The notes under the pieces are model-generated. The model was not told the DNA's origin, ran no database searches, and was given only the letters and a program-made list of their open reading frames with translations. The translations under genes and the position numbers were made by a program. From a virus, in IMG/VR virus record IMGVR_UViG_3300025620_000004, positions 1 to 64,000 of that record: DNA of 64,000 bases. The stretch is one strand, 5' to 3'. Numbering within the stretch: the first letter of the stretch is position 1; each line of letters begins with the position of its first letter. Positions 1-64,000 of the stretch are shown here, one piece after another.

Positions 1-570
1 ATCTTCTAGCGCGGTATGTGGCTCATCTGGCAGATCTAAGCCGTAGATAAATTTCGCCATCGTGTCAGCGGTCATTGATGGGTTGCGGAGTTTCGCAGTT
101 AAAAAGCCGTGAGTGTGGCAAAATTCGTGATATTCAGCAAGCGCACCGATCTGGCGTTTTGCGGCTTTCATTAGGCAAAAACGAGAATTGAAAACCCCAA
201 GATTGATGCGAGTGTTGCGGCATTTGCCAAGATCAAAAGCGATATTGTAAGCAGTCAGCGCAGGATTATAGCGAGCATTTACGCCAGCAAGCCATTGATT
301 GATTAGACCAACGCTAGAGATTGAACGCAAGCCAGACTCGAGCATATTATCGTAATTTTTTGCGCGTCTCTGTGCGGATTGCTCAGACCAGAAGGCAGAA
401 GGATCAGCAGAAGGATCAGAGAACAGCGGCATAGTACCAAAATGTCCGTGAACCATTGCCCCGAATTGCTCGACAATTTGCCCCTGTTTAGTCATAACAA
501 CCGCGCCAAAATCTGCAACAGTGCCGCGCTTGGTTGTCTCAGTGTCTACGATCAAGTAATAATGTCTCAT
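1..570 (-). CDS. DEDDh-family 3'-5' exonuclease (runs off the window edge; absent from ORF track)
   Basis: Manual translation from ATG at 570: MRHYYLIVDTETTKRG...LTAYNIAFDLGK...DEPHTALED, i.e. ExoI (DxE), ExoII (YNxxFD) and ExoIII (HxAxxD) motifs; frame open to position 1. Confidence 0.85.
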   Translation of the reverse strand, partial: MRHYYLIVDTETTKRGTVADFGAVVMTKQGQIVEQFGAMVHGHFGTMPLFSDPSADPSAFWSEQSAQRRAKNYDNMLESGLRSISSVGLINQWLAGVNARYNPALTAYNIAFDLGKCRNTRINLGVFNSRFCLMKAAKRQIGALAEYHEFCHTHGFLTAKLRNPSMTADTMAKFIYGLDLPDEPHTALED

Positions 571-573
571 GGT

Positions 574-1050
574 TTACGCTCCTAATTGTGCGTTGAGTTT
601 TACAGCGTCACGGGTAATTATACCGAGTTTGTCAGCCATTGCAAGCACCGCTTTGTTATCGTCATAAAATACAGCGTTGCGAGTCCAACGGGCAACCGGT
701 ATTTTTAAGCCGCGAAAGTGACGCAATAAAAGGTCGCGCTTCATTTCCGCATCGCCTCGATTGTCGCCTTCAACGCGTGATAGTAGCGCATGAAACCGCA
801 AATCGTGAGCCGCTAAAAATACATGATCCCAAACAGAGAGAACGCGAGCAGTGCATACGATAACATTATCGCCTTTAGCATATGCAGAGCGCATCAGATC
901 AGCCAGAGGCAGGATTTTATCAGCCATGATTTTTTCTCTGGTGCAATTCTCGCGCCAGTTATCCAGATCAAGGGAACCATCTGCGCGGGTATGTTGGCGA
1001 TGGCTTGAGTCGATCACAGTGTGATCTAGGTCAAAGATATAATTAATCAT
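574..1050 (-). CDS. HAD-superfamily phosphatase (PNKP 3'-phosphatase/nucleotidase-like)
   Basis: HAD motif I FDLDHTVID, motif II VCTAR, Lys (AEMK), motif IV YDDN; start taken at MINYIF downstream of GGAG. Confidence 0.8.
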   Translation of the reverse strand: MINYIFDLDHTVIDSSHRQHTRADGSLDLDNWRENCTREKIMADKILPLADLMRSAYAKGDNVIVCTARVLSVWDHVFLAAHDLRFHALLSRVEGDNRGDAEMKRDLLLRHFRGLKIPVARWTRNAVFYDDNKAVLAMADKLGIITRDAVKLNAQLGA

Positions 1051-1054
1051 TTTT

Positions 1055-1246
1055 TTATGCTCCAAGGTTAGCGGCAAAGCCACCGATTGAGATTAGGTTT
1101 AAGATGGTCAAATTGTGCATTCTAGCGTTGACAGATTGAACAGTCAACAGCACCAGACCGCAGATCGCGACAGGTATTACCAGAGTGAAGGCAAAAATTG
1201 CCATCAGTACCGCGCCCAAGTATCCAGAGTAGTCGTATAAATTCAT
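1055..1246 (-). CDS. small membrane protein
   Basis: 63 aa, mostly hydrophobic; leader ACTTACTAGGAT shared with the upstream gene. Confidence 0.65.
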   Translation of the reverse strand: MNLYDYSGYLGAVLMAIFAFTLVIPVAICGLVLLTVQSVNARMHNLTILNLISIGGFAANLGA

Positions 1247-1280
1247 GATGATAAAATCCTAGTAAGTGAGTTAAGCCCTG

Positions 1281-1309
1281 ATTATACAGGGCTAATCCAG
1301 TTTATGCAA
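1281..1309 (-). promoter_or_regulatory. sigma70 promoter with -10 inside an inverted repeat
   Basis: TTGCAT-17-TATAAT on minus; AGCCCTG/CAGGGCT (1274-1293) flanks the -10 hexamer. Confidence 0.6.
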
Positions 1310-1604
1310 TAGATTGCAATAGTTTATTTAGAGCCGATCCGGTGGCCTTTTCTAGCCCATCAAGCGAATCAGTATCAACAGCCGCGCAGATTGCCGCGAC
1401 CATATCGGCCTTAGATGGAGCCGCTTTTTTCTTGGCCGGAGCCGGCTTCGAGATATATTCGAATCCTTCGCGCTTGGCTTTGGCAATGATCGAGCGGTAG
1501 CCGCGATCTAGTTGCGCACCAAGTGCTTTAGCTTTAGCCAGATCAAGAGGTTGAGCGGCTTCGATAGTTGCTACCATTTCGGCAGTGTAGTTAACGTCAG
1601 TCAT
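1302..1604 (-). CDS. T5 A2-like pre-early DNA-binding protein
   Basis: Pattern RSIIAKAKREGFEYISK...SKADMVAAI...LDGLEKATGSALNKL resembles my recollection of T5 A2 architecture; AGGA RBS before MTDVNY. Confidence 0.6.
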   Translation of the reverse strand: MTDVNYTAEMVATIEAAQPLDLAKAKALGAQLDRGYRSIIAKAKREGFEYISKPAPAKKKAAPSKADMVAAICAAVDTDSLDGLEKATGSALNKLLQSIA

Positions 1605-1663
1605 AATTTTATATCCTAGTAAGTAATTGTAAAGAGATGTTATCTTATCATAGAGCGCAAGCA

Positions 1664-1825
1664 TTAGCAAGCCTCAATCAAAGAATTTAAAGAAAAAATT
1701 AGCGCGGCCATAACCGGAACCATAACCAGAGCCAGCCAGCCAACGCCACCAAGAAACGAGACAACGAACGCAACAGCCGCGCAAAGAATCAAAAAAACGT
1801 TTAAAACGATTGTAAATAATGCCAT
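1664..1825 (-). CDS. 53-aa two-helix membrane protein (absent from ORF track)
   Basis: MALFTIVLNVFLILCAAVAFVVSFLGGVGWLALVMVPVMAALIFSLNSLIEAC; AAGGAAGG RBS and promoter upstream. Confidence 0.6.
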   Translation of the reverse strand: MALFTIVLNVFLILCAAVAFVVSFLGGVGWLALVMVPVMAALIFSLNSLIEAC

Positions 1826-1860
1826 GGTGAAGCCCTTCCTTATCTGTCTAATGAGGTGAT

Positions 1861-1888
1861 ATTATAGCAAATCTGGCGAGCCGGTCAA
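1861..1888 (-). promoter_or_regulatory. sigma70 promoter for the leftward pre-early-like genes
   Basis: TTGACC-16-TATAAT on minus with AT-rich UP region. Confidence 0.65.
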
Positions 1889-2029
1889 GCATTTATTTAT
1901 TTCTTTTTAGAATAAAAAAGCATAAGCATGGGGGCGGTTAGACGACTTGGTTATAAGCAGCGCGCCCGCGCTCCCCCACACGTATAACATTCTAATATTA
2001 TCAAAAACCAAAAGGGTGTATCAAAAAAA

Positions 2030-2063
2030 TTGTCATAAAACTGTAACAATTGTATGATATAAT
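2030..2063 (+). promoter_or_regulatory. Pho box (PhoB site) promoter
   Basis: TTGTCATAAAACTGTAAC (2030-2047) matches the CTGTCATA(A/T)A(A/T)CTGTCA(C/T) consensus, followed after exactly 10 bp by TATAAT (2058-2063); no TTGACA. Confidence 0.8.
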
Positions 2064-2103
2064 ATGCAAGTTACAAAAATTGTGACAAGCGAAGGAGAAT
2101 AAT

Positions 2104-2430
2104 ATGAAATTGAAGGAAATTTTATGGGGACCATGGCAACTTACTGTATATTTGATCGCGGGCACCATTCTGTTTGCAACATTACCAAGTGCAGATCCGT
2201 ATGTTGAGTACAAATACAAGCAAAGTCTCGACACAAGTTCAAAGACTTCCAAATATTTGCGAGTTGGATACAAGTTCAAAAATAATTTATATGTGGAAAG
2301 TGGCAACGACTCTGCGGAACTTGGGTATAAGAAAAAGTTTGGCAACCTAGTAGTGAAGGGTAAGATCGAAAGTACGAACGATTTTGACAAAAACGGTCTC
2401 GAAACAGAAATACGATATACTTTCAAGTAA
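2104..2430 (+). CDS. putative small outer-membrane beta-barrel/porin-like protein
   Basis: N-terminal signal-like segment, amphipathic strands (YLRVGYKF, AELGYKKKF), C-terminal EIRYTF(K) resembling a BAM beta-signal; AAGGAG RBS. Confidence 0.6.
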   Translation: MKLKEILWGPWQLTVYLIAGTILFATLPSADPYVEYKYKQSLDTSSKTSKYLRVGYKFKNNLYVESGNDSAELGYKKKFGNLVVKGKIESTNDFDKNGLETEIRYTFK

Positions 2431-2460
2431 TTCAACTACTTCAGGCGGAGAAAAAAGTTG

Positions 2461-2489
2461 TTGACAAACCTCTTCGCCTGAGGTATACT
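2461..2489 (+). promoter_or_regulatory. T5-type strong sigma70 promoter
   Basis: A-tract + TTGACA-17-TATACT. Confidence 0.75.
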
Positions 2490-2602
2490 TACAACATGAA
2501 GAACTATTCTAGATATATTAAACGCAAATACGGATATCGCCTGCCCAGACTTGGTAGGCATGTCGATATTTATGTCTAACACCCCCAACTCAAAAATAAT
2601 TC

Positions 2603-2631
2603 TTGACATCGCACATCACCTTCGGTATAAT
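2603..2631 (+). promoter_or_regulatory. T5-type strong sigma70 promoter
   Basis: AAAAATAATTC-TTGACA-17-TATAAT. Confidence 0.85.
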
Positions 2632-2676
2632 GTAAAAATAATGGAAACATAACCAACGTACTTCAATAGGCTTTAC

Positions 2677-3240
2677 ATGAACAGATTATTACTTATTTTT
2701 ACGCTTGTATTATCCGGTGCTTTATACGCCCAGGACGAAGATACAACAAATACAGACACAATTGTCACAGACTCAACGACAACCAGTGATATTAACAGCA
2801 CTACCACTACTACGTTGAAGTCCCCGCCTCCGTCGGCAATTACCCCGACGATGAATATTTCTAATTCAGATCTTTGTACGGTAGGAGTTGCGGGTGCAGT
2901 ACAGACCCAGATCCTAGGCATAAGCATGGGAACTACGACAAGAGATATGAATTGTGAGAAATTAAAGAATGCAAAGACTCTTTATGACATGGGCATGAAA
3001 GTAGCAGCGGTTTCAGTAATGTGTCAAGACAAGCGTGTATTTGACGCAATGATGATGGCAGGAACACCTTGCCCGTATGACGGTATGATCGGACCAGATG
3101 CGAAAGCAGGCTGGGAAACTCATAGAGAAGAAGAACCTCTAGAGGAGAAAGATGAAGATGCAATGGACGAGACTACCAAAAAGACACTCTTTGGCGTTGG
3201 CGGTATCCTTAGTTTGCTTGGCGCCCTCCTCATACTCTGA
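2677..3240 (+). CDS. exported Cys-containing protein with C-terminal membrane anchor
   Basis: Signal peptide (ALYA|QD), Thr-rich linker, four Cys (DLC, NCE, MCQD, TPCP), terminal hydrophobic helix. Confidence 0.75.
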   Translation: MNRLLLIFTLVLSGALYAQDEDTTNTDTIVTDSTTTSDINSTTTTTLKSPPPSAITPTMNISNSDLCTVGVAGAVQTQILGISMGTTTRDMNCEKLKNAKTLYDMGMKVAAVSVMCQDKRVFDAMMMAGTPCPYDGMIGPDAKAGWETHREEEPLEEKDEDAMDETTKKTLFGVGGILSLLGALLIL

Positions 3241-4018
3241 GGAAGTATACGGACAGGCACGAATATCAGCTTATGACTGGTACATGCAAAATGTACTGCC
3301 TCAGCAAGCTGGTTTAACCGTTTCATCTGTAATATATCGTTACCAAGCGATAAAAAACGTAGAAGATGACATGATTGTACACGTTTCAAACGAGAATGCA
3401 CTCGGAGACGGGTATATTTTTAGAGAAAGTGATGACTGGTCAGGATTACCTGGCAACAAGATTTACAAAGTAGTTGGTGTAGGAGATATTCCGATTGAAG
3501 CATGGGGTGACGGCTCGATCTCGGTCGAAGGATTCGGTACAGTAGCAAACCCATCAGTGGTGTACAGCTATAGGTATGATCCTTGCTTTGACCCACAATC
3601 AGATCCTTCGTGCCCTGACTACCAAATACCGTATGATCCTTCGTTAATACCTGACGTAGATGTGTATGACCCGCTTCAGGATGAGTTTGTTCTTGCAGAG
3701 ATGGAAAAGCAAGCGAAGATTGACGAAGAGGAAGAATACGAGCGCAAGATGCGCATCAAAAAAGTAAAAGTAAACCTAGAGAAGATGCTAGGTGGTATTA
3801 ATACTGGAGCAATGAGTGACCAAGCCGCAGCACAGGCTAACGCACTTTTTGCAATGAACTACATACCCCGCAGTTATACAGGGTCACTCAATGGTGGCGT
3901 GTATGCGGATACAGTAGTACTGGTAGATGGAAAGCTACCAGACAATGAAAAAGCAAGGAGAGTTGGGCTGGCTCAACAATTGCTTCATGAAGAAATGGTA
4001 GAGGCCCAATATGACTAA
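3152..4018 (+). CDS. exported hypothetical protein
   Basis: Signal-like N-terminus, beta-rich domain, DPCFDPQSDPSCP motif, acidic helical C-terminal half. Confidence 0.7.
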   Translation: MKMQWTRLPKRHSLALAVSLVCLAPSSYSEEVYGQARISAYDWYMQNVLPQQAGLTVSSVIYRYQAIKNVEDDMIVHVSNENALGDGYIFRESDDWSGLPGNKIYKVVGVGDIPIEAWGDGSISVEGFGTVANPSVVYSYRYDPCFDPQSDPSCPDYQIPYDPSLIPDVDVYDPLQDEFVLAEMEKQAKIDEEEEYERKMRIKKVKVNLEKMLGGINTGAMSDQAAAQANALFAMNYIPRSYTGSLNGGVYADTVVLVDGKLPDNEKARRVGLAQQLLHEEMVEAQYD

Positions 4019-4060
4019 TAACACTACCACAGAGGCTTTAATGCCTAAATGGACATTCAT

Positions 4061-4552
4061 ATGAAAAAGCCTTTCATCCTGTTAGCCGCCTTAGTATCTA
4101 CTTCGGCACTCGCTAACGTACCCATCTTGGGAACAGTAGAGTCCAAATGTGTCATTCAAACTGATACGTCTGGAGTGTACGGTAACCCAAGTCCAAGCGA
4201 ACTAAGTACGTCTTCTGCGTCTGGTGGTGTAAAACCCATTATTCGTTACGACATCTTAGCAGCAGACCACTACAAAGCAATTGTCACCTACCCAGACTCT
4301 TTCTCCTCTAGTCCCGTATTAGAAGACGTAGTAAACTGGACAGGCGATGTAGTAGTGGGTCAAACCTCGGACGCAAGTATGTCAGAGTTTGAAACTAATA
4401 AAGTCGAGTATAACAATACAGTCGAGTTTGATCTAACGATCGCAGGTTCTGTATGGTTTGACGTTTCATCTACCGCAGACTATGGTTATGATAAATCTTT
4501 TCCAGCAGGGGATTACACAGCTATGGTAACGGCAGAATGTATCGCTCAATAA
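4061..4552 (+). CDS. exported pilin-like (chaperone-usher/Csu-type Ig fold) protein
   Basis: Signal peptide (SALA|N); N-terminal I-x-G-T-V-x-x-x-C and C-terminal AGDYTAMVT, both typical of fimbrial subunits. Confidence 0.55.
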   Translation: MKKPFILLAALVSTSALANVPILGTVESKCVIQTDTSGVYGNPSPSELSTSSASGGVKPIIRYDILAADHYKAIVTYPDSFSSSPVLEDVVNWTGDVVVGQTSDASMSEFETNKVEYNNTVEFDLTIAGSVWFDVSSTADYGYDKSFPAGDYTAMVTAECIAQ

Positions 4553-4998
4553 TACTTTTTGCTTTATTGTGTTTAGGTGGGTACGCAAGTGCCCATCAAT
4601 TTACTCCCACTTACCCAGACTTACAAACGTCATATGTAAGCGGAGTAAAGGTAGTTCGAATGAGTCTATTCAATAGTCGGCAAGAAATTGATTGGTACTC
4701 TATTGGTGTTTATGATCGAGACTGGAATAGTGTAGCTTTTGCCAGCACAAACAAACTCATCAATTTACCATACTTAGAAAGAAAAAACATAGAAGTGTAC
4801 ATAAGAGAAAGAGATGCAGAAAAAGTAGCATACATATGCTCTAAATCAAAAATCCTTTCAGGTACAAAAGATCCTTCTATCATAACCTCAAGAATATGTT
4901 CAAAAATAAAAAGTGAGAACGATGCGAATAATACTACTACTAGCTCTATGTCTGCTCTGCGGAGTAGCCTGGGCGGATTCGAGCTCTCTAAACCTTAA
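4537..4998 (+). CDS. exported protein, possible PapD-like pilus chaperone N-domain
   Basis: Signal peptide (YASA|H), FTPTY start, MSLFN strand, paired Cys (YICS, RICS); follows the pilin-like gene. Confidence 0.5.
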   Translation: MYRSIILFALLCLGGYASAHQFTPTYPDLQTSYVSGVKVVRMSLFNSRQEIDWYSIGVYDRDWNSVAFASTNKLINLPYLERKNIEVYIRERDAEKVAYICSKSKILSGTKDPSIITSRICSKIKSENDANNTTTSSMSALRSSLGGFELSKP

Positions 4999-5347
4999 TC
5001 TGCCTAGCTCGCCACAGAGCTACGCATCAGATAGAATTAGGGCAGGGCAGTTAGATTGTCAAAATGCGATTGGTTCAGCAACCAACGTAGAGTTTGGGGT
5101 TGTGGGTTTTATTGACAATCAATATCAAGACCCTTACAATAACACGCCCTATGACGCAACTATGCCTACAACACGAGCAAGTGACATAGGTGTATACGCA
5201 AAAATTACAATACCAATTGGTGCTCCAAAAGAACGCATCAATTGTAATACTCTTTACCAGTTAGAGTTAGAAAAGAAACGCATGGAAGTAATGAAGTTAA
5301 AACAAGAGATAGCGAATCTCAGGAACCTACAATTTGTAGAGGAGTAA
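4922..5347 (+). CDS. exported protein with beta-hairpin and C-terminal coiled coil
   Basis: Signal peptide (VAWA|D); two Cys; strands VEFGVVG and GVYAKITIPIG; heptad tail. Confidence 0.75.
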   Translation: MRIILLLALCLLCGVAWADSSSLNLNLPSSPQSYASDRIRAGQLDCQNAIGSATNVEFGVVGFIDNQYQDPYNNTPYDATMPTTRASDIGVYAKITIPIGAPKERINCNTLYQLELEKKRMEVMKLKQEIANLRNLQFVEE

Positions 5348-5348
5348 C

Positions 5349-5807
5349 ATGGCAGAGTTTGAATTTGGAGGTATGACGTTTAAAGGCGGCAGAATGATGG
5401 TTATGCTTACAGCACTTTCCACACTTGGTGGTGCAGCATGGGCAGGCTTTGAATTTTACGCAGATTATATGGACATGAAAGAAATCGTCCAGAATATCGA
5501 CACAGATGCTATCGCAGCACGAAACCTTCAAATAGAGCAAAAGCTCGACGATGCTATTGAATACACACGAGACATTAAATCTGGGTTGAGAGATGATATA
5601 CTTTCAATCGAGAAGCAAGCAGATCGCGCGGAAGATAAAGTACGTGCTATGGAAACCGAAGTACGAGATATGATAGATAAAGCAAGCGAACGCTTTGAAA
5701 CTAAGCGCGACGCTATGAAAGCAGACTCGGAACAAGACATGGAAGATCTGGAAGATCGACTAGAAAAGAAACTACAGAGAGCCCTAGATAATCCACTCTC
5801 TGATTAA
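5349..5807 (+). CDS. membrane-anchored coiled-coil protein
   Basis: Single N-terminal hydrophobic helix then charged heptads; GAGGAG RBS. Confidence 0.75.
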   Translation: MAEFEFGGMTFKGGRMMVMLTALSTLGGAAWAGFEFYADYMDMKEIVQNIDTDAIAARNLQIEQKLDDAIEYTRDIKSGLRDDILSIEKQADRAEDKVRAMETEVRDMIDKASERFETKRDAMKADSEQDMEDLEDRLEKKLQRALDNPLSD

Positions 5808-5824
5808 CCTGAGAAAAAAATCTC

Positions 5825-5853
5825 TTGACAAAACAACCCTAACTGAGTATAAT
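5825..5853 (+). promoter_or_regulatory. late-region sigma70 promoter (terS)
   Basis: A-tract + TTGACA-17-TATAAT, 7 nt before the terS ATG. Confidence 0.85.
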
Positions 5854-5860
5854 TTGAACC

Positions 5861-6322
5861 ATGGCAAAAGAATTAACTACAATTAGTCCTGAGGGACTGG
5901 AGATAGCGAATAGTTATCTTCAATACGGAAATATTCGGGCAGTATGCGAATATCTTCAAGTACCCGAACAGCGAGTAGTTGATGCGTTAAATACACGCGA
6001 AGTAAAGAAGTACATTGACACAGTGTACTTGGACATGGGCTACCGTAACAAGAACAACATTGGTTCCCTGTTAGACGAGATGATCGCATCTAAGTTAGAA
6101 GAAGCCCAGGAATCTGGCGTATACTCTAGCAAAGACTTAGCAGATCTATTACAAATGGCACATAAAATGCGTATAGACGAGATCAAGGCACAAGCCGACC
6201 TCGCTAAAGCAGAAGGTAGCAATATCAAAAACCAGACTAATGTACAGATTAATGAAGCTGTTCCATTCGGTCAAGGTAATTATGGTAAGCTAATGGATAA
6301 ACTACTCAATGGAACAGATTGA
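5861..6322 (+). CDS. terS: terminase small subunit (T5-type)
   Basis: SPEG..I...YLQ.G, EVK.Y....GYRN, KLEE, AHKM, NQTNVQ motifs as in T5 TerS; upstream of terL. Confidence 0.85.
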   Translation: MAKELTTISPEGLEIANSYLQYGNIRAVCEYLQVPEQRVVDALNTREVKKYIDTVYLDMGYRNKNNIGSLLDEMIASKLEEAQESGVYSSKDLADLLQMAHKMRIDEIKAQADLAKAEGSNIKNQTNVQINEAVPFGQGNYGKLMDKLLNGTD

Positions 6323-6515
6323 TCGAATAACTGAAATTGAAAAGAAGATGTACGCTCATGAAGTTCAGTGTGAAGAGCGTTGGAAAACTTGTTTTCAAAG
6401 ACTCGAAGATATGGAAACAGGACTCATGCGTATTGAGTCTAGAATGCTAACTATGGGTGGAACTATGATAATGTTCCTAGCGGGTGTTCTGGTCACCCTT
6501 CTTACTAAAATATAA
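6309..6515 (+). CDS. small coiled-coil + TM protein (XhlA/holin-like)
   Basis: HEVQCEERW coiled coil followed by a C-terminal TM helix. Confidence 0.55.
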   Translation: MEQIDRITEIEKKMYAHEVQCEERWKTCFQRLEDMETGLMRIESRMLTMGGTMIMFLAGVLVTLLTKI

Positions 6516-6943
6516 TGTTAGCCGAAATAGCCGCAGCAAATGCTGCGTTTTCGGTCATCAAGCAAGCTCTTAGCAACGGAAAAGAAATCTTTGAAGTTGG
6601 AGAAGAAGCTACAAGATATTTTGATAATAAGTCTGTTGTAGCGAAGAAGTCGAACGCTCACGGCAACAAAGAAGAACTCTCAGCTTTCATGGAGTTACAG
6701 AAACTTAGAAAGCAAGAAGAATGGCTACGAGAGCATATGATTTATGCAGGCGACCCAGGAATCTGGGATGCGTGGCTCCAGTTTCAGTCCAATGCAAAAA
6801 GAGCTAGAGAAAAAGCGATTCGAGAAGAAAAGCAGCGTAAAGCAAAACAAATGGAATTCATCCTACTATGGATAAAAGTAGTAGCCGGTATCACAATATT
6901 GGTACCCGCTCTAGTATGGTTAATCGTAGGATTAGCCTCATAG
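6515..6943 (+). CDS. hypothetical protein with C-terminal TM helix
   Basis: ORF coupled by TAATG; helical body and hydrophobic tail. Confidence 0.7.
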   Translation: MLAEIAAANAAFSVIKQALSNGKEIFEVGEEATRYFDNKSVVAKKSNAHGNKEELSAFMELQKLRKQEEWLREHMIYAGDPGIWDAWLQFQSNAKRAREKAIREEKQRKAKQMEFILLWIKVVAGITILVPALVWLIVGLAS

Positions 6944-6953
6944 GAGAAAGTCT

Positions 6954-7031
6954 ATGCCAAAAGGTAAAGGAACATACGGATCAACAGTCGGTCGACCAAA
7001 AAAGAAGAAGCCGAAGAAGAGAGGCAAGTAA
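6954..7031 (+). CDS. 25-aa highly basic peptide (absent from ORF track)
   Basis: MPKGKGTYGSTVGRPKKKKPKKRGK with AGGAG RBS. Confidence 0.65.
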   Translation: MPKGKGTYGSTVGRPKKKKPKKRGK

Positions 7032-7032
7032 T

Positions 7033-7215
7033 ATGGAAATTTCAGAAAGACGCGGACGCTGGGTGCTTATTGATAATAATGGAAAGACTACTAAGCATGC
7101 TACAGAAGAAGAGGCCAAAAAAGCCGCTGGCTGGGTTCCTCCAGTAGAGGAGATTTTAGATGGCAGCAAAGAAAAGAAGGAAGACGGCAAAGAAAAAGCC
7201 GGTACCGACAAATAA
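7033..7215 (+). CDS. hypothetical protein
   Basis: MEISERRGRWVLID... preceded by GAGG, 1 nt after the previous stop. Confidence 0.6.
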   Translation: MEISERRGRWVLIDNNGKTTKHATEEEAKKAAGWVPPVEEILDGSKEKKEDGKEKAGTDK

Positions 7216-7348
7216 AAGACTCTATGCCTCTGTAAAAGCTACAGTAAAACGAAAGTTTAAAGTATACCCTTCCGCATATGCAAATGCCTTCCTAGTAAAA
7301 GAGTATAAGCGAAGAGGTGGTAAGTACCGAATGGGGGTCAAGAAATGA
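7160..7348 (+). CDS. small basic protein (DUF5872-like)
   Basis: LY..VK......PSAYAN..LVKEYK.RGG.Y motif; GAGGAG RBS. Confidence 0.65.
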   Translation: MAAKKRRKTAKKKPVPTNKRLYASVKATVKRKFKVYPSAYANAFLVKEYKRRGGKYRMGVKK

Positions 7349-7617
7349 GTCTCAAGAAATGGTTCAAAGAAGAATGGGTAGACATCTCCCGTCCAAAGAA
7401 GGGCGGAGGTTACGCTAAGTGTGGTAGAGGCAAAGCAAAAAGCAGCAAGTACCCGAAGTGTGTGCCCAAAGCAAAAGCAGCTCGTATGACTGCAGCACAG
7501 AAAAAGTCTGCTATTAGAAGAAAAAGAAAAGCAGGCAACCCTGGTGGTAAACCCACTATGGTAAAAACATTCGTGAAAAAGAAGCGTAAAGCTACTATGA
7601 AGCGAAGAAAGAAATAG
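7345..7617 (+). CDS. small basic protein
   Basis: LKKWFKEEWVDI..CGR..YPKCVP motif; ATGA-coupled to previous gene. Confidence 0.7.
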   Translation: MSLKKWFKEEWVDISRPKKGGGYAKCGRGKAKSSKYPKCVPKAKAARMTAAQKKSAIRRKRKAGNPGGKPTMVKTFVKKKRKATMKRRKK

Positions 7618-7702
7618 GGTGTCAAGTGGCACTCTTTGCTAGGCCCTTTCCTGATATATCGGACACATTTTTTACCAAGGGCAGGACAATACGGAGAAAC
7701 AG

Positions 7703-7894
7703 ATGAAGTATTTAGTTATAGTATCTGCACTACTACTCGGAGCTTGTGGAACCATGAATGCAGCCATTGACGGCACGCAGGCCATGGTAAACAATACTCT
7801 AAGCGGAGTAGGCAACACAGTAGCAGATATTACAGTAGCAGTCGGACAAGACGTCAAAGGTGTCGTCGATTCCGGCAAGCAAGACAAGGAGTAA
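7703..7894 (+). CDS. small lipoprotein (entericidin-like)
   Basis: Lipobox LLGA|C, then an amphipathic helix GVGNTV...VGQDVKG; GGAG RBS. Confidence 0.7.
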   Translation: MKYLVIVSALLLGACGTMNAAIDGTQAMVNNTLSGVGNTVADITVAVGQDVKGVVDSGKQDKE

Positions 7895-7899
7895 TCTTT

Positions 7900-8208
7900 A
7901 TGCCAGCAAAGCGAAAAGCGAGGAAGAAAAAAGACTCAAGGTTAAAACGGGCAGGCGTTAGCGGTTATAATAAACCCAAACGTACTCCAGGCCACGCTAA
8001 AAAGTCTCACATCGTTGTAGCTAAGTCTGGCGGTAAAGTGAAAACAATTCGTTTCGGCCAGCAAGGAGCTAAAACGGCAGGGAAGCCGAAGGCTGGAGAA
8101 TCTGCAGCAGCAAAAGCAAAGCGTAAAAGTTTCAAAGCACGACACGCTAAGAATATCGCTAAAGGCAAAATGTCAGCAGCATATTGGGCGGATAAAGTAA
8201 AATGGTAG
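7900..8208 (+). CDS. basic phage protein (DUF6321-like)
   Basis: KTIRFGQQG...RKSFKARH...SAAYWA..VKW; Lys/Arg-rich. Confidence 0.7.
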   Translation: MPAKRKARKKKDSRLKRAGVSGYNKPKRTPGHAKKSHIVVAKSGGKVKTIRFGQQGAKTAGKPKAGESAAAKAKRKSFKARHAKNIAKGKMSAAYWADKVKW

Positions 8209-8519
8209 ACGACAAGAATTTTCATCCCGCAGACACTAATGGGGACGGAGAAGTTTCCGACGCCGAACAACAAATGTATATGGAATTCAAGCGCAAAGAA
8301 CTTGAAGACCAAGATGCACAGCGTGATGCAATGCGAAAGATGACATGGTTTTCCTTATCAGGAATGCTACTTTATCCTTTCGGCATATTCTGCACATCAT
8401 TATTCGGATTAGATAGCGCCGCTAAAATAATCGGTGATATTGCTCCCACTTACTTTGTAGCTATCGCAGCCCTGGTTTCAGCATTCTTTGGAGCCAACGC
8501 ATATGCAGGGAAGAAATAA
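8202..8519 (+). CDS. EF-hand-containing two-TM membrane protein (holin-like)
   Basis: DTNGDGEVSDAE canonical EF loop; two hydrophobic helices; basic C-terminus. Confidence 0.6.
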   Translation: MVDDKNFHPADTNGDGEVSDAEQQMYMEFKRKELEDQDAQRDAMRKMTWFSLSGMLLYPFGIFCTSLFGLDSAAKIIGDIAPTYFVAIAALVSAFFGANAYAGKK

Positions 8520-9097
8520 TGGAAATGTTACTTGATTTAGCAATGACTTTTTGGCAGTGGACAGTACTCGCAGTACTGGTACTCATTGGTTTTATAGTAA
8601 ACAAAGTAGATAAAAAAGAAGAAACACTGGTAGGATTTAAATATAAGTTTATGCCAGTTATGTCACCTTTACCGATCAAAACAAAAGATAAAGGTTTTTG
8701 GAAAGGTATCCTAATGTGGTTACTCGGTACACGTAAGTGGAAAATCGAACAAGATTTTAACTATACTCTGAATGATGTAGAATATAAGATTCCTGCGGGG
8801 TTTGAGTTTGATGGAGCATCTGTTCCTAAGTTTCTCGCAACTTTCTTATCACCAGTAGGAGTACTGCTTATGGGTGGCCTAGTGCACGACTATGGGTACA
8901 AGTATGCAACTCTTATGAAGAAAGATGGAAGCGATATCGGTTATCATGATCAGAAGTTTATGGATGGAATCTTCCGAGACATCTGCATCGAAGTTAATGG
9001 TTTTCGAGTTCTTAACTACCTCGCATACTGGTCTTTACGTTTAGCAGGATTTGTAGCTTGGAACGGACATAAAAAGAGAGGCACTCATGTTGCATAA
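8519..9097 (+). CDS. DUF1353-family protein with N-terminal TM
   Basis: IPAGFEFDGASVP...LVHDYGY...MDGIF signature. Confidence 0.8.
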   Translation: MEMLLDLAMTFWQWTVLAVLVLIGFIVNKVDKKEETLVGFKYKFMPVMSPLPIKTKDKGFWKGILMWLLGTRKWKIEQDFNYTLNDVEYKIPAGFEFDGASVPKFLATFLSPVGVLLMGGLVHDYGYKYATLMKKDGSDIGYHDQKFMDGIFRDICIEVNGFRVLNYLAYWSLRLAGFVAWNGHKKRGTHVA

Positions 9098-9221
9098 ATT
9101 ACTAAAGAAAAAAGATGCATTAATACTTATAGGTGTTTCCACAGCAGTTCTACTGTTTGGAAATCTATTAGCCTGGGCTGGTTTAGCTTGGGGACTCTGG
9201 TCAATCATAAAAGAAGATTAA
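9087..9221 (+). CDS. 44-aa membrane peptide (absent from ORF track)
   Basis: MLHKLLKKKDALILIGVSTAVLLFGNLLAWAGLAWGLWSIIKED; GAGG RBS; exactly fills the gap to terL. Confidence 0.55.
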   Translation: MLHKLLKKKDALILIGVSTAVLLFGNLLAWAGLAWGLWSIIKED

Positions 9222-9222
9222 T

Positions 9223-10527
9223 ATGGCAGTAGAAGTAAGCCGCAGAGATATTATCTCTGACGAAATAGTTGAATTAAGATCTGAGACAAAGTTTCTAAAA
9301 CTTCCAATAGCTCCGTACTTGGAGCTATTGAATGTCACTCCCTTACCGTCGCAGATAGCAATTATCAATGCGATTAACGATCCTAAATATCGTTTTGTCT
9401 CTGCCGCAGTCTCGCGCAGACAGGGTAAAACCTACATAGCCAATATCATTGGACAGCTCGTGTCTTTGGTACCTGGCTCCAACATTCTAATAATGTCCCC
9501 CAACTACTCTTTGTCTCAGATCTCTTTCGATCTACAGAGAAATCTAATTAAACATTTTGATTTAGAGGTTACAAAAGATAACGCCAAGGATAAAGTTATC
9601 GAAATCTCTAATGGATCTACTGTAAGAATGGGTTCTGTTAATCAGGTCGATTCTTGTGTAGGTAGATCTTATGACCTTATCATCTTTGATGAGGCCGCAC
9701 TCGCTGACGGCAAGGACGCCTTCAACGTTGCACTTCGTCCTACTCTGGACAAGCCAAACTCCAAAGCAATCTTTATTTCCACACCACGGGGTCGTAACAA
9801 CTGGTTCTCTGAGTTCTTCTACAGAGGCTTTTCTGACGACTTCCCAGAATGGGCATCAATAAGAGCAACTTATCGAGACAACCCTCGTATGTCTGAGTCT
9901 GATATTTCAGAAGCGCGTAAGTCTATGTCAGAGGCTGAGTTTAAGCAAGAGTACGAAGCTGACTTTAATACTTATGAAGGACAGATCTGGAAGTTTAACT
10001 TTGAGACACAGGTGAAAGACCTGTCTCAGTTTGATACTAGTAAGATGGACGTCTTTGCGGGGTTGGACGTAGGTTTCAAAGATCCAACAGCAATGTGTGT
10101 AATTGCCTATGACTGGGATGATGACAAATACTATCTAGTGGATGAGTATATGAATAATGAGCGCACTACAGAACAGCACGCAGAAGAGATACAAAAACTC
10201 ATTAACAAATGGGATATAGACTATATCTATATTGATTCCGCAGCACAGCAAACTCGTTTTGACTTAGCGCAGAACTATGATATTAGTACTATTAACGCGA
10301 AGAAGTCTGTACTGGATGGCATTGGTCATGTGTCTGCAATTATTGATAATGATAAACTTTATGTGGACCAGGAGTGTAAACAATCGCTCATATGTCTAGA
10401 CTCTTATCAATGGGATCCTAACCCAAATCTAATAAGAGAAAAACCGAAGCACAACATGGCTTCGCACATGGCAGACGGTCTTCGCTACGCACTTTATTCA
10501 TTCCAAACCTCACAAGTGTCCTTCTAG
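9223..10527 (+). CDS. terL: terminase large subunit (T5-type)
   Basis: Walker A SRRQGKT, Walker B LIIFDEAA, ISTPRG coupling motif, nuclease GLDVGFKDPTA and SHMADGLRY. Confidence 0.97.
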   Translation: MAVEVSRRDIISDEIVELRSETKFLKLPIAPYLELLNVTPLPSQIAIINAINDPKYRFVSAAVSRRQGKTYIANIIGQLVSLVPGSNILIMSPNYSLSQISFDLQRNLIKHFDLEVTKDNAKDKVIEISNGSTVRMGSVNQVDSCVGRSYDLIIFDEAALADGKDAFNVALRPTLDKPNSKAIFISTPRGRNNWFSEFFYRGFSDDFPEWASIRATYRDNPRMSESDISEARKSMSEAEFKQEYEADFNTYEGQIWKFNFETQVKDLSQFDTSKMDVFAGLDVGFKDPTAMCVIAYDWDDDKYYLVDEYMNNERTTEQHAEEIQKLINKWDIDYIYIDSAAQQTRFDLAQNYDISTINAKKSVLDGIGHVSAIIDNDKLYVDQECKQSLICLDSYQWDPNPNLIREKPKHNMASHMADGLRYALYSFQTSQVSF

Positions 10528-10550
10528 CGATACCTACTCAAAAATAGTTA

Positions 10551-10579
10551 TTGACAAGTCACCCCAAAGCCGATATAAT
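10551..10579 (+). promoter_or_regulatory. late-region sigma70 promoter
   Basis: AAAAATAGTTA-TTGACA-17-TATAAT. Confidence 0.85.
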
Positions 10580-10612
10580 TCTTTAAATGAAAAATCGAGG
10601 AACCAAAGGAAA

Positions 10613-10978
10613 ATGCCTAAGCTAAAACGCGATGTAGTAAAATATGTACGAGATAAGGCAAAGTCCAAGTATGCAAAGGGTTCCTCTTGTGAGATTTGTG
10701 GCGAAACAGAGCAGTTAGACTTTCACCACTTTTACAGTTTAACTCCTTTGTTGAATCAATGGTTAACAAAGAACAAACACAATCCTGAGTACATTCAGTC
10801 ACTTCGGGATGACTTTATAGAAGAGCATCATGCTGAGCTATATGACGACACAGTTACTCTGTGCCATACTCATCATTTAAAATTGCACTCAATTTACGGC
10901 AAAGACCCTGGGCTTGGAACAGCTAAAAAGCAGATGCGCTGGGTGGAGATTCAAAGAGAAAAACATGGCTTGGTATAA
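10613..10978 (+). CDS. HNH-type nicking endonuclease (T5 terL-portal position)
   Basis: CEICG...LDFHH...VTLCHTHHLKLH; syntenic with the T5 nicking endonuclease. Confidence 0.85.
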   Translation: MPKLKRDVVKYVRDKAKSKYAKGSSCEICGETEQLDFHHFYSLTPLLNQWLTKNKHNPEYIQSLRDDFIEEHHAELYDDTVTLCHTHHLKLHSIYGKDPGLGTAKKQMRWVEIQREKHGLV

Positions 10979-12164
10979 TCCTTTTGAGAAAAAACCTGTA
11001 GAAGTTGAAGAGAAGCTGAATCCTGCACAGCAGTTTTACGGCAACGATATTCAAACTTCTCGTGAGCCTACCTTTTCTTATGAGAGAGCTTACGAAGAGC
11101 TAGAAGTCGTAAATCGTGCAGTAAACATTATTGTAGATGATGCAGCCGAAATCCCTACACAAGTAGGCGGACAACATAAAGGCAATAGCATCATTAAAGG
11201 CATCAAACGTGCTAAAGTAGACTTACTTTTAAACCAAGAGCCTAATCCTTTCCAAGACATTAATACTTTCAAGCGTAACTTAATTATTGACTTTATACTT
11301 GATGGTAACATCTTTATCTACTATGATGGAGCACATCTCTATCACTTACCAGCAGACAAGATGACTATTCACGCTAGCTCGGATACTTACATTGAAAAGT
11401 TCACTTACAATGAGAAAGTAAATTATAAGCCTAGTGAGATTATACATATTAAAGAGAACTCCTTTTACTCAATTTATAGAGGTGTTCCACGTTTAAGCCC
11501 TGCTTTACGTACTATGCAACTTATGATGAAGATGCGTAAGTTCCAAGATAACTTCTTTAAGAATGGTGCTGTTCCAGGCTTGGTACTCAAGTCACCAAAC
11601 ACACTCTCTGAGAAGATTAAAGAACGTATGATGGTGTCGTGGCAGTCACGATATCAACCAGAAGCAGGCGGTCGTAGACCCCTTATTTTGGACGGTGGAA
11701 TTGAAGTAGATTCTATCTCAAATGTAAATTTTAAAGATCTTGATTTTCAAAATAGTATCGCAGACAATGAAAAGATAATTTTGAAGGCGCTCGGAGTACC
11801 TCCAATTATGATGGACTCTGGCAACAACGCCAACATTCGCCCAAATATGCGGATGTATTATCTTGAGACTATACTTCCTATAGTTCGAAAAATTAATTTT
11901 GCGTGCGAAAGATATTTCGGTTTCGAGTTAAAAGAAGACATCAGTGATATACCCGCTCTACAGCCTGAGCTGAGAGATGCATCCGCTTACTACACATCAC
12001 TAGTAAACGGTGGTATTATTACTGCCGCAGAAGCAAGAGAACGATTGGGTTTCGAAGCTATCGAAGGCACAGAAGAAATAAGAGTTCCTGCAAATATCGC
12101 AGGTTCTGCAACTAATCCCGATGAGGGCGGAAGACCAGAGGAAACAAACGAAGATGGCGAATAG
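10965..12164 (+). CDS. portal protein (HK97/T5 pb7-type)
   Basis: LLNQEPNPFQ, LDGNIF, EIIHIKE, FFKNGAVPG, ALGVPP motifs; start at MAWYNPF. Confidence 0.95.
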   Translation: MAWYNPFEKKPVEVEEKLNPAQQFYGNDIQTSREPTFSYERAYEELEVVNRAVNIIVDDAAEIPTQVGGQHKGNSIIKGIKRAKVDLLLNQEPNPFQDINTFKRNLIIDFILDGNIFIYYDGAHLYHLPADKMTIHASSDTYIEKFTYNEKVNYKPSEIIHIKENSFYSIYRGVPRLSPALRTMQLMMKMRKFQDNFFKNGAVPGLVLKSPNTLSEKIKERMMVSWQSRYQPEAGGRRPLILDGGIEVDSISNVNFKDLDFQNSIADNEKIILKALGVPPIMMDSGNNANIRPNMRMYYLETILPIVRKINFACERYFGFELKEDISDIPALQPELRDASAYYTSLVNGGIITAAEARERLGFEAIEGTEEIRVPANIAGSATNPDEGGRPEETNEDGE

Positions 12165-12465
12165 ACCACAAAGAATTAAACTATGTCGTGACTTAGCAAT
12201 GTATTTTGCTGAAAAAGGTAAGATTATGACCCAAGACGAGTATGTTAAGCAAACCGACAAACCCGTTATGTTAACAGGGATTCGCAACGTAGGAAGAAGT
12301 TATTCACGAGCAATTATTATGATGCAAAAAGCACATCCAGAACTTATGGAATTGATCGAGAAGAAAAAAGCAGAAGCAGCTAAACCTGTTCCTGCTCCAG
12401 CACCAAAGCCAGCACCAAAGGCCGCGGTCAAGCCTGCCCCTAAACCGGCAGTAAAAAAGGATTAA
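12154..12465 (+). CDS. hypothetical head-region protein with PAPK-rich tail
   Basis: ORF between portal and protease; C-terminal (PAPK)n low-complexity segment. Confidence 0.65.
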   Translation: MANRPQRIKLCRDLAMYFAEKGKIMTQDEYVKQTDKPVMLTGIRNVGRSYSRAIIMMQKAHPELMELIEKKKAEAAKPVPAPAPKPAPKAAVKPAPKPAVKKD

Positions 12466-12468
12466 GAT

Positions 12469-14448
12469 ATGAATAAAATCTTTAATCTGACGTCTACTTT
12501 CAAGACTCATGCAGAAGATGACGGCTCTGTAATGATTCGTGGAATGGCAAGCACGGCTGACTTTGATCGCGCGGGTGACTCCATTTCAGCAGAAGCATGG
12601 CAGAAGGGTGGACTAAAGAACTTTGAAAAGAATCCAATTATCCTGTTTAATCATGACTATGATAAACCAATTGGTCGAGCTACAGGTCTGAAGTCCGGAC
12701 CAGATGGCTTGGAGCTGGAATGTAAGATTAGTAAGGCCGCGCCTGCTAATGTTGCTCAACTAGTTAAAGACGGTGTTCTTGGGGCCTTTTCCGTAGGTTT
12801 CCGAGTCAAGGATGCTGATTATATTAAGGAAACCGACGGACTAATGATTAAGGACGCTGAATTATTCGAGGTATCAGTTGTATCTGTACCCTGCAATCAG
12901 TCAGCTACTTTTTCGCTCGCGAAGTCTTTCGACTCAGATGCTGAGTACGAAGAATTCAAAAAAACTTTCACAAATCGTGTAGATCTAGCAGGTCAGTCTC
13001 TGGCTAAGGATGAAGTTATTACTTCGGGAATAGCTAGTGACACACCTCAAAGCGCGGAGAAATCCGTAGATCAGGAGATCAAGATGGATAATCAAAACAT
13101 CGACTTGGAAGCTTTTGCAAAGAAGGTAGCTGAAGACACAGCTGCTAAGATTGCTATGAAGCAAGCCGAGCAAAAAGCAGCTGAGCAAGCAGAAGTAGAA
13201 AAAGCAGCTGAACAGGCTTCATTTATTGAAGCACAAGAAATCAAAGTTAAGACTGGTATTCAGTCTGGCGTTGAATCACTAATGAGCAACTTCGAAGCTA
13301 AGCTGACTGAAAAGGACGCTAAGATGGACGAAGTACTCGCATCATTCAAAACAGAACTAGAAGAGAAGTCTTCTGAAATCGAAGCTATGCGTAACAGCAA
13401 GCGTACTTTCGGTGACCGTTCTGAAAAAGGCGACGTTACTAAGTGGGGCAAAGACTTCATGCACGCTTCATTGCTTGGTACTATGACTGGCAAGGGCATG
13501 GACACTGATTTTGCTCGTGGCGTTATGGAAAAAGCTGGTATCGACTATGCTAGCAACGCTGGCGACATCGATCAAGAAGTTGCTCGTCAAATCGAAAAAG
13601 AAGTTACTCTAAACTTGCGTACAGCTGGTCTGTTCCGTGAGATTCAGGTGAATGGTGCTGCTACTGTAATGCCAATCCAGCCTGACGTAGAGGCCGCTAC
13701 TTTCCAAACTGGTGCAGCTGCAGCAGGTAACTTGGAAAACCGTGGTGCTTCAGACAACACTTTCAAGCCTTCACAGGTAATCTTGAACGCTTATCGTTTG
13801 ATTAGCCAGACTTTCATGGACAACAACGTAGATGAGCAAGTTCTTATCAACCTAATGCCTATGCTTGTTGACTCAGTAGCACGTGCTCACGCTCGCGCTG
13901 TTGATAACGCTATCATCAACGGTTCAGGTTCTATCACTGGTCTTGACGGCTATGCCGCAGCTAGTGGTTCAAGCATCGACCTCGATGGCGGTTCAATCGC
14001 CGCAGGTAACTCAGCTACATTGACTGCAGCTGGCCTCCTTACTGCTCGTAAAGCTATGGGTAAGTATGGTGTTAACCCTGCTGATGTTGCATACATCGTG
14101 TCACAAGCTCGTTACTTCGAACTTATCGAAGATGCAGGCTTCCAGGACGTTACTGATGTAGGTTCTGATCTGGCAACTAAGATCACTGGTCAAATCGGAT
14201 CTGTATTCGGTTCACCTGTAATCGTATCTGACAGCTTCGCTACTGAAGGTGCTGGTGTACCTGTAGCCTTCGCTGTTAACTCACGTAACTATGTTATCCC
14301 ACGTCTACGTGGCGTAACTGTTGAGACTGACTATGAAGTTGGTAATCAGCGCAACGTAGTAGTTGCTTCACAAGCCCTAGGCTTTGAAGAGCTAGTAGCC
14401 GGTGCGACTGGTAACGAACCTGTAGTTAAGATTGACTGCGTAGCTTAA
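12469..14448 (+). CDS. prohead protease fused to major capsid protein (delta domain + HK97 fold)
   Basis: N-term IRGMAST, ILFNHD..KPIG, AFSVGF, LFEVSVVSVP (S78 protease); coiled-coil scaffold; C-term DNAIINGSG, GSVFGSPVIVSD. Confidence 0.95.
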   Translation: MNKIFNLTSTFKTHAEDDGSVMIRGMASTADFDRAGDSISAEAWQKGGLKNFEKNPIILFNHDYDKPIGRATGLKSGPDGLELECKISKAAPANVAQLVKDGVLGAFSVGFRVKDADYIKETDGLMIKDAELFEVSVVSVPCNQSATFSLAKSFDSDAEYEEFKKTFTNRVDLAGQSLAKDEVITSGIASDTPQSAEKSVDQEIKMDNQNIDLEAFAKKVAEDTAAKIAMKQAEQKAAEQAEVEKAAEQASFIEAQEIKVKTGIQSGVESLMSNFEAKLTEKDAKMDEVLASFKTELEEKSSEIEAMRNSKRTFGDRSEKGDVTKWGKDFMHASLLGTMTGKGMDTDFARGVMEKAGIDYASNAGDIDQEVARQIEKEVTLNLRTAGLFREIQVNGAATVMPIQPDVEAATFQTGAAAAGNLENRGASDNTFKPSQVILNAYRLISQTFMDNNVDEQVLINLMPMLVDSVARAHARAVDNAIINGSGSITGLDGYAAASGSSIDLDGGSIAAGNSATLTAAGLLTARKAMGKYGVNPADVAYIVSQARYFELIEDAGFQDVTDVGSDLATKITGQIGSVFGSPVIVSDSFATEGAGVPVAFAVNSRNYVIPRLRGVTVETDYEVGNQRNVVVASQALGFEELVAGATGNEPVVKIDCVA

Positions 14449-14464
14449 TTTAAAAGCAAAACGA

Positions 14465-14492
14465 GAGGGGAGTTCGCTCCCCTTAAGTTTTT
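14465..14492 (+). terminator. intrinsic terminator after the capsid gene
   Basis: GAGGGGAG-TTCG-CTCCCCTT followed by AAGTTTTT. Confidence 0.75.
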
Positions 14493-14504
14493 AGTAATGG
14501 ACTT

Positions 14505-15089
14505 ATGGCAAATTTAATCACATTAGATGAATATAAAACCTCTGAAAACATTCAGAGCACAAAGGAAGATGCTCGCATCAATTCTTTAATTACTGCCGTA
14601 AGTCAATTAGTAAAAACTTACTGCGGAACAACGATTGTAGATCACTACTCTAGCGACAAAGCAGAAGAGTTTAGTATAAACTGGTCTACAAACTTCGTTC
14701 AACTTACAGAGAGTCCTTTTGTAAGTATTACTTCCGTACAAGAAAGAGAAGACTTCAGTAAAGCATATGCTACTGTACCTTCCACAGAATACTATGTAGA
14801 TGGTGGAACTGATAGTGTATATCGAGTTACCACAGACGGTACTAGAAAAAACTGGCCTACAGGCCCTGGTGCTGTAAAGATTACCTATAAAGCAGGATAC
14901 GCAGAGTGTCCTAAAGATTTACAACTTGCTGTTATTGATTTGATTACTTACTATGTAAAAGACGAGCATAAAGCGCGTCAGACACTTCAAGGCGCTAGCA
15001 TTCAAAACAACTCTTCTTCAAGTCAGAGAAACAATGTAGCGTTTCCTGATCATATTAAAAGAGTCTTGGATCTGTATAAGAACTTTTAA
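14505..15089 (+). CDS. head completion / head-tail connector protein
   Basis: LITLDEYK, VKTYCG, ITYKAGY...PKDLQLAV, FPDHIKRVLDLY; directly after MCP as in T5. Confidence 0.85.
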   Translation: MANLITLDEYKTSENIQSTKEDARINSLITAVSQLVKTYCGTTIVDHYSSDKAEEFSINWSTNFVQLTESPFVSITSVQEREDFSKAYATVPSTEYYVDGGTDSVYRVTTDGTRKNWPTGPGAVKITYKAGYAECPKDLQLAVIDLITYYVKDEHKARQTLQGASIQNNSSSSQRNNVAFPDHIKRVLDLYKNF

Positions 15090-16393
15090 TGAGTAGACAG
15101 GCTTTTGACAGAAAATTCACAAAGCCTCTGCTTAGAAAATTGGATGCAGAAGCCCGTAAAGCTGTAACTCGTCAAAGAGGACAGCTTTTAATTTTAACAG
15201 ATACAAAAGAATTACAGCAGGTAATAGAAGCTTCCACAGGACATAAACCGAAAGCTGCTCACTTAGCACAAGCTTTAAAAGAAGCGCAGAAACACGCTAA
15301 AAAGCTACAAAGTAATTTTAAGACAAGAAATAAGAGAAGGTACAATGCAATAGTTGCTAAGTTACCAGAGATAAGATTACCTTATACTCTAAATACTGAT
15401 ATGTTCATAGTAAGTAGTTTTTCTAGATCCATTACTACTATTAAGAATACTATGTTAAAAACTTTAGTAGCAAGCGGAGCCATCTCAGATGCAGACTCAA
15501 AAACAGTATCTAAGAATCTTCACAAAGGTCACGGAGCAAGAGGTAATGCAGTTTCTCAGGTTCAGATAGCTTCCTCTGTTTCGGGATTAGACCCTGCAAC
15601 TAAGAAGCTCCTTCTGTATAACTTAGAAGGGCAATTTAGATCAGGCAACATAGATAGCATATCTCATAGAGAGATAAAAAGACTTATTACTGATGGGGAA
15701 CAGATAGTAACAAAGAAAGGTAAGCTTACAGCAAATTATGTTTCTGTTATTGCATTTCAATCAGGCACTGACAATATAAAAGACTCTGTAGAAGAGAAAG
15801 CAGTAAAAGCAGTATTTAGAAAATTTATAGGAGAACTCACTCCTGACCTTTTAGATATGAAAGGGTCTTCCACCTTAAAAGAGAAAACAGCGGCAGTACT
15901 TGTTGATAATTTTAAAGGTAAGAAAGGTATCAAAGTTAAAAGCAAGCCAGTAAAGCTTAAAACTAAAACTAAGAGTAAAGGCAAAGGTGCAAAAGTATCT
16001 GCCTCAGTAGCTTTAAGTTCAAAAAGACTAAAAAGTAAAAAGAAGAAGTCAAAAGCAAAAAGCTCGGCAGCTTCTCAACCTTTGGCAATGGTAGCAATGC
16101 TAAATAAGAAACTACCAGATACAGTTAGAAAAAATATGTCAACCCCTAGACTTGTTAATAGGACAGGAAGATTCGCAGATAGTGTAAAAGTAGTAGATGT
16201 GATGCCCACGCCCCAAGGGTTTCCTAGTTTTGGATATACATACCAAAAGAACCCTTATCAAGTATTTGAAGAAGGAGAAGGCACACCCCCTTGGGCAGAC
16301 GGAAACAGAGATCCAAGAGATCTGATTGACAAATCTATAAGAGAGATTGCGGCAGAGTTTGCAATCGGAAGATTTTACACTAGGAGAGTATAA
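15089..16393 (+). CDS. neck/tail completion protein (T5 p143-like, enlarged and basic)
   Basis: C-terminal LVNRTGRFADSVKV...PYQVFE...RDPRDLIDKSIREIA; synteny. Confidence 0.7.
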   Translation: MSRQAFDRKFTKPLLRKLDAEARKAVTRQRGQLLILTDTKELQQVIEASTGHKPKAAHLAQALKEAQKHAKKLQSNFKTRNKRRYNAIVAKLPEIRLPYTLNTDMFIVSSFSRSITTIKNTMLKTLVASGAISDADSKTVSKNLHKGHGARGNAVSQVQIASSVSGLDPATKKLLLYNLEGQFRSGNIDSISHREIKRLITDGEQIVTKKGKLTANYVSVIAFQSGTDNIKDSVEEKAVKAVFRKFIGELTPDLLDMKGSSTLKEKTAAVLVDNFKGKKGIKVKSKPVKLKTKTKSKGKGAKVSASVALSSKRLKSKKKKSKAKSSAASQPLAMVAMLNKKLPDTVRKNMSTPRLVNRTGRFADSVKVVDVMPTPQGFPSFGYTYQKNPYQVFEEGEGTPPWADGNRDPRDLIDKSIREIAAEFAIGRFYTRRV

Positions 16394-16845
16394 TGGGAAC
16401 AAGAGAATATACAACACGAAGACTTGGTATTATTGCTGCTCTTGTTGAGAGGTTAAAAGATATCGACGGGTCTGGTTCCTTTCTATCAGATGTGAATGAG
16501 AACGTTTCTCCTCGTTTAAAATTCTGGGATGAAGTAGAAGAATTTCCAGCAATACACTTAAATGCTGGATCAGAATCAAGAGAGTATCAAGGGGGCGGTT
16601 ATAAAGATAGATTTCTTTCGGTAACTCTTCGTTGTTATGTACAGGCAGAAGATGCAGTAGAAGCACTAGATGAACTACTAGAAGATGTAGAAACTGTATT
16701 AGAAGATAACTCTCGTTTAACGTATATTGATCGCACAGGTGCGGTTCAGTATACACAACAAATCACAATAATCAGTATAGATACTGACGAAGGTGTACTA
16801 GAACCTCTAGGAGTAGGAGAAATACTTATAGAAGTTCGTTACTAG
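16393..16845 (+). CDS. tail terminator protein
   Basis: KFWDEVEEFPAI, LLEDVETV, SIDTDEGVLEPLGVGEI as in T5 p142; precedes tail tube. Confidence 0.85.
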   Translation: MGTREYTTRRLGIIAALVERLKDIDGSGSFLSDVNENVSPRLKFWDEVEEFPAIHLNAGSESREYQGGGYKDRFLSVTLRCYVQAEDAVEALDELLEDVETVLEDNSRLTYIDRTGAVQYTQQITIISIDTDEGVLEPLGVGEILIEVRY

Positions 16846-16909
16846 AAAATGCAGGCACGAGCAAACGTTCACGTCCTAGCCTTTTCAAGATAATCATAGG
16901 AGATTAACT

Positions 16910-18022
16910 ATGGCAAATTCTTTACATTTAAGTCGCGAGGTAAAGGTCTATGTAAAATTTGGAACCAAATATTGGGAAATTCCAGTTTTAGATGGCTTCA
17001 GCTTCTCGCAAGCTACAAACACAGCAGAGGTAACCCTCAAAGAAATGGCAGGTGCTTCCAATGCTAATAGGCGAGCACGTAAGTTATTTACAGACTCGTT
17101 GGCTCCGGCAGAGTGGAGCTTCTCTACTTATGCGCGTCCGTTTACTCGTGACGTATCAAGTGCAGACGAGCATCACGCAGTAGAAGAAGTTCTTTGGGCA
17201 ATGATGGCAGGTGCAGAGCACGCTGAGTACGATGCTACTTCAGACAAGTGGACTGATGTTATCAATAATGCAGCTACTAAGGCAACTATTGACTTTGAAA
17301 GCTCTAACCTTTTGACCTTCCCAACAGCTACTATTTACTTTAAGTTCCCAGCAAATGGCGGCAGTGATCTTTGGTACGAATTAGAAGATGCTACAATTAA
17401 TGAGTGTCAGGCTGATTTTGATATTGACGGGATTGCTACTTTGAACTGGTCAGGAATGGCTAAGCAAATCAAAGAGCCTTCTAGCGCACCTACTGTTAGT
17501 ACTTTGGAAGTAACTGCTGGAGAGCTTACTAACACTGCTAACTTTATTCGTAACCGTTTAAGTACTCTTGCTCTTACTACTTCAGCAGCAGGTAACCTAC
17601 TTGCTACTTATAACTTAGTATTAACAGGCGGTAGTGTTACTATTACGAACAACGTTGAGTATGTAACTCCTTCTAGCTTAGGTATTGTAAATATTCCTCT
17701 AGGCCACGTAATGGGTACTCGTTCTGTTTCAGGTAGCGTAACTTGTTATCTAGACCATAATGCCGCAGCTTCTGCTGATCTTATGGAAGACTTACGTCTT
17801 GAAAGCGATAAAGAAACTAACTCGTTCTCTCTCAAGCTACAAGTAGGCGGAGCAGATGCTGCACCTGGTATTGAGTTCGAGTGTCCTAAAGCGCACTTGG
17901 AAATTCCAAGCCACACAGTTGAAGATGTTATTGGTATGGAGTTAAACTTCCACGCACTGCCAACAAGTATCTCTACTGCGGATGAAGTGAAAGTTCACTA
18001 TAAGGGCATTACTTCTCAGTAA
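16910..18022 (+). CDS. major tail tube protein (T5 pb6-like)
   Basis: EIPVLDGFSFSQ, DSLAPAEWSFSTY.RP, DFDIDGIA, FIRNRLS, GTRSVSGS. Confidence 0.9.
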   Translation: MANSLHLSREVKVYVKFGTKYWEIPVLDGFSFSQATNTAEVTLKEMAGASNANRRARKLFTDSLAPAEWSFSTYARPFTRDVSSADEHHAVEEVLWAMMAGAEHAEYDATSDKWTDVINNAATKATIDFESSNLLTFPTATIYFKFPANGGSDLWYELEDATINECQADFDIDGIATLNWSGMAKQIKEPSSAPTVSTLEVTAGELTNTANFIRNRLSTLALTTSAAGNLLATYNLVLTGGSVTITNNVEYVTPSSLGIVNIPLGHVMGTRSVSGSVTCYLDHNAAASADLMEDLRLESDKETNSFSLKLQVGGADAAPGIEFECPKAHLEIPSHTVEDVIGMELNFHALPTSISTADEVKVHYKGITSQ

Positions 18023-18045
18023 TAGAGGCATCAAAAAAATAATTC

Positions 18046-18074
18046 TTGACATAGGAGGTCATTTCGACTATACT
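18046..18074 (+). promoter_or_regulatory. late-region sigma70 promoter
   Basis: AAAAAAATAATTC-TTGACA-17-TATACT. Confidence 0.8.
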
Positions 18075-18093
18075 ATGAAATAGAAAATCGAAG

Positions 18094-18123
18094 CAGGGGT
18101 GATTTTTCACCCCTGTTTTATTT
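18094..18123 (+). terminator. intrinsic terminator-like hairpin
   Basis: CAGGGGTGA-TTTT-TCACCCCTG followed by TTTTATTT. Confidence 0.75.
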
Positions 18124-18150
18124 AGACAACTTTACAATAAAGGATATAAA

Positions 18151-18576
18151 ATGAACGAAACCCAACCAATTTCACTAGCGAGTCTTATGACCCCTAGTAA
18201 AACCGTAGCAATTGACTTCCCCGGCTTTAAAGGTATGTCAGTAGAATTGTGTTATTTAGCACGAGAAGAACTAGTAAAACTACGAAAGAAGTGTATAACT
18301 AACAAGTTCAATAAAAAGACTCATCAACCTGAAGAAATTCTAGATGAGGATAAATTCTTAGTAGAGTATTGCAAGGCAGTAATCAAAGGATGGTCAGGCC
18401 TGAAGTATCGTTACCTAGAAGAGCTTCTATTGGTAGATGTCTCGGCACTTGACGCAGATGATGTATTGCCTCACACACAAGAAAATTCCGAATTACTTAT
18501 GAAGAACTCTGGCGTATTTGATACATGGGTTACAGAGACTGTGAGTGAACTGGAAAATTTTACTGGAAACAAGTAA
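18151..18576 (+). CDS. tail assembly chaperone (gpG-like)
   Basis: Between tail tube and TMP; IKGWSGL motif; ends ELENFTGNK. Confidence 0.85.
   Translation: MNETQPISLASLMTPSKTVAIDFPGFKGMSVELCYLAREELVKLRKKCITNKFNKKTHQPEEILDEDKFLVEYCKAVIKGWSGLKYRYLEELLLVDVSALDADDVLPHTQENSELLMKNSGVFDTWVTETVSELENFTGNK
18555..18561 (+). other. -1 ribosomal frameshift slippery site A_AAT_TTT
   Basis: In-frame X XXY YYZ heptamer five codons before the stop; the -1 frame is open from here through 18989. Confidence 0.8.
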
Positions 18577-18989
18577 GCCAGATACGGGGTTTACTTGAAA
18601 GATTCGTAAAAGAAGACGATCAATCCATTGACATAGATAAATACTTATCTATATGTGAGCAACTTGGACAAGAGCCAGACCCCAATAAGATGCCGCTCGA
18701 GATCTCAGACTTTCCCTCTGAGGTCCAAGTGGCATTTTTTATATTCAGCTACCTTGAAGATAGATTCGAAGGAATGTCGGGACAGTACATGGGCAAATCC
18801 TGGAATAATTTACAGTACTTATTTGAGTTGTTCGATGTAGAAGATAAAGCAGAAGTTTTATACATAATGAAAATGTATGAAGGAATAATAGTCAAGCACT
18901 ACTCAGATAAAGCAGAAAGAAAAAGAAAGGCAGAGGAAAGAAAGTCTGCGAGCGGTGGAAAACAGTACACCCATAATGTGAAAGGCTAA
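18555..18989 (+). CDS. tail assembly chaperone extension (gpT-like, -1 frame)
   Basis: -1 frame reads ..FYWKQVSQIRGLLERF...YLSICEQLGQEPDPNKMPLEISDFP..., continuous with the 18690-18989 ORF. Confidence 0.8.
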   Translation, partial: KFYWKQVSQIRGLLERFVKEDDQSIDIDKYLSICEQLGQEPDPNKMPLEISDFPSEVQVAFFIFSYLEDRFEGMSGQYMGKSWNNLQYLFELFDVEDKAEVLYIMKMYEGIIVKHYSDKAERKRKAEERKSASGGKQYTHNVKG

Positions 18990-21900
18990 TGGCAGATACA
19001 ATAACAGTAAAGTTTAAAGTCATGGAAGACGGTAGCTTAAAAGCTATTGGGAAAGATGCAACTAAAGCCGCAGCCGCACTCGATCAAACTTCAAAAAGTG
19101 CCAGAACTGCAGACCGTAATCTCAAAGGTGCTGCTCAGGCTTCTGCAAACGGTACAAAAAACTTTTCAAAAATGGCTCAAGGTATGGGTGGCTTAGTAGG
19201 CGCTTATGCAACTTTTGCAGCCAGTGTATTCGCTTTATCTGCCGCATTTAACTTTCTAAAGAATGCCGCAGACGTAGCCCTTCTCGAACAAAGTCAGGTT
19301 CAATTCGCTCAAAATAGTGGTATCGCTATGGAGAGTCTCACCAATAAACTAAGAGCAGCTTCCAAAGGAATGCTAGACTTTCAATCTGCCGCAGCAGCTT
19401 CCGCAATGGGACTGGCTAAAGGTTTTTCCTCTGAGCAGATGGATGAAATGGCAGAAGGAGCTCTTAAAGTTTCCAATGTTCTAGGACGAAACTTTACAGA
19501 TTCTTTTGATCGACTAACAAGAGGTGTGTCAAAAGCAGAGCCTGAACTTCTTGATGAATTGGGTATTACTCTCAAACTAGAAACCGCAAAAAGAAAATAT
19601 GCAGAATCTTTAGGTATTTCAGCAGACGCTCTTTCGTCTGCGGATGCTTCACAAGCAGTATACTTAGAGACTATGGAACAACTAAATAAGGTTGTGGGAG
19701 ACGCGGAAGGTCAAGCAAATCCCTTTATGCAGCTAGCCGCTACCTTCAATGATTTAGCCAAAACGCTTTCAGGTTTTATACTTCCTCCTTTCGAAGCTTT
19801 AGCAGGCTTTCTTAACGAAAATGCCGCAGTAGCTGCTCTATTCTTTGGAGCAATTGGTATGGGCATCATAAAGAATATGCCTTTTGTTGCAGAAGCAAAA
19901 GAAGCTATTTCATCTTTCTTCGATTCCCAGGAACAAAAAGCCGAAGAAGCTAAGTCCGCAATGGCAGCTTATGCAGAAGAAATCAAAAAGACTAAACAAG
20001 CAGCCGCCAGCTTACGAGAAGAAGGCGGAGCCGAAGTAAAATCAGGTGCTAGCAAAGCCGTAGAAGCTGGTTCCACTTCAAAAGTACTAGCAAGAGCAGC
20101 GTCTGGCGAAATGAAAGGAGCAGATAAATCTAATCTAAAGAAAGCTCTTAAGTCCGCGGAAGATCAGTATAAGAAACACGGAAAAATTACGAAAGGCATC
20201 TTTAAAGAAGTTGGTATAGATATTGCAAGAGAAATTGGAAATGGTTTAAAGAAAACAGAGACCCAAACACGAAGCACCGGTCAAAAGATAAAGGGGTTCT
20301 TTAAACGCATACAACTACGTTCAAAGGTTGTAGGTACAGCACTCAAAAGAGGTTTAGCAAATGGATTTAAAGCAGTAGGCAGAGCAGCCACTATGGCAGG
20401 CAAAGCTATGAACATGGCTATGAAAGGTACTGTTATTCTAGGAATTATTCAGATGATCTATGATATGATCATGGCAGTAGTAAACGCCCCTAGAACTATG
20501 CTTGATGGAATTATCAAAGGTATTAAATTTGCTCTAAAAATGATACAAGGTATGGCAAATATGGCTATTGGTCTTGTAAACTACTTAAAAGAGCAGCTCA
20601 ACAAAATACCTGGAGTTAAGCTGGAAATGTCTGAAGATTTTACTTTCGGAGATGACTTAGGAAAGAAAATAGAAGACGGCATTAAAAACTCAAGTATCTA
20701 TAAAATTGCAGATGAGCATCAAAAAGGTAGAGAAGAGGCCCTGGGTTATAAGGACGCTTTAGAGCAAATACGAGATAGTGCGAAAGACTTAGGAAAAGAG
20801 CTAAATACTATCGTTGCGGGTAAAGTATTTAATGTCGAAGATAAAGACTATGATCCTATGAAAGCAGATAGGGCTAAAGCTAATACTATGCAAAGCCTTC
20901 CTGTTCTGGATATGATGAGAGAGCTAGACGAGCTCAAACCTAGACTAGAGCAAAACGAGCTTGGTGAGATGATTCCTAAAGGAGATGCTGAGCTCTACTC
21001 ACAAGGTCTAAAGAAAATAGGACTTGAAATGAAGGGTTTGGAGAAAATATCTCCTGCATTTCATAAAGCTGTAATCTCTGGTAATAGTGCAGCGGTTCAG
21101 GAAATGACCGAGAATGCCGGGAAGTTTAACCGCAATATTGAAGAAGCCCATAATCAACTAGGTAATATGAGTTCTGCTCTTAAAGGAGCAAGCTCCGAGG
21201 CCGTACTAAGTTATGTAGAAAATATAGAAAAACTAGGAACCTCTGCAGAAGACGCAGGAAAGGCACTAGGACTAACCTCCGATGTTCAGGCAAAGATAGA
21301 TAAGAGATTCGAAGCAGCAGGTGGGGTCGATCAGTATATTGCAAATTTAAGAGCAGTAGAAGCAGAAGAAAAGCGTATTGCAAACGAAAAAAGTGTCAAT
21401 GCAATTGCCAAAGTCGATGCGGGTGCAAATTTAAACTCTGCTTTCGGGCAAAGAGAACAACTTGAAATAGGACATAAAGAAGCTATTCTTGCTTTAGATG
21501 AAAAGAGGGCCGCCCTAGCCAAACTACGGAATGAAGATGTTCTGATTATGGACAAGGTACAACAAGAAATACATCAAAAAGCAATGGAGCAAGGACAGAG
21601 AGAGATAGATCTTGCAGAAGCAAAACGAGACGCAGCTGAGAAGGCCGCAGACGAAATGGCTCAAATGGGTTTAAAGATTGGCGACTCTTTACAAAGTAAT
21701 ATGGAAAGTGCATTTAACTCCCTTATAGACGGAACTAAGTCCGCAAAACAAGCCTTTGCAGATATGGCCAAAGCAATTCTTGCAGATATTGCAAAAATGA
21801 TTACTAAAATGTTAGTAATGAAAATGCTAGAAAGTACTTTAGGAGGTACTAGTTTCGGTAGTTTCCTAGGAATAGACGGAGGCAGAAACGGTGGAGTATT

Positions 21901-22234
21901 TGAGGGAGGTAAAAAACAAAACAGCTATAGAAGTGGAGGTGTTGCAAAAGGGTCTCAAGGAGGATATCCCGCAATGCTACACGGTACAGAAGCAGTAGTA
22001 CCTCTACCTAACGGCAGATCTATACCTGTTGAAATGAAGAATTCTGGAGGAAACGTTTCAAACGTAACTGTAAATGTTTCAACCGAAGCGGGTAATACAA
22101 GTTCTCAAACAGGGCAAAACGATGGTGGAATGGATCAAGAGCGTCTAGGAAAAGCCATCGCAGTTGCCGTACAAAATGAATTACAGAATCAAAAACGATC
22201 GGGCGGTATACTTAACCCATATGGAGTAGCATAA
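18989..22234 (+). CDS. tape measure protein (T5 pb2-like N-terminus)
   Basis: 1081 aa Ala-rich helical; RLTRGVSKAEPELLDELGI; TM-like segments; C-term HGTEAVVPL. Confidence 0.92.
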   Translation: MADTITVKFKVMEDGSLKAIGKDATKAAAALDQTSKSARTADRNLKGAAQASANGTKNFSKMAQGMGGLVGAYATFAASVFALSAAFNFLKNAADVALLEQSQVQFAQNSGIAMESLTNKLRAASKGMLDFQSAAAASAMGLAKGFSSEQMDEMAEGALKVSNVLGRNFTDSFDRLTRGVSKAEPELLDELGITLKLETAKRKYAESLGISADALSSADASQAVYLETMEQLNKVVGDAEGQANPFMQLAATFNDLAKTLSGFILPPFEALAGFLNENAAVAALFFGAIGMGIIKNMPFVAEAKEAISSFFDSQEQKAEEAKSAMAAYAEEIKKTKQAAASLREEGGAEVKSGASKAVEAGSTSKVLARAASGEMKGADKSNLKKALKSAEDQYKKHGKITKGIFKEVGIDIAREIGNGLKKTETQTRSTGQKIKGFFKRIQLRSKVVGTALKRGLANGFKAVGRAATMAGKAMNMAMKGTVILGIIQMIYDMIMAVVNAPRTMLDGIIKGIKFALKMIQGMANMAIGLVNYLKEQLNKIPGVKLEMSEDFTFGDDLGKKIEDGIKNSSIYKIADEHQKGREEALGYKDALEQIRDSAKDLGKELNTIVAGKVFNVEDKDYDPMKADRAKANTMQSLPVLDMMRELDELKPRLEQNELGEMIPKGDAELYSQGLKKIGLEMKGLEKISPAFHKAVISGNSAAVQEMTENAGKFNRNIEEAHNQLGNMSSALKGASSEAVLSYVENIEKLGTSAEDAGKALGLTSDVQAKIDKRFEAAGGVDQYIANLRAVEAEEKRIANEKSVNAIAKVDAGANLNSAFGQREQLEIGHKEAILALDEKRAALAKLRNEDVLIMDKVQQEIHQKAMEQGQREIDLAEAKRDAAEKAADEMAQMGLKIGDSLQSNMESAFNSLIDGTKSAKQAFADMAKAILADIAKMITKMLVMKMLESTLGGTSFGSFLGIDGGRNGGVFEGGKKQNSYRSGGVAKGSQGGYPAMLHGTEAVVPLPNGRSIPVEMKNSGGNVSNVTVNVSTEAGNTSSQTGQNDGGMDQERLGKAIAVAVQNELQNQKRSGGILNPYGVA

Positions 22235-22632
22235 TGACTGTAGGTTTTAAATACTTAGGAGCAAACTACGCAATTCCTGATAAAGGATTAAACAGGCAGA
22301 GTAAGCACAATGTTAATGTTGCAAAGTTTGGAGACGGTTATGAGCAACGAATAGTTAGAGGCTTAAACTCTATAGGAGAAACATATAACCTACAATTTCA
22401 ACACAGAGAGAAAGAGTTCATTGACGATGTTGTTAATTTTTTAGACGGCAAAAAAGGTGTAACACCTTTTTCTCTAATTATTCCAGATTCAAATGTAACT
22501 TCTGACCCTGCAGGTGATGCAGGTGTAGGAGAAAAAGAAATTAAAGTAGTTTCTGATACGTATACAACTACATATTTGTACGGAAACTTTTATTCATTAA
22601 CCGTTAGCGTAAGGCGAGTATACGAAGCATGA
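22234..22632 (+). CDS. distal tail protein, lambda gpM-like
   Basis: AKFGDGYEQR...GLN, FLDGKKGVTPF. Confidence 0.88.
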   Translation: MTVGFKYLGANYAIPDKGLNRQSKHNVNVAKFGDGYEQRIVRGLNSIGETYNLQFQHREKEFIDDVVNFLDGKKGVTPFSLIIPDSNVTSDPAGDAGVGEKEIKVVSDTYTTTYLYGNFYSLTVSVRRVYEA

Positions 22633-23783
22633 CCAATTTAATAGCAACAGACGTACAAGGCACTACAGTCGATAGTGGCGTTGTTAGTCTCTTCGAAATA
22701 ACACTACTTCATAGTGGTAATACTTTTTACTTTTGTGAAGGTATTGGAGACGACCTTGAAGATATACAGATGAGGGACAAAGAAGTTCCTTCAAATATAC
22801 GTACCTATAAAGCTATTCCTATGCAGATTGAAGGCGTAGAAGTTAGCGCGACGGGTGCTTCTGCACGACCAACAATAACAATAGCCAATGTCAGCTCCCT
22901 TCTGAAAGATACTGTAGGTGTCACAGATTATGATGAAGTAGTGGGCGCAACAGTTGTTCGTAGACAAACGATGCAAAAATATCTTTACGGAGAGTCTGGA
23001 GACGCCAACCCTCCGATAGAGATGCCTACTTTAAAATACAGAGTTGATAGAGTTGCTAGCGAAAATCAATTAGCAGTACAGTTTGAGCTAGCCGCTGTAT
23101 ACGACCTGGAAGGTGTAACTATACCTCGACGTGTAGTCGTAGGTAAGTTCTGCAGTTGGATGTATCAAGGACAAGCTTTGGAACAGAATGGGGGTTGTGT
23201 CTGGAGAGCAGATAGTGTTGTACGAGCAAGATCCTCCACAATACCTTCTTCCTCTCCGTATAACTATAATATATTCTATAACGCAAAAGATCAGCCTTTA
23301 CTAACTCAGACTCTTTTAAATGGAGTATCGAACTGGGCTTCCGGGGCCGCCATAACACAAGGATCTTATAGAAAGTACAATAATAAATGGTATAGAGCAC
23401 AAATAGGGCATACTAGCAGCGGCAGTAATGACCCCGAAGAAAATGATGGAACTTGGGTAGAAGCACTAGGATATTCCACCTATAGCTCCTCTACTACTTA
23501 TGCAGAGGGGGCTTTAGTCAAGGCCGATGTCACTACTGTTAATAGTGTAGTTATAACCACGGTATGGAAGTCTTTACACTCGGGCAATATAAATAATGCT
23601 CCTGCTCTTAACTCTCCGCATTGGATTAGAGAAGAAATGTGTGGAAAAACTTTACATTCTTGTAAGTGTAGGTACGGGGCGACTTTAATAGGAGATAACT
23701 CAAGCGGTGTAAAAATAGATGCAAGAACAGACAGCTCTGCTGTTTTACCTTTTGGCGGTTTCCCTGGCACATTGAAGTTTTGA
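22629..23783 (+). CDS. tail tip protein, lambda gpL-like
   Basis: RPTITIANV, GATVVRRQT..KYL, FELA..DLEG..IPRR; Cys set FCSWMY..GGC....CGK...SC. Confidence 0.88.
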   Translation: MTNLIATDVQGTTVDSGVVSLFEITLLHSGNTFYFCEGIGDDLEDIQMRDKEVPSNIRTYKAIPMQIEGVEVSATGASARPTITIANVSSLLKDTVGVTDYDEVVGATVVRRQTMQKYLYGESGDANPPIEMPTLKYRVDRVASENQLAVQFELAAVYDLEGVTIPRRVVVGKFCSWMYQGQALEQNGGCVWRADSVVRARSSTIPSSSPYNYNIFYNAKDQPLLTQTLLNGVSNWASGAAITQGSYRKYNNKWYRAQIGHTSSGSNDPEENDGTWVEALGYSTYSSSTTYAEGALVKADVTTVNSVVITTVWKSLHSGNINNAPALNSPHWIREEMCGKTLHSCKCRYGATLIGDNSSGVKIDARTDSSAVLPFGGFPGTLKF

Positions 23784-24484
23784 TTATGTTACAGTTTTTA
23801 GATGAAATAGAAGAACATTTTAAGGAGAATTATCCGCGAGAAGGGTGTGGTTTGCTAGCTGTCGTTAAGGGTGAATTACAGTGGTTTCCTTGTACTAATG
23901 TTGCGGAACATGAAGACGATTTCATACTGGATTCCACAGAGTATTTAAACATATCACGAAAAAGTGATATAGTAGGAATAGTCCACAGTCACCCTGATGC
24001 AAGTTGTGACCCTAGCGAGTCAGACATAAAGCACTGTAATGCTATAGGAGTTCCTTACTACATATTTAGTTATCCTAGTATGGATGTTCACATACAACAG
24101 CCTGAGAAAGAATCTAAACCTCTTTACGGTAGAGACTATGAGTTTGGTGTCTCTGATTGTTTTGAAGCAATGAGAGACTATCTAGCTTCACAAAATATAG
24201 AAATACCTTCTCGTGCCGCTTTCGAAGACGATTGGTGGGAGAAGAAATTAGACTACTTTACAGACGAAATAATTCAAGATTATGGGTATAAGCCCGTAGA
24301 AGGAAATATGGAAAAGAACGATGTTATTATATTCACAGTAAATGCCTCTGTAGGTAATCACTGTGGAGTTTATTTAGGGGAAGATATTTTTTATCACCAC
24401 GCAGACAAAAGATTATCATGCAGAGAAAATCTGTATCCATTTTGGAAAAAGTACATAACAGGAGTGTATCGCCATGATGCGTAA
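23780..24484 (+). CDS. tail assembly protein, lambda gpK-like (JAB + NlpC/P60)
   Basis: PREGCGLL, VHSHPD..PSESD (JAB); GRDYEFGVSDC, NHCGVYLG..FYHH (NlpC). Confidence 0.92.
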   Translation: MIMLQFLDEIEEHFKENYPREGCGLLAVVKGELQWFPCTNVAEHEDDFILDSTEYLNISRKSDIVGIVHSHPDASCDPSESDIKHCNAIGVPYYIFSYPSMDVHIQQPEKESKPLYGRDYEFGVSDCFEAMRDYLASQNIEIPSRAAFEDDWWEKKLDYFTDEIIQDYGYKPVEGNMEKNDVIIFTVNASVGNHCGVYLGEDIFYHHADKRLSCRENLYPFWKKYITGVYRHDA

Positions 24485-25205
24485 CGTATATTTACAAGGA
24501 GAACTAGGCGAACAGTTTGGTTCTGTTTTTAGAATAAATGCGACTAATTATACTGAAGTATTCAAATGCATTAATGCGAATAGACCCGATTTTTTGGCTT
24601 ATGTCAGAGAATGCCATGAAAATGATGTAAGCTTTGCTGTAGATACTGCGGGCGAGCAAGCAGGTGAAGAGGATCTTTTAGTGCCTTTGAAAGAGGGGGA
24701 CGTAACTATAGCAATTGTTCCTGCAGGATCTAAATCTGCATTCGGAAAGATACTTGCAGCTATTGCTATAGTAGCTGTTATGTTTATGTTTCCAGCAGTT
24801 TTTGGTACGACAACTTTTGGAGCAGGAGGCATGGGACCAGGATTTGCATCTTTAGCAAACGGTCTCAGTGCAGTTGGTATGGCAACAGCGGCAGTTGCAC
24901 TAAATCTAGCAATGGCAGGCATTAGTCAAATGATGGCTCCAGACCCTTCTGTAGACGGAGAAGGTCCGGAAAACTATGCTTTCAATGGAAATGCTCAAAA
25001 CATGCAGGAAGGCGATCCTATTCCCATACTCTACGGGAGACTAAGAGTACCAGGCAGACCTATAAGTATAAATATTCAGAACGCATCAGGGTATAGAAGA
25101 AATACAGGGGCTATTTTTGGAGGAGACGGATCAATAACAACCACCTCTAGTAATACAATATCACATCATAAAAAGACAGGCTCTAAAAAAGCCCACGAAC
25201 GGTAG
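24474..25205 (+). CDS. tail assembly protein, lambda gpI-like
   Basis: VYLQGELG..FG, IVPAGS, hydrophobic middle, NYAFNG..N...EGDPIPILYG. Confidence 0.9.
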   Translation: MMRNVYLQGELGEQFGSVFRINATNYTEVFKCINANRPDFLAYVRECHENDVSFAVDTAGEQAGEEDLLVPLKEGDVTIAIVPAGSKSAFGKILAAIAIVAVMFMFPAVFGTTTFGAGGMGPGFASLANGLSAVGMATAAVALNLAMAGISQMMAPDPSVDGEGPENYAFNGNAQNMQEGDPIPILYGRLRVPGRPISINIQNASGYRRNTGAIFGGDGSITTTSSNTISHHKKTGSKKAHER

Positions 25206-25214
25206 GAGATAAAA

Positions 25215-28200
25215 ATGAGACATGGCGGAAATGGCGGTGGTGGTGCCGGCACAGGTAACAGTGGTAATTCCAATCCAGGAGGTACAGGCACATCTAGCAA
25301 TAATGCTGCTACAATTAGTACAAGCGCTAGCGATGCGCAGCTTGTTTCTATTACAGATGTTATTTCAGAAGGCCCCATACTAGGTTTAGTAGACGGTTCG
25401 GCTTCTGTATTCCTGAATAATGACAGAATTCACGAAGTATCTGCGGCAGGGCAACGTGTATCTCATGGCCCTATGACTATCACTCTTACTAATGGGTCTA
25501 CTTCAGCAACAATTAATAATGCAACTTCTACCACTCCCTTGACTGCAAATGCCTCGCTAGGAGCACAACTATTAATACGAGGAGGAAATTTAACAGAAAC
25601 AAGTGTAACAAGTAGTTATGATACTAGACATAAAGTAAGTTTATCTACTTCTTCAAGTACTTTTACTCAAACTATGGTTACCGCAGTTGGTCAACGAGCA
25701 AGACCAGATAGTTTAGTTCCTGGGCGTATTAAACCGACGGGTAGCAGTACTACTCCTGACGGCCTTCCTATAGAAGGTTTTATATGGCGTAGAGTTAGCG
25801 GTACCGAGGCTCTTTGGAGATCAGGTGCTTTCGGTGATTATAACGATTTCAGGCTCGATGACGCAACGTACAAGCTAGAACTAGATAAAATAGTAAATAT
25901 AAATGCAGGAGGTATTAATGGCTCCTCTATAACACTTGCAAGTGCTTGGGACGGAATATCGGGGACATATAGCTGGGATAAAATAAGTGTAGTTAATATG
26001 GATATTTCTGAGGTAGGCAGTAGAGCTTCTCAGCGAGTACAAGGTGGTACTGTTAATTTCAGACCAGGCACATTAAACCAAACTCCCATGCGCAGCGGTG
26101 GCGAAACTGCAATTAGTAGAACTATTGGCGAACAAATGGAGGTGGGAACTGCTCGATTTTTAGTGGGCAGTGGTAACTGCGGTCTCACAGAAGCTCAGCT
26201 TCTAGAAGTGGACAAACTAAGATGGCGTATTACTTATCCTGCAGGATTTAAAGCAATCAGCGGTAAAGGCAATGATAAAACTACTTACATAAGGTATAGA
26301 ATAAGTATAGCAATAAAAGAGGAAGGAGACTCTGATTTCGGAGGTTTTACTATTATTAGAAATCCTCTAACTCATAGTGGTAACTATACTAACTCTAAAA
26401 CTTTTGAAAGCGACTTAAATCTTGAAAGATTTCGCCCTTTCACAGACTTCAAACTAAAATTAGAAAGACTAGATACAGATGACGACCCCGGTTTTAAATC
26501 TGTAGGACAAACTTACAAAGACTGGACAAATGTTACTGCAGGTAGTCTTACAGGCGTGACTTCTATTCTAAATGAAAAACTTAACCATCCTTATACTGCT
26601 ATGGCTGATGTTTCTTTTAGCACGAAGCAGTATCAAGGTATACCTCAAAGAACTTATGATCTATACGGTAAAATGGTTAGAGTGCCTTCAAACTATGTTA
26701 CAAGAGAAGAAGCAACCAATGGAGTAGCTTCTTATAATAGAAATACAAGTACTGGAGTCATTACTAGCAATTACCAAGACTGGGACGGGGATTTTCGAGA
26801 TGAATTAGTTTATAGTAACAACCCTGCTTGGATTTACTATGACATTCTTACTAATAATAGATACGGTTTGGGTTCCTTCATTAAAGAAGTGGATATAGAT
26901 AAGTATGCTCTTTACCGCGTTGCAAGATATTGTGACGGCTTAGTTCCCGATGGAAAAGGAGGACTAGAGCCTAGGTTTACATTAAATACCTACTTGACAA
27001 AAGGGGCAAATAGTTATAAAGTTCTCAAAGACTTAGCAACTAACTTTTTAGGTTTGCTTTACTACTTAGATGGACAGCTTTATACCTCTCTTGATGCTCC
27101 AGCAGCTCCGGTCTATACATTCAATAAAACTAATGTAATAGATGGTACATTTAGCTACGAGAGTTCTTCGGAGAAAACTAGAAGCAATCAAATTATTGTA
27201 AACTGGAATGACCCAACAAAAGACTATAAGATGGAGCCTTTAATCGTTGAAGATGAGCGAAATATAGTCAATACAGGCAGAATTATATCTGAAACTGCAG
27301 TTGCTTTCGGCTGTACTTCAGAAGGGCAAGCTACACGATACGGTAAATGGAAACTATGGACAGCAGCAAATCAGAAAGAGATAGCTACTTTTTCAGCAAG
27401 CCTAGAAGGTGCATTTGTAGCTCCTGGCGATATAATCAATATCCAAGATGCGGATAGATATGCTGTAAGACTGGGCGGACGAGTTTCAAATACAGGAACT
27501 CTTAGCACTACTACTATACCTTTAGACTCTACTGTTCTTTTGAATTCAGGATCTACATATACTTTAAGCTTGGTTTATCCTAAGCCTGCTGCATTCACTA
27601 GAGAAGCTGTTACTATAAGCGGAGTTAGTTATGAAGCAGGAGATTTAATACATCAAGCGTATGTTGATGGCTCTTTAACAGTAATTGATACTAAAGAAAA
27701 GTCTGTAAACGCTAAAGTATCTGCATCTTCCGGAGCCGAACCTTTAACACTTGACTTCAATGCCAATCTACGAACAGAAACAAAAGATATAACTTCTAGT
27801 CAAATTGGAAGTTCTGTAACTTCTATCACTGTGACCTCTGCATTTACAGAGGCTCCTACTAGAGAATCCTTGTGGGTTCTTCAAGAGACAAAAACTGGAT
27901 TACAGGTAAAAGGGTCTAAAAAAGAATACAAAGTTTTATCTATCTCTGAAAACTCTGGCAATGTCTACGATATAACGTGTATTGAACATTATGACAGCAA
28001 GTGGACTTCTGTAGAAGAAGATTTTACTACATACATACAAGGAGATTTAGAGCCCTCTCTACTAAGCACAGATGTTGTTCCGCCTGTCGAAAACTTGATA
28101 GCAAGAAGTCACGGCAGAGATAATGGTACAGCCCATGAAACCTTACTTGTTTCTTGGGATCCACCAGGGGCAGGACAAGCTTACGTTAGAAACAGTACCG

Positions 28201-31200
28201 GAGGTAGACATAATCAAACGGTTAGTCAAGAATACGAATACTTACTTGGATATATCGTAGAACACAATTTACCCGAATATGAAAATCCTATGAGGGTAGG
28301 CAGGGACACAACTGAACTTTTATTTTCGGATTTAGTCCCAGACGACTATACAATAACGGTAAGAACAGTTAATGCGATAGATAATGTATCAGAAGCAATT
28401 AGTGTTCAAACAACTATAACTGATCGTTTCCAGGATGCTATACCCAGATTCCCCTTAGGTCTTCCCTATGGTGGTACGTCTAATGTTGCTATAAAAACCA
28501 TAAACAGTACTTCTGGCGATTCAGACTACGGATTATTTGAGTTGGCAAAAAGTGTTTACATCTTTAGTCCTGAACAAACAAACGGGTTCGGTATAAACCA
28601 GACTTCAACAGCAGCTTCTACATATCAACAAGATGTATCAGGAATTGCGGAAACAGCTGCAGTAGCTTCTTCAGAGTCTGGTACTTTTATTGACAGGCAT
28701 TATTATGTATCTTTAAACTCAGCTGTAGCCACTGATAACCTCACACTACTTAAATATAATAAAACACCAAATCACCGTGTTCCATATTGGTATGATGCGG
28801 GGAACGGTAGTAATACAACTGGTTTAACGAATCTTACAGGTACTATAAGTGTATCGGGTTCTACTGTTACAGGTTCTGGTACAAGTTTTACTTCTGAACT
28901 AGTAGTAGGAGCACTTCTACAAACAACATCTACTGCAGCAGCTATAGTTACCTCGGTAGTTAGTGACACAGCCGTTTATATTGATAGAATTTTACCAGAC
29001 GGATCGGGTATAACCGCTCAGACTAACAATCATAGATTTGATTTTGATAATGAAACTATTATAGCCAAAGTTTACGCTACAGATAATGGAGCAGCCAATA
29101 AAGTATTTTCGATGGAGCCTTATATGTCGTTGGACGCAAATGTCCAAGCACAACAAGGTGTTACCAGAACTCTATACTACAGAGCTACTAATAATGGAGC
29201 AGCCGGCACTATTAATACTACTACAGGTACTTTTGACGACCCTGCAACTGGAGCAGCCACAGGGTGGCAGTTAGCAAATCCTGGACTACAAGCCAATGGC
29301 GATATTATTTATGCTATAACTCGTATCTTTACCAACGATGGTCTAGCCCCTCAAGAGGCTAGTTGGTCAACCGCTTCTATTGTTGCAAGACGACAAGATG
29401 GTGCGGCAGGTAATGCTGCAAAAGTAGTATCTTTGCGCGCTAGTAAATCAGTTATAGAGTATGCTGCAGATGGTACTACTGGCTCAGGTCAAACTATTAC
29501 TTTAACTGCGGAATCAAAAAACTTCGATGATGGATACTTCAGGTTCACAGCAGATGATGGCTCTTTTACTACAATAGACTGGGTTGATGGTACTACCGCA
29601 AATACCAAAACAGCCACGTATAGTATACCTACAAGCTACAATGCAGACCCTATTACTTTTACTGTACAGGTTAAAGAGGGTAGCTCTGGCTCCGAAGAAG
29701 CTAGAGATGTTCTTACTATTCCTTCAATTAAGCCAGGTGTTGACGCAATAGATGCACTAACTGTAGTTATGACAAACGAAGCTCATGCAATTCCTAGAGC
29801 TTCGGCAACGGCTACACCTGACTTCACAGGCTCAGGAAATACTATTAGAGTCTTCGAGGGGACAACAGAACTAGACCACGATAATACAGGCACCGCTGCC
29901 AGTCATTATAAAGTTGTTACTACAGGCTCTACTAACTGTACTCCAGGTAATTTAACTGGTGAAGGTTCTAATGTTCTTTCGGCAACCTTTGACCAGATCA
30001 CGGGAATAACAGGAAATACGGCACTCGTAAAATATACTATAACAGGTAAGCGAGCAGACGGAACAGCTTTCTCCCTTGTTAGATTCCAGTCTTTAACTAG
30101 AACAACGGACGGAGCTCCTGGTAATCCCGCTGTAGATGAAAAAACAGTCATTGTATACAAGAAGTTTGCCGCAGGAGTATCAGCGCCTACAGCAATTACA
30201 TTTACTTCTGGCAATAATGCAACAGATCAAACCCACTCGAATCCTACAAATGAGCTAGACGGTTGGACTATTGCTTATCCTTCTATAAGTGTTGAAGGCG
30301 ATCGAGTTTATTCAGGACAAAGAACCTTCACATTAACTGGAGGCGATAGCTCTTGGACTTTCAACGGACTAGTTGCAGAAATAAAGACAGGGCCTAGAAC
30401 AGCTACAATACAGTTGCATTATTCTGCTGCTGTGACTGATGGAAGTACTCCTGCAAAGCCAACTACTTCCAATACTCACACATTTAATTTTGCAGCTAGT
30501 ACTTTTGGGACTATAAAAACAGGATGGCAGCATGGAGCACCAACGTATGCTTCGGGTAACTCTAATAAATACTACTACTCTTTTGCGACTATTACCGAGT
30601 CTTCTTTTGGAGGTTCTCAGACTATAACTTTCGGTAATACAACTCAAGCTATAGGATTCTCCGGCTTAGTTACCTTTACTTCAGCAGGTGTGTTAGAGGA
30701 CGACCAATATTCGATTACGCCTCTTACTACTCACCAAGATGTAAGTAGTTTTATGGAGGCAGCAGATGTCGCAGACCATATTGGTGGAGCCAACACCTCA
30801 ACTATTGATGGAGGTAAGATCAACGCAGGCAGCTCTGTTACAGTAGGAACTAGCGGAACTAACCGAGCAGGCTTATCAGGAGTAGGAACTGCAGAAACCG
30901 ATATTAGAGTTTTTTCGGGAGCAGCTTTTGCCAACAGAGCAACAGCACCTTTTAGAGTAACACAGGCAGGTGAATTTAGGTCTTCTACTGGTATTATAGG
31001 CGGATTTACGTTCGGTGATGATGCCATGACCACTAGCCAAGACACTATATTAAGACTTGGTTCTGATCTCGGAAATAACATAGATCAAAGTGTGACTTTA
31101 TCTTCCAGGTCTGAAGATGATTATGTTATTTATGCAGGTCATGCTCCTACAGATGATGATCCAGTGACTACAGACGCTCCTCCTCCTTTTGGTGTAGAAA

Positions 31201-32735
31201 AGAACGGTAATGTAACTATGCGGTCTTATCAGCTTACTGATACTGCAGGCGCTATTGTATTTGACTCAGAAAACTTATTAGGTGGACCCGTACTAGCTCA
31301 GATTCAGAACTTGGTAGGGAATTTTACAGATAGTGTTACTACCTCTATTCACGCTTCCGGTCATATCAAAGTAGAACTAGGGGCTGCTCAAAACGTACAA
31401 ATTGGTTATGAAGTACCTCTAGGAAATCCCTATGTGAGTGACGTATCTACAAGTGTAGCTGACGTTATGAATGCGTTACCTTCAGCCATTAAAGTAAATG
31501 TTGAGTACTCTACTAATAATGGAGCATCTTGGAGTTTATTTGGTGCTCAAACTTTTAGTAGACTATCTAGTACAGACGCCAATGCTACTACAAGCGCCTC
31601 TCAGTATCTTGTTCATGGAGATTCTTATGATGCTCGCTCGGGCGGTACCAGATACGTAGCACATATTGTTAGTAATAAAGGAGCAGTATCTGCAACAGGC
31701 GGCTTAAAAGGCACTATAACAGGTTCAGGAAATTTATCAGCAGGTACTTACTTATTTAGAATAGATGATACTTCAGGTACTTCCGGTAATTCAGGAATTG
31801 TATGGACTGCCGGGTCTTATACTGGCTATGGCTATACCTTCCATAAGTATGGTAGCGGCTCCTCGAACGACCCTGCTCAGGCTTTTGCAAAAAATGCAGA
31901 TAGAGTGTACATTGTAGGTTCTAGTTCTTCGACAGGAGGTACAGCAGGTGCTGGTTATACTATTAATACAAATACTAGTCCACCTCACGTTAAAGATTCT
32001 ACTTTTAATATAGAGTATATGCCTATTACAGGAGGTACTTTTACAGGTGCGCTTAACTGGGGAACAGACACTGCCAGCATAAACTATGGTAACTACGGTA
32101 CGGGTACTGATGTTTTTAGCGTGAATCTAGGTAGCAACTCTAACGGGATAGTATTTGGACTGAATGGTAATGCCTTGCAATTGCAGGACAATCTTAGTGC
32201 ACATCATTCATTTGATAATAATGGAGACATTAGGTTCACAGGAGACTTAAAACAGCTCGACGATGGAGATACTAAGATATCTTTCACCAACGACAAAATA
32301 AGTTTTCTAGCCGGTAATGCTACAATGATGGAGTTAGTTGAAGTAAGCACAGGATATGATTACGTTAGACTAGGAAATACTGGTGATGGCAATGATACCA
32401 TTACGTTTAATCTATCAGCAGGCTCAGGTGTCTTTACAGGAAATGTAACAGCTTACTCAGATATAAGTCTTAAAGAAAATATAGAAGTTATTGATAATGC
32501 CGTAGATAAAGTCAGTAAACTAAGAGGTGTTACTTTTGACCGAATCGATAAAGAAGCCATTCCCAGACAAACGGGACTTATCGCTCAAGAACTAGAAAAA
32601 GTGTTGCCTGAAGCTGTGGAAACTAATGAGCTATCAGGTATAAAGTCGGTAGCTTATGGCAATGTCGTAGGTCTTTTAGTAGAAGCAATTAAAGAACTCA
32701 AAGAAGAAATCGAAGAGTTAAAAAGGAGTAAATAA
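25215..32735 (+). CDS. central tail fibre / host-specificity protein (lambda gpJ-like) with C-terminal S74 chaperone
   Basis: DVISEGPI.GL, YSNNPAWIYYDILTNNRYGLG, GGLEPRF, AFGCTSEGQA.R.GKW; FN3-like segment; AYSDISLKENI...GLIAQELEKVLPEAV. Confidence 0.92.
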   Translation: MRHGGNGGGGAGTGNSGNSNPGGTGTSSNNAATISTSASDAQLVSITDVISEGPILGLVDGSASVFLNNDRIHEVSAAGQRVSHGPMTITLTNGSTSATINNATSTTPLTANASLGAQLLIRGGNLTETSVTSSYDTRHKVSLSTSSSTFTQTMVTAVGQRARPDSLVPGRIKPTGSSTTPDGLPIEGFIWRRVSGTEALWRSGAFGDYNDFRLDDATYKLELDKIVNINAGGINGSSITLASAWDGISGTYSWDKISVVNMDISEVGSRASQRVQGGTVNFRPGTLNQTPMRSGGETAISRTIGEQMEVGTARFLVGSGNCGLTEAQLLEVDKLRWRITYPAGFKAISGKGNDKTTYIRYRISIAIKEEGDSDFGGFTIIRNPLTHSGNYTNSKTFESDLNLERFRPFTDFKLKLERLDTDDDPGFKSVGQTYKDWTNVTAGSLTGVTSILNEKLNHPYTAMADVSFSTKQYQGIPQRTYDLYGKMVRVPSNYVTREEATNGVASYNRNTSTGVITSNYQDWDGDFRDELVYSNNPAWIYYDILTNNRYGLGSFIKEVDIDKYALYRVARYCDGLVPDGKGGLEPRFTLNTYLTKGANSYKVLKDLATNFLGLLYYLDGQLYTSLDAPAAPVYTFNKTNVIDGTFSYESSSEKTRSNQIIVNWNDPTKDYKMEPLIVEDERNIVNTGRIISETAVAFGCTSEGQATRYGKWKLWTAANQKEIATFSASLEGAFVAPGDIINIQDADRYAVRLGGRVSNTGTLSTTTIPLDSTVLLNSGSTYTLSLVYPKPAAFTREAVTISGVSYEAGDLIHQAYVDGSLTVIDTKEKSVNAKVSASSGAEPLTLDFNANLRTETKDITSSQIGSSVTSITVTSAFTEAPTRESLWVLQETKTGLQVKGSKKEYKVLSISENSGNVYDITCIEHYDSKWTSVEEDFTTYIQGDLEPSLLSTDVVPPVENLIARSHGRDNGTAHETLLVSWDPPGAGQAYVRNSTGGRHNQTVSQEYEYLLGYIVEHNLPEYENPMRVGRDTTELLFSDLVPDDYTITVRTVNAIDNVSEAISVQTTITDRFQDAIPRFPLGLPYGGTSNVAIKTINSTSGDSDYGLFELAKSVYIFSPEQTNGFGINQTSTAASTYQQDVSGIAETAAVASSESGTFIDRHYYVSLNSAVATDNLTLLKYNKTPNHRVPYWYDAGNGSNTTGLTNLTGTISVSGSTVTGSGTSFTSELVVGALLQTTSTAAAIVTSVVSDTAVYIDRILPDGSGITAQTNNHRFDFDNETIIAKVYATDNGAANKVFSMEPYMSLDANVQAQQGVTRTLYYRATNNGAAGTINTTTGTFDDPATGAATGWQLANPGLQANGDIIYAITRIFTNDGLAPQEASWSTASIVARRQDGAAGNAAKVVSLRASKSVIEYAADGTTGSGQTITLTAESKNFDDGYFRFTADDGSFTTIDWVDGTTANTKTATYSIPTSYNADPITFTVQVKEGSSGSEEARDVLTIPSIKPGVDAIDALTVVMTNEAHAIPRASATATPDFTGSGNTIRVFEGTTELDHDNTGTAASHYKVVTTGSTNCTPGNLTGEGSNVLSATFDQITGITGNTALVKYTITGKRADGTAFSLVRFQSLTRTTDGAPGNPAVDEKTVIVYKKFAAGVSAPTAITFTSGNNATDQTHSNPTNELDGWTIAYPSISVEGDRVYSGQRTFTLTGGDSSWTFNGLVAEIKTGPRTATIQLHYSAAVTDGSTPAKPTTSNTHTFNFAASTFGTIKTGWQHGAPTYASGNSNKYYYSFATITESSFGGSQTITFGNTTQAIGFSGLVTFTSAGVLEDDQYSITPLTTHQDVSSFMEAADVADHIGGANTSTIDGGKINAGSSVTVGTSGTNRAGLSGVGTAETDIRVFSGAAFANRATAPFRVTQAGEFRSSTGIIGGFTFGDDAMTTSQDTILRLGSDLGNNIDQSVTLSSRSEDDYVIYAGHAPTDDDPVTTDAPPPFGVEKNGNVTMRSYQLTDTAGAIVFDSENLLGGPVLAQIQNLVGNFTDSVTTSIHASGHIKVELGAAQNVQIGYEVPLGNPYVSDVSTSVADVMNALPSAIKVNVEYSTNNGASWSLFGAQTFSRLSSTDANATTSASQYLVHGDSYDARSGGTRYVAHIVSNKGAVSATGGLKGTITGSGNLSAGTYLFRIDDTSGTSGNSGIVWTAGSYTGYGYTFHKYGSGSSNDPAQAFAKNADRVYIVGSSSSTGGTAGAGYTINTNTSPPHVKDSTFNIEYMPITGGTFTGALNWGTDTASINYGNYGTGTDVFSVNLGSNSNGIVFGLNGNALQLQDNLSAHHSFDNNGDIRFTGDLKQLDDGDTKISFTNDKISFLAGNATMMELVEVSTGYDYVRLGNTGDGNDTITFNLSAGSGVFTGNVTAYSDISLKENIEVIDNAVDKVSKLRGVTFDRIDKEAIPRQTGLIAQELEKVLPEAVETNELSGIKSVAYGNVVGLLVEAIKELKEEIEELKRSK

Positions 32736-33349
32736 TGGCACTACCAGCGGCAGGGAATAGTCTATCTTTAAATCAAATTCATATAGAGGCAGGAGGTACT
32801 TCTGGTACCACTTGCTCTTTAAATGATAGCGACATTAGAGGGCTAACACCCGGGTCAGGTTATACTATCCCTACAGGAGATCAAACTGCTATTGATATTG
32901 GTGATTTTTTCGAGGCATCTTCAACTAATCCTAATATACATACTTTAACAGCAGGTTTCCAACAAACTACATTTAGCTCCAGGTCGGGAGGCTCTTCTAC
33001 ATATACAAACTACTACGGATATATGCCTTTTTATGGCAGCCCGACTTCGCAGAACGGTACTTTAAGTCCTACTACTTTTGCTCTGAAAAGCGGAGCGACT
33101 ATTTTAGGAATCTACAAAAACACTAGCACCGCCAGCACGAGCCTTAATAATAAGTTATTTTTAAGAGTAAATGGTGCACAAGCAAATAGTGGATGGACTT
33201 CTATGAATATTGTTCAGGGTTCTTTAAATCTGACTTTTTATAGGACTTCTGCCACCCATGTGTCTGGTGCTAGTTACTCATATTGGCAGTGGTCTACTAC
33301 CGCCTCCCTATTCCCCAACGGAACAAGTTCGACAATTACTTTTGCATAG
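32735..33349 (+). CDS. putative receptor-binding adhesin at fibre tip
   Basis: MALPAAG.SLSLNQIHIEAG...SLND.DIRGL...I.IGDFF N-terminal module typical after S74-type fibres; aromatic/Ser/Gly-rich C-domain. Confidence 0.6.
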   Translation: MALPAAGNSLSLNQIHIEAGGTSGTTCSLNDSDIRGLTPGSGYTIPTGDQTAIDIGDFFEASSTNPNIHTLTAGFQQTTFSSRSGGSSTYTNYYGYMPFYGSPTSQNGTLSPTTFALKSGATILGIYKNTSTASTSLNNKLFLRVNGAQANSGWTSMNIVQGSLNLTFYRTSATHVSGASYSYWQWSTTASLFPNGTSSTITFA

Positions 33350-33358
33350 GAAAATATA

Positions 33359-33598
33359 ATGATTGAATATACAACAAGAACAGAAGATTCTGTAGTCTTT
33401 GCTTGCTTCACACATGAAGGGTTAAACTTAGAAGTACCTATAACCGATATAGAAGAGGAGCAGGTACAAGCTTTTTTAGCTTTTACATTAGATGATATAA
33501 AGAATACTCTAGCACAAGACGAGTTTTTAGAAGATGAAGAAAATCAAGAAAAAGGATTTTGGTGGAATGACTACGAAAATAGAGTAGACTGGGAATAA
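33359..33598 (+). CDS. acidic hypothetical protein
   Basis: 79-aa ORF with AGGA RBS. Confidence 0.6.
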   Translation: MIEYTTRTEDSVVFACFTHEGLNLEVPITDIEEEQVQAFLAFTLDDIKNTLAQDEFLEDEENQEKGFWWNDYENRVDWE

Positions 33599-33616
33599 CC
33601 ATGAAAAAAATAATTC

Positions 33617-33645
33617 TTGACATAACACCCCAAGTTAGCTATAAT
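33617..33645 (+). promoter_or_regulatory. late-region sigma70 promoter (fibre operon)
   Basis: AAAAAAATAATTC-TTGACA-17-TATAAT. Confidence 0.85.
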
Positions 33646-33665
33646 TCTGTAATGGAGGAAATCAA

Positions 33666-34004
33666 ATGAGTGCAGCCCGCTACAACCTAGTTATTGACCA
33701 AGGTTCCGACTTTGCCATTAACTTTACTGTTAAAGACAACGGATCAGTTAAAAACCTGACAGGCTATTCTGCGCGTGCTCAAATGAGAACTTCAAAGACA
33801 GCTTCCTCAGTTGCGGCTACTTTTAATTGCGCTATTAATACTCCAGCAAACGGAACAATTACAATGTCTTTAGCAAATTCAGTGAGCAGCCCGTTAACCG
33901 CAGGTACTTACGTTTATGATTTAGAAATCTTCACCGCTAACAATGCCAGTGTAACTAGATTAATTCAAGGGTCTGTAGACCTCACTCAAGAGGTTACCCG
34001 ATAA
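33666..34004 (+). CDS. fibre collar/adaptor protein (BppU-N/LtfC-like Ig fold)
   Basis: NLVIDQGSDF, NLTGYSARAQMR, GTYVYDLEI, RLIQG.V. Confidence 0.7.
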   Translation: MSAARYNLVIDQGSDFAINFTVKDNGSVKNLTGYSARAQMRTSKTASSVAATFNCAINTPANGTITMSLANSVSSPLTAGTYVYDLEIFTANNASVTRLIQGSVDLTQEVTR

Positions 34005-34369
34005 TGGCAATTACAATTACCGCAACGCCTATACAGAACGGCATCGAAGTTACGGGTGGAAGTACAACTATTACCGCAGCAGGAGTAGCTATTGCAAATA
34101 CTAATGCAACAGCAATGGGTATTTCCAGTGTATCAGGTTTAAGTGCTACAAACGTGCAGACTGCTATTGAAGAACTTGCAGGTTCTACGTTCCAACAAGA
34201 CAACACACCAACGGGGTCTCAAGTCAATGAAGGGGACACATGGTACGATACAGATGATAATCAATATAAAATATATCGCGAGACAAGCACCGGAGTATAT
34301 CAGTGGGTACCTATAATGGTAGGTTCAGCCTCTGGAGATTCTGATACACTTGACGCAGGAGCCTTTTAA
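34004..34369 (+). CDS. small fibre adaptor protein
   Basis: GLSATNVQTAIEEL, EGDTWYDT...KIY...W, ends LDAGAF. Confidence 0.65.
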   Translation: MAITITATPIQNGIEVTGGSTTITAAGVAIANTNATAMGISSVSGLSATNVQTAIEELAGSTFQQDNTPTGSQVNEGDTWYDTDDNQYKIYRETSTGVYQWVPIMVGSASGDSDTLDAGAF

Positions 34370-34390
34370 GGCTAATCCCGGAGATCCTAA

Positions 34391-35419
34391 ATGGCTCAAA
34401 CAATTCAAATCAAGCGTAGTACTAGTACTACAACCCCCTCAAGCCTTACTGCAGGTGAATTAGCATATTCAGGTAAGTCAGACAGTAATAAACTATTTAT
34501 CGGACACCCCGACGGCACTACAGGTGTTGTTGCTATTGGTGGTCAATATTACACAGGCATTATTGATGGTGCCGCAAGTGCGAACACTGCAAGTAAATTA
34601 GTACTGCGAGACGGTTCAGGAAACTTCAGTGCTGGTACAATTACAGCTACTTTAACAGGTGATGTTACTGGTAACGCAGATACTGCCACAGCTCTTGCTT
34701 CAGGCAGAACGATTGCAATCACAGGGGACTTAGCGTATACTTCTCCTAGCTTTACAGGTGCTGGCAATGTTACCGCAGCAGGTACTCTTGCAACAGTAAA
34801 CTCAGACGTAGGATCTTATGGTACTGCAACGGCAATTCCTGCAATCACTGTAAATGCAAAAGGTCTTGTTACAGCGGTTAGTACTAATAGTATTTCTTCT
34901 AGTTTTACTCTAGCGGCAGACAGCGGCACCAACGATACTTTCAATAATGGTGAAACTTTAACACTTACAGGCGGAACAGGTGTTGCCACAACTGTTAGTA
35001 ACAATGCGGTTTCTTTTGCAATCGGACAGGCAGTTGCTACCACCTCTAATGTAACATTCAATAATGTTCAGGTAGACGGTACTCTAACTTCTGATGACAT
35101 TACTTCTACAAATATCTCGGTTGCTGGTAATGCTACAATTACGGGTAATCTTACAGTTGAAGGTACTACAACTACTGTTGATTCTACTACTGTTGCCATT
35201 GGTGATAACATCATGGTTCTTAACAAAGACGAAACAGGTACTCCTTCTGCAAATGCTGGTATCGAAGTTGAACGAGGAACTGCGACAAATGTATCGCTTC
35301 TTTGGAACGAAGGCAACGATAACTGGACTGTGAGCAATGGAAGTGCAACTTCCGTAATATTAACTGCCGCAAACTTTGGAAGCACTTATACAGGTGCAAT
35401 TGACGGCGGTACATTCTAA
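34391..35419 (+). CDS. tail fibre shaft protein (Mtd_N-like N-terminus)
   Basis: IQIKRS...P..L.AGELA; RDGSGNFSAG, TVNAKGLVTA, GNLTVEGTTT, AGIEVERG fibre motifs; ends IDGGTF. Confidence 0.8.
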   Translation: MAQTIQIKRSTSTTTPSSLTAGELAYSGKSDSNKLFIGHPDGTTGVVAIGGQYYTGIIDGAASANTASKLVLRDGSGNFSAGTITATLTGDVTGNADTATALASGRTIAITGDLAYTSPSFTGAGNVTAAGTLATVNSDVGSYGTATAIPAITVNAKGLVTAVSTNSISSSFTLAADSGTNDTFNNGETLTLTGGTGVATTVSNNAVSFAIGQAVATTSNVTFNNVQVDGTLTSDDITSTNISVAGNATITGNLTVEGTTTTVDSTTVAIGDNIMVLNKDETGTPSANAGIEVERGTATNVSLLWNEGNDNWTVSNGSATSVILTAANFGSTYTGAIDGGTF

Positions 35420-35467
35420 AATAAATTTTAATCTCTAGCGTATATACGCAAGTTATAGGAGAGCCAC

Positions 35468-35698
35468 ATGGCACAAACGATCAAATTAAAGCGCTCGTCT
35501 ACGGCGGGCTCTATTCCTACTCATTCACAACTAGAGTTAGGCGAAGTTGCTATCAATACTGCGGACGGTCGTATGTATATGAAAGACGGAGCTAACGCCA
35601 TTGTCTGGGTAAATAAAACTTCTGAAATTACAGGAACCACTCCGCAAGCATCGGACGGAACAAATAAGCCCGTAGGGTATGTTTGGTATGTAGTCTAA
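35468..35698 (+). CDS. small fibre adaptor (Mtd_N-like)
   Basis: IKLKRSS..GSIP....L..GEVAINTADGRMYMK; AGGAG RBS. Confidence 0.75.
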   Translation: MAQTIKLKRSSTAGSIPTHSQLELGEVAINTADGRMYMKDGANAIVWVNKTSEITGTTPQASDGTNKPVGYVWYVV

Positions 35699-35699
35699 G

Positions 35700-38600
35700 A
35701 TGACTATTAAGGTTTGGAATGGTTCCGCAGTACAAGAACCAGAGCAAATAGTAGTTAAAGCTGCAGCGGGAACGTTGCGGTTTGTAAACTATGTCGTACA
35801 GAAAGTTACAGATGGAAGTCTGAATACTGTATGGAATGCTATTTACAATACAAGCCGATCTACCGATACCTCTAGAAGCTCTACAACTACTTTTACGACT
35901 ACCTTTGACACTAGTGCAAGTACCAATATTAATACTACTACGGGATTTGATACAATCAGAGGTACTACCAGAAGCACAAGTAGCACGTTTACTACTGCGT
36001 ATGATACTTCTGCTGTTACTTCCAAGTCTACTACTACCGCTTACAGTACCACATTCGGTACAACTGCAAGTACAACCACTACTTATGTGAGTAACTTCGA
36101 TACAACTCGTGGTACTACAGTAAATACCACTACCTCTTTCAATACTACTTTTGCTACATCGAAAGATACTACTACTGCGTTTACCACTACTTTTGACACT
36201 GCTACTAGTGTGGCTACTACTACTGCGTTTACAACAACGTTTGAGACTACTCGCGCCACTGCGGTAGATACCACCACTACATTTACTACGACTTTCGCAA
36301 CTAGTAAAACAACTAATACAGTATTTACTACTACGTTTAATACTACTACTACTCGTACTACCACTACTGCGTATACGACTACTTTCAACACGAGTAAAAC
36401 TACTCTACGAAATACCACGACCACGTACACTACTAGCTTTAATACTACAAAAAGCACTGTTACTACGTTCAATACTGAATTTGCTACAGGTACGAGCAGA
36501 GCTACCACAACCACGTATACTACTACGTTTAACACTACTAGATCTACCACGATAGATACTACTACTGCTTATACTACGACTTTTAATACTACTCGATCTA
36601 CAACGATAGATACGACTACTACGTTTAATACTACGACTACTCGTAGTACTACGACTACGTATACAACTAATTTTAATACTTCAAGAGGTACTTCTAAGTC
36701 TACTACTGTAAACACTACTACGACTTTTGATACTTCTCGAAGCACTTCTAAATCTACAACTACTGTATTCAATACTCAGACTTCAAGAGGTACAGATAGA
36801 GCAACCACTACGACCTTTAATACTTCTCGAAGCACAAGCAGGGGCACCAGTAAGTCTACCACTACTACATTCCTAACAGGAACCTCACGTAGTACAACAA
36901 CAGCTTTTGTTACTCAAACAAGTAAGTCAACCTCCAGAGCAACAACGTCTGTATACGATACTAGTAGAGGTACTTCCCGAGTTACTAGTAAAGCCACTAC
37001 TACTGCTTTTGCTACGGGTACAAGCCGAAGCACTACTACAGCATATGCTACGTCGAGAGGCACAAGTCGTGCTACCAGTAGAGGTACTACTACAGTATTC
37101 GGAACAACTACAAGCCGAGGAACAACGACAGCCTTTAACACGACGACTACTTTTACTACAACTCGTGCCTCCAACACTGTATATGCCACAAGCAGAACTA
37201 CCGGTACTTCGAGAAGCACAACAACAGCTTTTGCTACCGCTACAAGTCGAAGCACTGGAGAAAGTAGAAGCACAACTACTACGTTTAATACAAGTAGAGG
37301 TACAACTTTTGGTACCACTACTGTATTTGTTACAGCTACTTCAAGAGGTACTGGCGAAAGTAGGGGTACTACTACGAGTCGAGGAACGGCTACGAGTCGT
37401 ACAACATCTTTCAATACCACTACTTCTTTTGGTACTACGACTGCGTATACTACTACAAGTTCATTTACTACAACTTTTGCTACCACGACTGCATACACAA
37501 CTACAACTGCATTTACCACAACTTTTAGTACCACGACTGCGTATACAACTACAACCTCGTTTACGACTGCATTCGGCACTACTACAGCGTACACAACTAC
37601 TACTTCGTATACAACTACTACTACATTTGGTACTACTACTGCATATACTACATACTATACAGCTAGTACGAGCAGAGGTACTACTACGTCTCGTGGTACG
37701 TCTCGTGGTACGTCTCGTGGTACAAGCCGAAGCACTACTACTGCCTTTGTGGGGCAGACTGCCTATGCTAGTTTAGTAGTACGAACTACTACGTTTACTA
37801 CGTATTATAATACCGCGTATACTACATACTACTATTCTCGTAGCCATACAAGCAGGGGTACTTTAAGAGCAACCAGTAGAAGCACAAGTAGAACTACCAC
37901 ATTCTATCAAGATGTAAGACATGATACGGCAAAAAGTCGAGGAACAACCACTGCTTTCACTACTAGTTATACTACCTACTGGAGTACAACTTTTGGTACT
38001 ACCACTACTTTCGGTACTGCGAAAAGTCGCGCAACAAGCCGTAGTACTGCTACAAGTAGAGGTACAGGAGAATCTCGAGGAACAGGGGAGTCCAGGAGCA
38101 CTACTACTTCTCGCGGTACAAATAGAGCAACAGCAGAATCTAGAGGCACTGCTACAAGCAGAGGCACTTCTAGAGCAACAGCAGAATCCAGAAGTACTGC
38201 TACAAGCAGAGGCACTTCTAGAGGTACAGGAGAGTCCAGAAGCACTACTACAAGCAGGGCAACAGGAACTAGTCGTACAACTACATTTACTACAACTACT
38301 TCTTTCGGTACAACCACAGCGTATACAACAACTACTACGTTTGGCACTGCCACAAGTAGAGGTACTACTACGAGTCGTACTACTACGTTCGGAACCAATA
38401 GAAGTACAACTACAGCGTATACAACAACTACTACGTTTAATACAATTACCAGTAAAGCTACTACTACTGCTTTTGGTACGACTACTACTTTTGACACAAG
38501 TAAGAGTACTACCACAACCTATAACACAAATAGGGCAACAGGAACGAGTCGAGGTACTACTACTGCTTTTGTTACAGCAACGAGTAAAAGTACAACCACA

Positions 38601-39926
38601 GCGTATACTACATCTTTTACTACTACTTTCGGTACTAGTAAAAGCACTACTACTTCGTTTAATACTACAACTACTCGTAGTACAACGACTACGTATACCA
38701 CTGCGTTTTCTACAACTTTTAATACGTCGTTAAGTACAACTACTACATTTACTACTACATTTGGCACTACGACTACTAGGGCTACAACGACTGCGTTTAA
38801 TACTAATACTACGCTTGCTACTACAACTGCTTATACTACTACGTTTACTACTACTTTTGCAACAAGTAAAAGTACTACTACCGCGTTTACTACTACTTTT
38901 GCGACAGCTACAAGTAAAAGTACAACTACTACTTTCAATACTACGTTCGCTACAAGCAAAAGTACTGGCTGTGTGTATACTACTGCATATACTACTACAT
39001 TTGGTACCAGTAATATAACATCAAAGGCAACTACGACAGCATTCCTAACCGCTACTAGTAAAACAACTACTAGTACGTATACTACTACTTTTGCCACAAG
39101 TAAAGGTACTTCGAAAACGACCACTAGTACATATACTACTATATTTAATACTAGTAATGTAACCGATAAATCAACTACTACGGCGTTTAATACTACTACA
39201 TCTCGTTCTACTACGAAAGACACTACTACTACGTTTATAACTAGTAGAACTACTACGAATGAAACTGGTTGCACCTATACTACTACTTTCGCAACGAGCC
39301 GAGGTACAACTAAAGACACAACTACTGCATTCTCTACTGCCACATCCAGAACTACTAATTTTGATACTACAACTGTATTTGATAGTTCCAGAAGTACAAC
39401 AAAGAGCACTAGTAGCCAGTATACCACTGTCTTTAATACTAACCGAGGCACTAGCAAGTCCACTACCTCTGTATTTAATACTGCAACCAGTAGAGGCACT
39501 GATCATCAGACAAGCACCGTATATGATACAACAGGAGGAACTTCTAGAGTTACTTCGAGTGCATTTGTTACTGTATTTAATACGACTGTAACTACGGATA
39601 AAAGTACCACTACAGCATTCGATACCTCCAGAGCCACTACTAAAAGCACTACCAGTAATTATACTACTACGTTTGCTACTTCTAAGAGCACGCAAGTTAC
39701 TACAACTACTGCATTCTCTACAGTTTATAATACTACTCGTAGTACTACTACTACGCGTACAACTACTTTTGAAACGAGCAAATCGACTTCAAGAGCTACC
39801 ACTACTACGTTCGGAACAAACACAGTTGTTTATGAGCGTATCACAAGTACAGGAGTTGAGACCGAGGTTTCATCTTCTTCTGCACACAACTCACGATATT
39901 GGGATGGATCACAATGGACGGAATAA
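35700..39926 (+). CDS. 1408-aa Thr-rich self-complementary fibre protein (predicted giant beta-hairpin)
   Basis: Uninterrupted ORF; 4/6-residue units ending in F/Y/W or R/K, mirrored about residue 715; W(N/D)GS motifs near both termini. Confidence 0.9.
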   Translation: MTIKVWNGSAVQEPEQIVVKAAAGTLRFVNYVVQKVTDGSLNTVWNAIYNTSRSTDTSRSSTTTFTTTFDTSASTNINTTTGFDTIRGTTRSTSSTFTTAYDTSAVTSKSTTTAYSTTFGTTASTTTTYVSNFDTTRGTTVNTTTSFNTTFATSKDTTTAFTTTFDTATSVATTTAFTTTFETTRATAVDTTTTFTTTFATSKTTNTVFTTTFNTTTTRTTTTAYTTTFNTSKTTLRNTTTTYTTSFNTTKSTVTTFNTEFATGTSRATTTTYTTTFNTTRSTTIDTTTAYTTTFNTTRSTTIDTTTTFNTTTTRSTTTTYTTNFNTSRGTSKSTTVNTTTTFDTSRSTSKSTTTVFNTQTSRGTDRATTTTFNTSRSTSRGTSKSTTTTFLTGTSRSTTTAFVTQTSKSTSRATTSVYDTSRGTSRVTSKATTTAFATGTSRSTTTAYATSRGTSRATSRGTTTVFGTTTSRGTTTAFNTTTTFTTTRASNTVYATSRTTGTSRSTTTAFATATSRSTGESRSTTTTFNTSRGTTFGTTTVFVTATSRGTGESRGTTTSRGTATSRTTSFNTTTSFGTTTAYTTTSSFTTTFATTTAYTTTTAFTTTFSTTTAYTTTTSFTTAFGTTTAYTTTTSYTTTTTFGTTTAYTTYYTASTSRGTTTSRGTSRGTSRGTSRSTTTAFVGQTAYASLVVRTTTFTTYYNTAYTTYYYSRSHTSRGTLRATSRSTSRTTTFYQDVRHDTAKSRGTTTAFTTSYTTYWSTTFGTTTTFGTAKSRATSRSTATSRGTGESRGTGESRSTTTSRGTNRATAESRGTATSRGTSRATAESRSTATSRGTSRGTGESRSTTTSRATGTSRTTTFTTTTSFGTTTAYTTTTTFGTATSRGTTTSRTTTFGTNRSTTTAYTTTTTFNTITSKATTTAFGTTTTFDTSKSTTTTYNTNRATGTSRGTTTAFVTATSKSTTTAYTTSFTTTFGTSKSTTTSFNTTTTRSTTTTYTTAFSTTFNTSLSTTTTFTTTFGTTTTRATTTAFNTNTTLATTTAYTTTFTTTFATSKSTTTAFTTTFATATSKSTTTTFNTTFATSKSTGCVYTTAYTTTFGTSNITSKATTTAFLTATSKTTTSTYTTTFATSKGTSKTTTSTYTTIFNTSNVTDKSTTTAFNTTTSRSTTKDTTTTFITSRTTTNETGCTYTTTFATSRGTTKDTTTAFSTATSRTTNFDTTTVFDSSRSTTKSTSSQYTTVFNTNRGTSKSTTSVFNTATSRGTDHQTSTVYDTTGGTSRVTSSAFVTVFNTTVTTDKSTTTAFDTSRATTKSTTSNYTTTFATSKSTQVTTTTAFSTVYNTTRSTTTTRTTTFETSKSTSRATTTTFGTNTVVYERITSTGVETEVSSSSAHNSRYWDGSQWTE

Positions 39927-40051
39927 CCCTCAAAGAATTAAACCACAAAATAGAAACAACTTTAGAAATAGTCATGGAGCACTTCGTAGAAATGGAAGAG
40001 CGAATGGAAGATTTAGAGACTCAGCTTGAGGAATTACAGGATGGGGCTTAA
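39914..40051 (+). CDS. 45-aa acidic coiled-coil protein (absent from ORF track)
   Basis: MDGITLKELNHKIETTLEIVMEHFVEMEERMEDLETQLEELQDGA; overlaps both neighbours by 11-13 nt. Confidence 0.7.
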   Translation: MDGITLKELNHKIETTLEIVMEHFVEMEERMEDLETQLEELQDGA

Positions 40052-40913
40052 AAGACTAGCAGATAAAGATGAGCTAGGAAATAAGGCAGCACACTTCTTT
40101 AAGTCTGGTAATATAATGCGTACAGACGAAAACGATGAAGTTACAAAACTGAAAGAGCTGCTTCCTGCCCGAGGAAACTGGGGAACACCTTTAGAATACG
40201 ATGTCTGGTACGATATTGCGGAAGAAGAAATTGCTGGGTATACGTACACCGATTGTTTTTCTAAATGTATAATGATACGTGTCGCGTCTTACGAGAAAGC
40301 AAATCGTACAATGAGACTAGCAGCCAAAGAGCCTATAAGCGAAGAAGGTTTAGCTATTTTTAACGAACTCCGTGATAATAGTCACGATAAGTATAAACTT
40401 AGCAAAAGAAAACAAAAGCAGCATAAGTTTGTAATCTTTCTCCCAGGTACTAATATCATAGACAAAGTTTTAAATTACGATAAAGCTAAAAGGGCAGTGG
40501 CACAAGGTGCTGTACTAAAATGCCATCCTTTAACAGCTCCCGGAATGGTAGCATATCTCAAATCAGAGTTTGGTAGAGAGAATGTTATAGACAAGAAACT
40601 GTCTGGCCATAAACTTCTGGATGAGGCTGATATTGTAGGTTGTTGTAGCAACTCTGAAATGGGCTTGCTTGCAATTGCGAAAGGGAAAACAGTATACACT
40701 TTTGACTCAAAACCTGATTTACAGACTACTTACGGAGCAATCTACAGAGCAATCTGGGGTAAGGATGATATGCCTAGCGTGAATAGATTTAAGAGATTAC
40801 TTTCCTCAAAGTATTCCGGTATCATTCCTTACTTTATAGACAACCCGCAAGAAAGAATAAACTATTATTTTAATTTTTGGAAAGCAAACCCCCATGCAAT
40901 ACCTCGTAATTGA
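40041..40913 (+). CDS. GT-B glycosyltransferase-like protein (KpsS/KpsC capsule-synthesis-like)
   Basis: VLKCHP, SGHKLLDEADIVGCCSNSEMGLLAIAKGKTV resembling KxHP and LL..A..V...NSxxGxxA...GK.V of that family. Confidence 0.6.
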   Translation: MGLKRLADKDELGNKAAHFFKSGNIMRTDENDEVTKLKELLPARGNWGTPLEYDVWYDIAEEEIAGYTYTDCFSKCIMIRVASYEKANRTMRLAAKEPISEEGLAIFNELRDNSHDKYKLSKRKQKQHKFVIFLPGTNIIDKVLNYDKAKRAVAQGAVLKCHPLTAPGMVAYLKSEFGRENVIDKKLSGHKLLDEADIVGCCSNSEMGLLAIAKGKTVYTFDSKPDLQTTYGAIYRAIWGKDDMPSVNRFKRLLSSKYSGIIPYFIDNPQERINYYFNFWKANPHAIPRN

Positions 40914-41601
40914 AAATGAGTTTACAGCCCTTACTGTAAACTCTATAAAACAAAACATGCCTGATGCAAAATACGTGACTGCCCCTATGGGAGAGGGCAG
41001 GATTCAGACAGCTTTAAAACTGTGCACAGAGCCTACTATGGTAGTTACAGGCGGTATTATACTCAATATAAAAGAAGGAGATTTACCAGACCCTAAAGTG
41101 CTGGAAACTAAACACTTGGCAATGAGTAGAGAAGCAGTTTTTGCAGATCACCCTAGATGGAACCGGAACTATGAACTCATAAAAAGTCGTTTGCATGACG
41201 GAGTTGTGGATATGTCTATTTTTATTATTAACCCTGTAAAATGGAAAAAGATACCTAAAAAAGATATTAATTTTTTACTTGGAAAAAAGATATTGTATAT
41301 GCCAAGATATATGAATCATAGAGATGATCCAACACTAGGAACTTGTATGGGTGGAAAAGATATACTGGCATATGCGTCTTTGGGAGAGGACGCCTCTGTG
41401 CATAACTATCTTACTCACCTATACTCAGGAAAAGCTAGTGTAAGAGAGACGTTTGGATGTTGTTTTGATAAGCTACTACCCTATACGGAAGGTTTAGACG
41501 AAAGAGAAAAAGAGATAGTAGAAAAACTAGGTAATCTTACAAAGGTAAGGGTAGGAAAGTTAAGGCAGATGATGATAGACAGAAAAAAAGCCCCTGATTA
41601 A
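40894..41601 (+). CDS. GT-A/GT8-like glycosyltransferase-like protein (degenerate)
   Basis: TVNSIKQNMP, MSIFIINPVKWK (cf. NxGV..INL.KW), LYMPRYMN, SVHNY; no clear DxD. Confidence 0.45.
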   Translation: MQYLVIENEFTALTVNSIKQNMPDAKYVTAPMGEGRIQTALKLCTEPTMVVTGGIILNIKEGDLPDPKVLETKHLAMSREAVFADHPRWNRNYELIKSRLHDGVVDMSIFIINPVKWKKIPKKDINFLLGKKILYMPRYMNHRDDPTLGTCMGGKDILAYASLGEDASVHNYLTHLYSGKASVRETFGCCFDKLLPYTEGLDEREKEIVEKLGNLTKVRVGKLRQMMIDRKKAPD

Positions 41602-41613
41602 AGGGGCTTTCTT
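41588..41613. terminator. bidirectional terminator between converging late and early blocks
   Basis: AAAGCCCCT-GATTA-AGGGGCTTT with flanking A- and T-tracts. Confidence 0.8.
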
Positions 41614-41615
41614 CG

Positions 41616-42092
41616 TTATGGATGTACTGGAAAAGTAATCTGTGCTTGTAGCATTTCTGCTATGCTTTCCACCTGCTCTTCCGTTGCCCAGACAATACCT
41701 AAATTGAACTGAATAACTCCAGGTTTGATACCTGCTTTAGTACACATATTCTCAAAAGCTAAGGCATACTTGCACACTGCCTCTGGAAACTCGTCAACTA
41801 GATTAATTTCTTCTATATTGACTCTTATGTCCATTAGACCTTCTCTTTTGAAAGTCTGTATTTCTGGACAATCTTCGTTAATATACAGTGCATCTTTCTT
41901 TGCATCTGCTCTATTAAACTCAGAGTTACCAAAGTTAGGGAAAGATAGTGAAATGTCTGGAAACCAGATATTACTACCAAAACTCTCTACTCTATCATTT
42001 TGCTCCACGTTATTTCTGGCAAGATCATCAAGCATACCTAAGTAGCTTAACTCACTACCAAAACGAGGGTCTTGTTCTTGTTGTTCACTCAT
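41616..42092 (-). CDS. hypothetical protein
   Basis: 158-aa acidic ORF with AAGGA RBS after nrdJ. Confidence 0.7.
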   Translation of the reverse strand: MSEQQEQDPRFGSELSYLGMLDDLARNNVEQNDRVESFGSNIWFPDISLSFPNFGNSEFNRADAKKDALYINEDCPEIQTFKREGLMDIRVNIEEINLVDEFPEAVCKYALAFENMCTKAGIKPGVIQFNLGIVWATEEQVESIAEMLQAQITFPVHP

Positions 42093-42103
42093 TTTTATAT
42101 TCC

Positions 42104-43984
42104 TTATACGATCTCACAAGCACCGCCAACACAGGCGAGTTCTTGAGATCCAGTTGTGTTATCTTCTTTCTCAAACTGAGCTAAATCTTCCCAGTTTACA
42201 TTTTGTGGCATAGCCGCCACAAGCTTTTGGTACTCTTCTTCATTTATATCTTCGTATGGAGCTTGCTGATAAGTGTGATCACTTGTCGGAAGCAAACTAA
42301 TACCAGAACATAGATCAAAATTATCCCAAATCCACTGTGATACTTGCAAGTATTCACTATCAGTATAGTATACAGTCACACTCGGTTTGTGCTCACACCA
42401 GTGATTCTGATAAGCTTTCCATAACCTTAGCTGATGCATTGCACCTACGTCTCGTACACAAGTACTTGCTTCTGGAGACTTAACAGGAAAGCTAAAGACT
42501 ACAGAAGTAGGAGACATTACATCTTGTTCCATGGGAAACCCTGCTTGTTCCATATAGAGAGCAAGTGGGTCTTTTTTGTCTGAACGTACTCTCCGAATGT
42601 AATGCTTAGAGAAGCGAGGATGTATACCGGAAGCACTATCAACAAGCTGAGACACAGTACCAGATGGCTTAACACACGTAATAGCGACAGACTGATTAAC
42701 ACCAAGCCTTTCAGCCCATTCTTTATTTGTTTCAATACTAACATCTCTCATCTCCTCTAGCCATTCTGGCAGTATGTCTGAGTCAGGGTTTCCTAGGACT
42801 GCATGATCCATGATACCTGTTAGACTTACTCCCAACAATGCTTCTTCTTCAGTGTTACGCTTCCAACGCACTCGCAGATATCTAAAGTCTGTTAAAGTAG
42901 ACTGTAGTGTACCAATGATTGTTGCTTTGCGTACTTTTTCTTTTAATGTTTCTAACGTGTCGTCTGCTCGTACAACTACTTCTGACAAGTTACAAAACTC
43001 GTTGCTTCGTAGAATAATCTCGGAACAAGGGTTAGTACCAAAATCATGCTCAGGGTCACGACGACCATTACGACCTGCAATTTTCTGTGCCGCTACGCGA
43101 CTGAACAACCCACGCTCACCAGATTTAGACTCATATAGATTCTTCATCTCGGTCAAGAACGCTTCGAAGTCAGGCTTTTCTGTATATGCTACAGAATTGT
43201 TTGCAAGCCTACGCTGGCCTTGGTCAATCCACCACTGACCTGATTTAGCTTTTGACATACGCTGATCTGAAAGATTAGAAAGACTAATCAAAGCTGACCT
43301 ACGAACGCCACCAACTACTACAATATCAGCAATCTTACAGCAGACATCATGACACTCAATACTTGTAAGTTTACGTCCCTTTGCTTTCTGGAATATTTCT
43401 ACACAGAAACGGAACAAGTCTTGCAAAGGCTCTGGGCCACTTGCTCTACCACCAAAAGTTTTAAGTCTAGCACCTGCTGGACGTACTCGGCTCATATCCC
43501 ACTGAGGTAATTTACCTGCATAAAGCATGGCAATCAACTCACGAAAGGCACTCGCCCATCCTAGCTTACTATCGCTTACTACGATTGTAGAACTTGTTTT
43601 GTGGAATGTTTCTGCTACTTCTGGTAGCTTATTGATGAAGTTACGTTCTACACTAAAGCCTACGCCTGTGCCACACATCAATACATACATCAGCTCGTCA
43701 AAAGCTCGTGGATGGTCGATATGCAAATAGCTACAGTTAAAGCCTGCTACGTTATCACGTTTCAACGCTTCACCTGCTGTCATCATACAACGCATAGAAG
43801 GCATAACTTCTAAAGCATTAATGGCATTCCAGATTTCTTGACCACTTTCGTCGTCTAACTGTTCTCTTTCTTTAAAGAAATCAACATAGCGACTACAGGT
43901 TTCATCCCATGTTTCTCTGCGGCCTTCGTCCTCTAGCCATCGTGCGTATCTGCTTTTATGAATAAAACTTTGATACTGATCCAT
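42104..43984 (-). CDS. nrdJ: class II (B12-dependent) ribonucleotide reductase, monomeric RTPR-type
   Basis: FNCSY, GTGVGFS, VVVGGVRRSA, GTNPCSEI, CNLSE, TCVKPSGT, C-terminal CVGGAC; no beta-subunit gene nearby. Confidence 0.93.
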   Translation of the reverse strand: MDQYQSFIHKSRYARWLEDEGRRETWDETCSRYVDFFKEREQLDDESGQEIWNAINALEVMPSMRCMMTAGEALKRDNVAGFNCSYLHIDHPRAFDELMYVLMCGTGVGFSVERNFINKLPEVAETFHKTSSTIVVSDSKLGWASAFRELIAMLYAGKLPQWDMSRVRPAGARLKTFGGRASGPEPLQDLFRFCVEIFQKAKGRKLTSIECHDVCCKIADIVVVGGVRRSALISLSNLSDQRMSKAKSGQWWIDQGQRRLANNSVAYTEKPDFEAFLTEMKNLYESKSGERGLFSRVAAQKIAGRNGRRDPEHDFGTNPCSEIILRSNEFCNLSEVVVRADDTLETLKEKVRKATIIGTLQSTLTDFRYLRVRWKRNTEEEALLGVSLTGIMDHAVLGNPDSDILPEWLEEMRDVSIETNKEWAERLGVNQSVAITCVKPSGTVSQLVDSASGIHPRFSKHYIRRVRSDKKDPLALYMEQAGFPMEQDVMSPTSVVFSFPVKSPEASTCVRDVGAMHQLRLWKAYQNHWCEHKPSVTVYYTDSEYLQVSQWIWDNFDLCSGISLLPTSDHTYQQAPYEDINEEEYQKLVAAMPQNVNWEDLAQFEKEDNTTGSQELACVGGACEIV

Positions 43985-44805
43985 TATACCATTCTCTCCT
44001 CAATATTGGACACATTGTCCTTGCCTATTGCGTCATCGCAATATGTTACTAAATCCATCAACTCATAGTTCTTTAGCAGTACTTCTGCGTTTTCATTCAA
44101 TTCTTGTATGTACTTGTATTTGCCCTCGATGGGTATACAATCATAAATTGACATGGCATCGCCATACTGTTCTATAAGTTGTTGTGCTCTTTTCGGCCCT
44201 ATGCCGTTGATTCCTGGGACATTATCACCTTTATCTCCTGTTAAACACTTGAAAGAGATATACTCTTCTGGTTTAACTTCGTAGTGCTCATGCCAGTTAT
44301 CTATTGTTACCTCTTTTCGAGTAACGTAAGAAAATCTACTTACACCGTCCTGAATCAATAAGTCCCAGTCTCGGTCACTAGATACCAGCCAGATATTTTC
44401 TAATCCGTACTGTTTTCTTTGCTTTACAAGGTGGGCAGCAAGATCATCTGCCTCTACACCTTTGTAGCGAAGAACGTCATAGCTTTCTGACAGTAATTCT
44501 AGTGTTTCTTCGTACTCTTCAAAGAAGTCAATAAATGCTTGCTTCTCTGCTTCAGTTTGTTCAGCATACTTATCTTTTCGATTCTGCTTGTACTCTGGTA
44601 ATATCTCTTTTCTATAACTAGATGATCCCCAATCTGCGGTAATAATAACCTTACCACAATTGTAAGATGTTGCTAGAGATCTTACTGTTTCTACATACTG
44701 ATGTCTAAAATCTGTTCTGCCTTGATGCTTCCACCGAAAAGCTAAGTTTAGTGCATCTACTATGAGTACACCATCTTGGTTGCGTTCGTTAAAATTAAAA
44801 GCCAC
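43984..44805 (-). CDS. 5'-3' flap exonuclease (T5 D15-like)
   Basis: IVDALNLAFR, YKQNR, GVEADD, SSDRDW, GDKGDNVPGINGIGPKRA. Confidence 0.95.
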   Translation of the reverse strand: MAFNFNERNQDGVLIVDALNLAFRWKHQGRTDFRHQYVETVRSLATSYNCGKVIITADWGSSSYRKEILPEYKQNRKDKYAEQTEAEKQAFIDFFEEYEETLELLSESYDVLRYKGVEADDLAAHLVKQRKQYGLENIWLVSSDRDWDLLIQDGVSRFSYVTRKEVTIDNWHEHYEVKPEEYISFKCLTGDKGDNVPGINGIGPKRAQQLIEQYGDAMSIYDCIPIEGKYKYIQELNENAEVLLKNYELMDLVTYCDDAIGKDNVSNIEERMV

Positions 44806-45241
44806 CTATCCACTCCGTCTTTTCTGTTTTTAACCAATCATCTGCTAGTAGTACATAACAATTCAAAAAACGAATATACAGATACTCATCTGTGCCTTCT
44901 GGTTTGTTTTCTGTTACTACAAATACTTTAGATCGGTCATATTTAAAGAATAACAAGGGCTTTTGATCGCCACCTGCTGCTTGTATTACAATCTTCTTCC
45001 ACCATCTGATAATGTTATTTGTTTTCGGTTGTGTGAATATCTTATCAGTCAGCGGTGAGTCTTTATAATTTTTTACCTCTATACAATAATGATTTCTCTG
45101 ATTAGGGACATATAAGTCCCCTTTCAGATATTCAAGAGCACCCGAGGCAGGCACTCTCTCAAATTTCAGTCCGGTCGCTTCCCTCAGCATGTCCCTCACC
45201 AGGTACTCGCCTCTCGCTCCCTTCGCTCTCGAATCTACCAT
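44795..45241 (-). CDS. T5 D14-like PD-(D/E)xK endonuclease / Holliday junction resolvase
   Basis: SRAKGARGE, RVPASGA, KGDL, IEVKNY. Confidence 0.88.
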   Translation of the reverse strand: MVDSRAKGARGEYLVRDMLREATGLKFERVPASGALEYLKGDLYVPNQRNHYCIEVKNYKDSPLTDKIFTQPKTNNIIRWWKKIVIQAAGGDQKPLLFFKYDRSKVFVVTENKPEGTDEYLYIRFLNCYVLLADDWLKTEKTEWIGGF

Positions 45242-45332
45242 CTTCGTCCTCTTCGTTCTTCTTGGGATCTGATCTTACTTGTTCCCAGTGATTTTGTTGT
45301 GCCCACCACATTCTTCGTCTACCTGCGCTCAT
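45159..45332 (-). CDS. possible 57-aa protein between D13 and D14
   Basis: MSAGRRRMWWAQQNHW... starts 2 nt after the D13 stop with GGAG upstream; overlaps the D14 5' end. Confidence 0.4.
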   Translation of the reverse strand: MSAGRRRMWWAQQNHWEQVRSDPKKNEEDEDGRFESEGSERRVPGEGHAEGSDRTEI

Positions 45333-45334
45333 CC

Positions 45335-47125
45335 TTACTCCAATACGCTAGTGTTTCCATCCTTGACTACTTCGATCTTCTCTAACAGTGGGTGAGACCA
45401 ACCATGAGAAACTAGATAAGTATTCATATCTTCTCGTAGTAGAACTTCTACTATGCGCTCCTTTCCGGCATCATCAAGAACACTAATAACTTCATCTAAA
45501 AACAATACATTGATTTTAGACTTCGATATACTACTCATTAATCTACGAATAGCTATCAAAGTAGCAGTATTTACTCTCGCCAACTCGCCAGATGAAAGTG
45601 CTAGAATATCTACTACATTACCATTATCAGTAATTTCTACATTTAATTTATCGTTTGATACGACAAACTCTAGTGTAAACCTGCCGTCAGAGAGTTCAGC
45701 CAAGTACTCATTTGCTAACTCTTCGAGTTCTCCGACTAAGTTTTCAATCTTGTATGCAAGTAAACCATTTGTACTAAAAGACTTTTTCAGAATGTCAAGT
45801 TCTGTTTCTAGTTTTTGGTTGCCTGCTAGTTTGCCATCGTATTCTTCTTGCTGTTCAACGAACTCTGCTGTCTGCTCTTGTATTACTTGAATACGAGTAT
45901 TGAGTCTTGTTCGTCTTTCATTCTCTGCTGCATTTTCTGCCAATTGGGTTCTGGCTTCGGATAATACGCTCTTTAGTTCCGCGATTTTTGAATCTACTTC
46001 AGACTCCTCCAGTATAGCACTTGGCAGAGATTTGTCGTACGAGCGATATAAGTCTTCCCAATTCTTTCGGTCTTTCTCATTCTGCTCAAAGATTGCATTG
46101 TTTGCTTTAATCTCATGAATTTGAGGACGAATCTTCATAGCTCTGCCATGAGCTTCATCACGCTTCACACGCTCCACTCCAATCATTGCTTTCTCGGAAG
46201 AAACATCAATAGGTTGCTTACAAGTGGGACACTCATCAGAAATTTTCTCTAATCTGTCCAGAGTCCGTTGAGCACCCGTAGCGACTGCTTGTAAAGACCC
46301 TAACTCTTCTTGTAAATCATCGTAAGATTGCCAAGAAATTGTACTAGAAGAAATAGCACCGATGTCTATCTTGTCCAGCATTGTTTTATATTCATTATTC
46401 TCTCGAATTTTTTTATTTTTTTCAGAGATATTTTCCTTCTCTGTCATCCAATAACGTAAAGACTCTTCATCTTTGGATGTATTAATTTCTAAATCGAGCA
46501 TGGGTAGTATGTTGGTATCACTCAATTTATTTGTTTCTAACCATTTTTCTACTGTTGCAAGTTTCCCCGCTATTGTAGATGACGTATTCGATACCTCTCT
46601 AGAAGCAGATTTGAATATTTCAAATAACTCAACATACTTTTCTAGGTGCAGAAGATCAATAAGAAACTTCTTACGATTCGCATCTGTAGCAGTTAGAAAC
46701 TGTAAACTCGCATTAGTATTTTGATATACTAACTGCGAAAAGGTTTTAAAGTCAACTCCGAGAATCTCTTGTAGAGTCTTGTACGTATTCGTAGCTGTGT
46801 GGCTAGATATATCTGTACCATTCTTTTCAAGTTTAACTTTTATATTTGTTTTGCGATTAACGGTGATCTGATAACTATCTTCATCTTTCGTAAAAGACAA
46901 AGAGATGTTATAACCATCATTCACATAACGATTAGGAATGTCTGCTTTTTTGATACCCTTAGAGTTCTTGTTATACAGTGCTTCCTCAATGATTAACGGG
47001 ATGGAGGACTTCCCCATCCCGTTAGTACCAAGGATTTGTGTAACAGTGTTATCGTCTAATTGTAACTCATTACCAGAACCATAACTAAAGCAGTTATCCC
47101 ATCTCAATGTTTGTAGTGTAATCAT
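45335..47125 (-). CDS. SbcC/Rad50-like recombination ATPase (T5 D13)
   Basis: Walker A GTNGMGKS, CPTC zinc hook, LSSGE signature, LFLDE. Confidence 0.93.
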   Translation of the reverse strand: MITLQTLRWDNCFSYGSGNELQLDDNTVTQILGTNGMGKSSIPLIIEEALYNKNSKGIKKADIPNRYVNDGYNISLSFTKDEDSYQITVNRKTNIKVKLEKNGTDISSHTATNTYKTLQEILGVDFKTFSQLVYQNTNASLQFLTATDANRKKFLIDLLHLEKYVELFEIFKSASREVSNTSSTIAGKLATVEKWLETNKLSDTNILPMLDLEINTSKDEESLRYWMTEKENISEKNKKIRENNEYKTMLDKIDIGAISSSTISWQSYDDLQEELGSLQAVATGAQRTLDRLEKISDECPTCKQPIDVSSEKAMIGVERVKRDEAHGRAMKIRPQIHEIKANNAIFEQNEKDRKNWEDLYRSYDKSLPSAILEESEVDSKIAELKSVLSEARTQLAENAAENERRTRLNTRIQVIQEQTAEFVEQQEEYDGKLAGNQKLETELDILKKSFSTNGLLAYKIENLVGELEELANEYLAELSDGRFTLEFVVSNDKLNVEITDNGNVVDILALSSGELARVNTATLIAIRRLMSSISKSKINVLFLDEVISVLDDAGKERIVEVLLREDMNTYLVSHGWSHPLLEKIEVVKDGNTSVLE

Positions 47126-48053
47126 TGTATGTTCCTATGATGTCTGGTATTTTATCAGGGTTAATTTCTAGTATGTACGTTAGATACTCTACTAGCTCTT
47201 CTTGCACGGACATATCTTTATCCATGATAAGAGATGCCTCTGACTTACGTTTTACTACTTTTTTATCTAGCAATTCCGAGTTCTTTACTCCAGCTAGATC
47301 TTGCATATCTCCTTCTACTTCATAGATCGTGTGATCAAAATCAGTAGGAGTCATATCTTCACTACTTGTAACTGTTTTACGAATTAACTGTGGAAGTCTA
47401 AACTCTTCCCACATCCAACTCCAGTCCTGTTCGTTAATAAGCAAGTAACCTGTTTTTACTTTACTTCTATGAAAGGAAGTAGTCATAGGACTACCAGGAT
47501 ATACAATATTGCGTTGACAGTTGCTATGGGCGTGTAGGTCGCCTGCAAATACAACAGGGAAGTCTTCAAACAGGTCTAAGTCGACTTCGGGTTTAACGTG
47601 TGGCGGTATTTCTCCTCTAACGTGAGTGAATAAAGGCCGGCTCGTATCAAAATGATCTATGGCACCTTTCTTATGCAAATCTGCGTAAGGTAGGATACTG
47701 AAACCTAGGTCATGGTCTACATAAGACACATCTACAATATGAATAAGAGGATTAATATCTCTACTTACTTGCTTTAGCTGAGTAAAGAAAGTCTTATTCT
47801 TTTTAGTAGCTTCATGGTTTCCATCATAAATAATAGTTGGAACCTTTACTCCACGAATAAACCTGAAGTAGAGTTCCAACTCTTCCATATTCGGAAGACG
47901 ATCAAAGAGATCGCCTCCGATTATGTGCATATTACATTCTTTTTCTAGTTCGTAAACTTGGTCAAAGAACATTTGATAACGGTTTGTAGCCCACTTTACT
48001 GGGACGTTCTTTTGTCCCAGCTTGATGTGCCAGTCTGCCGTAAAGAGAATCAT
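47094..48053 (-). CDS. SbcD/Mre11-like nuclease (T5 D12)
   Basis: ADWH, GGDLFD, GNHE, GDLH, YPGSP. Confidence 0.93.
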   Translation of the reverse strand: MILFTADWHIKLGQKNVPVKWATNRYQMFFDQVYELEKECNMHIIGGDLFDRLPNMEELELYFRFIRGVKVPTIIYDGNHEATKKNKTFFTQLKQVSRDINPLIHIVDVSYVDHDLGFSILPYADLHKKGAIDHFDTSRPLFTHVRGEIPPHVKPEVDLDLFEDFPVVFAGDLHAHSNCQRNIVYPGSPMTTSFHRSKVKTGYLLINEQDWSWMWEEFRLPQLIRKTVTSSEDMTPTDFDHTIYEVEGDMQDLAGVKNSELLDKKVVKRKSEASLIMDKDMSVQEELVEYLTYILEINPDKIPDIIGTYNDYTTNIEMG

Positions 48054-48676
48054 CCTACATTGAACTCCGCGTCAAGAGCTTCATCATCAGTCTCGTCACC
48101 ATGGTTACGAACTCGATCAAGCAACTCTTTCTGTGCGTCAGGAGTAGGACGTGTCATTACGTCATCCATAGACTTTAGGTCAGCAATAGCTTCACGCTCT
48201 TCGTCTGTAAGAGCACGAGGCTTGCACTTTAGTGCTTGCAACTGATACTCTACGTTGTATGGCAGAGGGCCAGTCTTAACTCGCTTGAAACAAATGTCCC
48301 AGCCAGTATCAGGGTCAGTAGGATCGCCTAGATCTTCTGCGGCAGTAATGATTTGCTCCCACAGCTTCTTCTTGAGGTTTACTACTTTTACTTCACCGTT
48401 GTCGATGCACTGAGTAGCGTAGCTCCAGCCACACTTCAGATCAGGGTAGTATTCACGAACCCAGTCTTTCTCGACATTGTTGAATCGCTCAGAGTTTCTA
48501 TCAAAAGATAGGCACTCCATAGGAATGTTTTTACCGTTCTCGCCATTGATCCAGTAAACATAGCGTGCAAGAATGTCGCCAACTACGCGCATCTTGTTGT
48601 CGCCATCTTTATACTGAAAAGTTGAGATTGAGGATTTTTGGGCTCCGCCCGTTTGCTTATTGAATGATAATGCCAT
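48050..48676 (-). CDS. T5 D11-like ssDNA-binding protein
   Basis: RYVYW, PMECLSFDR, GDPTD...GWDI.F.R.KTGP...NVEY; acidic tail; synteny. Confidence 0.85.
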   Translation of the reverse strand: MALSFNKQTGGAQKSSISTFQYKDGDNKMRVVGDILARYVYWINGENGKNIPMECLSFDRNSERFNNVEKDWVREYYPDLKCGWSYATQCIDNGEVKVVNLKKKLWEQIITAAEDLGDPTDPDTGWDICFKRVKTGPLPYNVEYQLQALKCKPRALTDEEREAIADLKSMDDVMTRPTPDAQKELLDRVRNHGDETDDEALDAEFNVG

Positions 48677-49077
48677 TAGTGTATAGTCTCCAGTTGGACT
48701 TCTTCATAGATGAACGTTATTTCGTCCGGTAATACTATGAGTAGCCTATTGTCGTTGATTTCATCTAGATGCACAGGACAATGTAGTGAATCTAGCGTAG
48801 TTTTTTGTGTTGCAAAATATTCCGCTGTACTTCTAAGAGAAGCCAGTGCGTAATATATGCAAAGTTCTTTTTGTGTGTACTTATAAGAATTGTAAAGAAG
48901 CATTTCTCCATGAAGAAGAAAACTATCGCCTGTAAAGTCTTTATAAGAATATTTATAGATAGGGTCGTACTTGTTACGTGGGATCTGACTGTTTACCAGC
49001 ATTTCCATTATCATGTTACAAGTAGCAATATTTCCTTGCGCCGTATCAAAAACCTTCTTCCAATCAAATAAGAGCAC
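48676..49077 (-). CDS. conserved T5-like hypothetical protein
   Basis: LFDWKKV, F.GDSFLL, Y.ALASLR; between D10 and D11. Confidence 0.7.
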   Translation of the reverse strand: MLLFDWKKVFDTAQGNIATCNMIMEMLVNSQIPRNKYDPIYKYSYKDFTGDSFLLHGEMLLYNSYKYTQKELCIYYALASLRSTAEYFATQKTTLDSLHCPVHLDEINDNRLLIVLPDEITFIYEEVQLETIH

Positions 49078-49078
49078 T

Positions 49079-49107
49079 ATTATACTTCCTTTTTACCATT
49101 TTGTCAA
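49079..49107 (-). promoter_or_regulatory. early-region sigma70 promoter
   Basis: AAAAATAATTC-TTGACA-17-TATAAT. Confidence 0.85.
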
Positions 49108-49118
49108 GAATTATTTTT

Positions 49119-50402
49119 CTAAAGGTACTTCATGTCCCAACCCTGCTTCATATAGAACCCAACACGATTGGAGGCTTGTTTTCGAGCCGTATTTCCTTTC
49201 AGATGTATATCTATAATAACAGGGTCGATTTTACCTTCTTTTTTCCGAATCACTCGTCCACAAAGCTGTGTCAGTAGTGGTTCATTATTTACAGGGGTTG
49301 CCAGTATAAGACAGCTAAGTGTGTCTACTGATATACCTTCTGAGAAGATAGCCTGTGTTCCATAAAGAACGTTTTTATCTCCGTAGAGTATTTCCTCTAC
49401 GAGTGTTTCTCTATCTTCATGCGATACGTCACCAGTAACGCATATTGATTTGTCTCCTGTAAGTTCGGAACAAGCCTTCAAAAAGCTCACTCTATCACTT
49501 ACTACTAAGACTTTGTGTCCTTTAGCGGCATAAGCTGCGGCTAAAAGTGCTATTGTATGTCTATACTCTTCATCATTTGCTAGCTTTGTAACTCTGTTAG
49601 CCCAGGGGATTCTAGCTCCATCCATGAATCGTATCTCTGACGGTACAATATGTACTGTAGGGGTCATATAGTTTTCTTTCGGTGGCTTGAAAAGAGTATT
49701 ACCAAAGTAATCTCTGAACACAACGTGTTTTCCATCCTTTCTTTCTATAGTACCCGACAGACCTATCTTATATCTACAGTAATTTGTATCTAAAATTTTA
49801 CTAAAGGTCGGACTGCTAACATGATGCATCTCATCTAGTATAACTGTGCCAAACTCTTTACGAATCTTGTCTACGTTTCGGTATAAAGTCTGTGTATTCC
49901 CAATGACGATAGGAGCATCAAGATCAAACTGACCACTACCTATGATGCCTGGTTTAATTCCATAGACTTTCTCTACTTCTTTTGCCCACTGATTACGCAG
50001 AGGGACAGTATGGGTAACAACAAGCGTCTTCTGACCAAGTTTACCAGCAATAGCTAAACCTGTAAATGTCTTACCCCAACTCACCCATGCGTTAATTATG
50101 GCGTTGTCTTCGATTTCGTCATAGACCTTCTTTTGACTAGCTCGAAGATCGAACTTAAACTCGGGGAATTCTACAGGCTTGTTTACTCGCCTATCGACTA
50201 TTTCGTAATTTGATGGTATTAAATCCGTACGTCCGATAGGTAATGAGACTAACCCATTACGAATAATGCCCATATTCTTAATCACCTCAGGTGGATCAAG
50301 AGGATTGTGCGTAGGAATAGTATAGGTGAGCTCTTTGTCGATTCTCTCCTGTACTTCTTCGGTACAATCCATGTATATTCTGTGACTTATAACTGCCTTC
50401 AC
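49119..50402 (-). CDS. SF2 DNA helicase (T5 D10)
   Basis: VSWGKT, LDEMHH, GLSGT, QLCGRVIR. Confidence 0.93.
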   Translation of the reverse strand: MKAVISHRIYMDCTEEVQERIDKELTYTIPTHNPLDPPEVIKNMGIIRNGLVSLPIGRTDLIPSNYEIVDRRVNKPVEFPEFKFDLRASQKKVYDEIEDNAIINAWVSWGKTFTGLAIAGKLGQKTLVVTHTVPLRNQWAKEVEKVYGIKPGIIGSGQFDLDAPIVIGNTQTLYRNVDKIRKEFGTVILDEMHHVSSPTFSKILDTNYCRYKIGLSGTIERKDGKHVVFRDYFGNTLFKPPKENYMTPTVHIVPSEIRFMDGARIPWANRVTKLANDEEYRHTIALLAAAYAAKGHKVLVVSDRVSFLKACSELTGDKSICVTGDVSHEDRETLVEEILYGDKNVLYGTQAIFSEGISVDTLSCLILATPVNNEPLLTQLCGRVIRKKEGKIDPVIIDIHLKGNTARKQASNRVGFYMKQGWDMKYL

Positions 50403-50926
50403 GAAGTCGCCTCTTTCAAGGCAGCTTTAACGGCCTGCACTGACATATAGTTTTCAGGTACTTGCATACATATGTGTGGAATCTCTAAGTCTTGTATCAT
50501 AATACTAAGAAGAGTATCCGCCACAGTAGTCCAACGCATACTAGGAACACCGCGCAATGCTACGCCTCCGAGATCCATTGTGGTAATCTTACATTGTTTC
50601 TCGGGACAATTCCAGTGTAAGTTGTTAGCATAGTGATTCAAAGCTGCTTTCTGCGCGGCATACATATACCCTTTGGATATATTCGGTTGGGCGGCACGAG
50701 AAGATATGTTAAAAATTATCCTCTTAGGATCAAATCTCCACTCATTGAATACATACTCTAGCAGCTCTACTTGCTTGAAGCCAACGTGTGCATAGTTTAT
50801 GAAACACCCATACTCATTAATATCTACTCTACCTTCGAGTATATCTTCAATGCGACAAGTGTCAATGGGTATAAGGTGGTTAAGGGCAGAGTAAAGTGTA
50901 CTAGTCCCGGTTATTAATGTTTTCAT
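50399..50926 (-). CDS. short-chain dehydrogenase/reductase-like protein (minimal)
   Basis: LITG, FINYA, IFNISS, YAAQK (YxxxK). Confidence 0.7.
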   Translation of the reverse strand: MKTLITGTSTLYSALNHLIPIDTCRIEDILEGRVDINEYGCFINYAHVGFKQVELLEYVFNEWRFDPKRIIFNISSRAAQPNISKGYMYAAQKAALNHYANNLHWNCPEKQCKITTMDLGGVALRGVPSMRWTTVADTLLSIMIQDLEIPHICMQVPENYMSVQAVKAALKEATS

Positions 50927-51818
50927 AGTGCTCCTTTACTAGATTAAACGATGGTTTTCCAAATAAAGAACCATCTACGCTACATTTATTGCAGGGAGAC
51001 ATAGATCTGTCACCCTTCATTAGTTTTTTACGAATCTTGGTCATAGGCTTACTGAACCATACATCGTATAGAGAATCTTGTAATAGATTGCCTACTACGT
51101 GCTCTCTGCCCCAATCATTACTACAGAACAGTACATCACCATTCCAATCGACAAACATTTTATAGAACGGGTAGTGACAAGGCTTACCTTGTAGTGCAGT
51201 AACACTACTCTCCTCTACTCCTACCCAATCCATAACTCCGCTTCGATTGTTCAGAATTAAACCATGCTTTTCAAAATCACCCCAATGCATACGGTACTTA
51301 TAGTTTGCTTTAGGAATATCTTTCATAATTACATCAAAGTGTTCCATCTGCTCAATACCATCATACAAGTTGATATACAATATGTCGAGACCCCGTTGCG
51401 AGATCAAATCTTCAGCGTACTCTTTAGTCAGCCTATCTCCATTAGTATTGCACTCTATAGTAGCATCGGGTAGATACTCTCTAAAGGCTGATACTATTTC
51501 TGGAAACTGAGGGTTAAGTAGATTCTCTCCGAACCCGCTGAGAGATATTTTGCCTCTAAAATCATTGTTAGCAAGTTCTTTCGCAATAGTAGCAGCACCT
51601 TTTACAGTCATATGAAGGTTTCGGTTAGGAAACACTTCTGGATCGTGTCGAGGGCAGAATACACACGTTCTATTACACAATTCTGTAGTATTAATCTCTA
51701 CAGTAAGTATAGAACGTAGGGGTGAGTCTTTTGTATTCCTTGACCAGTGTGCGGCTTCTTGGTTTCTTCTGTGTTCCAAGAAGTCGTACTGGTCTACTGC
51801 TACTGTGGGTATTTTCAT
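50901..51818 (-). CDS. radical SAM protein with SPASM/twitch domain
   Basis: CNRTCVFC, SGFGE, NTNG, PCHYP...GDVLFC...GN...PCNKC. Confidence 0.92.
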   Translation of the reverse strand: MKIPTVAVDQYDFLEHRRNQEAAHWSRNTKDSPLRSILTVEINTTELCNRTCVFCPRHDPEVFPNRNLHMTVKGAATIAKELANNDFRGKISLSGFGENLLNPQFPEIVSAFREYLPDATIECNTNGDRLTKEYAEDLISQRGLDILYINLYDGIEQMEHFDVIMKDIPKANYKYRMHWGDFEKHGLILNNRSGVMDWVGVEESSVTALQGKPCHYPFYKMFVDWNGDVLFCSNDWGREHVVGNLLQDSLYDVWFSKPMTKIRKKLMKGDRSMSPCNKCSVDGSLFGKPSFNLVKEHYENINNRD

Positions 51819-52474
51819 AGTTCTAGTTCATTCTTAGCAATAATATAAGTTTTGACAAAATCAGACCGCACAATGTCCTCTACTTCAAACTCAATGAAGG
51901 TAAAGAGACCCATACGCTTTAGAACTTGGAAGAAGTCTTTTATACCGTTTCCTCTCAAATCTGCCTGCCGAAAGTCTCCACAAAACATAATTCTACAGTT
52001 CTCACCCATACGAGTAATAATAGAATCTAGTTCATGAAAAGACATATTTTGACACTCATCAATAAGAATAACTGCATCTCTGAGTGTAATTCCTCGTATA
52101 AATGAAGTGGTCATAAACTCTACTAAATTTTTCTGTTTCAGTATTTCATAGGCATCGCCTCTACCGAACAGATCATTAGCAATATCTTTATAAGGCTCTT
52201 CATAAACAGAGGCTTTTTCCTTTTCTGTACCGGGCAAGAATCCAATATCTCTTGTAGGTACAGCACTTCGTATAATTACTAGCTTTTGAAAGGCTCCTTT
52301 TGCCATATCATCGTATGCTAGGTACGAGGATATAAACGTTTTACCTGTGCCTGCAAGTCCATGCAGAACAAGGTGTTTATTAGATTCAAATGCTTTTAGC
52401 TGGTTACGTGTTAAAGGTTCTATTTCTTGCAGCTCAAAGTTGACTCCTGCAAGAGTTTTTCTTCGTTTTCCCAT
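51815..52474 (-). CDS. phoH: PhoH-family ATPase
   Basis: GLAGTGKT, IGFLPG, FIRGIT, IDECQN, GDFRQ.D, DIVRS; start at MGKRRK. Confidence 0.93.
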   Translation of the reverse strand: MGKRRKTLAGVNFELQEIEPLTRNQLKAFESNKHLVLHGLAGTGKTFISSYLAYDDMAKGAFQKLVIIRSAVPTRDIGFLPGTEKEKASVYEEPYKDIANDLFGRGDAYEILKQKNLVEFMTTSFIRGITLRDAVILIDECQNMSFHELDSIITRMGENCRIMFCGDFRQADLRGNGIKDFFQVLKRMGLFTFIEFEVEDIVRSDFVKTYIIAKNELEL

Positions 52475-52475
52475 A

Positions 52476-52973
52476 TTATACTTTCTTTCTGGTATCTTTG
52501 AGTTTCGTTTCCGAATACTCATACAGCACCCACGGAAGTCCATGTAAGTGCAAAATCCCCGCCCAAAGCATTCCATCTTCGGGAGGGCGTGGAACGGTAA
52601 AAGGAGTTTTATGTCCTTGTACCCATACAAGTGAAGCTACATCTTTCTTCTCCACTCTTTTAATTCTCAAGTATTTTAGTTGTGCAAAGCGTGTTTTTTC
52701 GTACACAAAAGGCTTTCCTGTATTGTCTATGAAGTACTTCTTACTTTGTTTGAGTATACCGTTGTATGAAGTCAACATCCTCTTGAGTTGCAGAAGATTC
52801 TTATGTGCTGTTTGCATACGCCTAGCCCCAAGAGTTCGTCCCTCTTTATTTCTATCATCTACTATCTTATCTTCAAGAAAAAGGAGTCCATCATGCAACT
52901 CCCAATTTCCTGAAGGTAATAAAAATACAGGATACTCTACACTGGTACGTATGTTACGATATGTAATCACCAT
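52476..52973 (-). CDS. conserved T5-like protein downstream of DNA polymerase
   Basis: YPVFLL, VDDRN..G.TLG.RR, FIDNTG.PF.YEK, LYEYSE. Confidence 0.75.
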   Translation of the reverse strand: MVITYRNIRTSVEYPVFLLPSGNWELHDGLLFLEDKIVDDRNKEGRTLGARRMQTAHKNLLQLKRMLTSYNGILKQSKKYFIDNTGKPFVYEKTRFAQLKYLRIKRVEKKDVASLVWVQGHKTPFTVPRPPEDGMLWAGILHLHGLPWVLYEYSETKLKDTRKKV

Positions 52974-55233
52974 ATTTCTTCTCGAACTTTCCGCCTGAGT
53001 AATCTTCATGAACAATCTCAAAGTCACAGCCTACTGGAGCACCAGGTATAGAGATACCTCTGTCCATCTGTATCAAGTTTGCTAGTTTTTCCATGTACTC
53101 TTCAACTTCTTGATCTGGTACTTCTGCTAGAATGGAATCGTGTACGAGCGCGAAAATACGAGCCTTCTTGCCGTTTGCTTTGATCCATTCATTCATGTCT
53201 ATTGCGCCTAGAAGGTTAATATCAGAAGCAGCAGACTGCACCAGAAAATTAAGACCAGACCTAACGCTATGACTCTGGATGCCTTTGTCTGTCGATGCGA
53301 CATTTGGTAATCTCCTCTTTCTTCCGAAGAAGCTGTAAATGAAACCATTCTGTTGAATGAACTTCTGGTTCTCTTCAATCCATGATTTTAACTTATGAAA
53401 CTCTTTGAAGTAATCATCAATTACTTCCTGAGCCTCGTTTCTAGTGAAAGGTTTACCACTGTCTTTTGTGACTTGCTCACTAATCTTATTTGCTCCGGCA
53501 CCATACATGATACCAAAGGTTACGGCTTTAGCCGCCTGACGTTGCATACTGTATAGTTCTGCTACTTCGCTTACTTCACAAGGTAGCTTAAATACTTTGT
53601 GTGCAATCGCACTGTGGAAGTTGCCTCCAGACTTGAAGACATCCATAAGTGCTTTGTCTTTTGCGAGCACAGCAGCTACATATACCTCTGCTGTGGTCAA
53701 ATCCATTGCTACAATTTTATGTCCAGGAGCGGCTTTAATGCATCCCTTAACAATGGGATTATCTCTGGGTAGTTGTTGCATATTAAGCTTGCCACTAGAG
53801 CTAAGCCGCCCACTAGTTGTGCCGTGAAGGTTAAAACCTGTCCGTAAGCGACTATCTCTGTCCAACTGCGGAAAGATTTTGTCCAGATAAGTATTTTTAA
53901 TTTTAGACTTTTGTCGGATAGCAAGGATAAGTCCGGGGACTTCGGATTGCTCCGCCAACTCTTGAAGAACTTCCGCATCTGTTGAATTCGCGCCCGTTCC
54001 AGTCTTTTTTCCAGTAGGAGTAAGGCCGATGAAGTCAAATAGTAAACTACGAAGCTGAACAGTACTGTTAGGATTAAAATCTTTTCCATTAATTTGCTCA
54101 AATTTACTGATGGCAGGATGTTTGTATAGCTCCGCTACTGCTTCGTCAATCTCGTCTTGCATGAGAGATTGAGACTTGAGCAAACGCTGCTTATCAAACG
54201 GTACGCCATTGTCTTGGATGTCCGTTAGAAAACGGCAACCAGGAATTAGTATGTTATCATACACTTTTGCTAGACGTTTGTTCTGCTTAATCTTTACAAA
54301 CTTCTCGTAGAGAAGGAAAGTACAAGCAGCATCCATACCAGCGTACAGTTTCATAACGTCAAAAGGAATATCACCCCAGTTGAAGTCATTTTTGAGAATA
54401 CCATGCTGTTTACGATAGTTATCAATCCACTCGTACATTGGCTTCTCATAGTCCCCATACTTAGTGTACTTCATAGACAACTGCTTTAGACCGTGAGTAC
54501 CAGGGTTCTCATCAATCAAGTAGTGTAGAAGCATTGTATCTTCAAAGCTAGGGAATTTAAAGTTAAAGTGGTACTCGAAGAACGCCATATCGAACTTGGC
54601 ATTATGGAATACTACTGTTTTCTTGTCAAATAACTCTTGCAATAAACGCTCTGTCTCTTCGTCAAAGCATTCTGTATCTATGTATGCACCCCTATCAGCT
54701 TCATAACTAAGACTAATGCCAAGCATGTGGCCGTCACGTGGATAAAGTCCGGTTGTCTCCGAGTCAAGAGCAACGTAAGGAAGAGGGGCGTCAATAGCAG
54801 CACGTATAAAAGCATTGGCTTCCTCTGTATCTTGTATACCCCACGCATTGTATTCAGTAATTACTACGTCTTGTTTATCGCCAGTGATGTACTCTATAAT
54901 ACTTTGCTTGGAGTCGTCCCATGTGCGTTGTGCTTCGGGCTTAAACGCAAGCATGGCAGGGTTAATGACAGGCAGGAACTTCTCTTCGACTTTCTTGCCA
55001 GAATATTCTGTGACCGAATTCACAGAGGTAAAGTACTTGAGTGCATCACTACCGACTAGAATAAGCCAGTCGTACGCGTCTACATCAATCTCGATGTCGC
55101 AGTCTCGTTTAAGTACTTTTTTGATGCCTGGGTCTGAACAGAGTTGATACTGATCAAACTCAAACTCATCATCGAATTCTTTCTTAAAATTTGTTCTACT
55201 TGGTTTAGTTTCTACTAATGCAACTTTAGGCAT
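52954..55233 (-). CDS. family A DNA polymerase (T5-type)
   Basis: Exo DSETTGL, HNAKFD, YAGMD; pol TTSGRLSS, MDLTTAEV, RQAAKAVTFGIMYG, LVHDS. Confidence 0.97.
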   Translation of the reverse strand: MPKVALVETKPSRTNFKKEFDDEFEFDQYQLCSDPGIKKVLKRDCDIEIDVDAYDWLILVGSDALKYFTSVNSVTEYSGKKVEEKFLPVINPAMLAFKPEAQRTWDDSKQSIIEYITGDKQDVVITEYNAWGIQDTEEANAFIRAAIDAPLPYVALDSETTGLYPRDGHMLGISLSYEADRGAYIDTECFDEETERLLQELFDKKTVVFHNAKFDMAFFEYHFNFKFPSFEDTMLLHYLIDENPGTHGLKQLSMKYTKYGDYEKPMYEWIDNYRKQHGILKNDFNWGDIPFDVMKLYAGMDAACTFLLYEKFVKIKQNKRLAKVYDNILIPGCRFLTDIQDNGVPFDKQRLLKSQSLMQDEIDEAVAELYKHPAISKFEQINGKDFNPNSTVQLRSLLFDFIGLTPTGKKTGTGANSTDAEVLQELAEQSEVPGLILAIRQKSKIKNTYLDKIFPQLDRDSRLRTGFNLHGTTSGRLSSSGKLNMQQLPRDNPIVKGCIKAAPGHKIVAMDLTTAEVYVAAVLAKDKALMDVFKSGGNFHSAIAHKVFKLPCEVSEVAELYSMQRQAAKAVTFGIMYGAGANKISEQVTKDSGKPFTRNEAQEVIDDYFKEFHKLKSWIEENQKFIQQNGFIYSFFGRKRRLPNVASTDKGIQSHSVRSGLNFLVQSAASDINLLGAIDMNEWIKANGKKARIFALVHDSILAEVPDQEVEEYMEKLANLIQMDRGISIPGAPVGCDFEIVHEDYSGGKFEKKYGDYIS

Positions 55234-56053
55234 ATAATTTACTCTTTAGTGTTTGTACTGATTTCATGGGTAGTGCTCCTGGATCAGTGTCCTTGAGCGC
55301 CACGTTTCTACTAGCTAAGCCTACTCGCTCTGCCATCTCTTTTACTTCTCTTGCGGCATTCTGTCCTGCGTCATCTCCATCAAAGAATATAATTACTTCT
55401 TCTACACCTTGTATAGAAAGCATACGTAACTTATCTTCATTGATGTTCTTTGTTCCAAAGCAACACACTGCATTGTCTAATCCTTTGTCATGCAGATTGA
55501 TCATATCATAGATACCTTCTACTAGAATAACAGAGCCTTGTATCGGCTCTACTACAGGGTAGAGAGGCATCTTCGCACCCGCAGGCGAGATCATGTACTT
55601 GGGTGTACCACCAGTGGTGTGACGACCATTAAATGCTACAATTCGACCTGATATATCTCGCACTGGAAATACAATGCGACCAATATGGTCAGGATCATGA
55701 TGTTGAAAAGCTTCAAACCTTTTGTATGTTTCAGGTTTGATTTCTCTCCAACTACCCGTATAGGGTATAATATTTTTGGGAAAAGACAAACCAACCGACT
55801 CAGACCTCTTCTCTCTAATTTTCTTTTTTAGTAATTCTCGTCTTAGTTGTAGTTGGTTTGCCTTTTCCCCAAAATGGGTAAAAATGTTTCCTTTATATCC
55901 ACAGGAAAAACACTGAAATACTCCAGTGATCTTATCAATCCGCATACTAGGATTTCTATCCGCGTGCTCAGGATTGAGACAGCTAACAATAGCGTCTGCG
56001 CCTTTGGGTATAAAATAAACATCTCTTGATGTTAATAGTTCTTCTACTGTCAC
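55226..56053 (-). CDS. DNA primase
   Basis: Zn finger CLNPEH...CFSC; TOPRIM LVEGIYD, FDGDDAG. Confidence 0.93.
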   Translation of the reverse strand: MTVEELLTSRDVYFIPKGADAIVSCLNPEHADRNPSMRIDKITGVFQCFSCGYKGNIFTHFGEKANQLQLRRELLKKKIREKRSESVGLSFPKNIIPYTGSWREIKPETYKRFEAFQHHDPDHIGRIVFPVRDISGRIVAFNGRHTTGGTPKYMISPAGAKMPLYPVVEPIQGSVILVEGIYDMINLHDKGLDNAVCCFGTKNINEDKLRMLSIQGVEEVIIFFDGDDAGQNAAREVKEMAERVGLASRNVALKDTDPGALPMKSVQTLKSKLYA

Positions 56054-56328
56054 CTACCGATGTCCTTGATGTTTTCTTTACTGATTACTTGGTACGCACC
56101 TTTGTTATAGGCAGGTGCAATCGTATACTTACTATCTAGCTTTGGCTTTTCTACTAACTCTGTATTATGGCCGCCCTGATCGTAAGACTTGTACTCAGGA
56201 GTCTCTCTACGATACGTAGTAGTCTCTTGTAAAGGCTGAAATTTGGGTGTATAACGCTTAGACTTAGGCAAAGGCTTTCGCTTTCTACCTGAGCTAGTGT
56301 GTCGTAAACTACCGAATGTAAGTGCCAT
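56050..56328 (-). CDS. conserved phage hypothetical protein
   Basis: YTIAPAYNKGAYQVI motif; own promoter and GGGGA RBS. Confidence 0.7.
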   Translation of the reverse strand: MALTFGSLRHTSSGRKRKPLPKSKRYTPKFQPLQETTTYRRETPEYKSYDQGGHNTELVEKPKLDSKYTIAPAYNKGAYQVISKENIKDIGR

Positions 56329-56356
56329 ATGCTTTATCCCCTTTAAGTATCCGTAT

Positions 56357-56385
56357 ATTATACGCAAAAGAAGATAAAAAGTCAA
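56357..56385 (-). promoter_or_regulatory. early-region sigma70 promoter
   Basis: AAAAATATTTC-TTGACT-17-TATAAT. Confidence 0.8.
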
Positions 56386-56394
56386 GAAATATTT

Positions 56395-57744
56395 TTATAG
56401 ATCATCAATATCTTCGCCAGTCTTGTGCGAGGAATCATCTTTCTCTTTAGGAGTCATTGCAGTTTCTGGGCCAATCTTTAGGCTATCCCAGTCTACTTTA
56501 GAACTAAAAGAGTTCATAGAAGCAGATCGCATTTTTACACAGTTGAAAGTGATACACTCATCTTCATGATCCCAAGTTTCTAGGGCATAGGCGGCATCTG
56601 CCGCATCAAGAATACCTTTAGCGAATCGAGCTTCACCAGTTGCGTCTGTTTGATAGGGAGATATTACAGTACAGTCATACTCTTGTGCCATTGATTTCAA
56701 TGCTTTACTTACTTCAATCTGTTCAGTCCAATCGTACTGACCTCCACGAGAAGGTAGACTCGACCGCTTTACCTGATTAATATAGTCAACAATAATAACA
56801 CCAACATTCAGAGGTTTAACTTTTTTGTCAAGCTCTGCACGAATCTTGGAGAGAGTGAGAGATGCATCATACACTACGTCCAACTGCTGAGTCGGGAGAA
56901 GCTCGCAGGTGTTTTTTAGGGATGTATGCAACTTCTCAAAGTTACGATGTTGTCTATACTCCTTCAAGCGGTCTTGTCCATCAACATAACGACCTGCCCA
57001 CCACGTAGCAACTTTCTCCCACTCGGTAACACTCAGATTCTGAGTACGGAGGCGAGAAAAAGGAACTTCTGTAGCGATAGCACAGCATCGTTGAAGGATC
57101 GACCGACTATCCATCTCAATAGTGAAATACATAGCCGATCTACCTGAAGCGTAAACACTGGTTGCAATGTTTGCACAAATGACAGATTTACCAGCACCCC
57201 GTTTACCACCGAACATAACAAGATCTCTAGGAGAAAACTTTATGTCGTGGTCGTACTCTTCATTGAGTCCGAGGGCCATATACCTGGCTAAATCTTCTTC
57301 TGGCTCAAACAAGTCAATACGTTGCATACTTTCTTGTGGGTCTTCGAGATCAACCTTATCTTCAACGTCTAGGACGATCTGATGTAGGTGGTTTACTGAT
57401 TCCTGAGCATTTTCAAATGCAACAGAATTCTCAATATAATCTTCGAGTGAGTCCAGAATTTCTTTTTGAGTGTATTCGTTCTTCAGATACTCAAGAAGCA
57501 TCTGAGGGTCTGCATCGACCTCGACTGCTTCTACTGCGTAGAGTTTCTCTCGAGTAGCTGAATCACGAATCTCAAACTTTAGATCTTCAATCGTAGGCAT
57601 TCTATGGAACTCTTCGCAATGCTTATCAATAATCTTATACAGACTATGATACTCAGTTGCAAAGTACTGCTTGTGCGCTACACTCCAGGTCTGAAAGTCC
57701 TGTAGCGTAAGCACTTGCTTAATAAGCGCACTAGCGATGTTCAA
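56395..57744 (-). CDS. DnaB-like replicative helicase (T5 D6)
   Basis: GKRGAGKS, FTIEM, IVDYINQ, SPYQ; probable TTG start after GGGAG. Confidence 0.92.
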   Translation of the reverse strand: MNIASALIKQVLTLQDFQTWSVAHKQYFATEYHSLYKIIDKHCEEFHRMPTIEDLKFEIRDSATREKLYAVEAVEVDADPQMLLEYLKNEYTQKEILDSLEDYIENSVAFENAQESVNHLHQIVLDVEDKVDLEDPQESMQRIDLFEPEEDLARYMALGLNEEYDHDIKFSPRDLVMFGGKRGAGKSVICANIATSVYASGRSAMYFTIEMDSRSILQRCCAIATEVPFSRLRTQNLSVTEWEKVATWWAGRYVDGQDRLKEYRQHRNFEKLHTSLKNTCELLPTQQLDVVYDASLTLSKIRAELDKKVKPLNVGVIIVDYINQVKRSSLPSRGGQYDWTEQIEVSKALKSMAQEYDCTVISPYQTDATGEARFAKGILDAADAAYALETWDHEDECITFNCVKMRSASMNSFSSKVDWDSLKIGPETAMTPKEKDDSSHKTGEDIDDL

Positions 57745-57777
57745 TTGAAAGTCTCCCGATTTCAAATCTAAAATGTA

Positions 57778-57801
57778 GGGTAGACCCCGAAGAGCCTACC
57801 C
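57778..57801 (-). terminator. hairpin/terminator after D5
   Basis: GGGTAGGCTC-TTCG-GGGTCTACCC on minus, T-rich downstream. Confidence 0.6.
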
Positions 57802-57821
57802 TTAGTGTGTACTAAGAAGGA

Positions 57822-58547
57822 TTAAGCTGAAGCTTTTTCTTTCTTAGAAGCGCCATCATAGTCAGCGGCTGAAAGGCCACGACGAGTGAGCATAGTCTTA
57901 ACGCCACGGGCGGTCTTACCAATTTGCTCTGCGATAGCTTCGACAGTCTGGCTACCAATGTCAGCGATGTCAGCCAAAGGATCTTCTTTAGAGGAACCTT
58001 TAGTAACTTCCTGCTTAGGGATAGCGTCAATGTCGCCTGAACGAAGCAAGCTAAGAGCTTTACCACGAACAGAGTTTACTGAACGATCAAGAGCGTCAGC
58101 GATAGCTTCTACGAAAGCGCCATCGTTAACCATCTGAACGAAAGTAGCTTCTTCAGCTTCAGAGTACGTGCGTACAGCTTCAACTTTAGGAGCAGGCTTA
58201 ACGTGTCCAGTTAATTCCATAGACAAAATCTTGCCTTGGATTGACTTAGCTGAGAAAGCGCCATCTTCAAAGTGAGAAGCGATTTCAGCATAAGTGTAAG
58301 TGCCGCTGTTGTCAGAAACAAAAGCTGCAAGGGTAGCTTCTTGTGCATCAGTAAATGCGCGTGAAGCATTGGCAGAAGCCAACTCTACGTCGTAGCCCAT
58401 CTTGCGCAATTTGCTAGAGATAGAACGTGTAGAGGTTTCAAGCTGGTCTGCTGCTTCTGCAACAGTAGCTTGGGATACGGGGCTTTCGCCACCGACAAAA
58501 TCAGTGAGAGCAGTAGTACGCTCGTCAGTCCACTTAGGTAGTGCCAT
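57822..58547 (-). CDS. T5 D5-like DNA-binding transcription regulator
   Basis: Tandem HTH repeats: RSISSKLRKMG, KSIQGKILS, NSVRGKALS, RGVKTMLTRRG. Confidence 0.88.
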   Translation of the reverse strand: MALPKWTDERTTALTDFVGGESPVSQATVAEAADQLETSTRSISSKLRKMGYDVELASANASRAFTDAQEATLAAFVSDNSGTYTYAEIASHFEDGAFSAKSIQGKILSMELTGHVKPAPKVEAVRTYSEAEEATFVQMVNDGAFVEAIADALDRSVNSVRGKALSLLRSGDIDAIPKQEVTKGSSKEDPLADIADIGSQTVEAIAEQIGKTARGVKTMLTRRGLSAADYDGASKKEKASA

Positions 58548-58551
58548 GATA

Positions 58552-59301
58552 TTATTCTCCAATAAAATCTAAAAGGTTAGTTATGATTTGAACGCCAGCA
58601 TCTCTGGCCTTCTTAGTTTTAGCAGATTCAATTCCGCTTTCGTTTACCAGGATAGTGACATCCCTAGTCAAGCTTGTCTTGACTGCATAACCAAGCTCTT
58701 GTAGTTTGTTATGAGCCTCGGCTTTCGTTTTGTAACTATTCAGTTTACCACTGATACAAATCGTGCCGTGGGTTATGTTTGTTGTTTGATTCTTTTCAAA
58801 CTTAAAGCTAAAAGGTAGTAATGATACTTGGTAATACTCATTCTCAAGCCATTCGCACAAATTAGCAGTTGACTTCTCACCCAGTCCAGCCTGTCGGCAC
58901 ATATCGTAGTCTATATCTTCGATGTCTTCGCAGACTTTGGATAGCTTTTCCGATGCTGATTTACCAATGAGAGGTATACTAAATGCAGGTAGCAACACGT
59001 TAAGTGGAGCACCGCGAGAGCGTTGCAACTCATCTACTAACTTTACAGCAAGTCTCTCTGAGCCTAGTGACTCGGCAATATCTTCTACGCTTCTATCATA
59101 AAGTTCCTCTAGGGAGACAATATCTAGTTTAGCAATAGTAGCAGGGCCGAGACCTTTGATCTTCAGAGTCTTTGCAAAGTGTTCGATGAGTTTTGCAACT
59201 TTCTCACCACATTGTGGATTTCTACAATACAGAAGATGATTCACACTTTCTAACACCGAACTACAACTAGGGCAGTTTGTTGGGGCTTCGATAATGGTCA
59301 T
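58552..59301 (-). CDS. NAD-dependent DNA ligase, C-terminal subunit (Zn finger, HhH, BRCT)
   Basis: CPSC...CRNPQC, IKGLGP, ICISGK...SAKTKKA. Confidence 0.92.
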   Translation of the reverse strand: MTIIEAPTNCPSCSSVLESVNHLLYCRNPQCGEKVAKLIEHFAKTLKIKGLGPATIAKLDIVSLEELYDRSVEDIAESLGSERLAVKLVDELQRSRGAPLNVLLPAFSIPLIGKSASEKLSKVCEDIEDIDYDMCRQAGLGEKSTANLCEWLENEYYQVSLLPFSFKFEKNQTTNITHGTICISGKLNSYKTKAEAHNKLQELGYAVKTSLTRDVTILVNESGIESAKTKKARDAGVQIITNLLDFIGE

Positions 59302-59327
59302 CGTGATTCCTCTGAAATTGAAATAGT

Positions 59328-59356
59328 ATTATACGGACTTTTAAGGTTTCTGTCAA
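59328..59356 (-). promoter_or_regulatory. early-region sigma70 promoter between ligase subunits
   Basis: AAAAAAATAATTC-TTGACA-17-TATAAT. Confidence 0.85.
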
Positions 59357-59380
59357 GAATTATTTTTTTGCAGGTAGCAA

Positions 59381-60301
59381 TCAATCTAATCTCCTGACAA
59401 TCCGAGGTATGATCTCGCCAGAGCGGATAACCTCTACCTTACAACCTATCTCAAGATCAAGGTCGCGTATGTACTCAATATTGTGCAGAGTTGCTCTCGA
59501 TACCGTAGCATCTCCCACGACCACAGGGTCGAGAATAGCCACTGGACTTACAACTCCGCTCTTACCCAACTGCCATACTACATCCAACAGCGTGGTCTCC
59601 ACTCCAGACACCTGCTCTTTCAGAGCAAAAGCACCTCGTGGGTGTTTAGCGGTGTAACCTAACGCATCGAACTTTGCATTTGACTTGAGACGATATACTT
59701 TGCCATCCTGAGGATAGGCATCTGCTTTAAAGCGAGTAACCACATTTAGACCCATCTTATGCAATAGCTCAAGAGCACAAGCATAATTAGAAGTCCAACT
59801 TGGTGTAACATCGTATGCTACAAATACTAAGGGACGAGTTTTAAACTCTTCTAAATCATTAAGACCTAGCGACCCCGAAGCAAAATTACGAGAATTAGGT
59901 ACACTACTTGGAGCAACAACTTCGCCAGTAATCTGCATGAGTCCAGTATCATTGCACTCATTAGGAACTAACTGACGCATCTTATCTGTAATATCACGAC
60001 CCTGAATGCCGTCTCCACGAGTGAGAGCGAGTTCAAGGTTGCCGTCAACATATAGAAGAGATACTGCCGCACCATCTAACTTAGGGGTAACAATACATTC
60101 ATCAATAGGCAGAGGAGCATCGTTGATGTCAAAGCACTTCTGAAGAGAGTACATCTGGTACGCGTGCTTTACGGCATCTGTAACAGTGTAACCCACTTTA
60201 GTATAGTTGTGCTTAGCTGCTAGAAGATCGAACTCCGCATCAGAGATAGCGGGAGTACCTTCATAGTACAACTGACTCATTCTGTCTAAAAAGCTCTGCA
60301 T
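59381..60301 (-). CDS. NAD-dependent DNA ligase, adenylation/OB subunit
   Basis: YYEGTPAISDAEFD, MYSL, PKLDG, LTRGDG, RATLHN, RSGEIIP. Confidence 0.95.
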   Translation of the reverse strand: MQSFLDRMSQLYYEGTPAISDAEFDLLAAKHNYTKVGYTVTDAVKHAYQMYSLQKCFDINDAPLPIDECIVTPKLDGAAVSLLYVDGNLELALTRGDGIQGRDITDKMRQLVPNECNDTGLMQITGEVVAPSSVPNSRNFASGSLGLNDLEEFKTRPLVFVAYDVTPSWTSNYACALELLHKMGLNVVTRFKADAYPQDGKVYRLKSNAKFDALGYTAKHPRGAFALKEQVSGVETTLLDVVWQLGKSGVVSPVAILDPVVVGDATVSRATLHNIEYIRDLDLEIGCKVEVIRSGEIIPRIVRRLD

Positions 60302-60326
60302 GGTATTCTCCTAAATAAGAAAGTAT

Positions 60327-60355
60327 ATTATACGGAACTTCAGCAAGATTGTCAA
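60327..60355 (-). promoter_or_regulatory. early-region sigma70 promoter
   Basis: AAATAGTTC-TTGACA-17-TATAAT. Confidence 0.85.
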
Positions 60356-60358
60356 GAA

Positions 60359-60658
60359 CTATTTATACATATCCTGAATTAGATCTGAAAAGTGTTCTTC
60401 GATCAAACTTTTTGATTCTGCAAGAGATAGTATCTCTACTAACCCTGCGAACATCTCTCTTGAGTTGGAGAGATCTAAAGGCATTGCAACTCCTTCTGGG
60501 GTAGGTTTCCACTCCTCGTCAAAGTCCATATAGTATTTACGCAAGTGCATATACTCTACGTCTCTGAACGTATTTATGGTAAGTCTTATCTGTACTTCTT
60601 TTACTTTATCATAGTGTATAACACGAGAGTATGCTTCAGGAGCTTGGTGTAAGTCCAT
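60359..60658 (-). CDS. PC4/p15-like ssDNA-binding protein
   Basis: LTINTFRDVEYMHLRKYY......WKPTPEGV. Confidence 0.82.
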   Translation of the reverse strand: MDLHQAPEAYSRVIHYDKVKEVQIRLTINTFRDVEYMHLRKYYMDFDEEWKPTPEGVAMPLDLSNSREMFAGLVEILSLAESKSLIEEHFSDLIQDMYK

Positions 60659-60930
60659 TATCGCCTACCTTCATTCTTGAGAATGGAGGACAGCGGGACT
60701 ACACTAGACACATTCGCAGGTCTGAGTAATCGGTATGAGTCAGTATCCCAACAGAAGAAAAGAAGAGTGTCGTCAGTTTCCTTGGCTCTATTCTTCTTTT
60801 TCTGGATATAGGGAGTTGTGAAGTCTAATGTACAAACATTGTACTTTAGCTTTTTGGAGTGTTCGCTACGATAAGTAATAACGGCATCCCCATAGTCGTG
60901 CACTAATCGTGCCAGTTCTTGCTTTTTCAC
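60658..60930 (-). CDS. conserved T5-like hypothetical protein
   Basis: GTG start after AAGGAG; CTLDF..PYI, FCWDTDSYR, VVPLS.IL. Confidence 0.75.
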   Translation of the reverse strand: MKKQELARLVHDYGDAVITYRSEHSKKLKYNVCTLDFTTPYIQKKKNRAKETDDTLLFFCWDTDSYRLLRPANVSSVVPLSSILKNEGRR

Positions 60931-61005
60931 TTTAGCTCCTTGGTAGTAATTCAGCAATCTTTATTGTGAATCTACTTACTGCGAGGTGCTTTTGTTAGGT
61001 ACAAG

Positions 61006-61035
61006 AAAACCCCGCTAGACGAATCTAGCAGGGTA
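61006..61035 (-). terminator. intrinsic terminator after D3
   Basis: CCCTGCTAGA-TTCG-TCTAGCGGGG-TTTT on minus. Confidence 0.8.
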
Positions 61036-61041
61036 TCGGAC

Positions 61042-61485
61042 TTATGCTTCGTTAATAGCTACTAAAATCGAAGTAAAGTACTGAGATGCTTTACCAGTAA
61101 GTTTGGCAATAATCTCTTCATCTACAGGCTGTCCGGCATCGCTAAGAGCTGCAATGAGCGCCTCAGCTGCTGCTGCTTTAGATACTCGCGTACCTCCACC
61201 TGTAGCTCCACCGCTAGCTTTAGCGGCAGGGGTTTTCTTAACATAAACGCCAGCTTTTGTTAAGATCATACGAACACCATTAGGTGACTCGTCTAATTCT
61301 TCTGCAATGTCTTTTACGATCTCCATGCTGGTTTCTGGAGTTGGTTCTGCTTCTTCATACAGGCTTACTGCCTGTGCTTTTTTGTCGTCGTCCCAAGCCA
61401 CTTTTCGTGTCCTCTTGTTAGGGTTTTTGTTTCCTGGGCAATCGCCCAGAGCTTGTAGTTGTTGAGTATAGAATCGGTCGCCCAA
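61042..61485 (-). CDS. T5 D3-like DNA-binding protein
   Basis: AW......AV.LY...SMEIV..IAEE...SPNGVRMILTKAGVYVKK...RVSKA; two candidate starts (TTG 61485, GTG 61401). Confidence 0.85.
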   Translation of the reverse strand: MGDRFYTQQLQALGDCPGNKNPNKRTRKVAWDDDKKAQAVSLYEEAEPTPETSMEIVKDIAEELDESPNGVRMILTKAGVYVKKTPAAKASGGATGGGTRVSKAAAAEALIAALSDAGQPVDEEIIAKLTGKASQYFTSILVAINEA

Positions 61486-61511
61486 TGGTATTCTCCTAAA
61501 TTTGAAATGAT

Positions 61512-61541
61512 ATTATACGCGGATTTTAACCATCTTGTCAA
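61512..61541 (-). promoter_or_regulatory. early-region sigma70 promoter
   Basis: AAAAAAATAATTC-TTGACA-18-TATAAT. Confidence 0.8.
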
Positions 61542-61544
61542 GAA

Positions 61545-61925
61545 TTATTTTTTCTTATCTCTTACATTTTGTACGGCACTTTTTATTGCGTCTTCTGCTA
61601 ATACTGAGCAGTGTATCTTTACGGGTGGCAAGGCTAACTCTTCTGCTATCTGAGTATTCTTGAGCAACTCTGCCTCGCCTAAAGTCTTTCCTTTTACCCA
61701 TTCGGTGAGTAGAGACGAAGAAGCTATAGCCGACCCACATCCATAAGTTTTAAACTTTGCATTTACTATAACATCATTCTCGTCTACCTGTATCTGTAGA
61801 CGCATAACATCTCCACAGGCAGGAGCTCCTACCATTCCTGTACCTACTAAAGGATTACTATCATCTAGTATTCCTACGTTTCTAGGGTTTTCGTAGTGGT
61901 CTATTACTTTTTCACTATATGCCAT
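61545..61925 (-). CDS. iscU: Fe-S cluster scaffold protein IscU
   Basis: MAYSEKVIDHYENPRNVG, GAPACGDVM, KTYGCGSAIASSS, LPPVKIHCSVLAEDAI. Confidence 0.97.
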   Translation of the reverse strand: MAYSEKVIDHYENPRNVGILDDSNPLVGTGMVGAPACGDVMRLQIQVDENDVIVNAKFKTYGCGSAIASSSLLTEWVKGKTLGEAELLKNTQIAEELALPPVKIHCSVLAEDAIKSAVQNVRDKKK

Positions 61926-61926
61926 A

Positions 61927-62643
61927 TTATAATCTCTCTAGGTTTACTCCGTACTTTTGTAGATGCTCTAGCTTACACAACTCGTAAGCAGGTGCATACG
62001 CAGAGAAACCGCCTTGTGTCACATTCGAAAAGAAGTTATCATCGTCTTGTACTTTTTGTCGAACATACACTGAGTATGCAGGACAGCCATATTTCTTTTC
62101 ATAATCAACCATAGCCATACCTTTTTTAGTAGCAAGGTACTCAGCTGTTAGTCTATGTTTTACTTCTACTGCCGCATGATAAGTGGCAGACCATGCAATC
62201 TCACCCTCTGCAAAGTCGTCAGACATACACTCGTCAGGGTAGTAGTGTGCAGTTAGTCTTTCGTCTTTTCCTGCGGGTCTTTGCGGGACTCCAACTCTTT
62301 CAAGAAGAGATCGTACAAAGGAAGCACTTCTGAAGAGGAGCTTTGAGATATCTGTGATAGTATCTCCTCCGAGGTAGTTTTCGCACGCAAGAGCGATCTC
62401 TGCATCACTCGCAGGACGGCCTCGCAGACCTTGTTTACGCTTTTTAACATACGCTTTCGTCTCCTCATAATCCTCGATAATCTTAGTTAGCCTAGTTGTA
62501 TTATAGGCTATGTTAAGAATATCACACGCTTCCTTCTTTGTTATAGGTTTTTCCGAAGAACTGGGGTTTAGCAGCATAATAACTTTCTGGATGTTTGCTG
62601 CTGACAGGTTCTCGTAACTTTTCTTCTTTACTCTCTTCGCCAT
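61927..62643 (-). CDS. T5 D2-like DNA-binding protein
   Basis: TKKEACDIL, YLGGD.I.DIS..LFRS..FV.SLLER.G; synteny with D3. Confidence 0.82.
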   Translation of the reverse strand: MAKRVKKKSYENLSAANIQKVIMLLNPSSSEKPITKKEACDILNIAYNTTRLTKIIEDYEETKAYVKKRKQGLRGRPASDAEIALACENYLGGDTITDISKLLFRSASFVRSLLERVGVPQRPAGKDERLTAHYYPDECMSDDFAEGEIAWSATYHAAVEVKHRLTAEYLATKKGMAMVDYEKKYGCPAYSVYVRQKVQDDDNFFSNVTQGGFSAYAPAYELCKLEHLQKYGVNLERL

Positions 62644-62947
62644 TCTCTAACTCCAATTCTAGTTTAAACATCAAGCAGCAAATAGCGTGTGCTAGATGTG
62701 ATAAATTTGTTTCTGGATCTTGTAGTTCTCCGTCCAGATGGGAGAATATGTGCCGTAGTGCACCGCCGCTGTATCTATTCTGTGCATCTTCTAGTTTACG
62801 CCAGTTTTCTTCATCGTACTTGGCCGCACCAAAAGTCAGTACTTTTGCTACTTCTACTGTAGCTTTGGGAGGCAGGAGATACATCTTCGGCTTTTCACTA
62901 TCAAACTTTCTGCCTACCATACCTTTCAAGTCCTTGATATCAGTCAT
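62522..62947 (-). CDS. dATP/dGTP diphosphohydrolase (DUF5664-type)
   Basis: KFDSEKP...LLP, VAKVLTFGAAKY..ENW, ALRH, DPETNLSHLAHA.CC. Confidence 0.85.
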   Translation of the reverse strand: MTDIKDLKGMVGRKFDSEKPKMYLLPPKATVEVAKVLTFGAAKYDEENWRKLEDAQNRYSGGALRHIFSHLDGELQDPETNLSHLAHAICCLMFKLELELENGEESKEEKLREPVSSKHPESYYAAKPQFFGKTYNKEGSV

Positions 62948-63587
62948 GTACAAAGTCCTTAATCAGAGGAAACATTGGATTAATCTCATAAGCACAGGCT
63001 CGTGCAATATCCATATGCTCTTTCTGAGTACCAGGAGTTGTACGCACATCAATGAAGTGAATCCACGATCGTACTGTTCCGTGCATATACAAACGAGTCT
63101 TTGTCAGACCTTCGGGAAGTACAGTTCTTGCCTGCTCTTTTGCAATACCATGTTCGATTGCCCACTTATAAACATTAGACGCAGTATCAATAACTCGTTT
63201 CTGTTGAGCAATCCAATGCTGCTGTAGTAATGCATCATCAGTTTCAATACTGTTCTGACGATTCTTTGTATCCTGTAGACGAGTTTCTCGTAGTTCATAT
63301 GGCCACCCTTCTAATGCCGCAGGGTCGGCATAGCGTTGGCTAAACTCCTGAAAAGCAAAACTACGATGGCGTACTATCTGGTGAGCGATGTCACGAGTAG
63401 TGTTGATCTCCATAGTAATACCACACATCTCAAAAGGAGACCAGTGTTTATGCTTGATTAGATACTCTACTAGCTTACGAGAAGTAAGTTCATTACTCTG
63501 ATTAGCTGGGTTAGACACTCTAGCCATGTATGCAATATCTGCAATTAAATCAGGCGAAGATGTCGATATAAGTTTTACGTTGCTCAT
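62940..63587 (-). CDS. thyX: flavin-dependent thymidylate synthase
   Basis: HWSPFE, QIVRHRSFAFQEFSQRY, EQAR.VLP, Q.EH. Confidence 0.95.
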   Translation of the reverse strand: MSNVKLISTSSPDLIADIAYMARVSNPANQSNELTSRKLVEYLIKHKHWSPFEMCGITMEINTTRDIAHQIVRHRSFAFQEFSQRYADPAALEGWPYELRETRLQDTKNRQNSIETDDALLQQHWIAQQKRVIDTASNVYKWAIEHGIAKEQARTVLPEGLTKTRLYMHGTVRSWIHFIDVRTTPGTQKEHMDIARACAYEINPMFPLIKDFVHD

Positions 63588-64000
63588 TTGGCGGTGATCC
63601 TTTTGTCGTAGTCTGCATAGTCCTCATTCCACCAGTCAGGTTTCGCTCTATGCGACCAGGTGGCGAAGGTGGCTTTATCCAGATGGTAGTAGTCCCTGTA
63701 AGATTGTATAGGGTTGTCATAGTCTTTAAGTTCATCAGGCATTGCTAGTCCGAATTGTGTGAATCCTCGTCGTGGTAGATTCCGTGGCTCTGGTAGCTTG
63801 TTAACCACTTCCACAATCGACTTGTGTTGTTTCGCATAGCGGTAGTGATATTCATCATTAAGAGCGTTACCATAACAGTGTGTCCATTCAAAATTGTCTA
63901 GAGATGAGCGTACCCAAATAGTGCAAGGGTGGTTGTACATCATCGGTAGATACGGGGTTAGGGGTCGTTCTTCCATTGGAAGATGTTTAATGTCTTTCTT
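63584..64000 (-). CDS. pyrimidine-dimer DNA glycosylase/endonuclease V-like protein (5' end outside window)
   Basis: NHPCTIWVR, EY.YRY...HKS, LAMPDE, SYRDYY...K, PDWW. Confidence 0.75.
   Translation of the reverse strand, partial: KKDIKHLPMEERPLTPYLPMMYNHPCTIWVRSSLDNFEWTHCYGNALNDEYHYRYAKQHKSIVEVVNKLPEPRNLPRRGFTQFGLAMPDELKDYDNPIQSYRDYYHLDKATFATWSHRAKPDWWNEDYADYDKRITAK

Follow-up and report, generated by a model that had tools for sequence, protein, structure and literature searches.

A self-complementary aromatic:basic mirror code in a Thr-rich phage protein that probably folds back into a long fibre

A 1408-aa Thr-rich protein, encoded in a 64,000-nt stretch of viral DNA (IMG/VR record IMGVR_UViG_3300025620_000004, positions 1-64,000, one strand; hereafter the window), has two halves that mirror each other, with aromatic residues of one half facing basic residues of the other. 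Most likely the chain folds back on itself and forms a very long thin fibre, since the halves match residue by residue and relatives of 311-2084 residues keep matching. A more specific reading is given a probability of about 0.7: the protein would be the stalk of a virion fibre, a folded-back beta structure whose register is set by the code, with the two termini forming the base and the tip being variable.

Results

The mirror code

Pairs formed by F, Y or W with R or K were counted along every anti-diagonal i+j=k of the 1408-aa protein. A single peak was detected at k=1430, with 112 pairs, while the runners-up (k=1382, 1478 and 1412) reach 45. As controls, 1000 shuffles of each of three kinds were used: the best diagonal held at most 29 pairs when the whole protein was shuffled, at most 35 when its 4- and 6-residue units were shuffled, and 56 on average (sd 5.4, maximum 75) when the aromatic and basic labels were redistributed on fixed positions. 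The original prediction made on this DNA, a self-complementary palindrome with one sharp peak at k=1430, is thus borne out, and the eight residue pairs that it quoted, as well as the axis at Ser715, are all correct.

At k=1430 there are 693 mirrored pairs: 539 neutral:neutral, 112 aromatic:basic, 32 aromatic:other, 9 basic:other and one aromatic:aromatic (F209:F1221). Basic:basic pairs are absent; this had been noted, and so had the single F:F. Exceptions had been put at about 20; in fact 42 of the 154 pairs containing an aromatic or basic residue deviate from aromatic:basic, roughly half of them in the terminal and tip segments, and this counts against the fold-back reading.

Of the 270 units that make up the protein, 114 have 4 residues and 111 have 6. 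Paired residues had been described as all odd-numbered, which holds for 242 of the 247 aromatic or basic residues of the arms (120 of 122 in the left, 122 of 125 in the right) and fails for the remaining five. The odd face is made up mainly of T (365), F (93), R (82), Y (38) and K (32), the even face of T, S, A, G, N, D and V; overall, 600 residues (43%) are Thr.

None of the twelve 60-residue blocks departs from register 0, in agreement with the claim that no shift occurs along the arms, and the register is equally constant across all such blocks in four orthologues. At the true register 11 of the 123 basic residues lack a partner, and any slip would raise this number to at least 60, a result which supports the proposal that the aperiodic pattern acts as a barcode fixing one register. 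Secondary diagonals at +/-18 and +/-48 reflect the periodicity of the repeats, and no second register-specific diagonal, of the kind that would mark inter-chain strand pairing, was found among all the anti-diagonals of the protein.

Organization of the gene

The gene spans 35700..39926 on the + strand, stop codon included, and all the segments described here lie on the same strand. The left, outgoing arm (residues 55-700; 35862..37799) shows mirror pairing at i+j=1430 with its complement, the right, returning arm (residues 730-1375; 37887..39824). Between them a Tyr-rich tip or turn (residues 701-729; 37800..37886) contains the axis, Ser715 (37842-37844), and the pairs Y711:R719, Y707:R723 and Y703:R727 reach within 4 residues of it. 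The arms are flanked by a conserved N-terminal base segment (residues 1-54; 35700..35861), whose residues 1-21 overhang the C-terminus, and by a C-terminal base segment (residues 1376-1408 and the stop; 39825..39926), ending RYWDGSQWTE.

The sequence is highly repetitive, with 17 tandem-repeat rows reported by Tandem Repeats Finder. These include two arrays of 48-nt (16-aa) units, one in the left arm, aromatic-rich (37419..37606, 3.9 copies), the other in the right arm, Arg-rich (38123..38261, 2.9 copies). By coordinates, the mirror of the left array corresponds to residues 794-856 and the right array to residues ~808-854, so that the two are roughly opposite, and their DNA units are unrelated to each other.

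Comparison with four orthologues revealed that codon position 3 differs at 50-56% of sites and positions 1-2 at 14-22%; because third positions diverge far more, purifying selection must act on this reading frame. The ORFs that lie inside the gene in its remaining frames or on the opposite strand are by-products of its ACN-rich codon use. Complementarity of the DNA along the mirror diagonal is 38.1%, versus a mean of 33.9% and a maximum of 38.4% on other diagonals of the same frame class, so that, as had been claimed, the DNA is not an inverted repeat.

Relatives and co-evolution of the arms

By using the N-terminal 54 aa as a probe, 57 related loci were collected; 30 of the proteins are distinct and complete, with lengths of 311-2084 aa. 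For 29 of these, the C-terminus faces residue 20-23 on the best diagonal (best k minus length), and both arms are therefore equal over an almost 7-fold length range; arm length varies from 144 to 1032 residues. The mirror peak is at least 1.4 times the second-best diagonal in 24 of the 30.

Left arms complement the right arms of their own lineage (0.85-1.00) and not those of distant lineages (0.09-0.53), which indicates that the arms co-evolve. Together with the single peak and the lack of an inverted repeat in the DNA, these self-complementary lineage barcodes support the original view that the arms are coupled residue by residue and that the coupling acts on the protein. When left arms and reversed right arms were aligned independently, net indels were equal (+11/+11, +56/+56), and a 14-residue insertion was found at arm position 514 on both. 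Length differences among orthologues all fall within residues 534-895, the zone holding the left 48-nt array. The expected matching of indels is seen in nearly all relatives and fails in two of the 30, which carry a 32-34-residue indel on one arm: L054 differs from L053 by 34 extra residues in a single arm, and L052 shows a shift of -32. One-armed indels had been named beforehand as evidence against the hairpin. They are read here as bulges or assembly errors, because pairing of the inner arms persists once the shift in register is allowed for.

Compensatory aromatic-basic swaps, also foreseen, occur among orthologues as R:Y to Y:R exchanges at positions 489, 499 and 523. Close orthologues show only 2-3 full swaps, a point against the fold-back reading; in most of the changes (24 positions) just the basic partner is lost.

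Conservation is highest in the terminal base segments: in L003 and L004 the N-terminal one is 85-96% identical and the C-terminal one 85-88%, the arms being 72-77% identical. By face, conservation is 84% for odd and 60-63% for even positions. The tip sequence is variable among orthologues, and the turn changes in length by one residue with the parity of k (in L004 k is odd and residue parity flips at the turn). In short relatives the centre is occupied by a non-Thr segment that looks globular. The proposed placement of both termini at the base, with a specialised tip, agrees with this conservation pattern and with these globular centres. Within the C-terminal base segment, four residues do not vary in a 20-member family alignment: W304, D305, G306 and W309, as numbered in the 311-aa relative. 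None of the cultured phages in a 50,697-record collection gave a match.

Weak sequence hits (E 1e-13 to 6e-4) were obtained with T4-like 'baseplate wedge' proteins containing PF23786, e.g. that of Stenotrophomonas phage DLP6 (P0007), and the mirror signal is independently present in 12 of 14 of them. P0007 and the 1408-aa protein have in common the Thr-rich composition, a single dominant aromatic:basic anti-diagonal (in P0007 at k=1949, with 35 aromatic:basic, 2 aromatic:aromatic and 0 basic:basic pairs), matched arms and swaps; the DLP6-type family shows 6 swap column pairs versus 0-2 in slid controls. DLP6-type arms measure 298-376 residues, and the C-terminus always maps to residues 655-663. 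The DLP6 type differs in having a ~560-residue N-terminal baseplate-type domain and a ~134-residue globular insert, whereas the 1408-aa protein has only the 54-aa and 33-aa bases and lies in a siphovirus-like tail module. Its N-terminus shows no relation to the MAIEKF... sequence with which P0001 and P0007 begin, and a Pfam scan detected no PF23786 domain in it. The part of the DLP6 genome paper that lists the baseplate genes does not mention a Thr-rich mirrored region.

Genomic neighbourhood

The gene follows a J-like 2506-aa fibre, which matches distal long-tail-fibre PHROGs, and other tail genes. Three genes just upstream (112, 121 and 342 aa; 33666..35419, + strand) accompany the hairpin gene in several lineages: homologues of all three precede it in L023, L053, L015 and L016, only the 342-aa type does in L067, and none was found at L024 or L022. 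The 112-aa protein gives sub-threshold LtfC-like and BppU_N matches and the 342-aa one matches phrog_697 'structural protein'; the three products are candidate adaptor or fibre proteins.

Two further genes follow in all seven family loci with downstream flank. The one directly 3' of the hairpin gene (40026..40913, + strand, 295 aa as listed) probably starts at the ATG at 40041, M6 being invariant in the alignment, and its product is a candidate assembly or modification factor. A weak Capsule_synth match (PF05159; E 0.023 and 14.6 bits, the cut-off being 20) recurs at E<=1 in 3 of 11 family members; membership among these KpsS/KpsC-type glycosyltransferases was rejected, the profile score being below threshold. 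No Pfam domain appeared on 120 relatives among the matches listed, and a PDB profile search gave 0 hits. The second gene (40894..41601, + strand, 235 aa) had no match in Pfam, NCBIfam or PDB.

Domain, structure and literature searches

At the C-terminus, residues 1395-1408 match DUF2510 (PF10708; E 0.0013) with 18.9 bits, below the Pfam gathering threshold of 24, and membership was not accepted. Apart from this match, no Pfam family and 0 PHROG families were found, and a PDB sequence search returned 0 sequences at E<=1. Literature and PDB sequence searches yielded no such self-complementary hairpin design. AF2 gave a mean pLDDT of about 35 both for residues 560-870 as a single sequence and for the 311-aa relative with a 20-row alignment, in which only the N-terminal base segment reaches 64-69.

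Discussion

A model of the proposed fibre

In the fold-back reading, the phage, uncultivated and siphovirus-like, would use this gene to make a structural fibre. About 690 residues would run outward, turn at the short Tyr-rich tip around Ser715 and return antiparallel, placing residue i beside residue 1430-i. One face of the paired strands would then carry Thr opposite Thr and each F, Y or W opposite Arg or Lys. The irregular order and 4/6 spacing of the pairs would make only one register possible, and the code would let low-complexity, slip-prone Thr-rich strands zip correctly. The N-terminal ~54 and C-terminal ~33 residues would meet at the base, where they presumably attach the fibre to the virion. 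Its tip, which is a bare turn in this protein and takes the form of a small globular segment in the short relatives, presumably touches the host and may bind a receptor. Repeat units gained or lost on both arms would tune fibre length in evolution. Beta-strands rise ~0.33 nm per residue, and 693 residues would thus extend over roughly 230 nm. The beta-ribbon geometry and cation-pi bonding, like the ~200 nm length given in the original prediction, are inferred.

Alternative explanations

The mirror statistics would be the same if residue i of one chain lay beside residue 1430-i of another, with two or more antiparallel chains forming a symmetric rod of roughly double the length that has a base at either end. 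We consider this arrangement improbable: the centre looks like a tip, being the most variable part, with a turn whose length follows the parity of k and a globular insert in short relatives, and a rod with two equal anchoring ends would fit a virion poorly. Moreover, in DLP6-type proteins the mirrored region has Pro/Gly-rich centres and sits after an N-terminal baseplate-type domain, two copies of which a dimer would place at opposite ends. The oligomeric state of the folded-back chain is a separate matter. We know of no precedent for a two-stranded ribbon that stands alone over hundreds of residues, and a higher-order assembly of hairpins is for this reason likely. One tentative form of it, which would refine and not exclude the fold-back reading, is a six-stranded antiparallel needle of three hairpins on the pattern of the T4 gp37 tip; the even face would line its core, and the Thr/aromatic/Arg face would point outward. 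The even face, limited to small residues, suits a narrow core, and the scarcity of Ser:Ser pairs on it (4 versus 18.6 expected), with enrichment of Asn:Ser and Ala:Ser, suggests packing rules. Against the needle stand the lower conservation of the even face and the lack of a second anti-diagonal fixing the register between neighbouring hairpins. In addition, the gp37 needle binds metal via His-x-His motifs, a feature missing here, as the protein has 4 His in all and no HxH.

Two further explanations, both already disfavoured, dispense with pairing in the protein. Periodic low-complexity repeats, as in a beta-solenoid or a disordered Thr-rich linker, could generate a mirror as a statistical by-product, the halves being unpaired; the tandem-repeat rows, the secondary diagonals and the failure of structure predictors to give a fold are in its favour. 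Periodicity yields 45 pairs at most, however, unit and label shuffles never come near 112, and a repeat protein would have no cause for equal arms from 311 to 2084 aa or for lineage-private self-complementary barcodes, so that this account is very unlikely. Hardly any credence is given to an ancient inverted duplication or a selected mRNA/DNA hairpin with the protein pattern as its by-product. Phe codons (TTY) are partly complementary to Lys/Arg codons (AAR/AGR), codon positions 1:3 are complementary in 46-47% of cases on the mirror diagonal versus about 39% elsewhere, and the observed complementarity (792) slightly exceeds that of synonymous-codon shuffles (763.6 +/- 13.1; 1.5% of 2000 reach it). 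The excess at positions 1:3 is nevertheless the expected product of the amino-acid pairing itself, overall complementarity is surpassed on another diagonal, and the codons of Tyr:Arg, Trp:Arg and Thr:Thr pairs (for the last, ACN opposite ACN) do not complement each other. Furthermore, the mirrored 48-nt arrays have unrelated units, and the protein code is retained in orthologues despite the divergence of third positions.

Comparison with known systems

In the gp37 needle at the tip of the T4 long tail fibre (Bartual et al. 2010), the chain runs out to the distal tip and back in antiparallel strands, as outlined in PMC9659904. Going by that account, the likeness to the folded-back chain lies in the reversal along the fibre axis and the binding region at the turn; in the 1408-aa protein such a reversal is indicated at the sequence level by mirror covariation, by arms of matching length and by a centre that resembles a tip. 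The needle has a few dozen residues per strand within a trimer, against about 690 per arm here. Searches of Pfam, PHROG and PDB found no sequence or profile relation to gp37-type distal fibre domains, and for the residue-by-residue aromatic:basic code no description for gp37 was found in the literature.

Designed beta-hairpin peptides are 12-16 residues long and contain one or two cross-strand aromatic-cation pairs. They share with the present code an aromatic residue opposite Lys or Arg on the same face of an antiparallel pair, as a stabilising contact; the natural protein has 112 such pairs, as a register code over ~690 positions. By analogy, nucleic-acid hairpins and coiled-coil heptads also set partner and register by a linear code of complementary positions, whereas here the pairing would be of beta-strands, with a two-letter aromatic/basic code on a Thr background.

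Significance

The odds slightly favour a protein counterpart of base pairing, in which an aromatic:Arg/Lys code on a Thr:Thr ladder sets both the partner and the register of a beta-duplex of several hundred residues, lineages hold private, incompatible barcodes and matched repeat gains set length; fibres would then span tens to more than 300 nm. If true, this would be a new principle of protein architecture, one chain recognising itself by a digital code of side chains along a fibre at least about as long as the phage tail, and a fibre principle apart from coiled coils, triple beta-helices and spirals, and collagen-like repeats. It would explain how low-complexity Thr-rich strands escape mis-registration and aggregation, and would give protein engineers a model from nature for nanofibres with a programmable register, with orthogonal barcodes for building register-specific beta-duplexes. 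Such mirror-coded proteins are missed by sequence searches (HMMER retrieved 4 hits) and by structure predictors. The 57 loci, with the T4-like baseplate versions, represent a widespread, unannotated class of putative host-contact fibres in uncultivated phages, for which matched gains of units would provide a simple evolutionary route to changes in fibre length.

Self-complementarity of the 1408-aa protein

The product of the ORF located at 35700-39926 (+) is made up of 1408 residues, including 600 Thr, 184 Ser, 94 Phe, 88 Arg, 48 Tyr and 35 Lys. Its self-complementarity was evaluated by counting, on each anti-diagonal i+j=k, the pairs in which an aromatic residue (F/Y/W) faces a basic one (R/K), and by comparing the counts with those obtained from three types of shuffled sequences, 1000 each. 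A single peak at k=1430, i.e. with the axis at Ser715, had been predicted from the sequence, and this mirror-code observation is confirmed: when all i+j=k are counted, the predicted anti-diagonal contains 112 aromatic:basic pairs, against 45 for the next best one. The maximum was 29 for full shuffles and 35 for shuffles of the 4/6-residue units; when aromatic and basic labels were shuffled on their real positions, 56 +/- 5.4 pairs were found, with a maximum of 75. On this basis, chance or periodicity was rejected as the cause of the mirror.

The 693 mirrored pairs are distributed into 539 neutral:neutral, 112 aromatic:basic, 32 aromatic:other, 9 basic:other and one aromatic:aromatic; basic:basic pairs are absent, as originally claimed. 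The exceptions to the code had been underestimated, since 42 were counted instead of about 20, and about half of them fall in the terminal and tip segments, most having been placed toward the termini. The placement of marked residues at odd-numbered positions holds for 242 out of 247, the remaining five being exceptions. The odd face consists of Thr and coded pairs (T:T 171, F:R 63, Y:R 17, F:K 16, Y:K 14), while even-numbered positions carry small residues only, where mostly small ones had been noted. On this even face, cross-strand Ser:Ser pairs are avoided (4 observed vs 18.6 expected) and Asn:Ser and Ala:Ser pairs are enriched, a bias which may represent a second layer of complementarity, based on size.

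The register was constant, with a displacement of 0 in each 60-residue block. Whenever the arms are slipped by an even number of positions, 60 or more of the 123 basic residues fail to face an aromatic one, compared to 11 at the true register, and like:like pairs arise; the pattern therefore specifies a single register, and the proposal that it acts as a barcode is borne out.

Coding frame and nucleic acid complementarity

The mirror does not derive from an inverted repeat in the DNA, as had been stated: complementarity along the mirror diagonal is 38.1%, compared to a mean of 33.9% for diagonals belonging to the same frame class, the highest of which reaches 38.4%. At codon positions 1:3, a modest excess necessarily arises from Phe/Tyr codons (T..T/C) lying opposite Arg/Lys codons (A..A/G). 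In comparison with synonymous-codon shuffles, 792 complementary positions out of 2076 were observed vs 763.6 +/- 13.1 (z 2.2); this small additional excess falls far short of an RNA hairpin. Furthermore, the units of the mirrored 48-nt tandem arrays are unrelated between left and right arm, and the protein code persists despite a third-position divergence of about 50% between orthologues. On these grounds, a DNA or RNA cause of the mirror was rejected.

Codon divergence from four orthologues, involving 50-56% of sites at third positions and 14-22% at positions 1-2, indicates that the frame of the hairpin gene is the one under selection. Long ORFs nested within 35700-39926, in other frames or on the opposite strand, are by-products of ACN-rich codon use.

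The family of mirror-coded proteins

No PHROG match was found for the window protein, nor any PDB match by sequence. Megablast of the region 30000-45000 against phages returned no match, and neither did tblastn against 50,697 phage records, using the whole protein, residues 1-54 or the last 46 residues. An exhaustive HMMER search with residues 115-1314 detected just four weak proteins at E<=0.001. Among the HMMER matches, P0015 was discarded as an unrelated Ser/Gln/Gly-rich repeat protein without a mirror peak, and the peak is also absent from P0016. Since the protein is almost invisible to direct searches, its conserved neighbours and its N-terminal 54 residues were used as probes.

The N-terminal probe identified 57 loci, 37 with complete ORFs and 20 with ORFs running off the contig. 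The complete ORFs encode 30 distinct proteins, which fall into 19 length classes ranging from 311 to 2084 aa. In 29 of these 30, k of the best anti-diagonal exceeds the protein length by 20-23, which places the C-terminus opposite residue ~21 and implies arms of equal length across an almost 7-fold length range. For 24 of the 30, the ratio of the peak to the second best diagonal is 1.4 or higher (e.g. 140 vs 63 for a protein of 1780 aa and 126 vs 52 for one of 1956 aa); in four short members with a central insert, from loci L022, L059, L057 and L055, the peak is no better than the second best diagonal.

Among close orthologues, every length difference falls in the tip-proximal zone, corresponding to residues 534-895 of the window protein. 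When left and reversed right arms were aligned separately, the expected matched indels were found, with net changes of +11/+11 and +56/+56; both sides carry, at the identical arm position, one insertion of 14 residues. Indels confined to one arm, named beforehand as contrary evidence, are not seen in most relatives, where the arms match, but do occur in two. The L054 protein (4660-9621, 1654 aa) roughly corresponds to that of L053 (10001-14860, 1620 aa) with 34 residues added to one arm, and its inner register is shifted by +34 from about residue 563; in L052 (134-5218) a shift of -32 is present in several blocks. These shifts are either real two-unit bulges of the hairpin or mis-assemblies of 16-residue repeats, and the two loci count against a strict equal-arm rule.

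In a cross-pairing matrix, the left and right arms of the same lineage are complementary at 0.85-1.00 of basic-residue positions, compared to 0.09-0.53 for arms from distant lineages, indicating that the barcode diverged several times, both arms changing together each time. From this matrix, the barcodes of the window protein, L067 and L023 are predicted to be orthogonal. The compensatory aromatic/basic swaps anticipated in homologues were detected as full R:Y to Y:R exchanges at positions 489, 499 and 523; loss of the basic partner alone, seen at 24 positions, is commoner. At the level of sequence, the relatives constitute the decisive evidence that the arms would pair with each other.

Mirror-coded baseplate wedge proteins

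Twelve of 14 weak protein matches are T4-like 'baseplate wedge' proteins (PF23786) of ~1250-1416 aa, with a mirror-coded, Thr-rich C-terminal half; one of them, P0007, for which no PDB match was found by sequence, comes from the cultured Stenotrophomonas phage DLP6. Each of these DLP6-type proteins has a single dominant diagonal, with 24-41 complementary pairs, 0-7 aromatic:aromatic and no basic:basic ones. Their arms are 298-376 residues long, with the C-terminus mapping in every case to residues 655-663. Alignment columns are consistent with each protein's own mirror, and swap columns number 6, vs 0-2 in twelve slid controls. The group can be regarded as an independent replicate of the mirror signal. 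The window protein is not itself a PF23786 member, because the N-terminal domain is absent.

No dominant diagonal was found, among the 14 matches, in P0001 and P0011. In the latter (1098 aa), a Thr/Ser/Lys-rich repeat region is followed by a Leu/Val/Gln-rich tail, covering the C-terminal ~330 residues, which looks like a similar repeat read in another frame, as would result from a frameshift or from a gene-calling error in the source.

In P0002-P0014 the optimal partner of the last ~50 residues lies in the region of residues ~556-712 and is a short Thr-rich stretch preceding a globular insert. From this pairing, with local signals that are weak (1-5 aromatic:basic pairs each), an insert of 132-136 residues is deduced for 8 out of 11 proteins, suggesting that the DLP6-type arm tolerates a whole domain as a bulge.

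Proposed fold and dimensions

Self-pairing arms and a register barcode, the core of the original prediction, are supported by these comparisons, and a putative physical structure is proposed on this basis. An intramolecular fold-back is favoured, with a probability of roughly 0.7: the outgoing and returning arms of one chain would pair in antiparallel orientation, with the turn at a central tip, and the N- and C-terminal segments would together form an anchoring base. The same mirror could be produced by an antiparallel dimer, which we consider improbable, since the centre of the protein has the features of a tip and the termini are conserved. The centre is the most variable part among orthologues; where k is odd, the turn length differs by one residue, with a corresponding switch of parity in the returning arm; in DLP6-type proteins the centres are Pro/Gly-rich loops. 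The terminal segments are the most conserved (85-96%, vs 72-77% for the arms), as expected for a jointly formed base. In addition, three short relatives (L022:848-1780, 311 aa; L057:4445-5488, 348 aa; L055:568-2544, 659 aa) retain the conserved base segments of both termini around a non-Thr, aromatic-rich, globular-looking central segment, which is a candidate for a receptor-binding domain at the tip of a short stalk.

Rather than standing alone, the paired arms may bundle, for example with three hairpins forming a needle of six strands. A narrow core would be compatible with the small residues of the even face, but a second register-specific diagonal was not seen among all anti-diagonals of the window protein.

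AlphaFold2 (AF2) modelling of residues 560-870 without alignment gave a mean pLDDT of 34.4; for the 311-aa L022 protein, with a 20-row family alignment, the mean was 34.8, with 64-69 for residues 1-50 alone. For residues 423-522 vs 908-1007, a complex prediction run without controls scored 0.02, the mark being 0.34, and gave no answer.

The rise of a beta-strand is ~0.33 nm per residue, and tail length is commonly estimated from the tape measure at 0.15 nm per residue. An arm of 693 residues would accordingly form a fibre of ~230 nm, longer than the ~160 nm tail expected from the 1081-aa tape measure protein.

Genomic context

The record, from an uncultivated virus, is 72.9 kb long, and the window covers its initial 64 kb. 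Gene arrangement is siphovirus-like, and includes a large terminase, a protease and major-head-protein ORF, a major tail protein, the tape measure (1081 aa) and minor tail proteins. The 659-aa product of 12469-14448 matches a head maturation protease PHROG at residues 9-258, along with a major head protein PHROG, and is a protease-capsid fusion. The 2506-aa central tail fibre (25215-32735) is J-like at residues ~272-1069 and matches distal long-tail-fibre (gp37-type) PHROGs over the ~130 residues at its C-terminal end, so that the phage has a conventional fibre besides the putative hairpin fibre. A 626-aa protein (42104-43984, -), 96% identical in L015 and L016, scored 328.6 bits against adenosylcobalamin-dependent ribonucleoside-triphosphate reductase, narrowly missing the curated cut-off of 340.

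The central fibre gene is followed by three small genes (112, 121 and 342 aa) and then by the hairpin gene; homologues of the three precede the hairpin gene in four loci (L023, L053, L015, L016). The small upstream fibre-module proteins encoded at 34004-34369 and 34391-35419 share similar C-terminal motifs, LDAGAF and IDGGTF.

Directly 3' of the hairpin gene lie a 295-aa gene (40026-40913; likely start ATG 40041), featuring an invariant K-C-H-P motif, and a 235-aa gene (40894-41601). Their homologues, 41-75% identical, occupy the same position in all seven family loci with downstream flank, which suggests a role in assembly or modification. Elsewhere (L005-L011) the pair is found beside packaging-type genes, with no Thr-rich ORF nearby. 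The 295-aa protein is possibly a sugar transferase or a fibre assembly factor: in an Atlas cluster Capsule_synth is carried by 13% of members, and a sub-threshold Pfam Capsule_synth match was found in 3 of 11 members. With leads below threshold, the glycosyltransferase idea for the pair is a weak one. NCBIfam gave only noise for this protein and PDB profile searches nothing; in a profile search detecting 167 relatives, no annotation occurs among the 120 matches listed. For the 235-aa protein, no Pfam or NCBIfam match was found, Atlas gave nothing above 0.88 and PDB profile searches one chance-level match.

Comparison with known systems

Among described systems, the T4 gp37 needle, whose chain folds back, comes closest; in PMC9659904 it is reported as three hairpins that form a six-stranded needle. 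The out-and-back topology would be common to both; the window protein, however, has neither sequence similarity to gp37 nor His motifs, and each of its strands would be longer by a factor of about 10 to 100. Within the open-access literature searched, no description of a residue-coded self-complementary fibre was found, including in passages of PMC10743442, PMC12750041, PMC12143355, PMC5349666, PMC9659904, PMC9973310 and PMC13252515. The words hairpin, threonine and antiparallel are all absent from the tail-fibre structure atlas paper.

The window contributes a new family with its own base module, a length series from 311 to 2084 aa, lineage-private barcodes and a conserved pair of genes downstream. 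The hairpin fibre would represent a categorically new protein architecture, provided that its structure is confirmed.

What the first reader, a model, noticed from the sequence alone, without database searches (positions are those of the whole stretch)
36505..39180. Matched tandem duplications on both arms of the hairpin protein
Seen: the left-arm 18-residue duplicate (YTTTFNTTRSTTIDTTT x2, ~36515-36620) faces an 18-residue duplicate on the right (KTTTSTYTTxF x2, ~39060-39150). The left 16-residue repeats FxTTTAYTTTxxFTTx (~37430-37580) face right 16-residue repeats RATAESRxTATSRGTS (~38120-38230). Inference: lengthening requires equal-sized insertions 0.5-2.5 kb apart, analogous to compensatory indels in an RNA stem. 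This implies either strong selection through bulged intermediates or an unknown coupled-duplication mechanism.
Basis: partly seen in the sequence, partly recalled or inferred. Interest (0 to 1): 0.7.

Follow-up and report, generated by a model that had tools for sequence, protein, structure and literature searches.

The report
Fold-back phage fibre with length-matched arms
A threonine-rich phage fibre protein appears to fold back on itself like a hairpin, so that over evolution its two halves gain and lose repeat units in equal amounts, much as the two sides of an RNA stem do.

Summary
Window 35700-39926 (+) encodes a 1408-aa, 43% Thr protein at the end of the tail-fibre module of a marine siphophage. 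All four repeat tracts exist where stated. They face each other under one register, i+j=1440. That register was derived independently: 36 of 46 left-arm aromatic residues have an aromatic at the mirrored right-arm position, against 4.9 expected. No shuffle of the repeat units reached this (0 of 2000).

I found a family of 34 complete proteins, 302-1781 aa. Each has an N-domain, a left arm, a central knob, a right arm and a C-domain. Left and right arm lengths track each other (slope 1.04, r 0.997). Close relatives differ by equal changes on both arms: +24/+24, +32/+32, +62/+62, +134/+134, +186/+186.

The arms most likely pair antiparallel in register. However, the 18-aa "duplicates" are old units present in all 13 subfamily proteins. 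Repeat divergence differs between the arms, and unbalanced variants exist (16 and 32 aa). Independent indels under selection, plus exchange of the contiguous distal cassette, are enough to explain this. No coupled-duplication mechanism is needed. No 3-D model supports the pairing: AF2 gave pLDDT below 30 on the arms.

The parts
35700..39926 (+). CDS of the 1408-aa Thr-rich fold-back fibre protein (stop codon included)
   Evidence: ORF; composition. Orthologues share the conserved ends and the same frame. Differences between the repeat copies are mostly synonymous in this frame (6 synonymous, 1 non-synonymous in the left 18-mer pair).
35700..35846 (+). N-terminal domain (residues 1-49)
   Evidence: Conserved across the whole family. 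The anchor motif W.A[IV][YF] ends at residue 48-52 in 30 of 32 proteins.
35847..37229 (+). Left arm, constant part (residues 50-510): units of 12-18 aa with aromatic pairs
   Evidence: No gaps against 12 orthologues before W residue 478-537. Mirror register K=1440, then 1436.
36516..36623 (+). Left 18-aa unit pair (residues 273-308)
   Evidence: TRF 54-nt period. 17/18 aa and 46/54 nt identical. Present in all 13 subfamily proteins.
37230..38444 (+). Distal variable cassette (residues 511-915): inner left arm, tip and inner right arm. All length variation of the subfamily lies here.
   Evidence: First and last gaps fall at W 478-537 and 891-916, and their sums (1394-1453) lie around K. Identity to L014 drops from 82-100% to 44-76% inside the cassette.
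37434..37625 (+). Left 16-aa array, TTTAY type (residues 579-642)
   Evidence: TRF 48-nt period, 3.9 copies, 78%. Neighbouring copies are 39/48, 36/48 and 32/48 nt identical.
37743..37940 (+). Degenerate central (tip) domain (residues 682-747), with motifs TYYYSR (709-714) and FYQDVR (735-740)
   Evidence: Aligns with the TY.RG and Y.I.R motifs of the globular central domain of shorter family members. That domain is confidently folded in the AF2 model of L054 (pLDDT about 86).
38076..38267 (+). Right 16-aa array, R.T.ESR..T.SRGTS type (residues 793-856)
   Evidence: TRF 48-nt period, 2.9 copies, 89%. Best pair 45/48 nt.
38445..39824 (+). Right arm, constant part (residues 916-1375)
   Evidence: No gaps against 12 orthologues after W residue 891-916. 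36 of 52 right-arm aromatics from residue 901 onward have an aromatic partner on the left arm.
39060..39167 (+). Right 18-aa unit pair (residues 1121-1156)
   Evidence: 13/18 aa and 38/54 nt identical. Present in all 13 subfamily proteins. Aromatics F1131, Y1145, F1149 and F1163 mirror F309, F295, Y291 and F277.
39825..39923 (+). C-terminal domain (residues 1376-1408), ending in RYWDGSQWTE
   Evidence: Conserved in every family member. Weak DUF2510 match below Pfam's cut-off (18.9 bits against 24).

Best explanation
The gene encodes a virion fibre protein of a marine T5/lambda-like siphophage. The chain runs out to a distal tip and comes back.

Architecture. The N- and C-terminal domains sit together at one end. 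The central domain is a small beta knob in most relatives and is degenerate in this phage; it forms the far end. The two Thr-rich arms lie antiparallel in residue register, with residue i opposite residue K-i. Each arm is a string of 12-18-residue units that carry a pair of aromatic residues four apart. The facing units have the same length, so their aromatics meet and form a cluster. Where one arm has lost its aromatics (SRGT/GESR units), the facing arm carries more (TTTAY units).

Consequence for evolution. Because the arms must stay in register, the fibre can only change length by equal changes on both arms.

How length changes (inferred). Local tandem duplication or deletion occurs on each arm separately and is filtered by selection, passing through tolerated unbalanced forms. 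In addition, recombination in the conserved outer arms can exchange the contiguous distal cassette.

Shown and inferred. Shown: length matching, the mirror register, paired indels and unbalanced variants. Inferred: physical pairing, beta conformation, a probable trimer by analogy with other fibres, and the virion location.
For: (1) Arm lengths. Across 34 complete family proteins of 302-1781 aa, the left distance (N-domain to the TY.R motif) and the right distance (Y.I.R motif to C-domain) give slope 1.04 and r 0.997. The 26 distinct length pairs give slope 1.03 and r 0.996. Among the 16 proteins of the window's subfamily listed, left minus right is 28-29 in 13, 26 in 2 and -3 in 1, while each arm varies by 186 aa.

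(2) Mirror register in W. 36 of 46 left aromatics are matched, against 4.9 expected. None of 2000 unit shuffles reached this, even within blocks of three units. Reversed unit order gives 6. The local register stays at K=1440, then 1436, over about 480 residues.

(3) Mirror register in the family. In 12 of 16 proteins tested, the mirrored aromatic correlation (r 0.43-0.77) exceeded all 300 unit shuffles and exceeded the direct-order correlation. In all 32 proteins the mirrored matches exceeded expectation.

(4) Paired indels between relatives at mirrored places.

(5) Compensation. Aromatic counts in 16-aa windows on facing arms are anticorrelated in the subfamily (W r=-0.47, against a shifted-register null minimum of -0.23). 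Aromatics on one arm correlate with Arg/Lys on the other (0.44-0.46). The summed count is about 3.2 in all 14 proteins tested.

(6) The indel-bearing cassette is itself symmetric about the register.

(7) A mirrored amino-acid pattern has no DNA-level cause. No inverted DNA repeat spans the arms: only three short pairs of 26-30 nt were found.

(8) Context. The gene follows a lambda-type tail module and a J-like 2506-aa fibre, and lies next to an LtfC-like gene.

(9) Precedent. In the T4 gp37 needle, stem segments 882-931 and 960-1009 flank the tip 932-959 (PMC6957217, passages read).
Against: - No structural model supports the pairing. An AF2 monomer of the 357-aa relative folded only the central domain; the arms had pLDDT about 23. 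An AF2 monomer of W residues 136-1304 gave mean pLDDT 28.7.
- In 4 of 16 proteins tested (471-518 aa), the mirror signal was not clearly above shuffles (6-23 of 300 shuffles reached it). In L070 and L053 the direct-order correlation was at least as high.
- Outliers exist. L080 has left minus right = 122, and L064 has 72.
- In the 16-mer zone of W the register is extrapolated, not measured.
- The sequences are related to each other, so the 34 proteins are not 34 independent trials.
- The same i+j=K signature would arise from two chains lying head to tail.
- Oligomeric state, virion location and expression were not tested.
Confidence: 0.68

Rival explanations
1. The arms pair antiparallel, but between chains. 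Two or more extended chains lie head to tail, so the left arm of one chain pairs with the right arm of another. This gives a symmetric rod with N/C-domain pairs at both ends and the central domains in the middle.
For: It predicts exactly the same i+j=K mirror register, arm-length matching and paired indels. Nothing done here distinguishes within-chain from between-chain pairing.
Against: Phage fibres are polar: one end is on the virion and one on the host (established knowledge). The central domain folds as a compact unit on its own in AF2 (pLDDT about 86). One member (L073) replaces it with a short Gly-rich stretch near the centre that looks like a turn. In T4 gp37 the return is within the chain (PMC6957217).
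Confidence: 0.13
2. A dedicated coupled-duplication mechanism inserts equal units on both arms in one event.
For: Changes between close relatives are often exactly equal (+24/+24, +32/+32, +134/+134).
Against: - Facing inserts have unrelated sequences, and each resembles its own arm's neighbours.
- Repeat copies on the two arms differ in divergence: 46/54 against 38/54 nt, and best 39/48 against 45/48 nt.
- Single-arm differences exist between strains that are 98-99% identical (L041 against L043/L044). L028 is unbalanced by 32 aa.
- No DNA inverted or direct repeat links the two sites.
Confidence: 0.03
3. The arms do not pair. The Thr-rich stretches are disordered, mucin-like or independent solenoid spacers on either side of a central domain, and their symmetry is incidental or reflects two anchor points on the virion (a loop).
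For: AF2 treats the arms as unstructured (pLDDT 22-30). Similar Thr-rich repeats occur at the C-terminal ends of T4-like baseplate-wedge proteins, where no mirror signal exceeds the direct-order one.
Against: Spacers or solenoids need neither equal lengths nor a mirrored order of unit lengths. The observed 36 of 46 mirrored aromatics, the collapse of matches on local unit shuffling, and the aromatic/Arg compensation between facing segments are unexplained.
Confidence: 0.08

Closest known systems
Needle (domains D10/D11) of the phage T4 long-tail-fibre protein gp37
   Same: A fibre in which each chain runs to the tip and returns. Stem segments 882-931 and 960-1009 are of equal length and flank the tip 932-959. 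The two ends of the insertion sit together in the collar domain, and the core is formed by residues from the strands (PMC6957217, passages read).
   Different: - No sequence relation: 0 PDB sequence matches for W or for the family profile.
- No His-X-His iron sites; His is 0.3% of W.
- Here the whole protein is the hairpin, with arms of about 70 to about 820 residues instead of 50, built of Thr-rich 12-18-residue units.
- Trimer state not tested here.
Antiparallel coiled-coil arms of SMC/Rad50-type proteins
   Same: The N- and C-terminal parts meet at one end, a domain sits at the fold-back point, and the two arm strands must match in length. For SMC: head and hinge joined by a 49-nm arm (PMC5526789, abstract in the search listing only). 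That indels in such arms come in pairs is recalled, not checked here.
   Different: Those arms are alpha-helical heptad coiled coils in cellular ATPases. Here the arms are Thr/aromatic repeats with beta-type spacing (aromatics at i and i+4) in a phage structural gene. This is an analogy only.
Thr-rich C-terminal repeats of T4-like 'baseplate wedge subunit' proteins (Pfam PF23786 N-domain; for example P0007, Stenotrophomonas phage vB_SmaS-DLP_6)
   Same: The same flavour of repeat (xTTxFxTxxxTSRxT). These were the only named sequence hits to W (E 3e-13 to 6e-4, covering 5-37% of the query).
   Different: They have a large N-terminal wedge domain and lack this family's N-, central and C-domains. 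Their mirror correlation (0.30-0.42) is not above the direct-order one (0.21-0.48).
Compensatory evolution of RNA stems
   Same: The logic is the same: two distant stretches of one polymer pair antiparallel, so a change on one side selects for a matching change on the other, and nested segments are self-contained.
   Different: Here the polymer is a protein, the unit of compensation is a 4-76-residue indel or a shift in aromatic content rather than a base pair, and the pairing is inferred.

Membership tests
T4 gp37-type needle/stem | Sequence or profile similarity to solved gp37/gp12 collar and needle chains | tested here: not met
   phmmer of W and hmmsearch of the family profile A3 against all PDB chain sequences gave 0 matches at E<=0.1 and E<=1.
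T4 gp37-type needle/stem | His-X-His motifs that bind iron along the stem | tested here: not met
   His is 0.3% of W, and no HxH array is visible in the printed sequence. The motif description comes from PMC6957217 passages.
T4 gp37-type needle/stem | Chain ascends and returns with equal-length segments and the tip as an insertion | tested here: met
   Met at the level of sequence statistics only: arm lengths give slope 1.04 and r 0.997, and mirror register i+j=K. There is no 3-D evidence.
T4 gp37-type needle/stem | Homotrimer | not testable with these tools
Monomer AF2 models say nothing on this.
DUF2510 (PF10708) | Score at or above Pfam's gathering cut-off (24 bits) | tested here: not met
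   W 18.9 bits, P0015 23.2 and L069 20.0. All matches cover only the last 13-16 residues.
Phage baseplate wedge subunit (PF23786) | N-terminal wedge domain | tested here: not met
   No PF23786 match in W. Similarity to those proteins is confined to their Thr-rich tails.
Thr-rich beta-solenoids (antifreeze-type TxT coils) | One repeat unit equals one coil; no need for a partner unit elsewhere in the chain | tested here: inconclusive
   The mirrored order of unit lengths is not expected for a solenoid, but no structure was obtained. Fold searches covered only the central domain.
Receptor-recognising Gp38 domain (central knob only) | Fold similarity of the central domain | tested here: inconclusive
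   The top BFVD hit is a Gp38-domain protein of Rhizobium phage RL2RES (E 9.9e-3, TM 0.20, 96 columns). The best solved-chain Z is 4.3, within the noise range.

The most novel reading that the evidence does not exclude
This is a previously undescribed class of phage fibre. A single chain forms an extremely long two-stranded antiparallel ribbon, probably bundled in threes. By extrapolation from about 3 Å per residue, it could span roughly 20 nm to over 200 nm.

Register would be set by a 'vernier' of unequal unit lengths (12/14/16/18 residues) and by aromatic-aromatic or aromatic-Arg pairing across the arms. Length would be tuned in evolution by compensatory unit indels and by swapping nested sub-hairpins. 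That would be a protein counterpart of RNA-stem evolution. Uniform 16-mer arrays near the tip would act as the slippery growth zone, and the mixed-length outer arms as the lock.
Probability: 0.45. Interest if true: 0.85.

Novelty: new variant of a known kind. Interest (0 to 1): 0.74.

Why it matters
If the arms really pair, this family is a natural experiment in how a repeat protein changes length under a strict register constraint. Relatives span 302 to 1781 residues, and the two halves track each other almost residue for residue.

- It gives a sequence-only signature for finding fold-back fibres in metagenomes: a mirror register of aromatics plus paired indels.
- It offers a possible design rule for rods of tunable length.
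- It makes one question directly testable: do compensatory indels pass through viable unbalanced intermediates? Natural variants unbalanced by 16 and 32 aa are in hand.
- It assigns a likely role, a long side fibre, to a large Thr-rich gene type of marine T5-like phages that matches no Pfam family above its cut-off and no PHROG family.

Tried and rejected
- AF2 monomer of the 357-aa relative L054 with 8 sequences: only the central domain (150-226) was confident, and the arms had pLDDT about 23.
- AF2 monomer of W residues 136-1304 with 13 sequences: mean pLDDT 28.7, unusable.
- Fold searches of the L054 model: no clear fold for the central domain. VIA best Z 4.3; BFVD best E 9.9e-3.
- ESM Atlas: no named look-alike; best score 0.81, within the chance range.
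- Pfam and PHROGs: nothing above cut-off for W.
- Cultured-phage collection: no match to W, to the 489-aa relative, or to 15 kb of DNA. BLAST's low-complexity filter was on.
- The representative search with the family profile returned 74 hits, mostly fragments. Only two further complete members were used (P0015, P0016).
- Mirror test on T4-like baseplate-wedge proteins: not above the direct-order control, so they are not claimed as hairpins.
- Single-arm variants in sequencing runs. The gene is held near-identically in runs of 12 studies. Only Logan contigs were available. In the 4 runs laid, no small indel was listed, and one 6.2-kb contig is colinear and of the same length. The listed joints have short sides (21-40 nt) at 88% likeness, so I discount them. 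Contigs cannot show rare variants, so this test is uninformative.
- I could not decide which of L041 and L043 is the balanced form (outer-arm matches 9/18 against 9/18).
- Literature: searches (0 papers; 3 papers; 19 papers, 12 listed) found no description of a Thr-rich fold-back phage fibre. PMC2996694, the original gp37 tip structure, is not held.
- Earlier findings of this scan: none for this genome.
Full report
**What is there.**
Window 35700-39926 (+) is one open frame of 1408 codons. The product is 42.6% Thr, 13% Ser, 10.5% Phe+Tyr+Trp and 6% Arg.

- A 54-nt, two-copy repeat at 36516-36638, and 48-nt arrays at 37419-37606 and 38123-38261 (TRF).
- An 18-aa pair at residues 1121-1156. It is clear in the protein (13/18 identical) but only 38/54 identical in DNA, and TRF does not report it.

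The other long open frames over this stretch (Leu-rich, and Val-rich on the opposite strand) are by-products of ACN-codon repeats. The Thr frame is the one with conserved ends in all relatives. Differences between its repeat copies are mostly synonymous (6 against 1 in the left 18-mer pair).

**Context.**
The record is a 72.9-kb virus contig, estimated 72% complete. Upstream genes read, in order: terminase, portal, a protease-capsid fusion, adaptor, tail terminator, major tail protein, tape measure, lambda-type minor tail proteins, and a 2506-aa J-like central fibre. Small fibre-associated genes follow, one of them LtfC-like. The major tail protein is about 33% identical to those of T5-like phages. 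The gene therefore closes the tail-fibre module of a marine T5/lambda-like siphophage. It matches no Pfam family above its cut-off, no PHROG family and no solved structure, and no relative was found in the cultured-phage collection.

**A family with one plan.**
Scans of viral and metagenome contigs, first with a neighbouring gene and then with the protein itself, gave 33 distinct complete proteins. The representative search added two.
- I dropped L079, whose gene is split into two overlapping frames.
- I also dropped all frames that run off a contig end.
- That leaves 34 proteins of 302-1781 aa.

All have the same plan: an N-domain of about 50 aa, a Thr-rich left arm, a non-repeat central domain with the motifs TY.RG and Y.I.R, a Thr-rich right arm, and a C-domain of about 33 aa ending in YWDGSQW. 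In the window's subfamily the central domain is degenerate and Thr-rich but keeps both motifs (W 709-714 and 735-740).

**The arms are length-matched.**
I measured the left distance (N-domain end to the TY.R motif) and the right distance (Y.I.R motif to C-domain start).
- All 34 proteins: slope 1.04, r 0.997. The 26 distinct length pairs: slope 1.03, r 0.996.
- The left distance includes part of the knob, which explains a roughly constant offset (median 50).
- Among the 16 subfamily proteins listed, the offset is 28-29 in 13, 26 in 2 and -3 in 1 (L028), while each arm varies by 186 aa.
- Outliers: L080 (122) and L064 (72).
- The sequences are relatives, so these are fewer independent trials than rows.

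**The arms are in mirror register.**
I reversed the left arm and correlated aromatic positions with the right arm.
- In W this gives r=0.47 at one offset, against 0.24 for the direct order and at most 0.25 in 300 unit shuffles.
- 12 of 16 proteins tested beat all 300 shuffles.
- The four shortest (471-518 aa) did not clearly do so (6-23 of 300 shuffles reached the observed value), and in two of them the direct order scored as high.
- In W the local register is i+j=1440 for left residues 50-338 and 1436 for 340-535, a single 4-residue shift.
- Under it, 36 of 46 left aromatics face an aromatic (4.9 expected). Spacings of 12, 14, 16 and 18 are reproduced in mirror order.
- Shuffling right-arm units even within blocks of three lowers the matches to a mean of 20 (max 30; 0 of 2000 reach 36). 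Reversing the unit order gives 6.
- In all 32 proteins, the mirrored matches exceed expectation.

The 18-spaced left aromatics F277, Y291, F295 and F309 face F1163, F1149, Y1145 and F1131. The left 16-mer tract (575-655) lies opposite right 781-865, which holds the R.T.ESR 16-mers. There the register is extrapolated, because the right arm has no aromatics.

That asymmetry is itself systematic.
- In the subfamily, aromatic content in 16-aa windows is anticorrelated between facing arms. W gives r=-0.47, against a shifted-register null minimum of -0.23. L003 gives -0.51 and L017 gives -0.47.
- Aromatics on one arm go with Arg/Lys on the other.
- The summed aromatic count is about 3.2 per facing pair of windows in all 14 proteins tested.
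- By eye, L017 has the aromatic-rich and Arg-rich tracts on the opposite arms compared with W.

**How length changes.**
- Both 18-aa pairs are present, ungapped, in all 13 subfamily proteins. They are old units, not insertions of this lineage. The left pair is more alike in W, L001, L023 and L014 (16-17/18) than in the others (12-14/18), which fits homogenisation.
- All indels among the subfamily fall between W residues 478-537 and 891-916. These borders are themselves mirror-symmetric (sums 1394-1453).
- Against L014, identity is 82-100% outside this cassette and 44-76% inside it.
- Between relatives, changes are equal on both arms. From alignments: W to L014 +32/+32; L021 to L017 +134/+134; L063 to L048 +24 (147-170) and +24 (312-335); L063 to L076 +4 and +4. 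From anchor differences: L054 to L057 +62/+62; W to L017 +186/+186.
- Facing inserts are unrelated in sequence, and each resembles its own arm.
- Unbalanced forms exist. L028 has +44 and +32 on the left but +32 and +76 on the right. L041 and L043/L044 are 98-99% identical in DNA and differ by one 16-aa unit on the right arm only; the two copies in L043 are 44/48 nt alike. Which of these two forms is the balanced one could not be decided.
- In W, repeat divergence differs between the arms (46/54 against 38/54 nt; best 39/48 against 45/48 nt).

**Reading.**
A mirrored amino-acid pattern cannot come from DNA symmetry, since an inverted DNA repeat would encode different residues, and only three short inverted pairs of 26-30 nt exist. 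The simplest cause is selection on a structure in which residue i contacts residue K-i. That means antiparallel pairing of the two arms, with the termini together and the central domain at the far end.

Aromatics at i and i+4 on both strands would fall on one face and cluster, as in a beta ribbon. Burying that face probably needs several chains. Fibres are usually trimers, and the T4 gp37 needle is a trimer in which equal stem segments (882-931 and 960-1009) flank the tip (PMC6957217, passages). These structural points are inference.

I also infer that mixed unit lengths lock the register in the outer arms, while uniform 16-mer arrays near the tip can slip by a whole unit at little cost. This would explain why all length change is distal.

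Because the distal left segment, tip and distal right segment are contiguous in the gene, one double crossover in the conserved outer arms would exchange a ready-matched sub-hairpin. The sharp, symmetric identity borders fit this but do not prove it.

**What does not support it.**
AF2 monomers gave no confident arm structure. Fold searches did not identify the central domain. Contigs of four public runs showed no indel variants but cannot show rare ones. Head-to-tail pairing between chains would give the same sequence signature and is kept as the main rival. T4-like baseplate-wedge proteins with similar Thr-rich tails show no mirror signal above the direct-order control.

**Novelty.**
My literature searches found no description of such a protein. 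The RBPseg fibre atlas text contains no occurrence of 'hairpin', 'fold back' or 'threonine' (PMC12143355, term search). I file this as a new variant of the fold-back fibre principle known from the gp37 needle. It belongs to no known family.

Noticed in passing
window 25215-32735 (+): A 2506-aa central tail fibre. It has a lambda J-like core (PHROG 31, E 4e-135, residues 276-1069), and its last ~100-130 residues match the C-terminal ends of T4-type 'long tail fiber distal subunit' families. It is a mosaic host-recognition protein.
   Followed up: no
window 12469-14448 (+): A single 659-aa frame matches both a head maturation protease (residues 9-258) and a major head protein (12-623). This looks like a protease-capsid fusion.
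   Followed up: no
window 33666-34004 (+): A 112-aa protein with a weak LtfC-like beta-sandwich match and a match to PHROG 3304, 'L-shaped tail fiber protein assembly'. With the major tail protein's 33% identity to T5-like phages, this suggests a T5-like side-fibre region.
   Followed up: partly
L079 6495-10878: A family member of about 1460 codons is split into two overlapping frames (6495-8168 and 7906-10878). The cause may be a frameshift, an assembly error or a programmed shift. It was left out of all counts.
   Followed up: no
L073 6078-7865: A 596-aa family member lacks the globular central domain. It has only a short Gly-rich stretch (around residues 301-315) between the arms, yet still shows the mirror register (13 of 22 aromatics matched, 2.0 expected).
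   Followed up: partly
P0017 (4608 aa): A 4608-aa protein matched the family profile in 15 stretches (E 2e-32). It was not fetched or examined, and may be a giant Thr-rich repeat protein of another kind.
   Followed up: no
window 36264-36404: Summed word depth here is extremely high in two of the four metagenome runs laid (about 29,000 in X14 and 7,400 in X20, against about 10 elsewhere). The stretch holds a plain (TAC)n/ACT run (TRF 36326-36368) that many unrelated contigs share. This is a mapping artefact, not copy number.
   Followed up: no
window 40026-41601 (+); L004-L010: The two genes after the fibre gene (295 and 235 aa; PHROG 26179 for the first) are conserved as a pair. In more distant phages they lie just upstream of the terminase gene, without any Thr-rich gene nearby. 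Their function is unknown.
   Followed up: no
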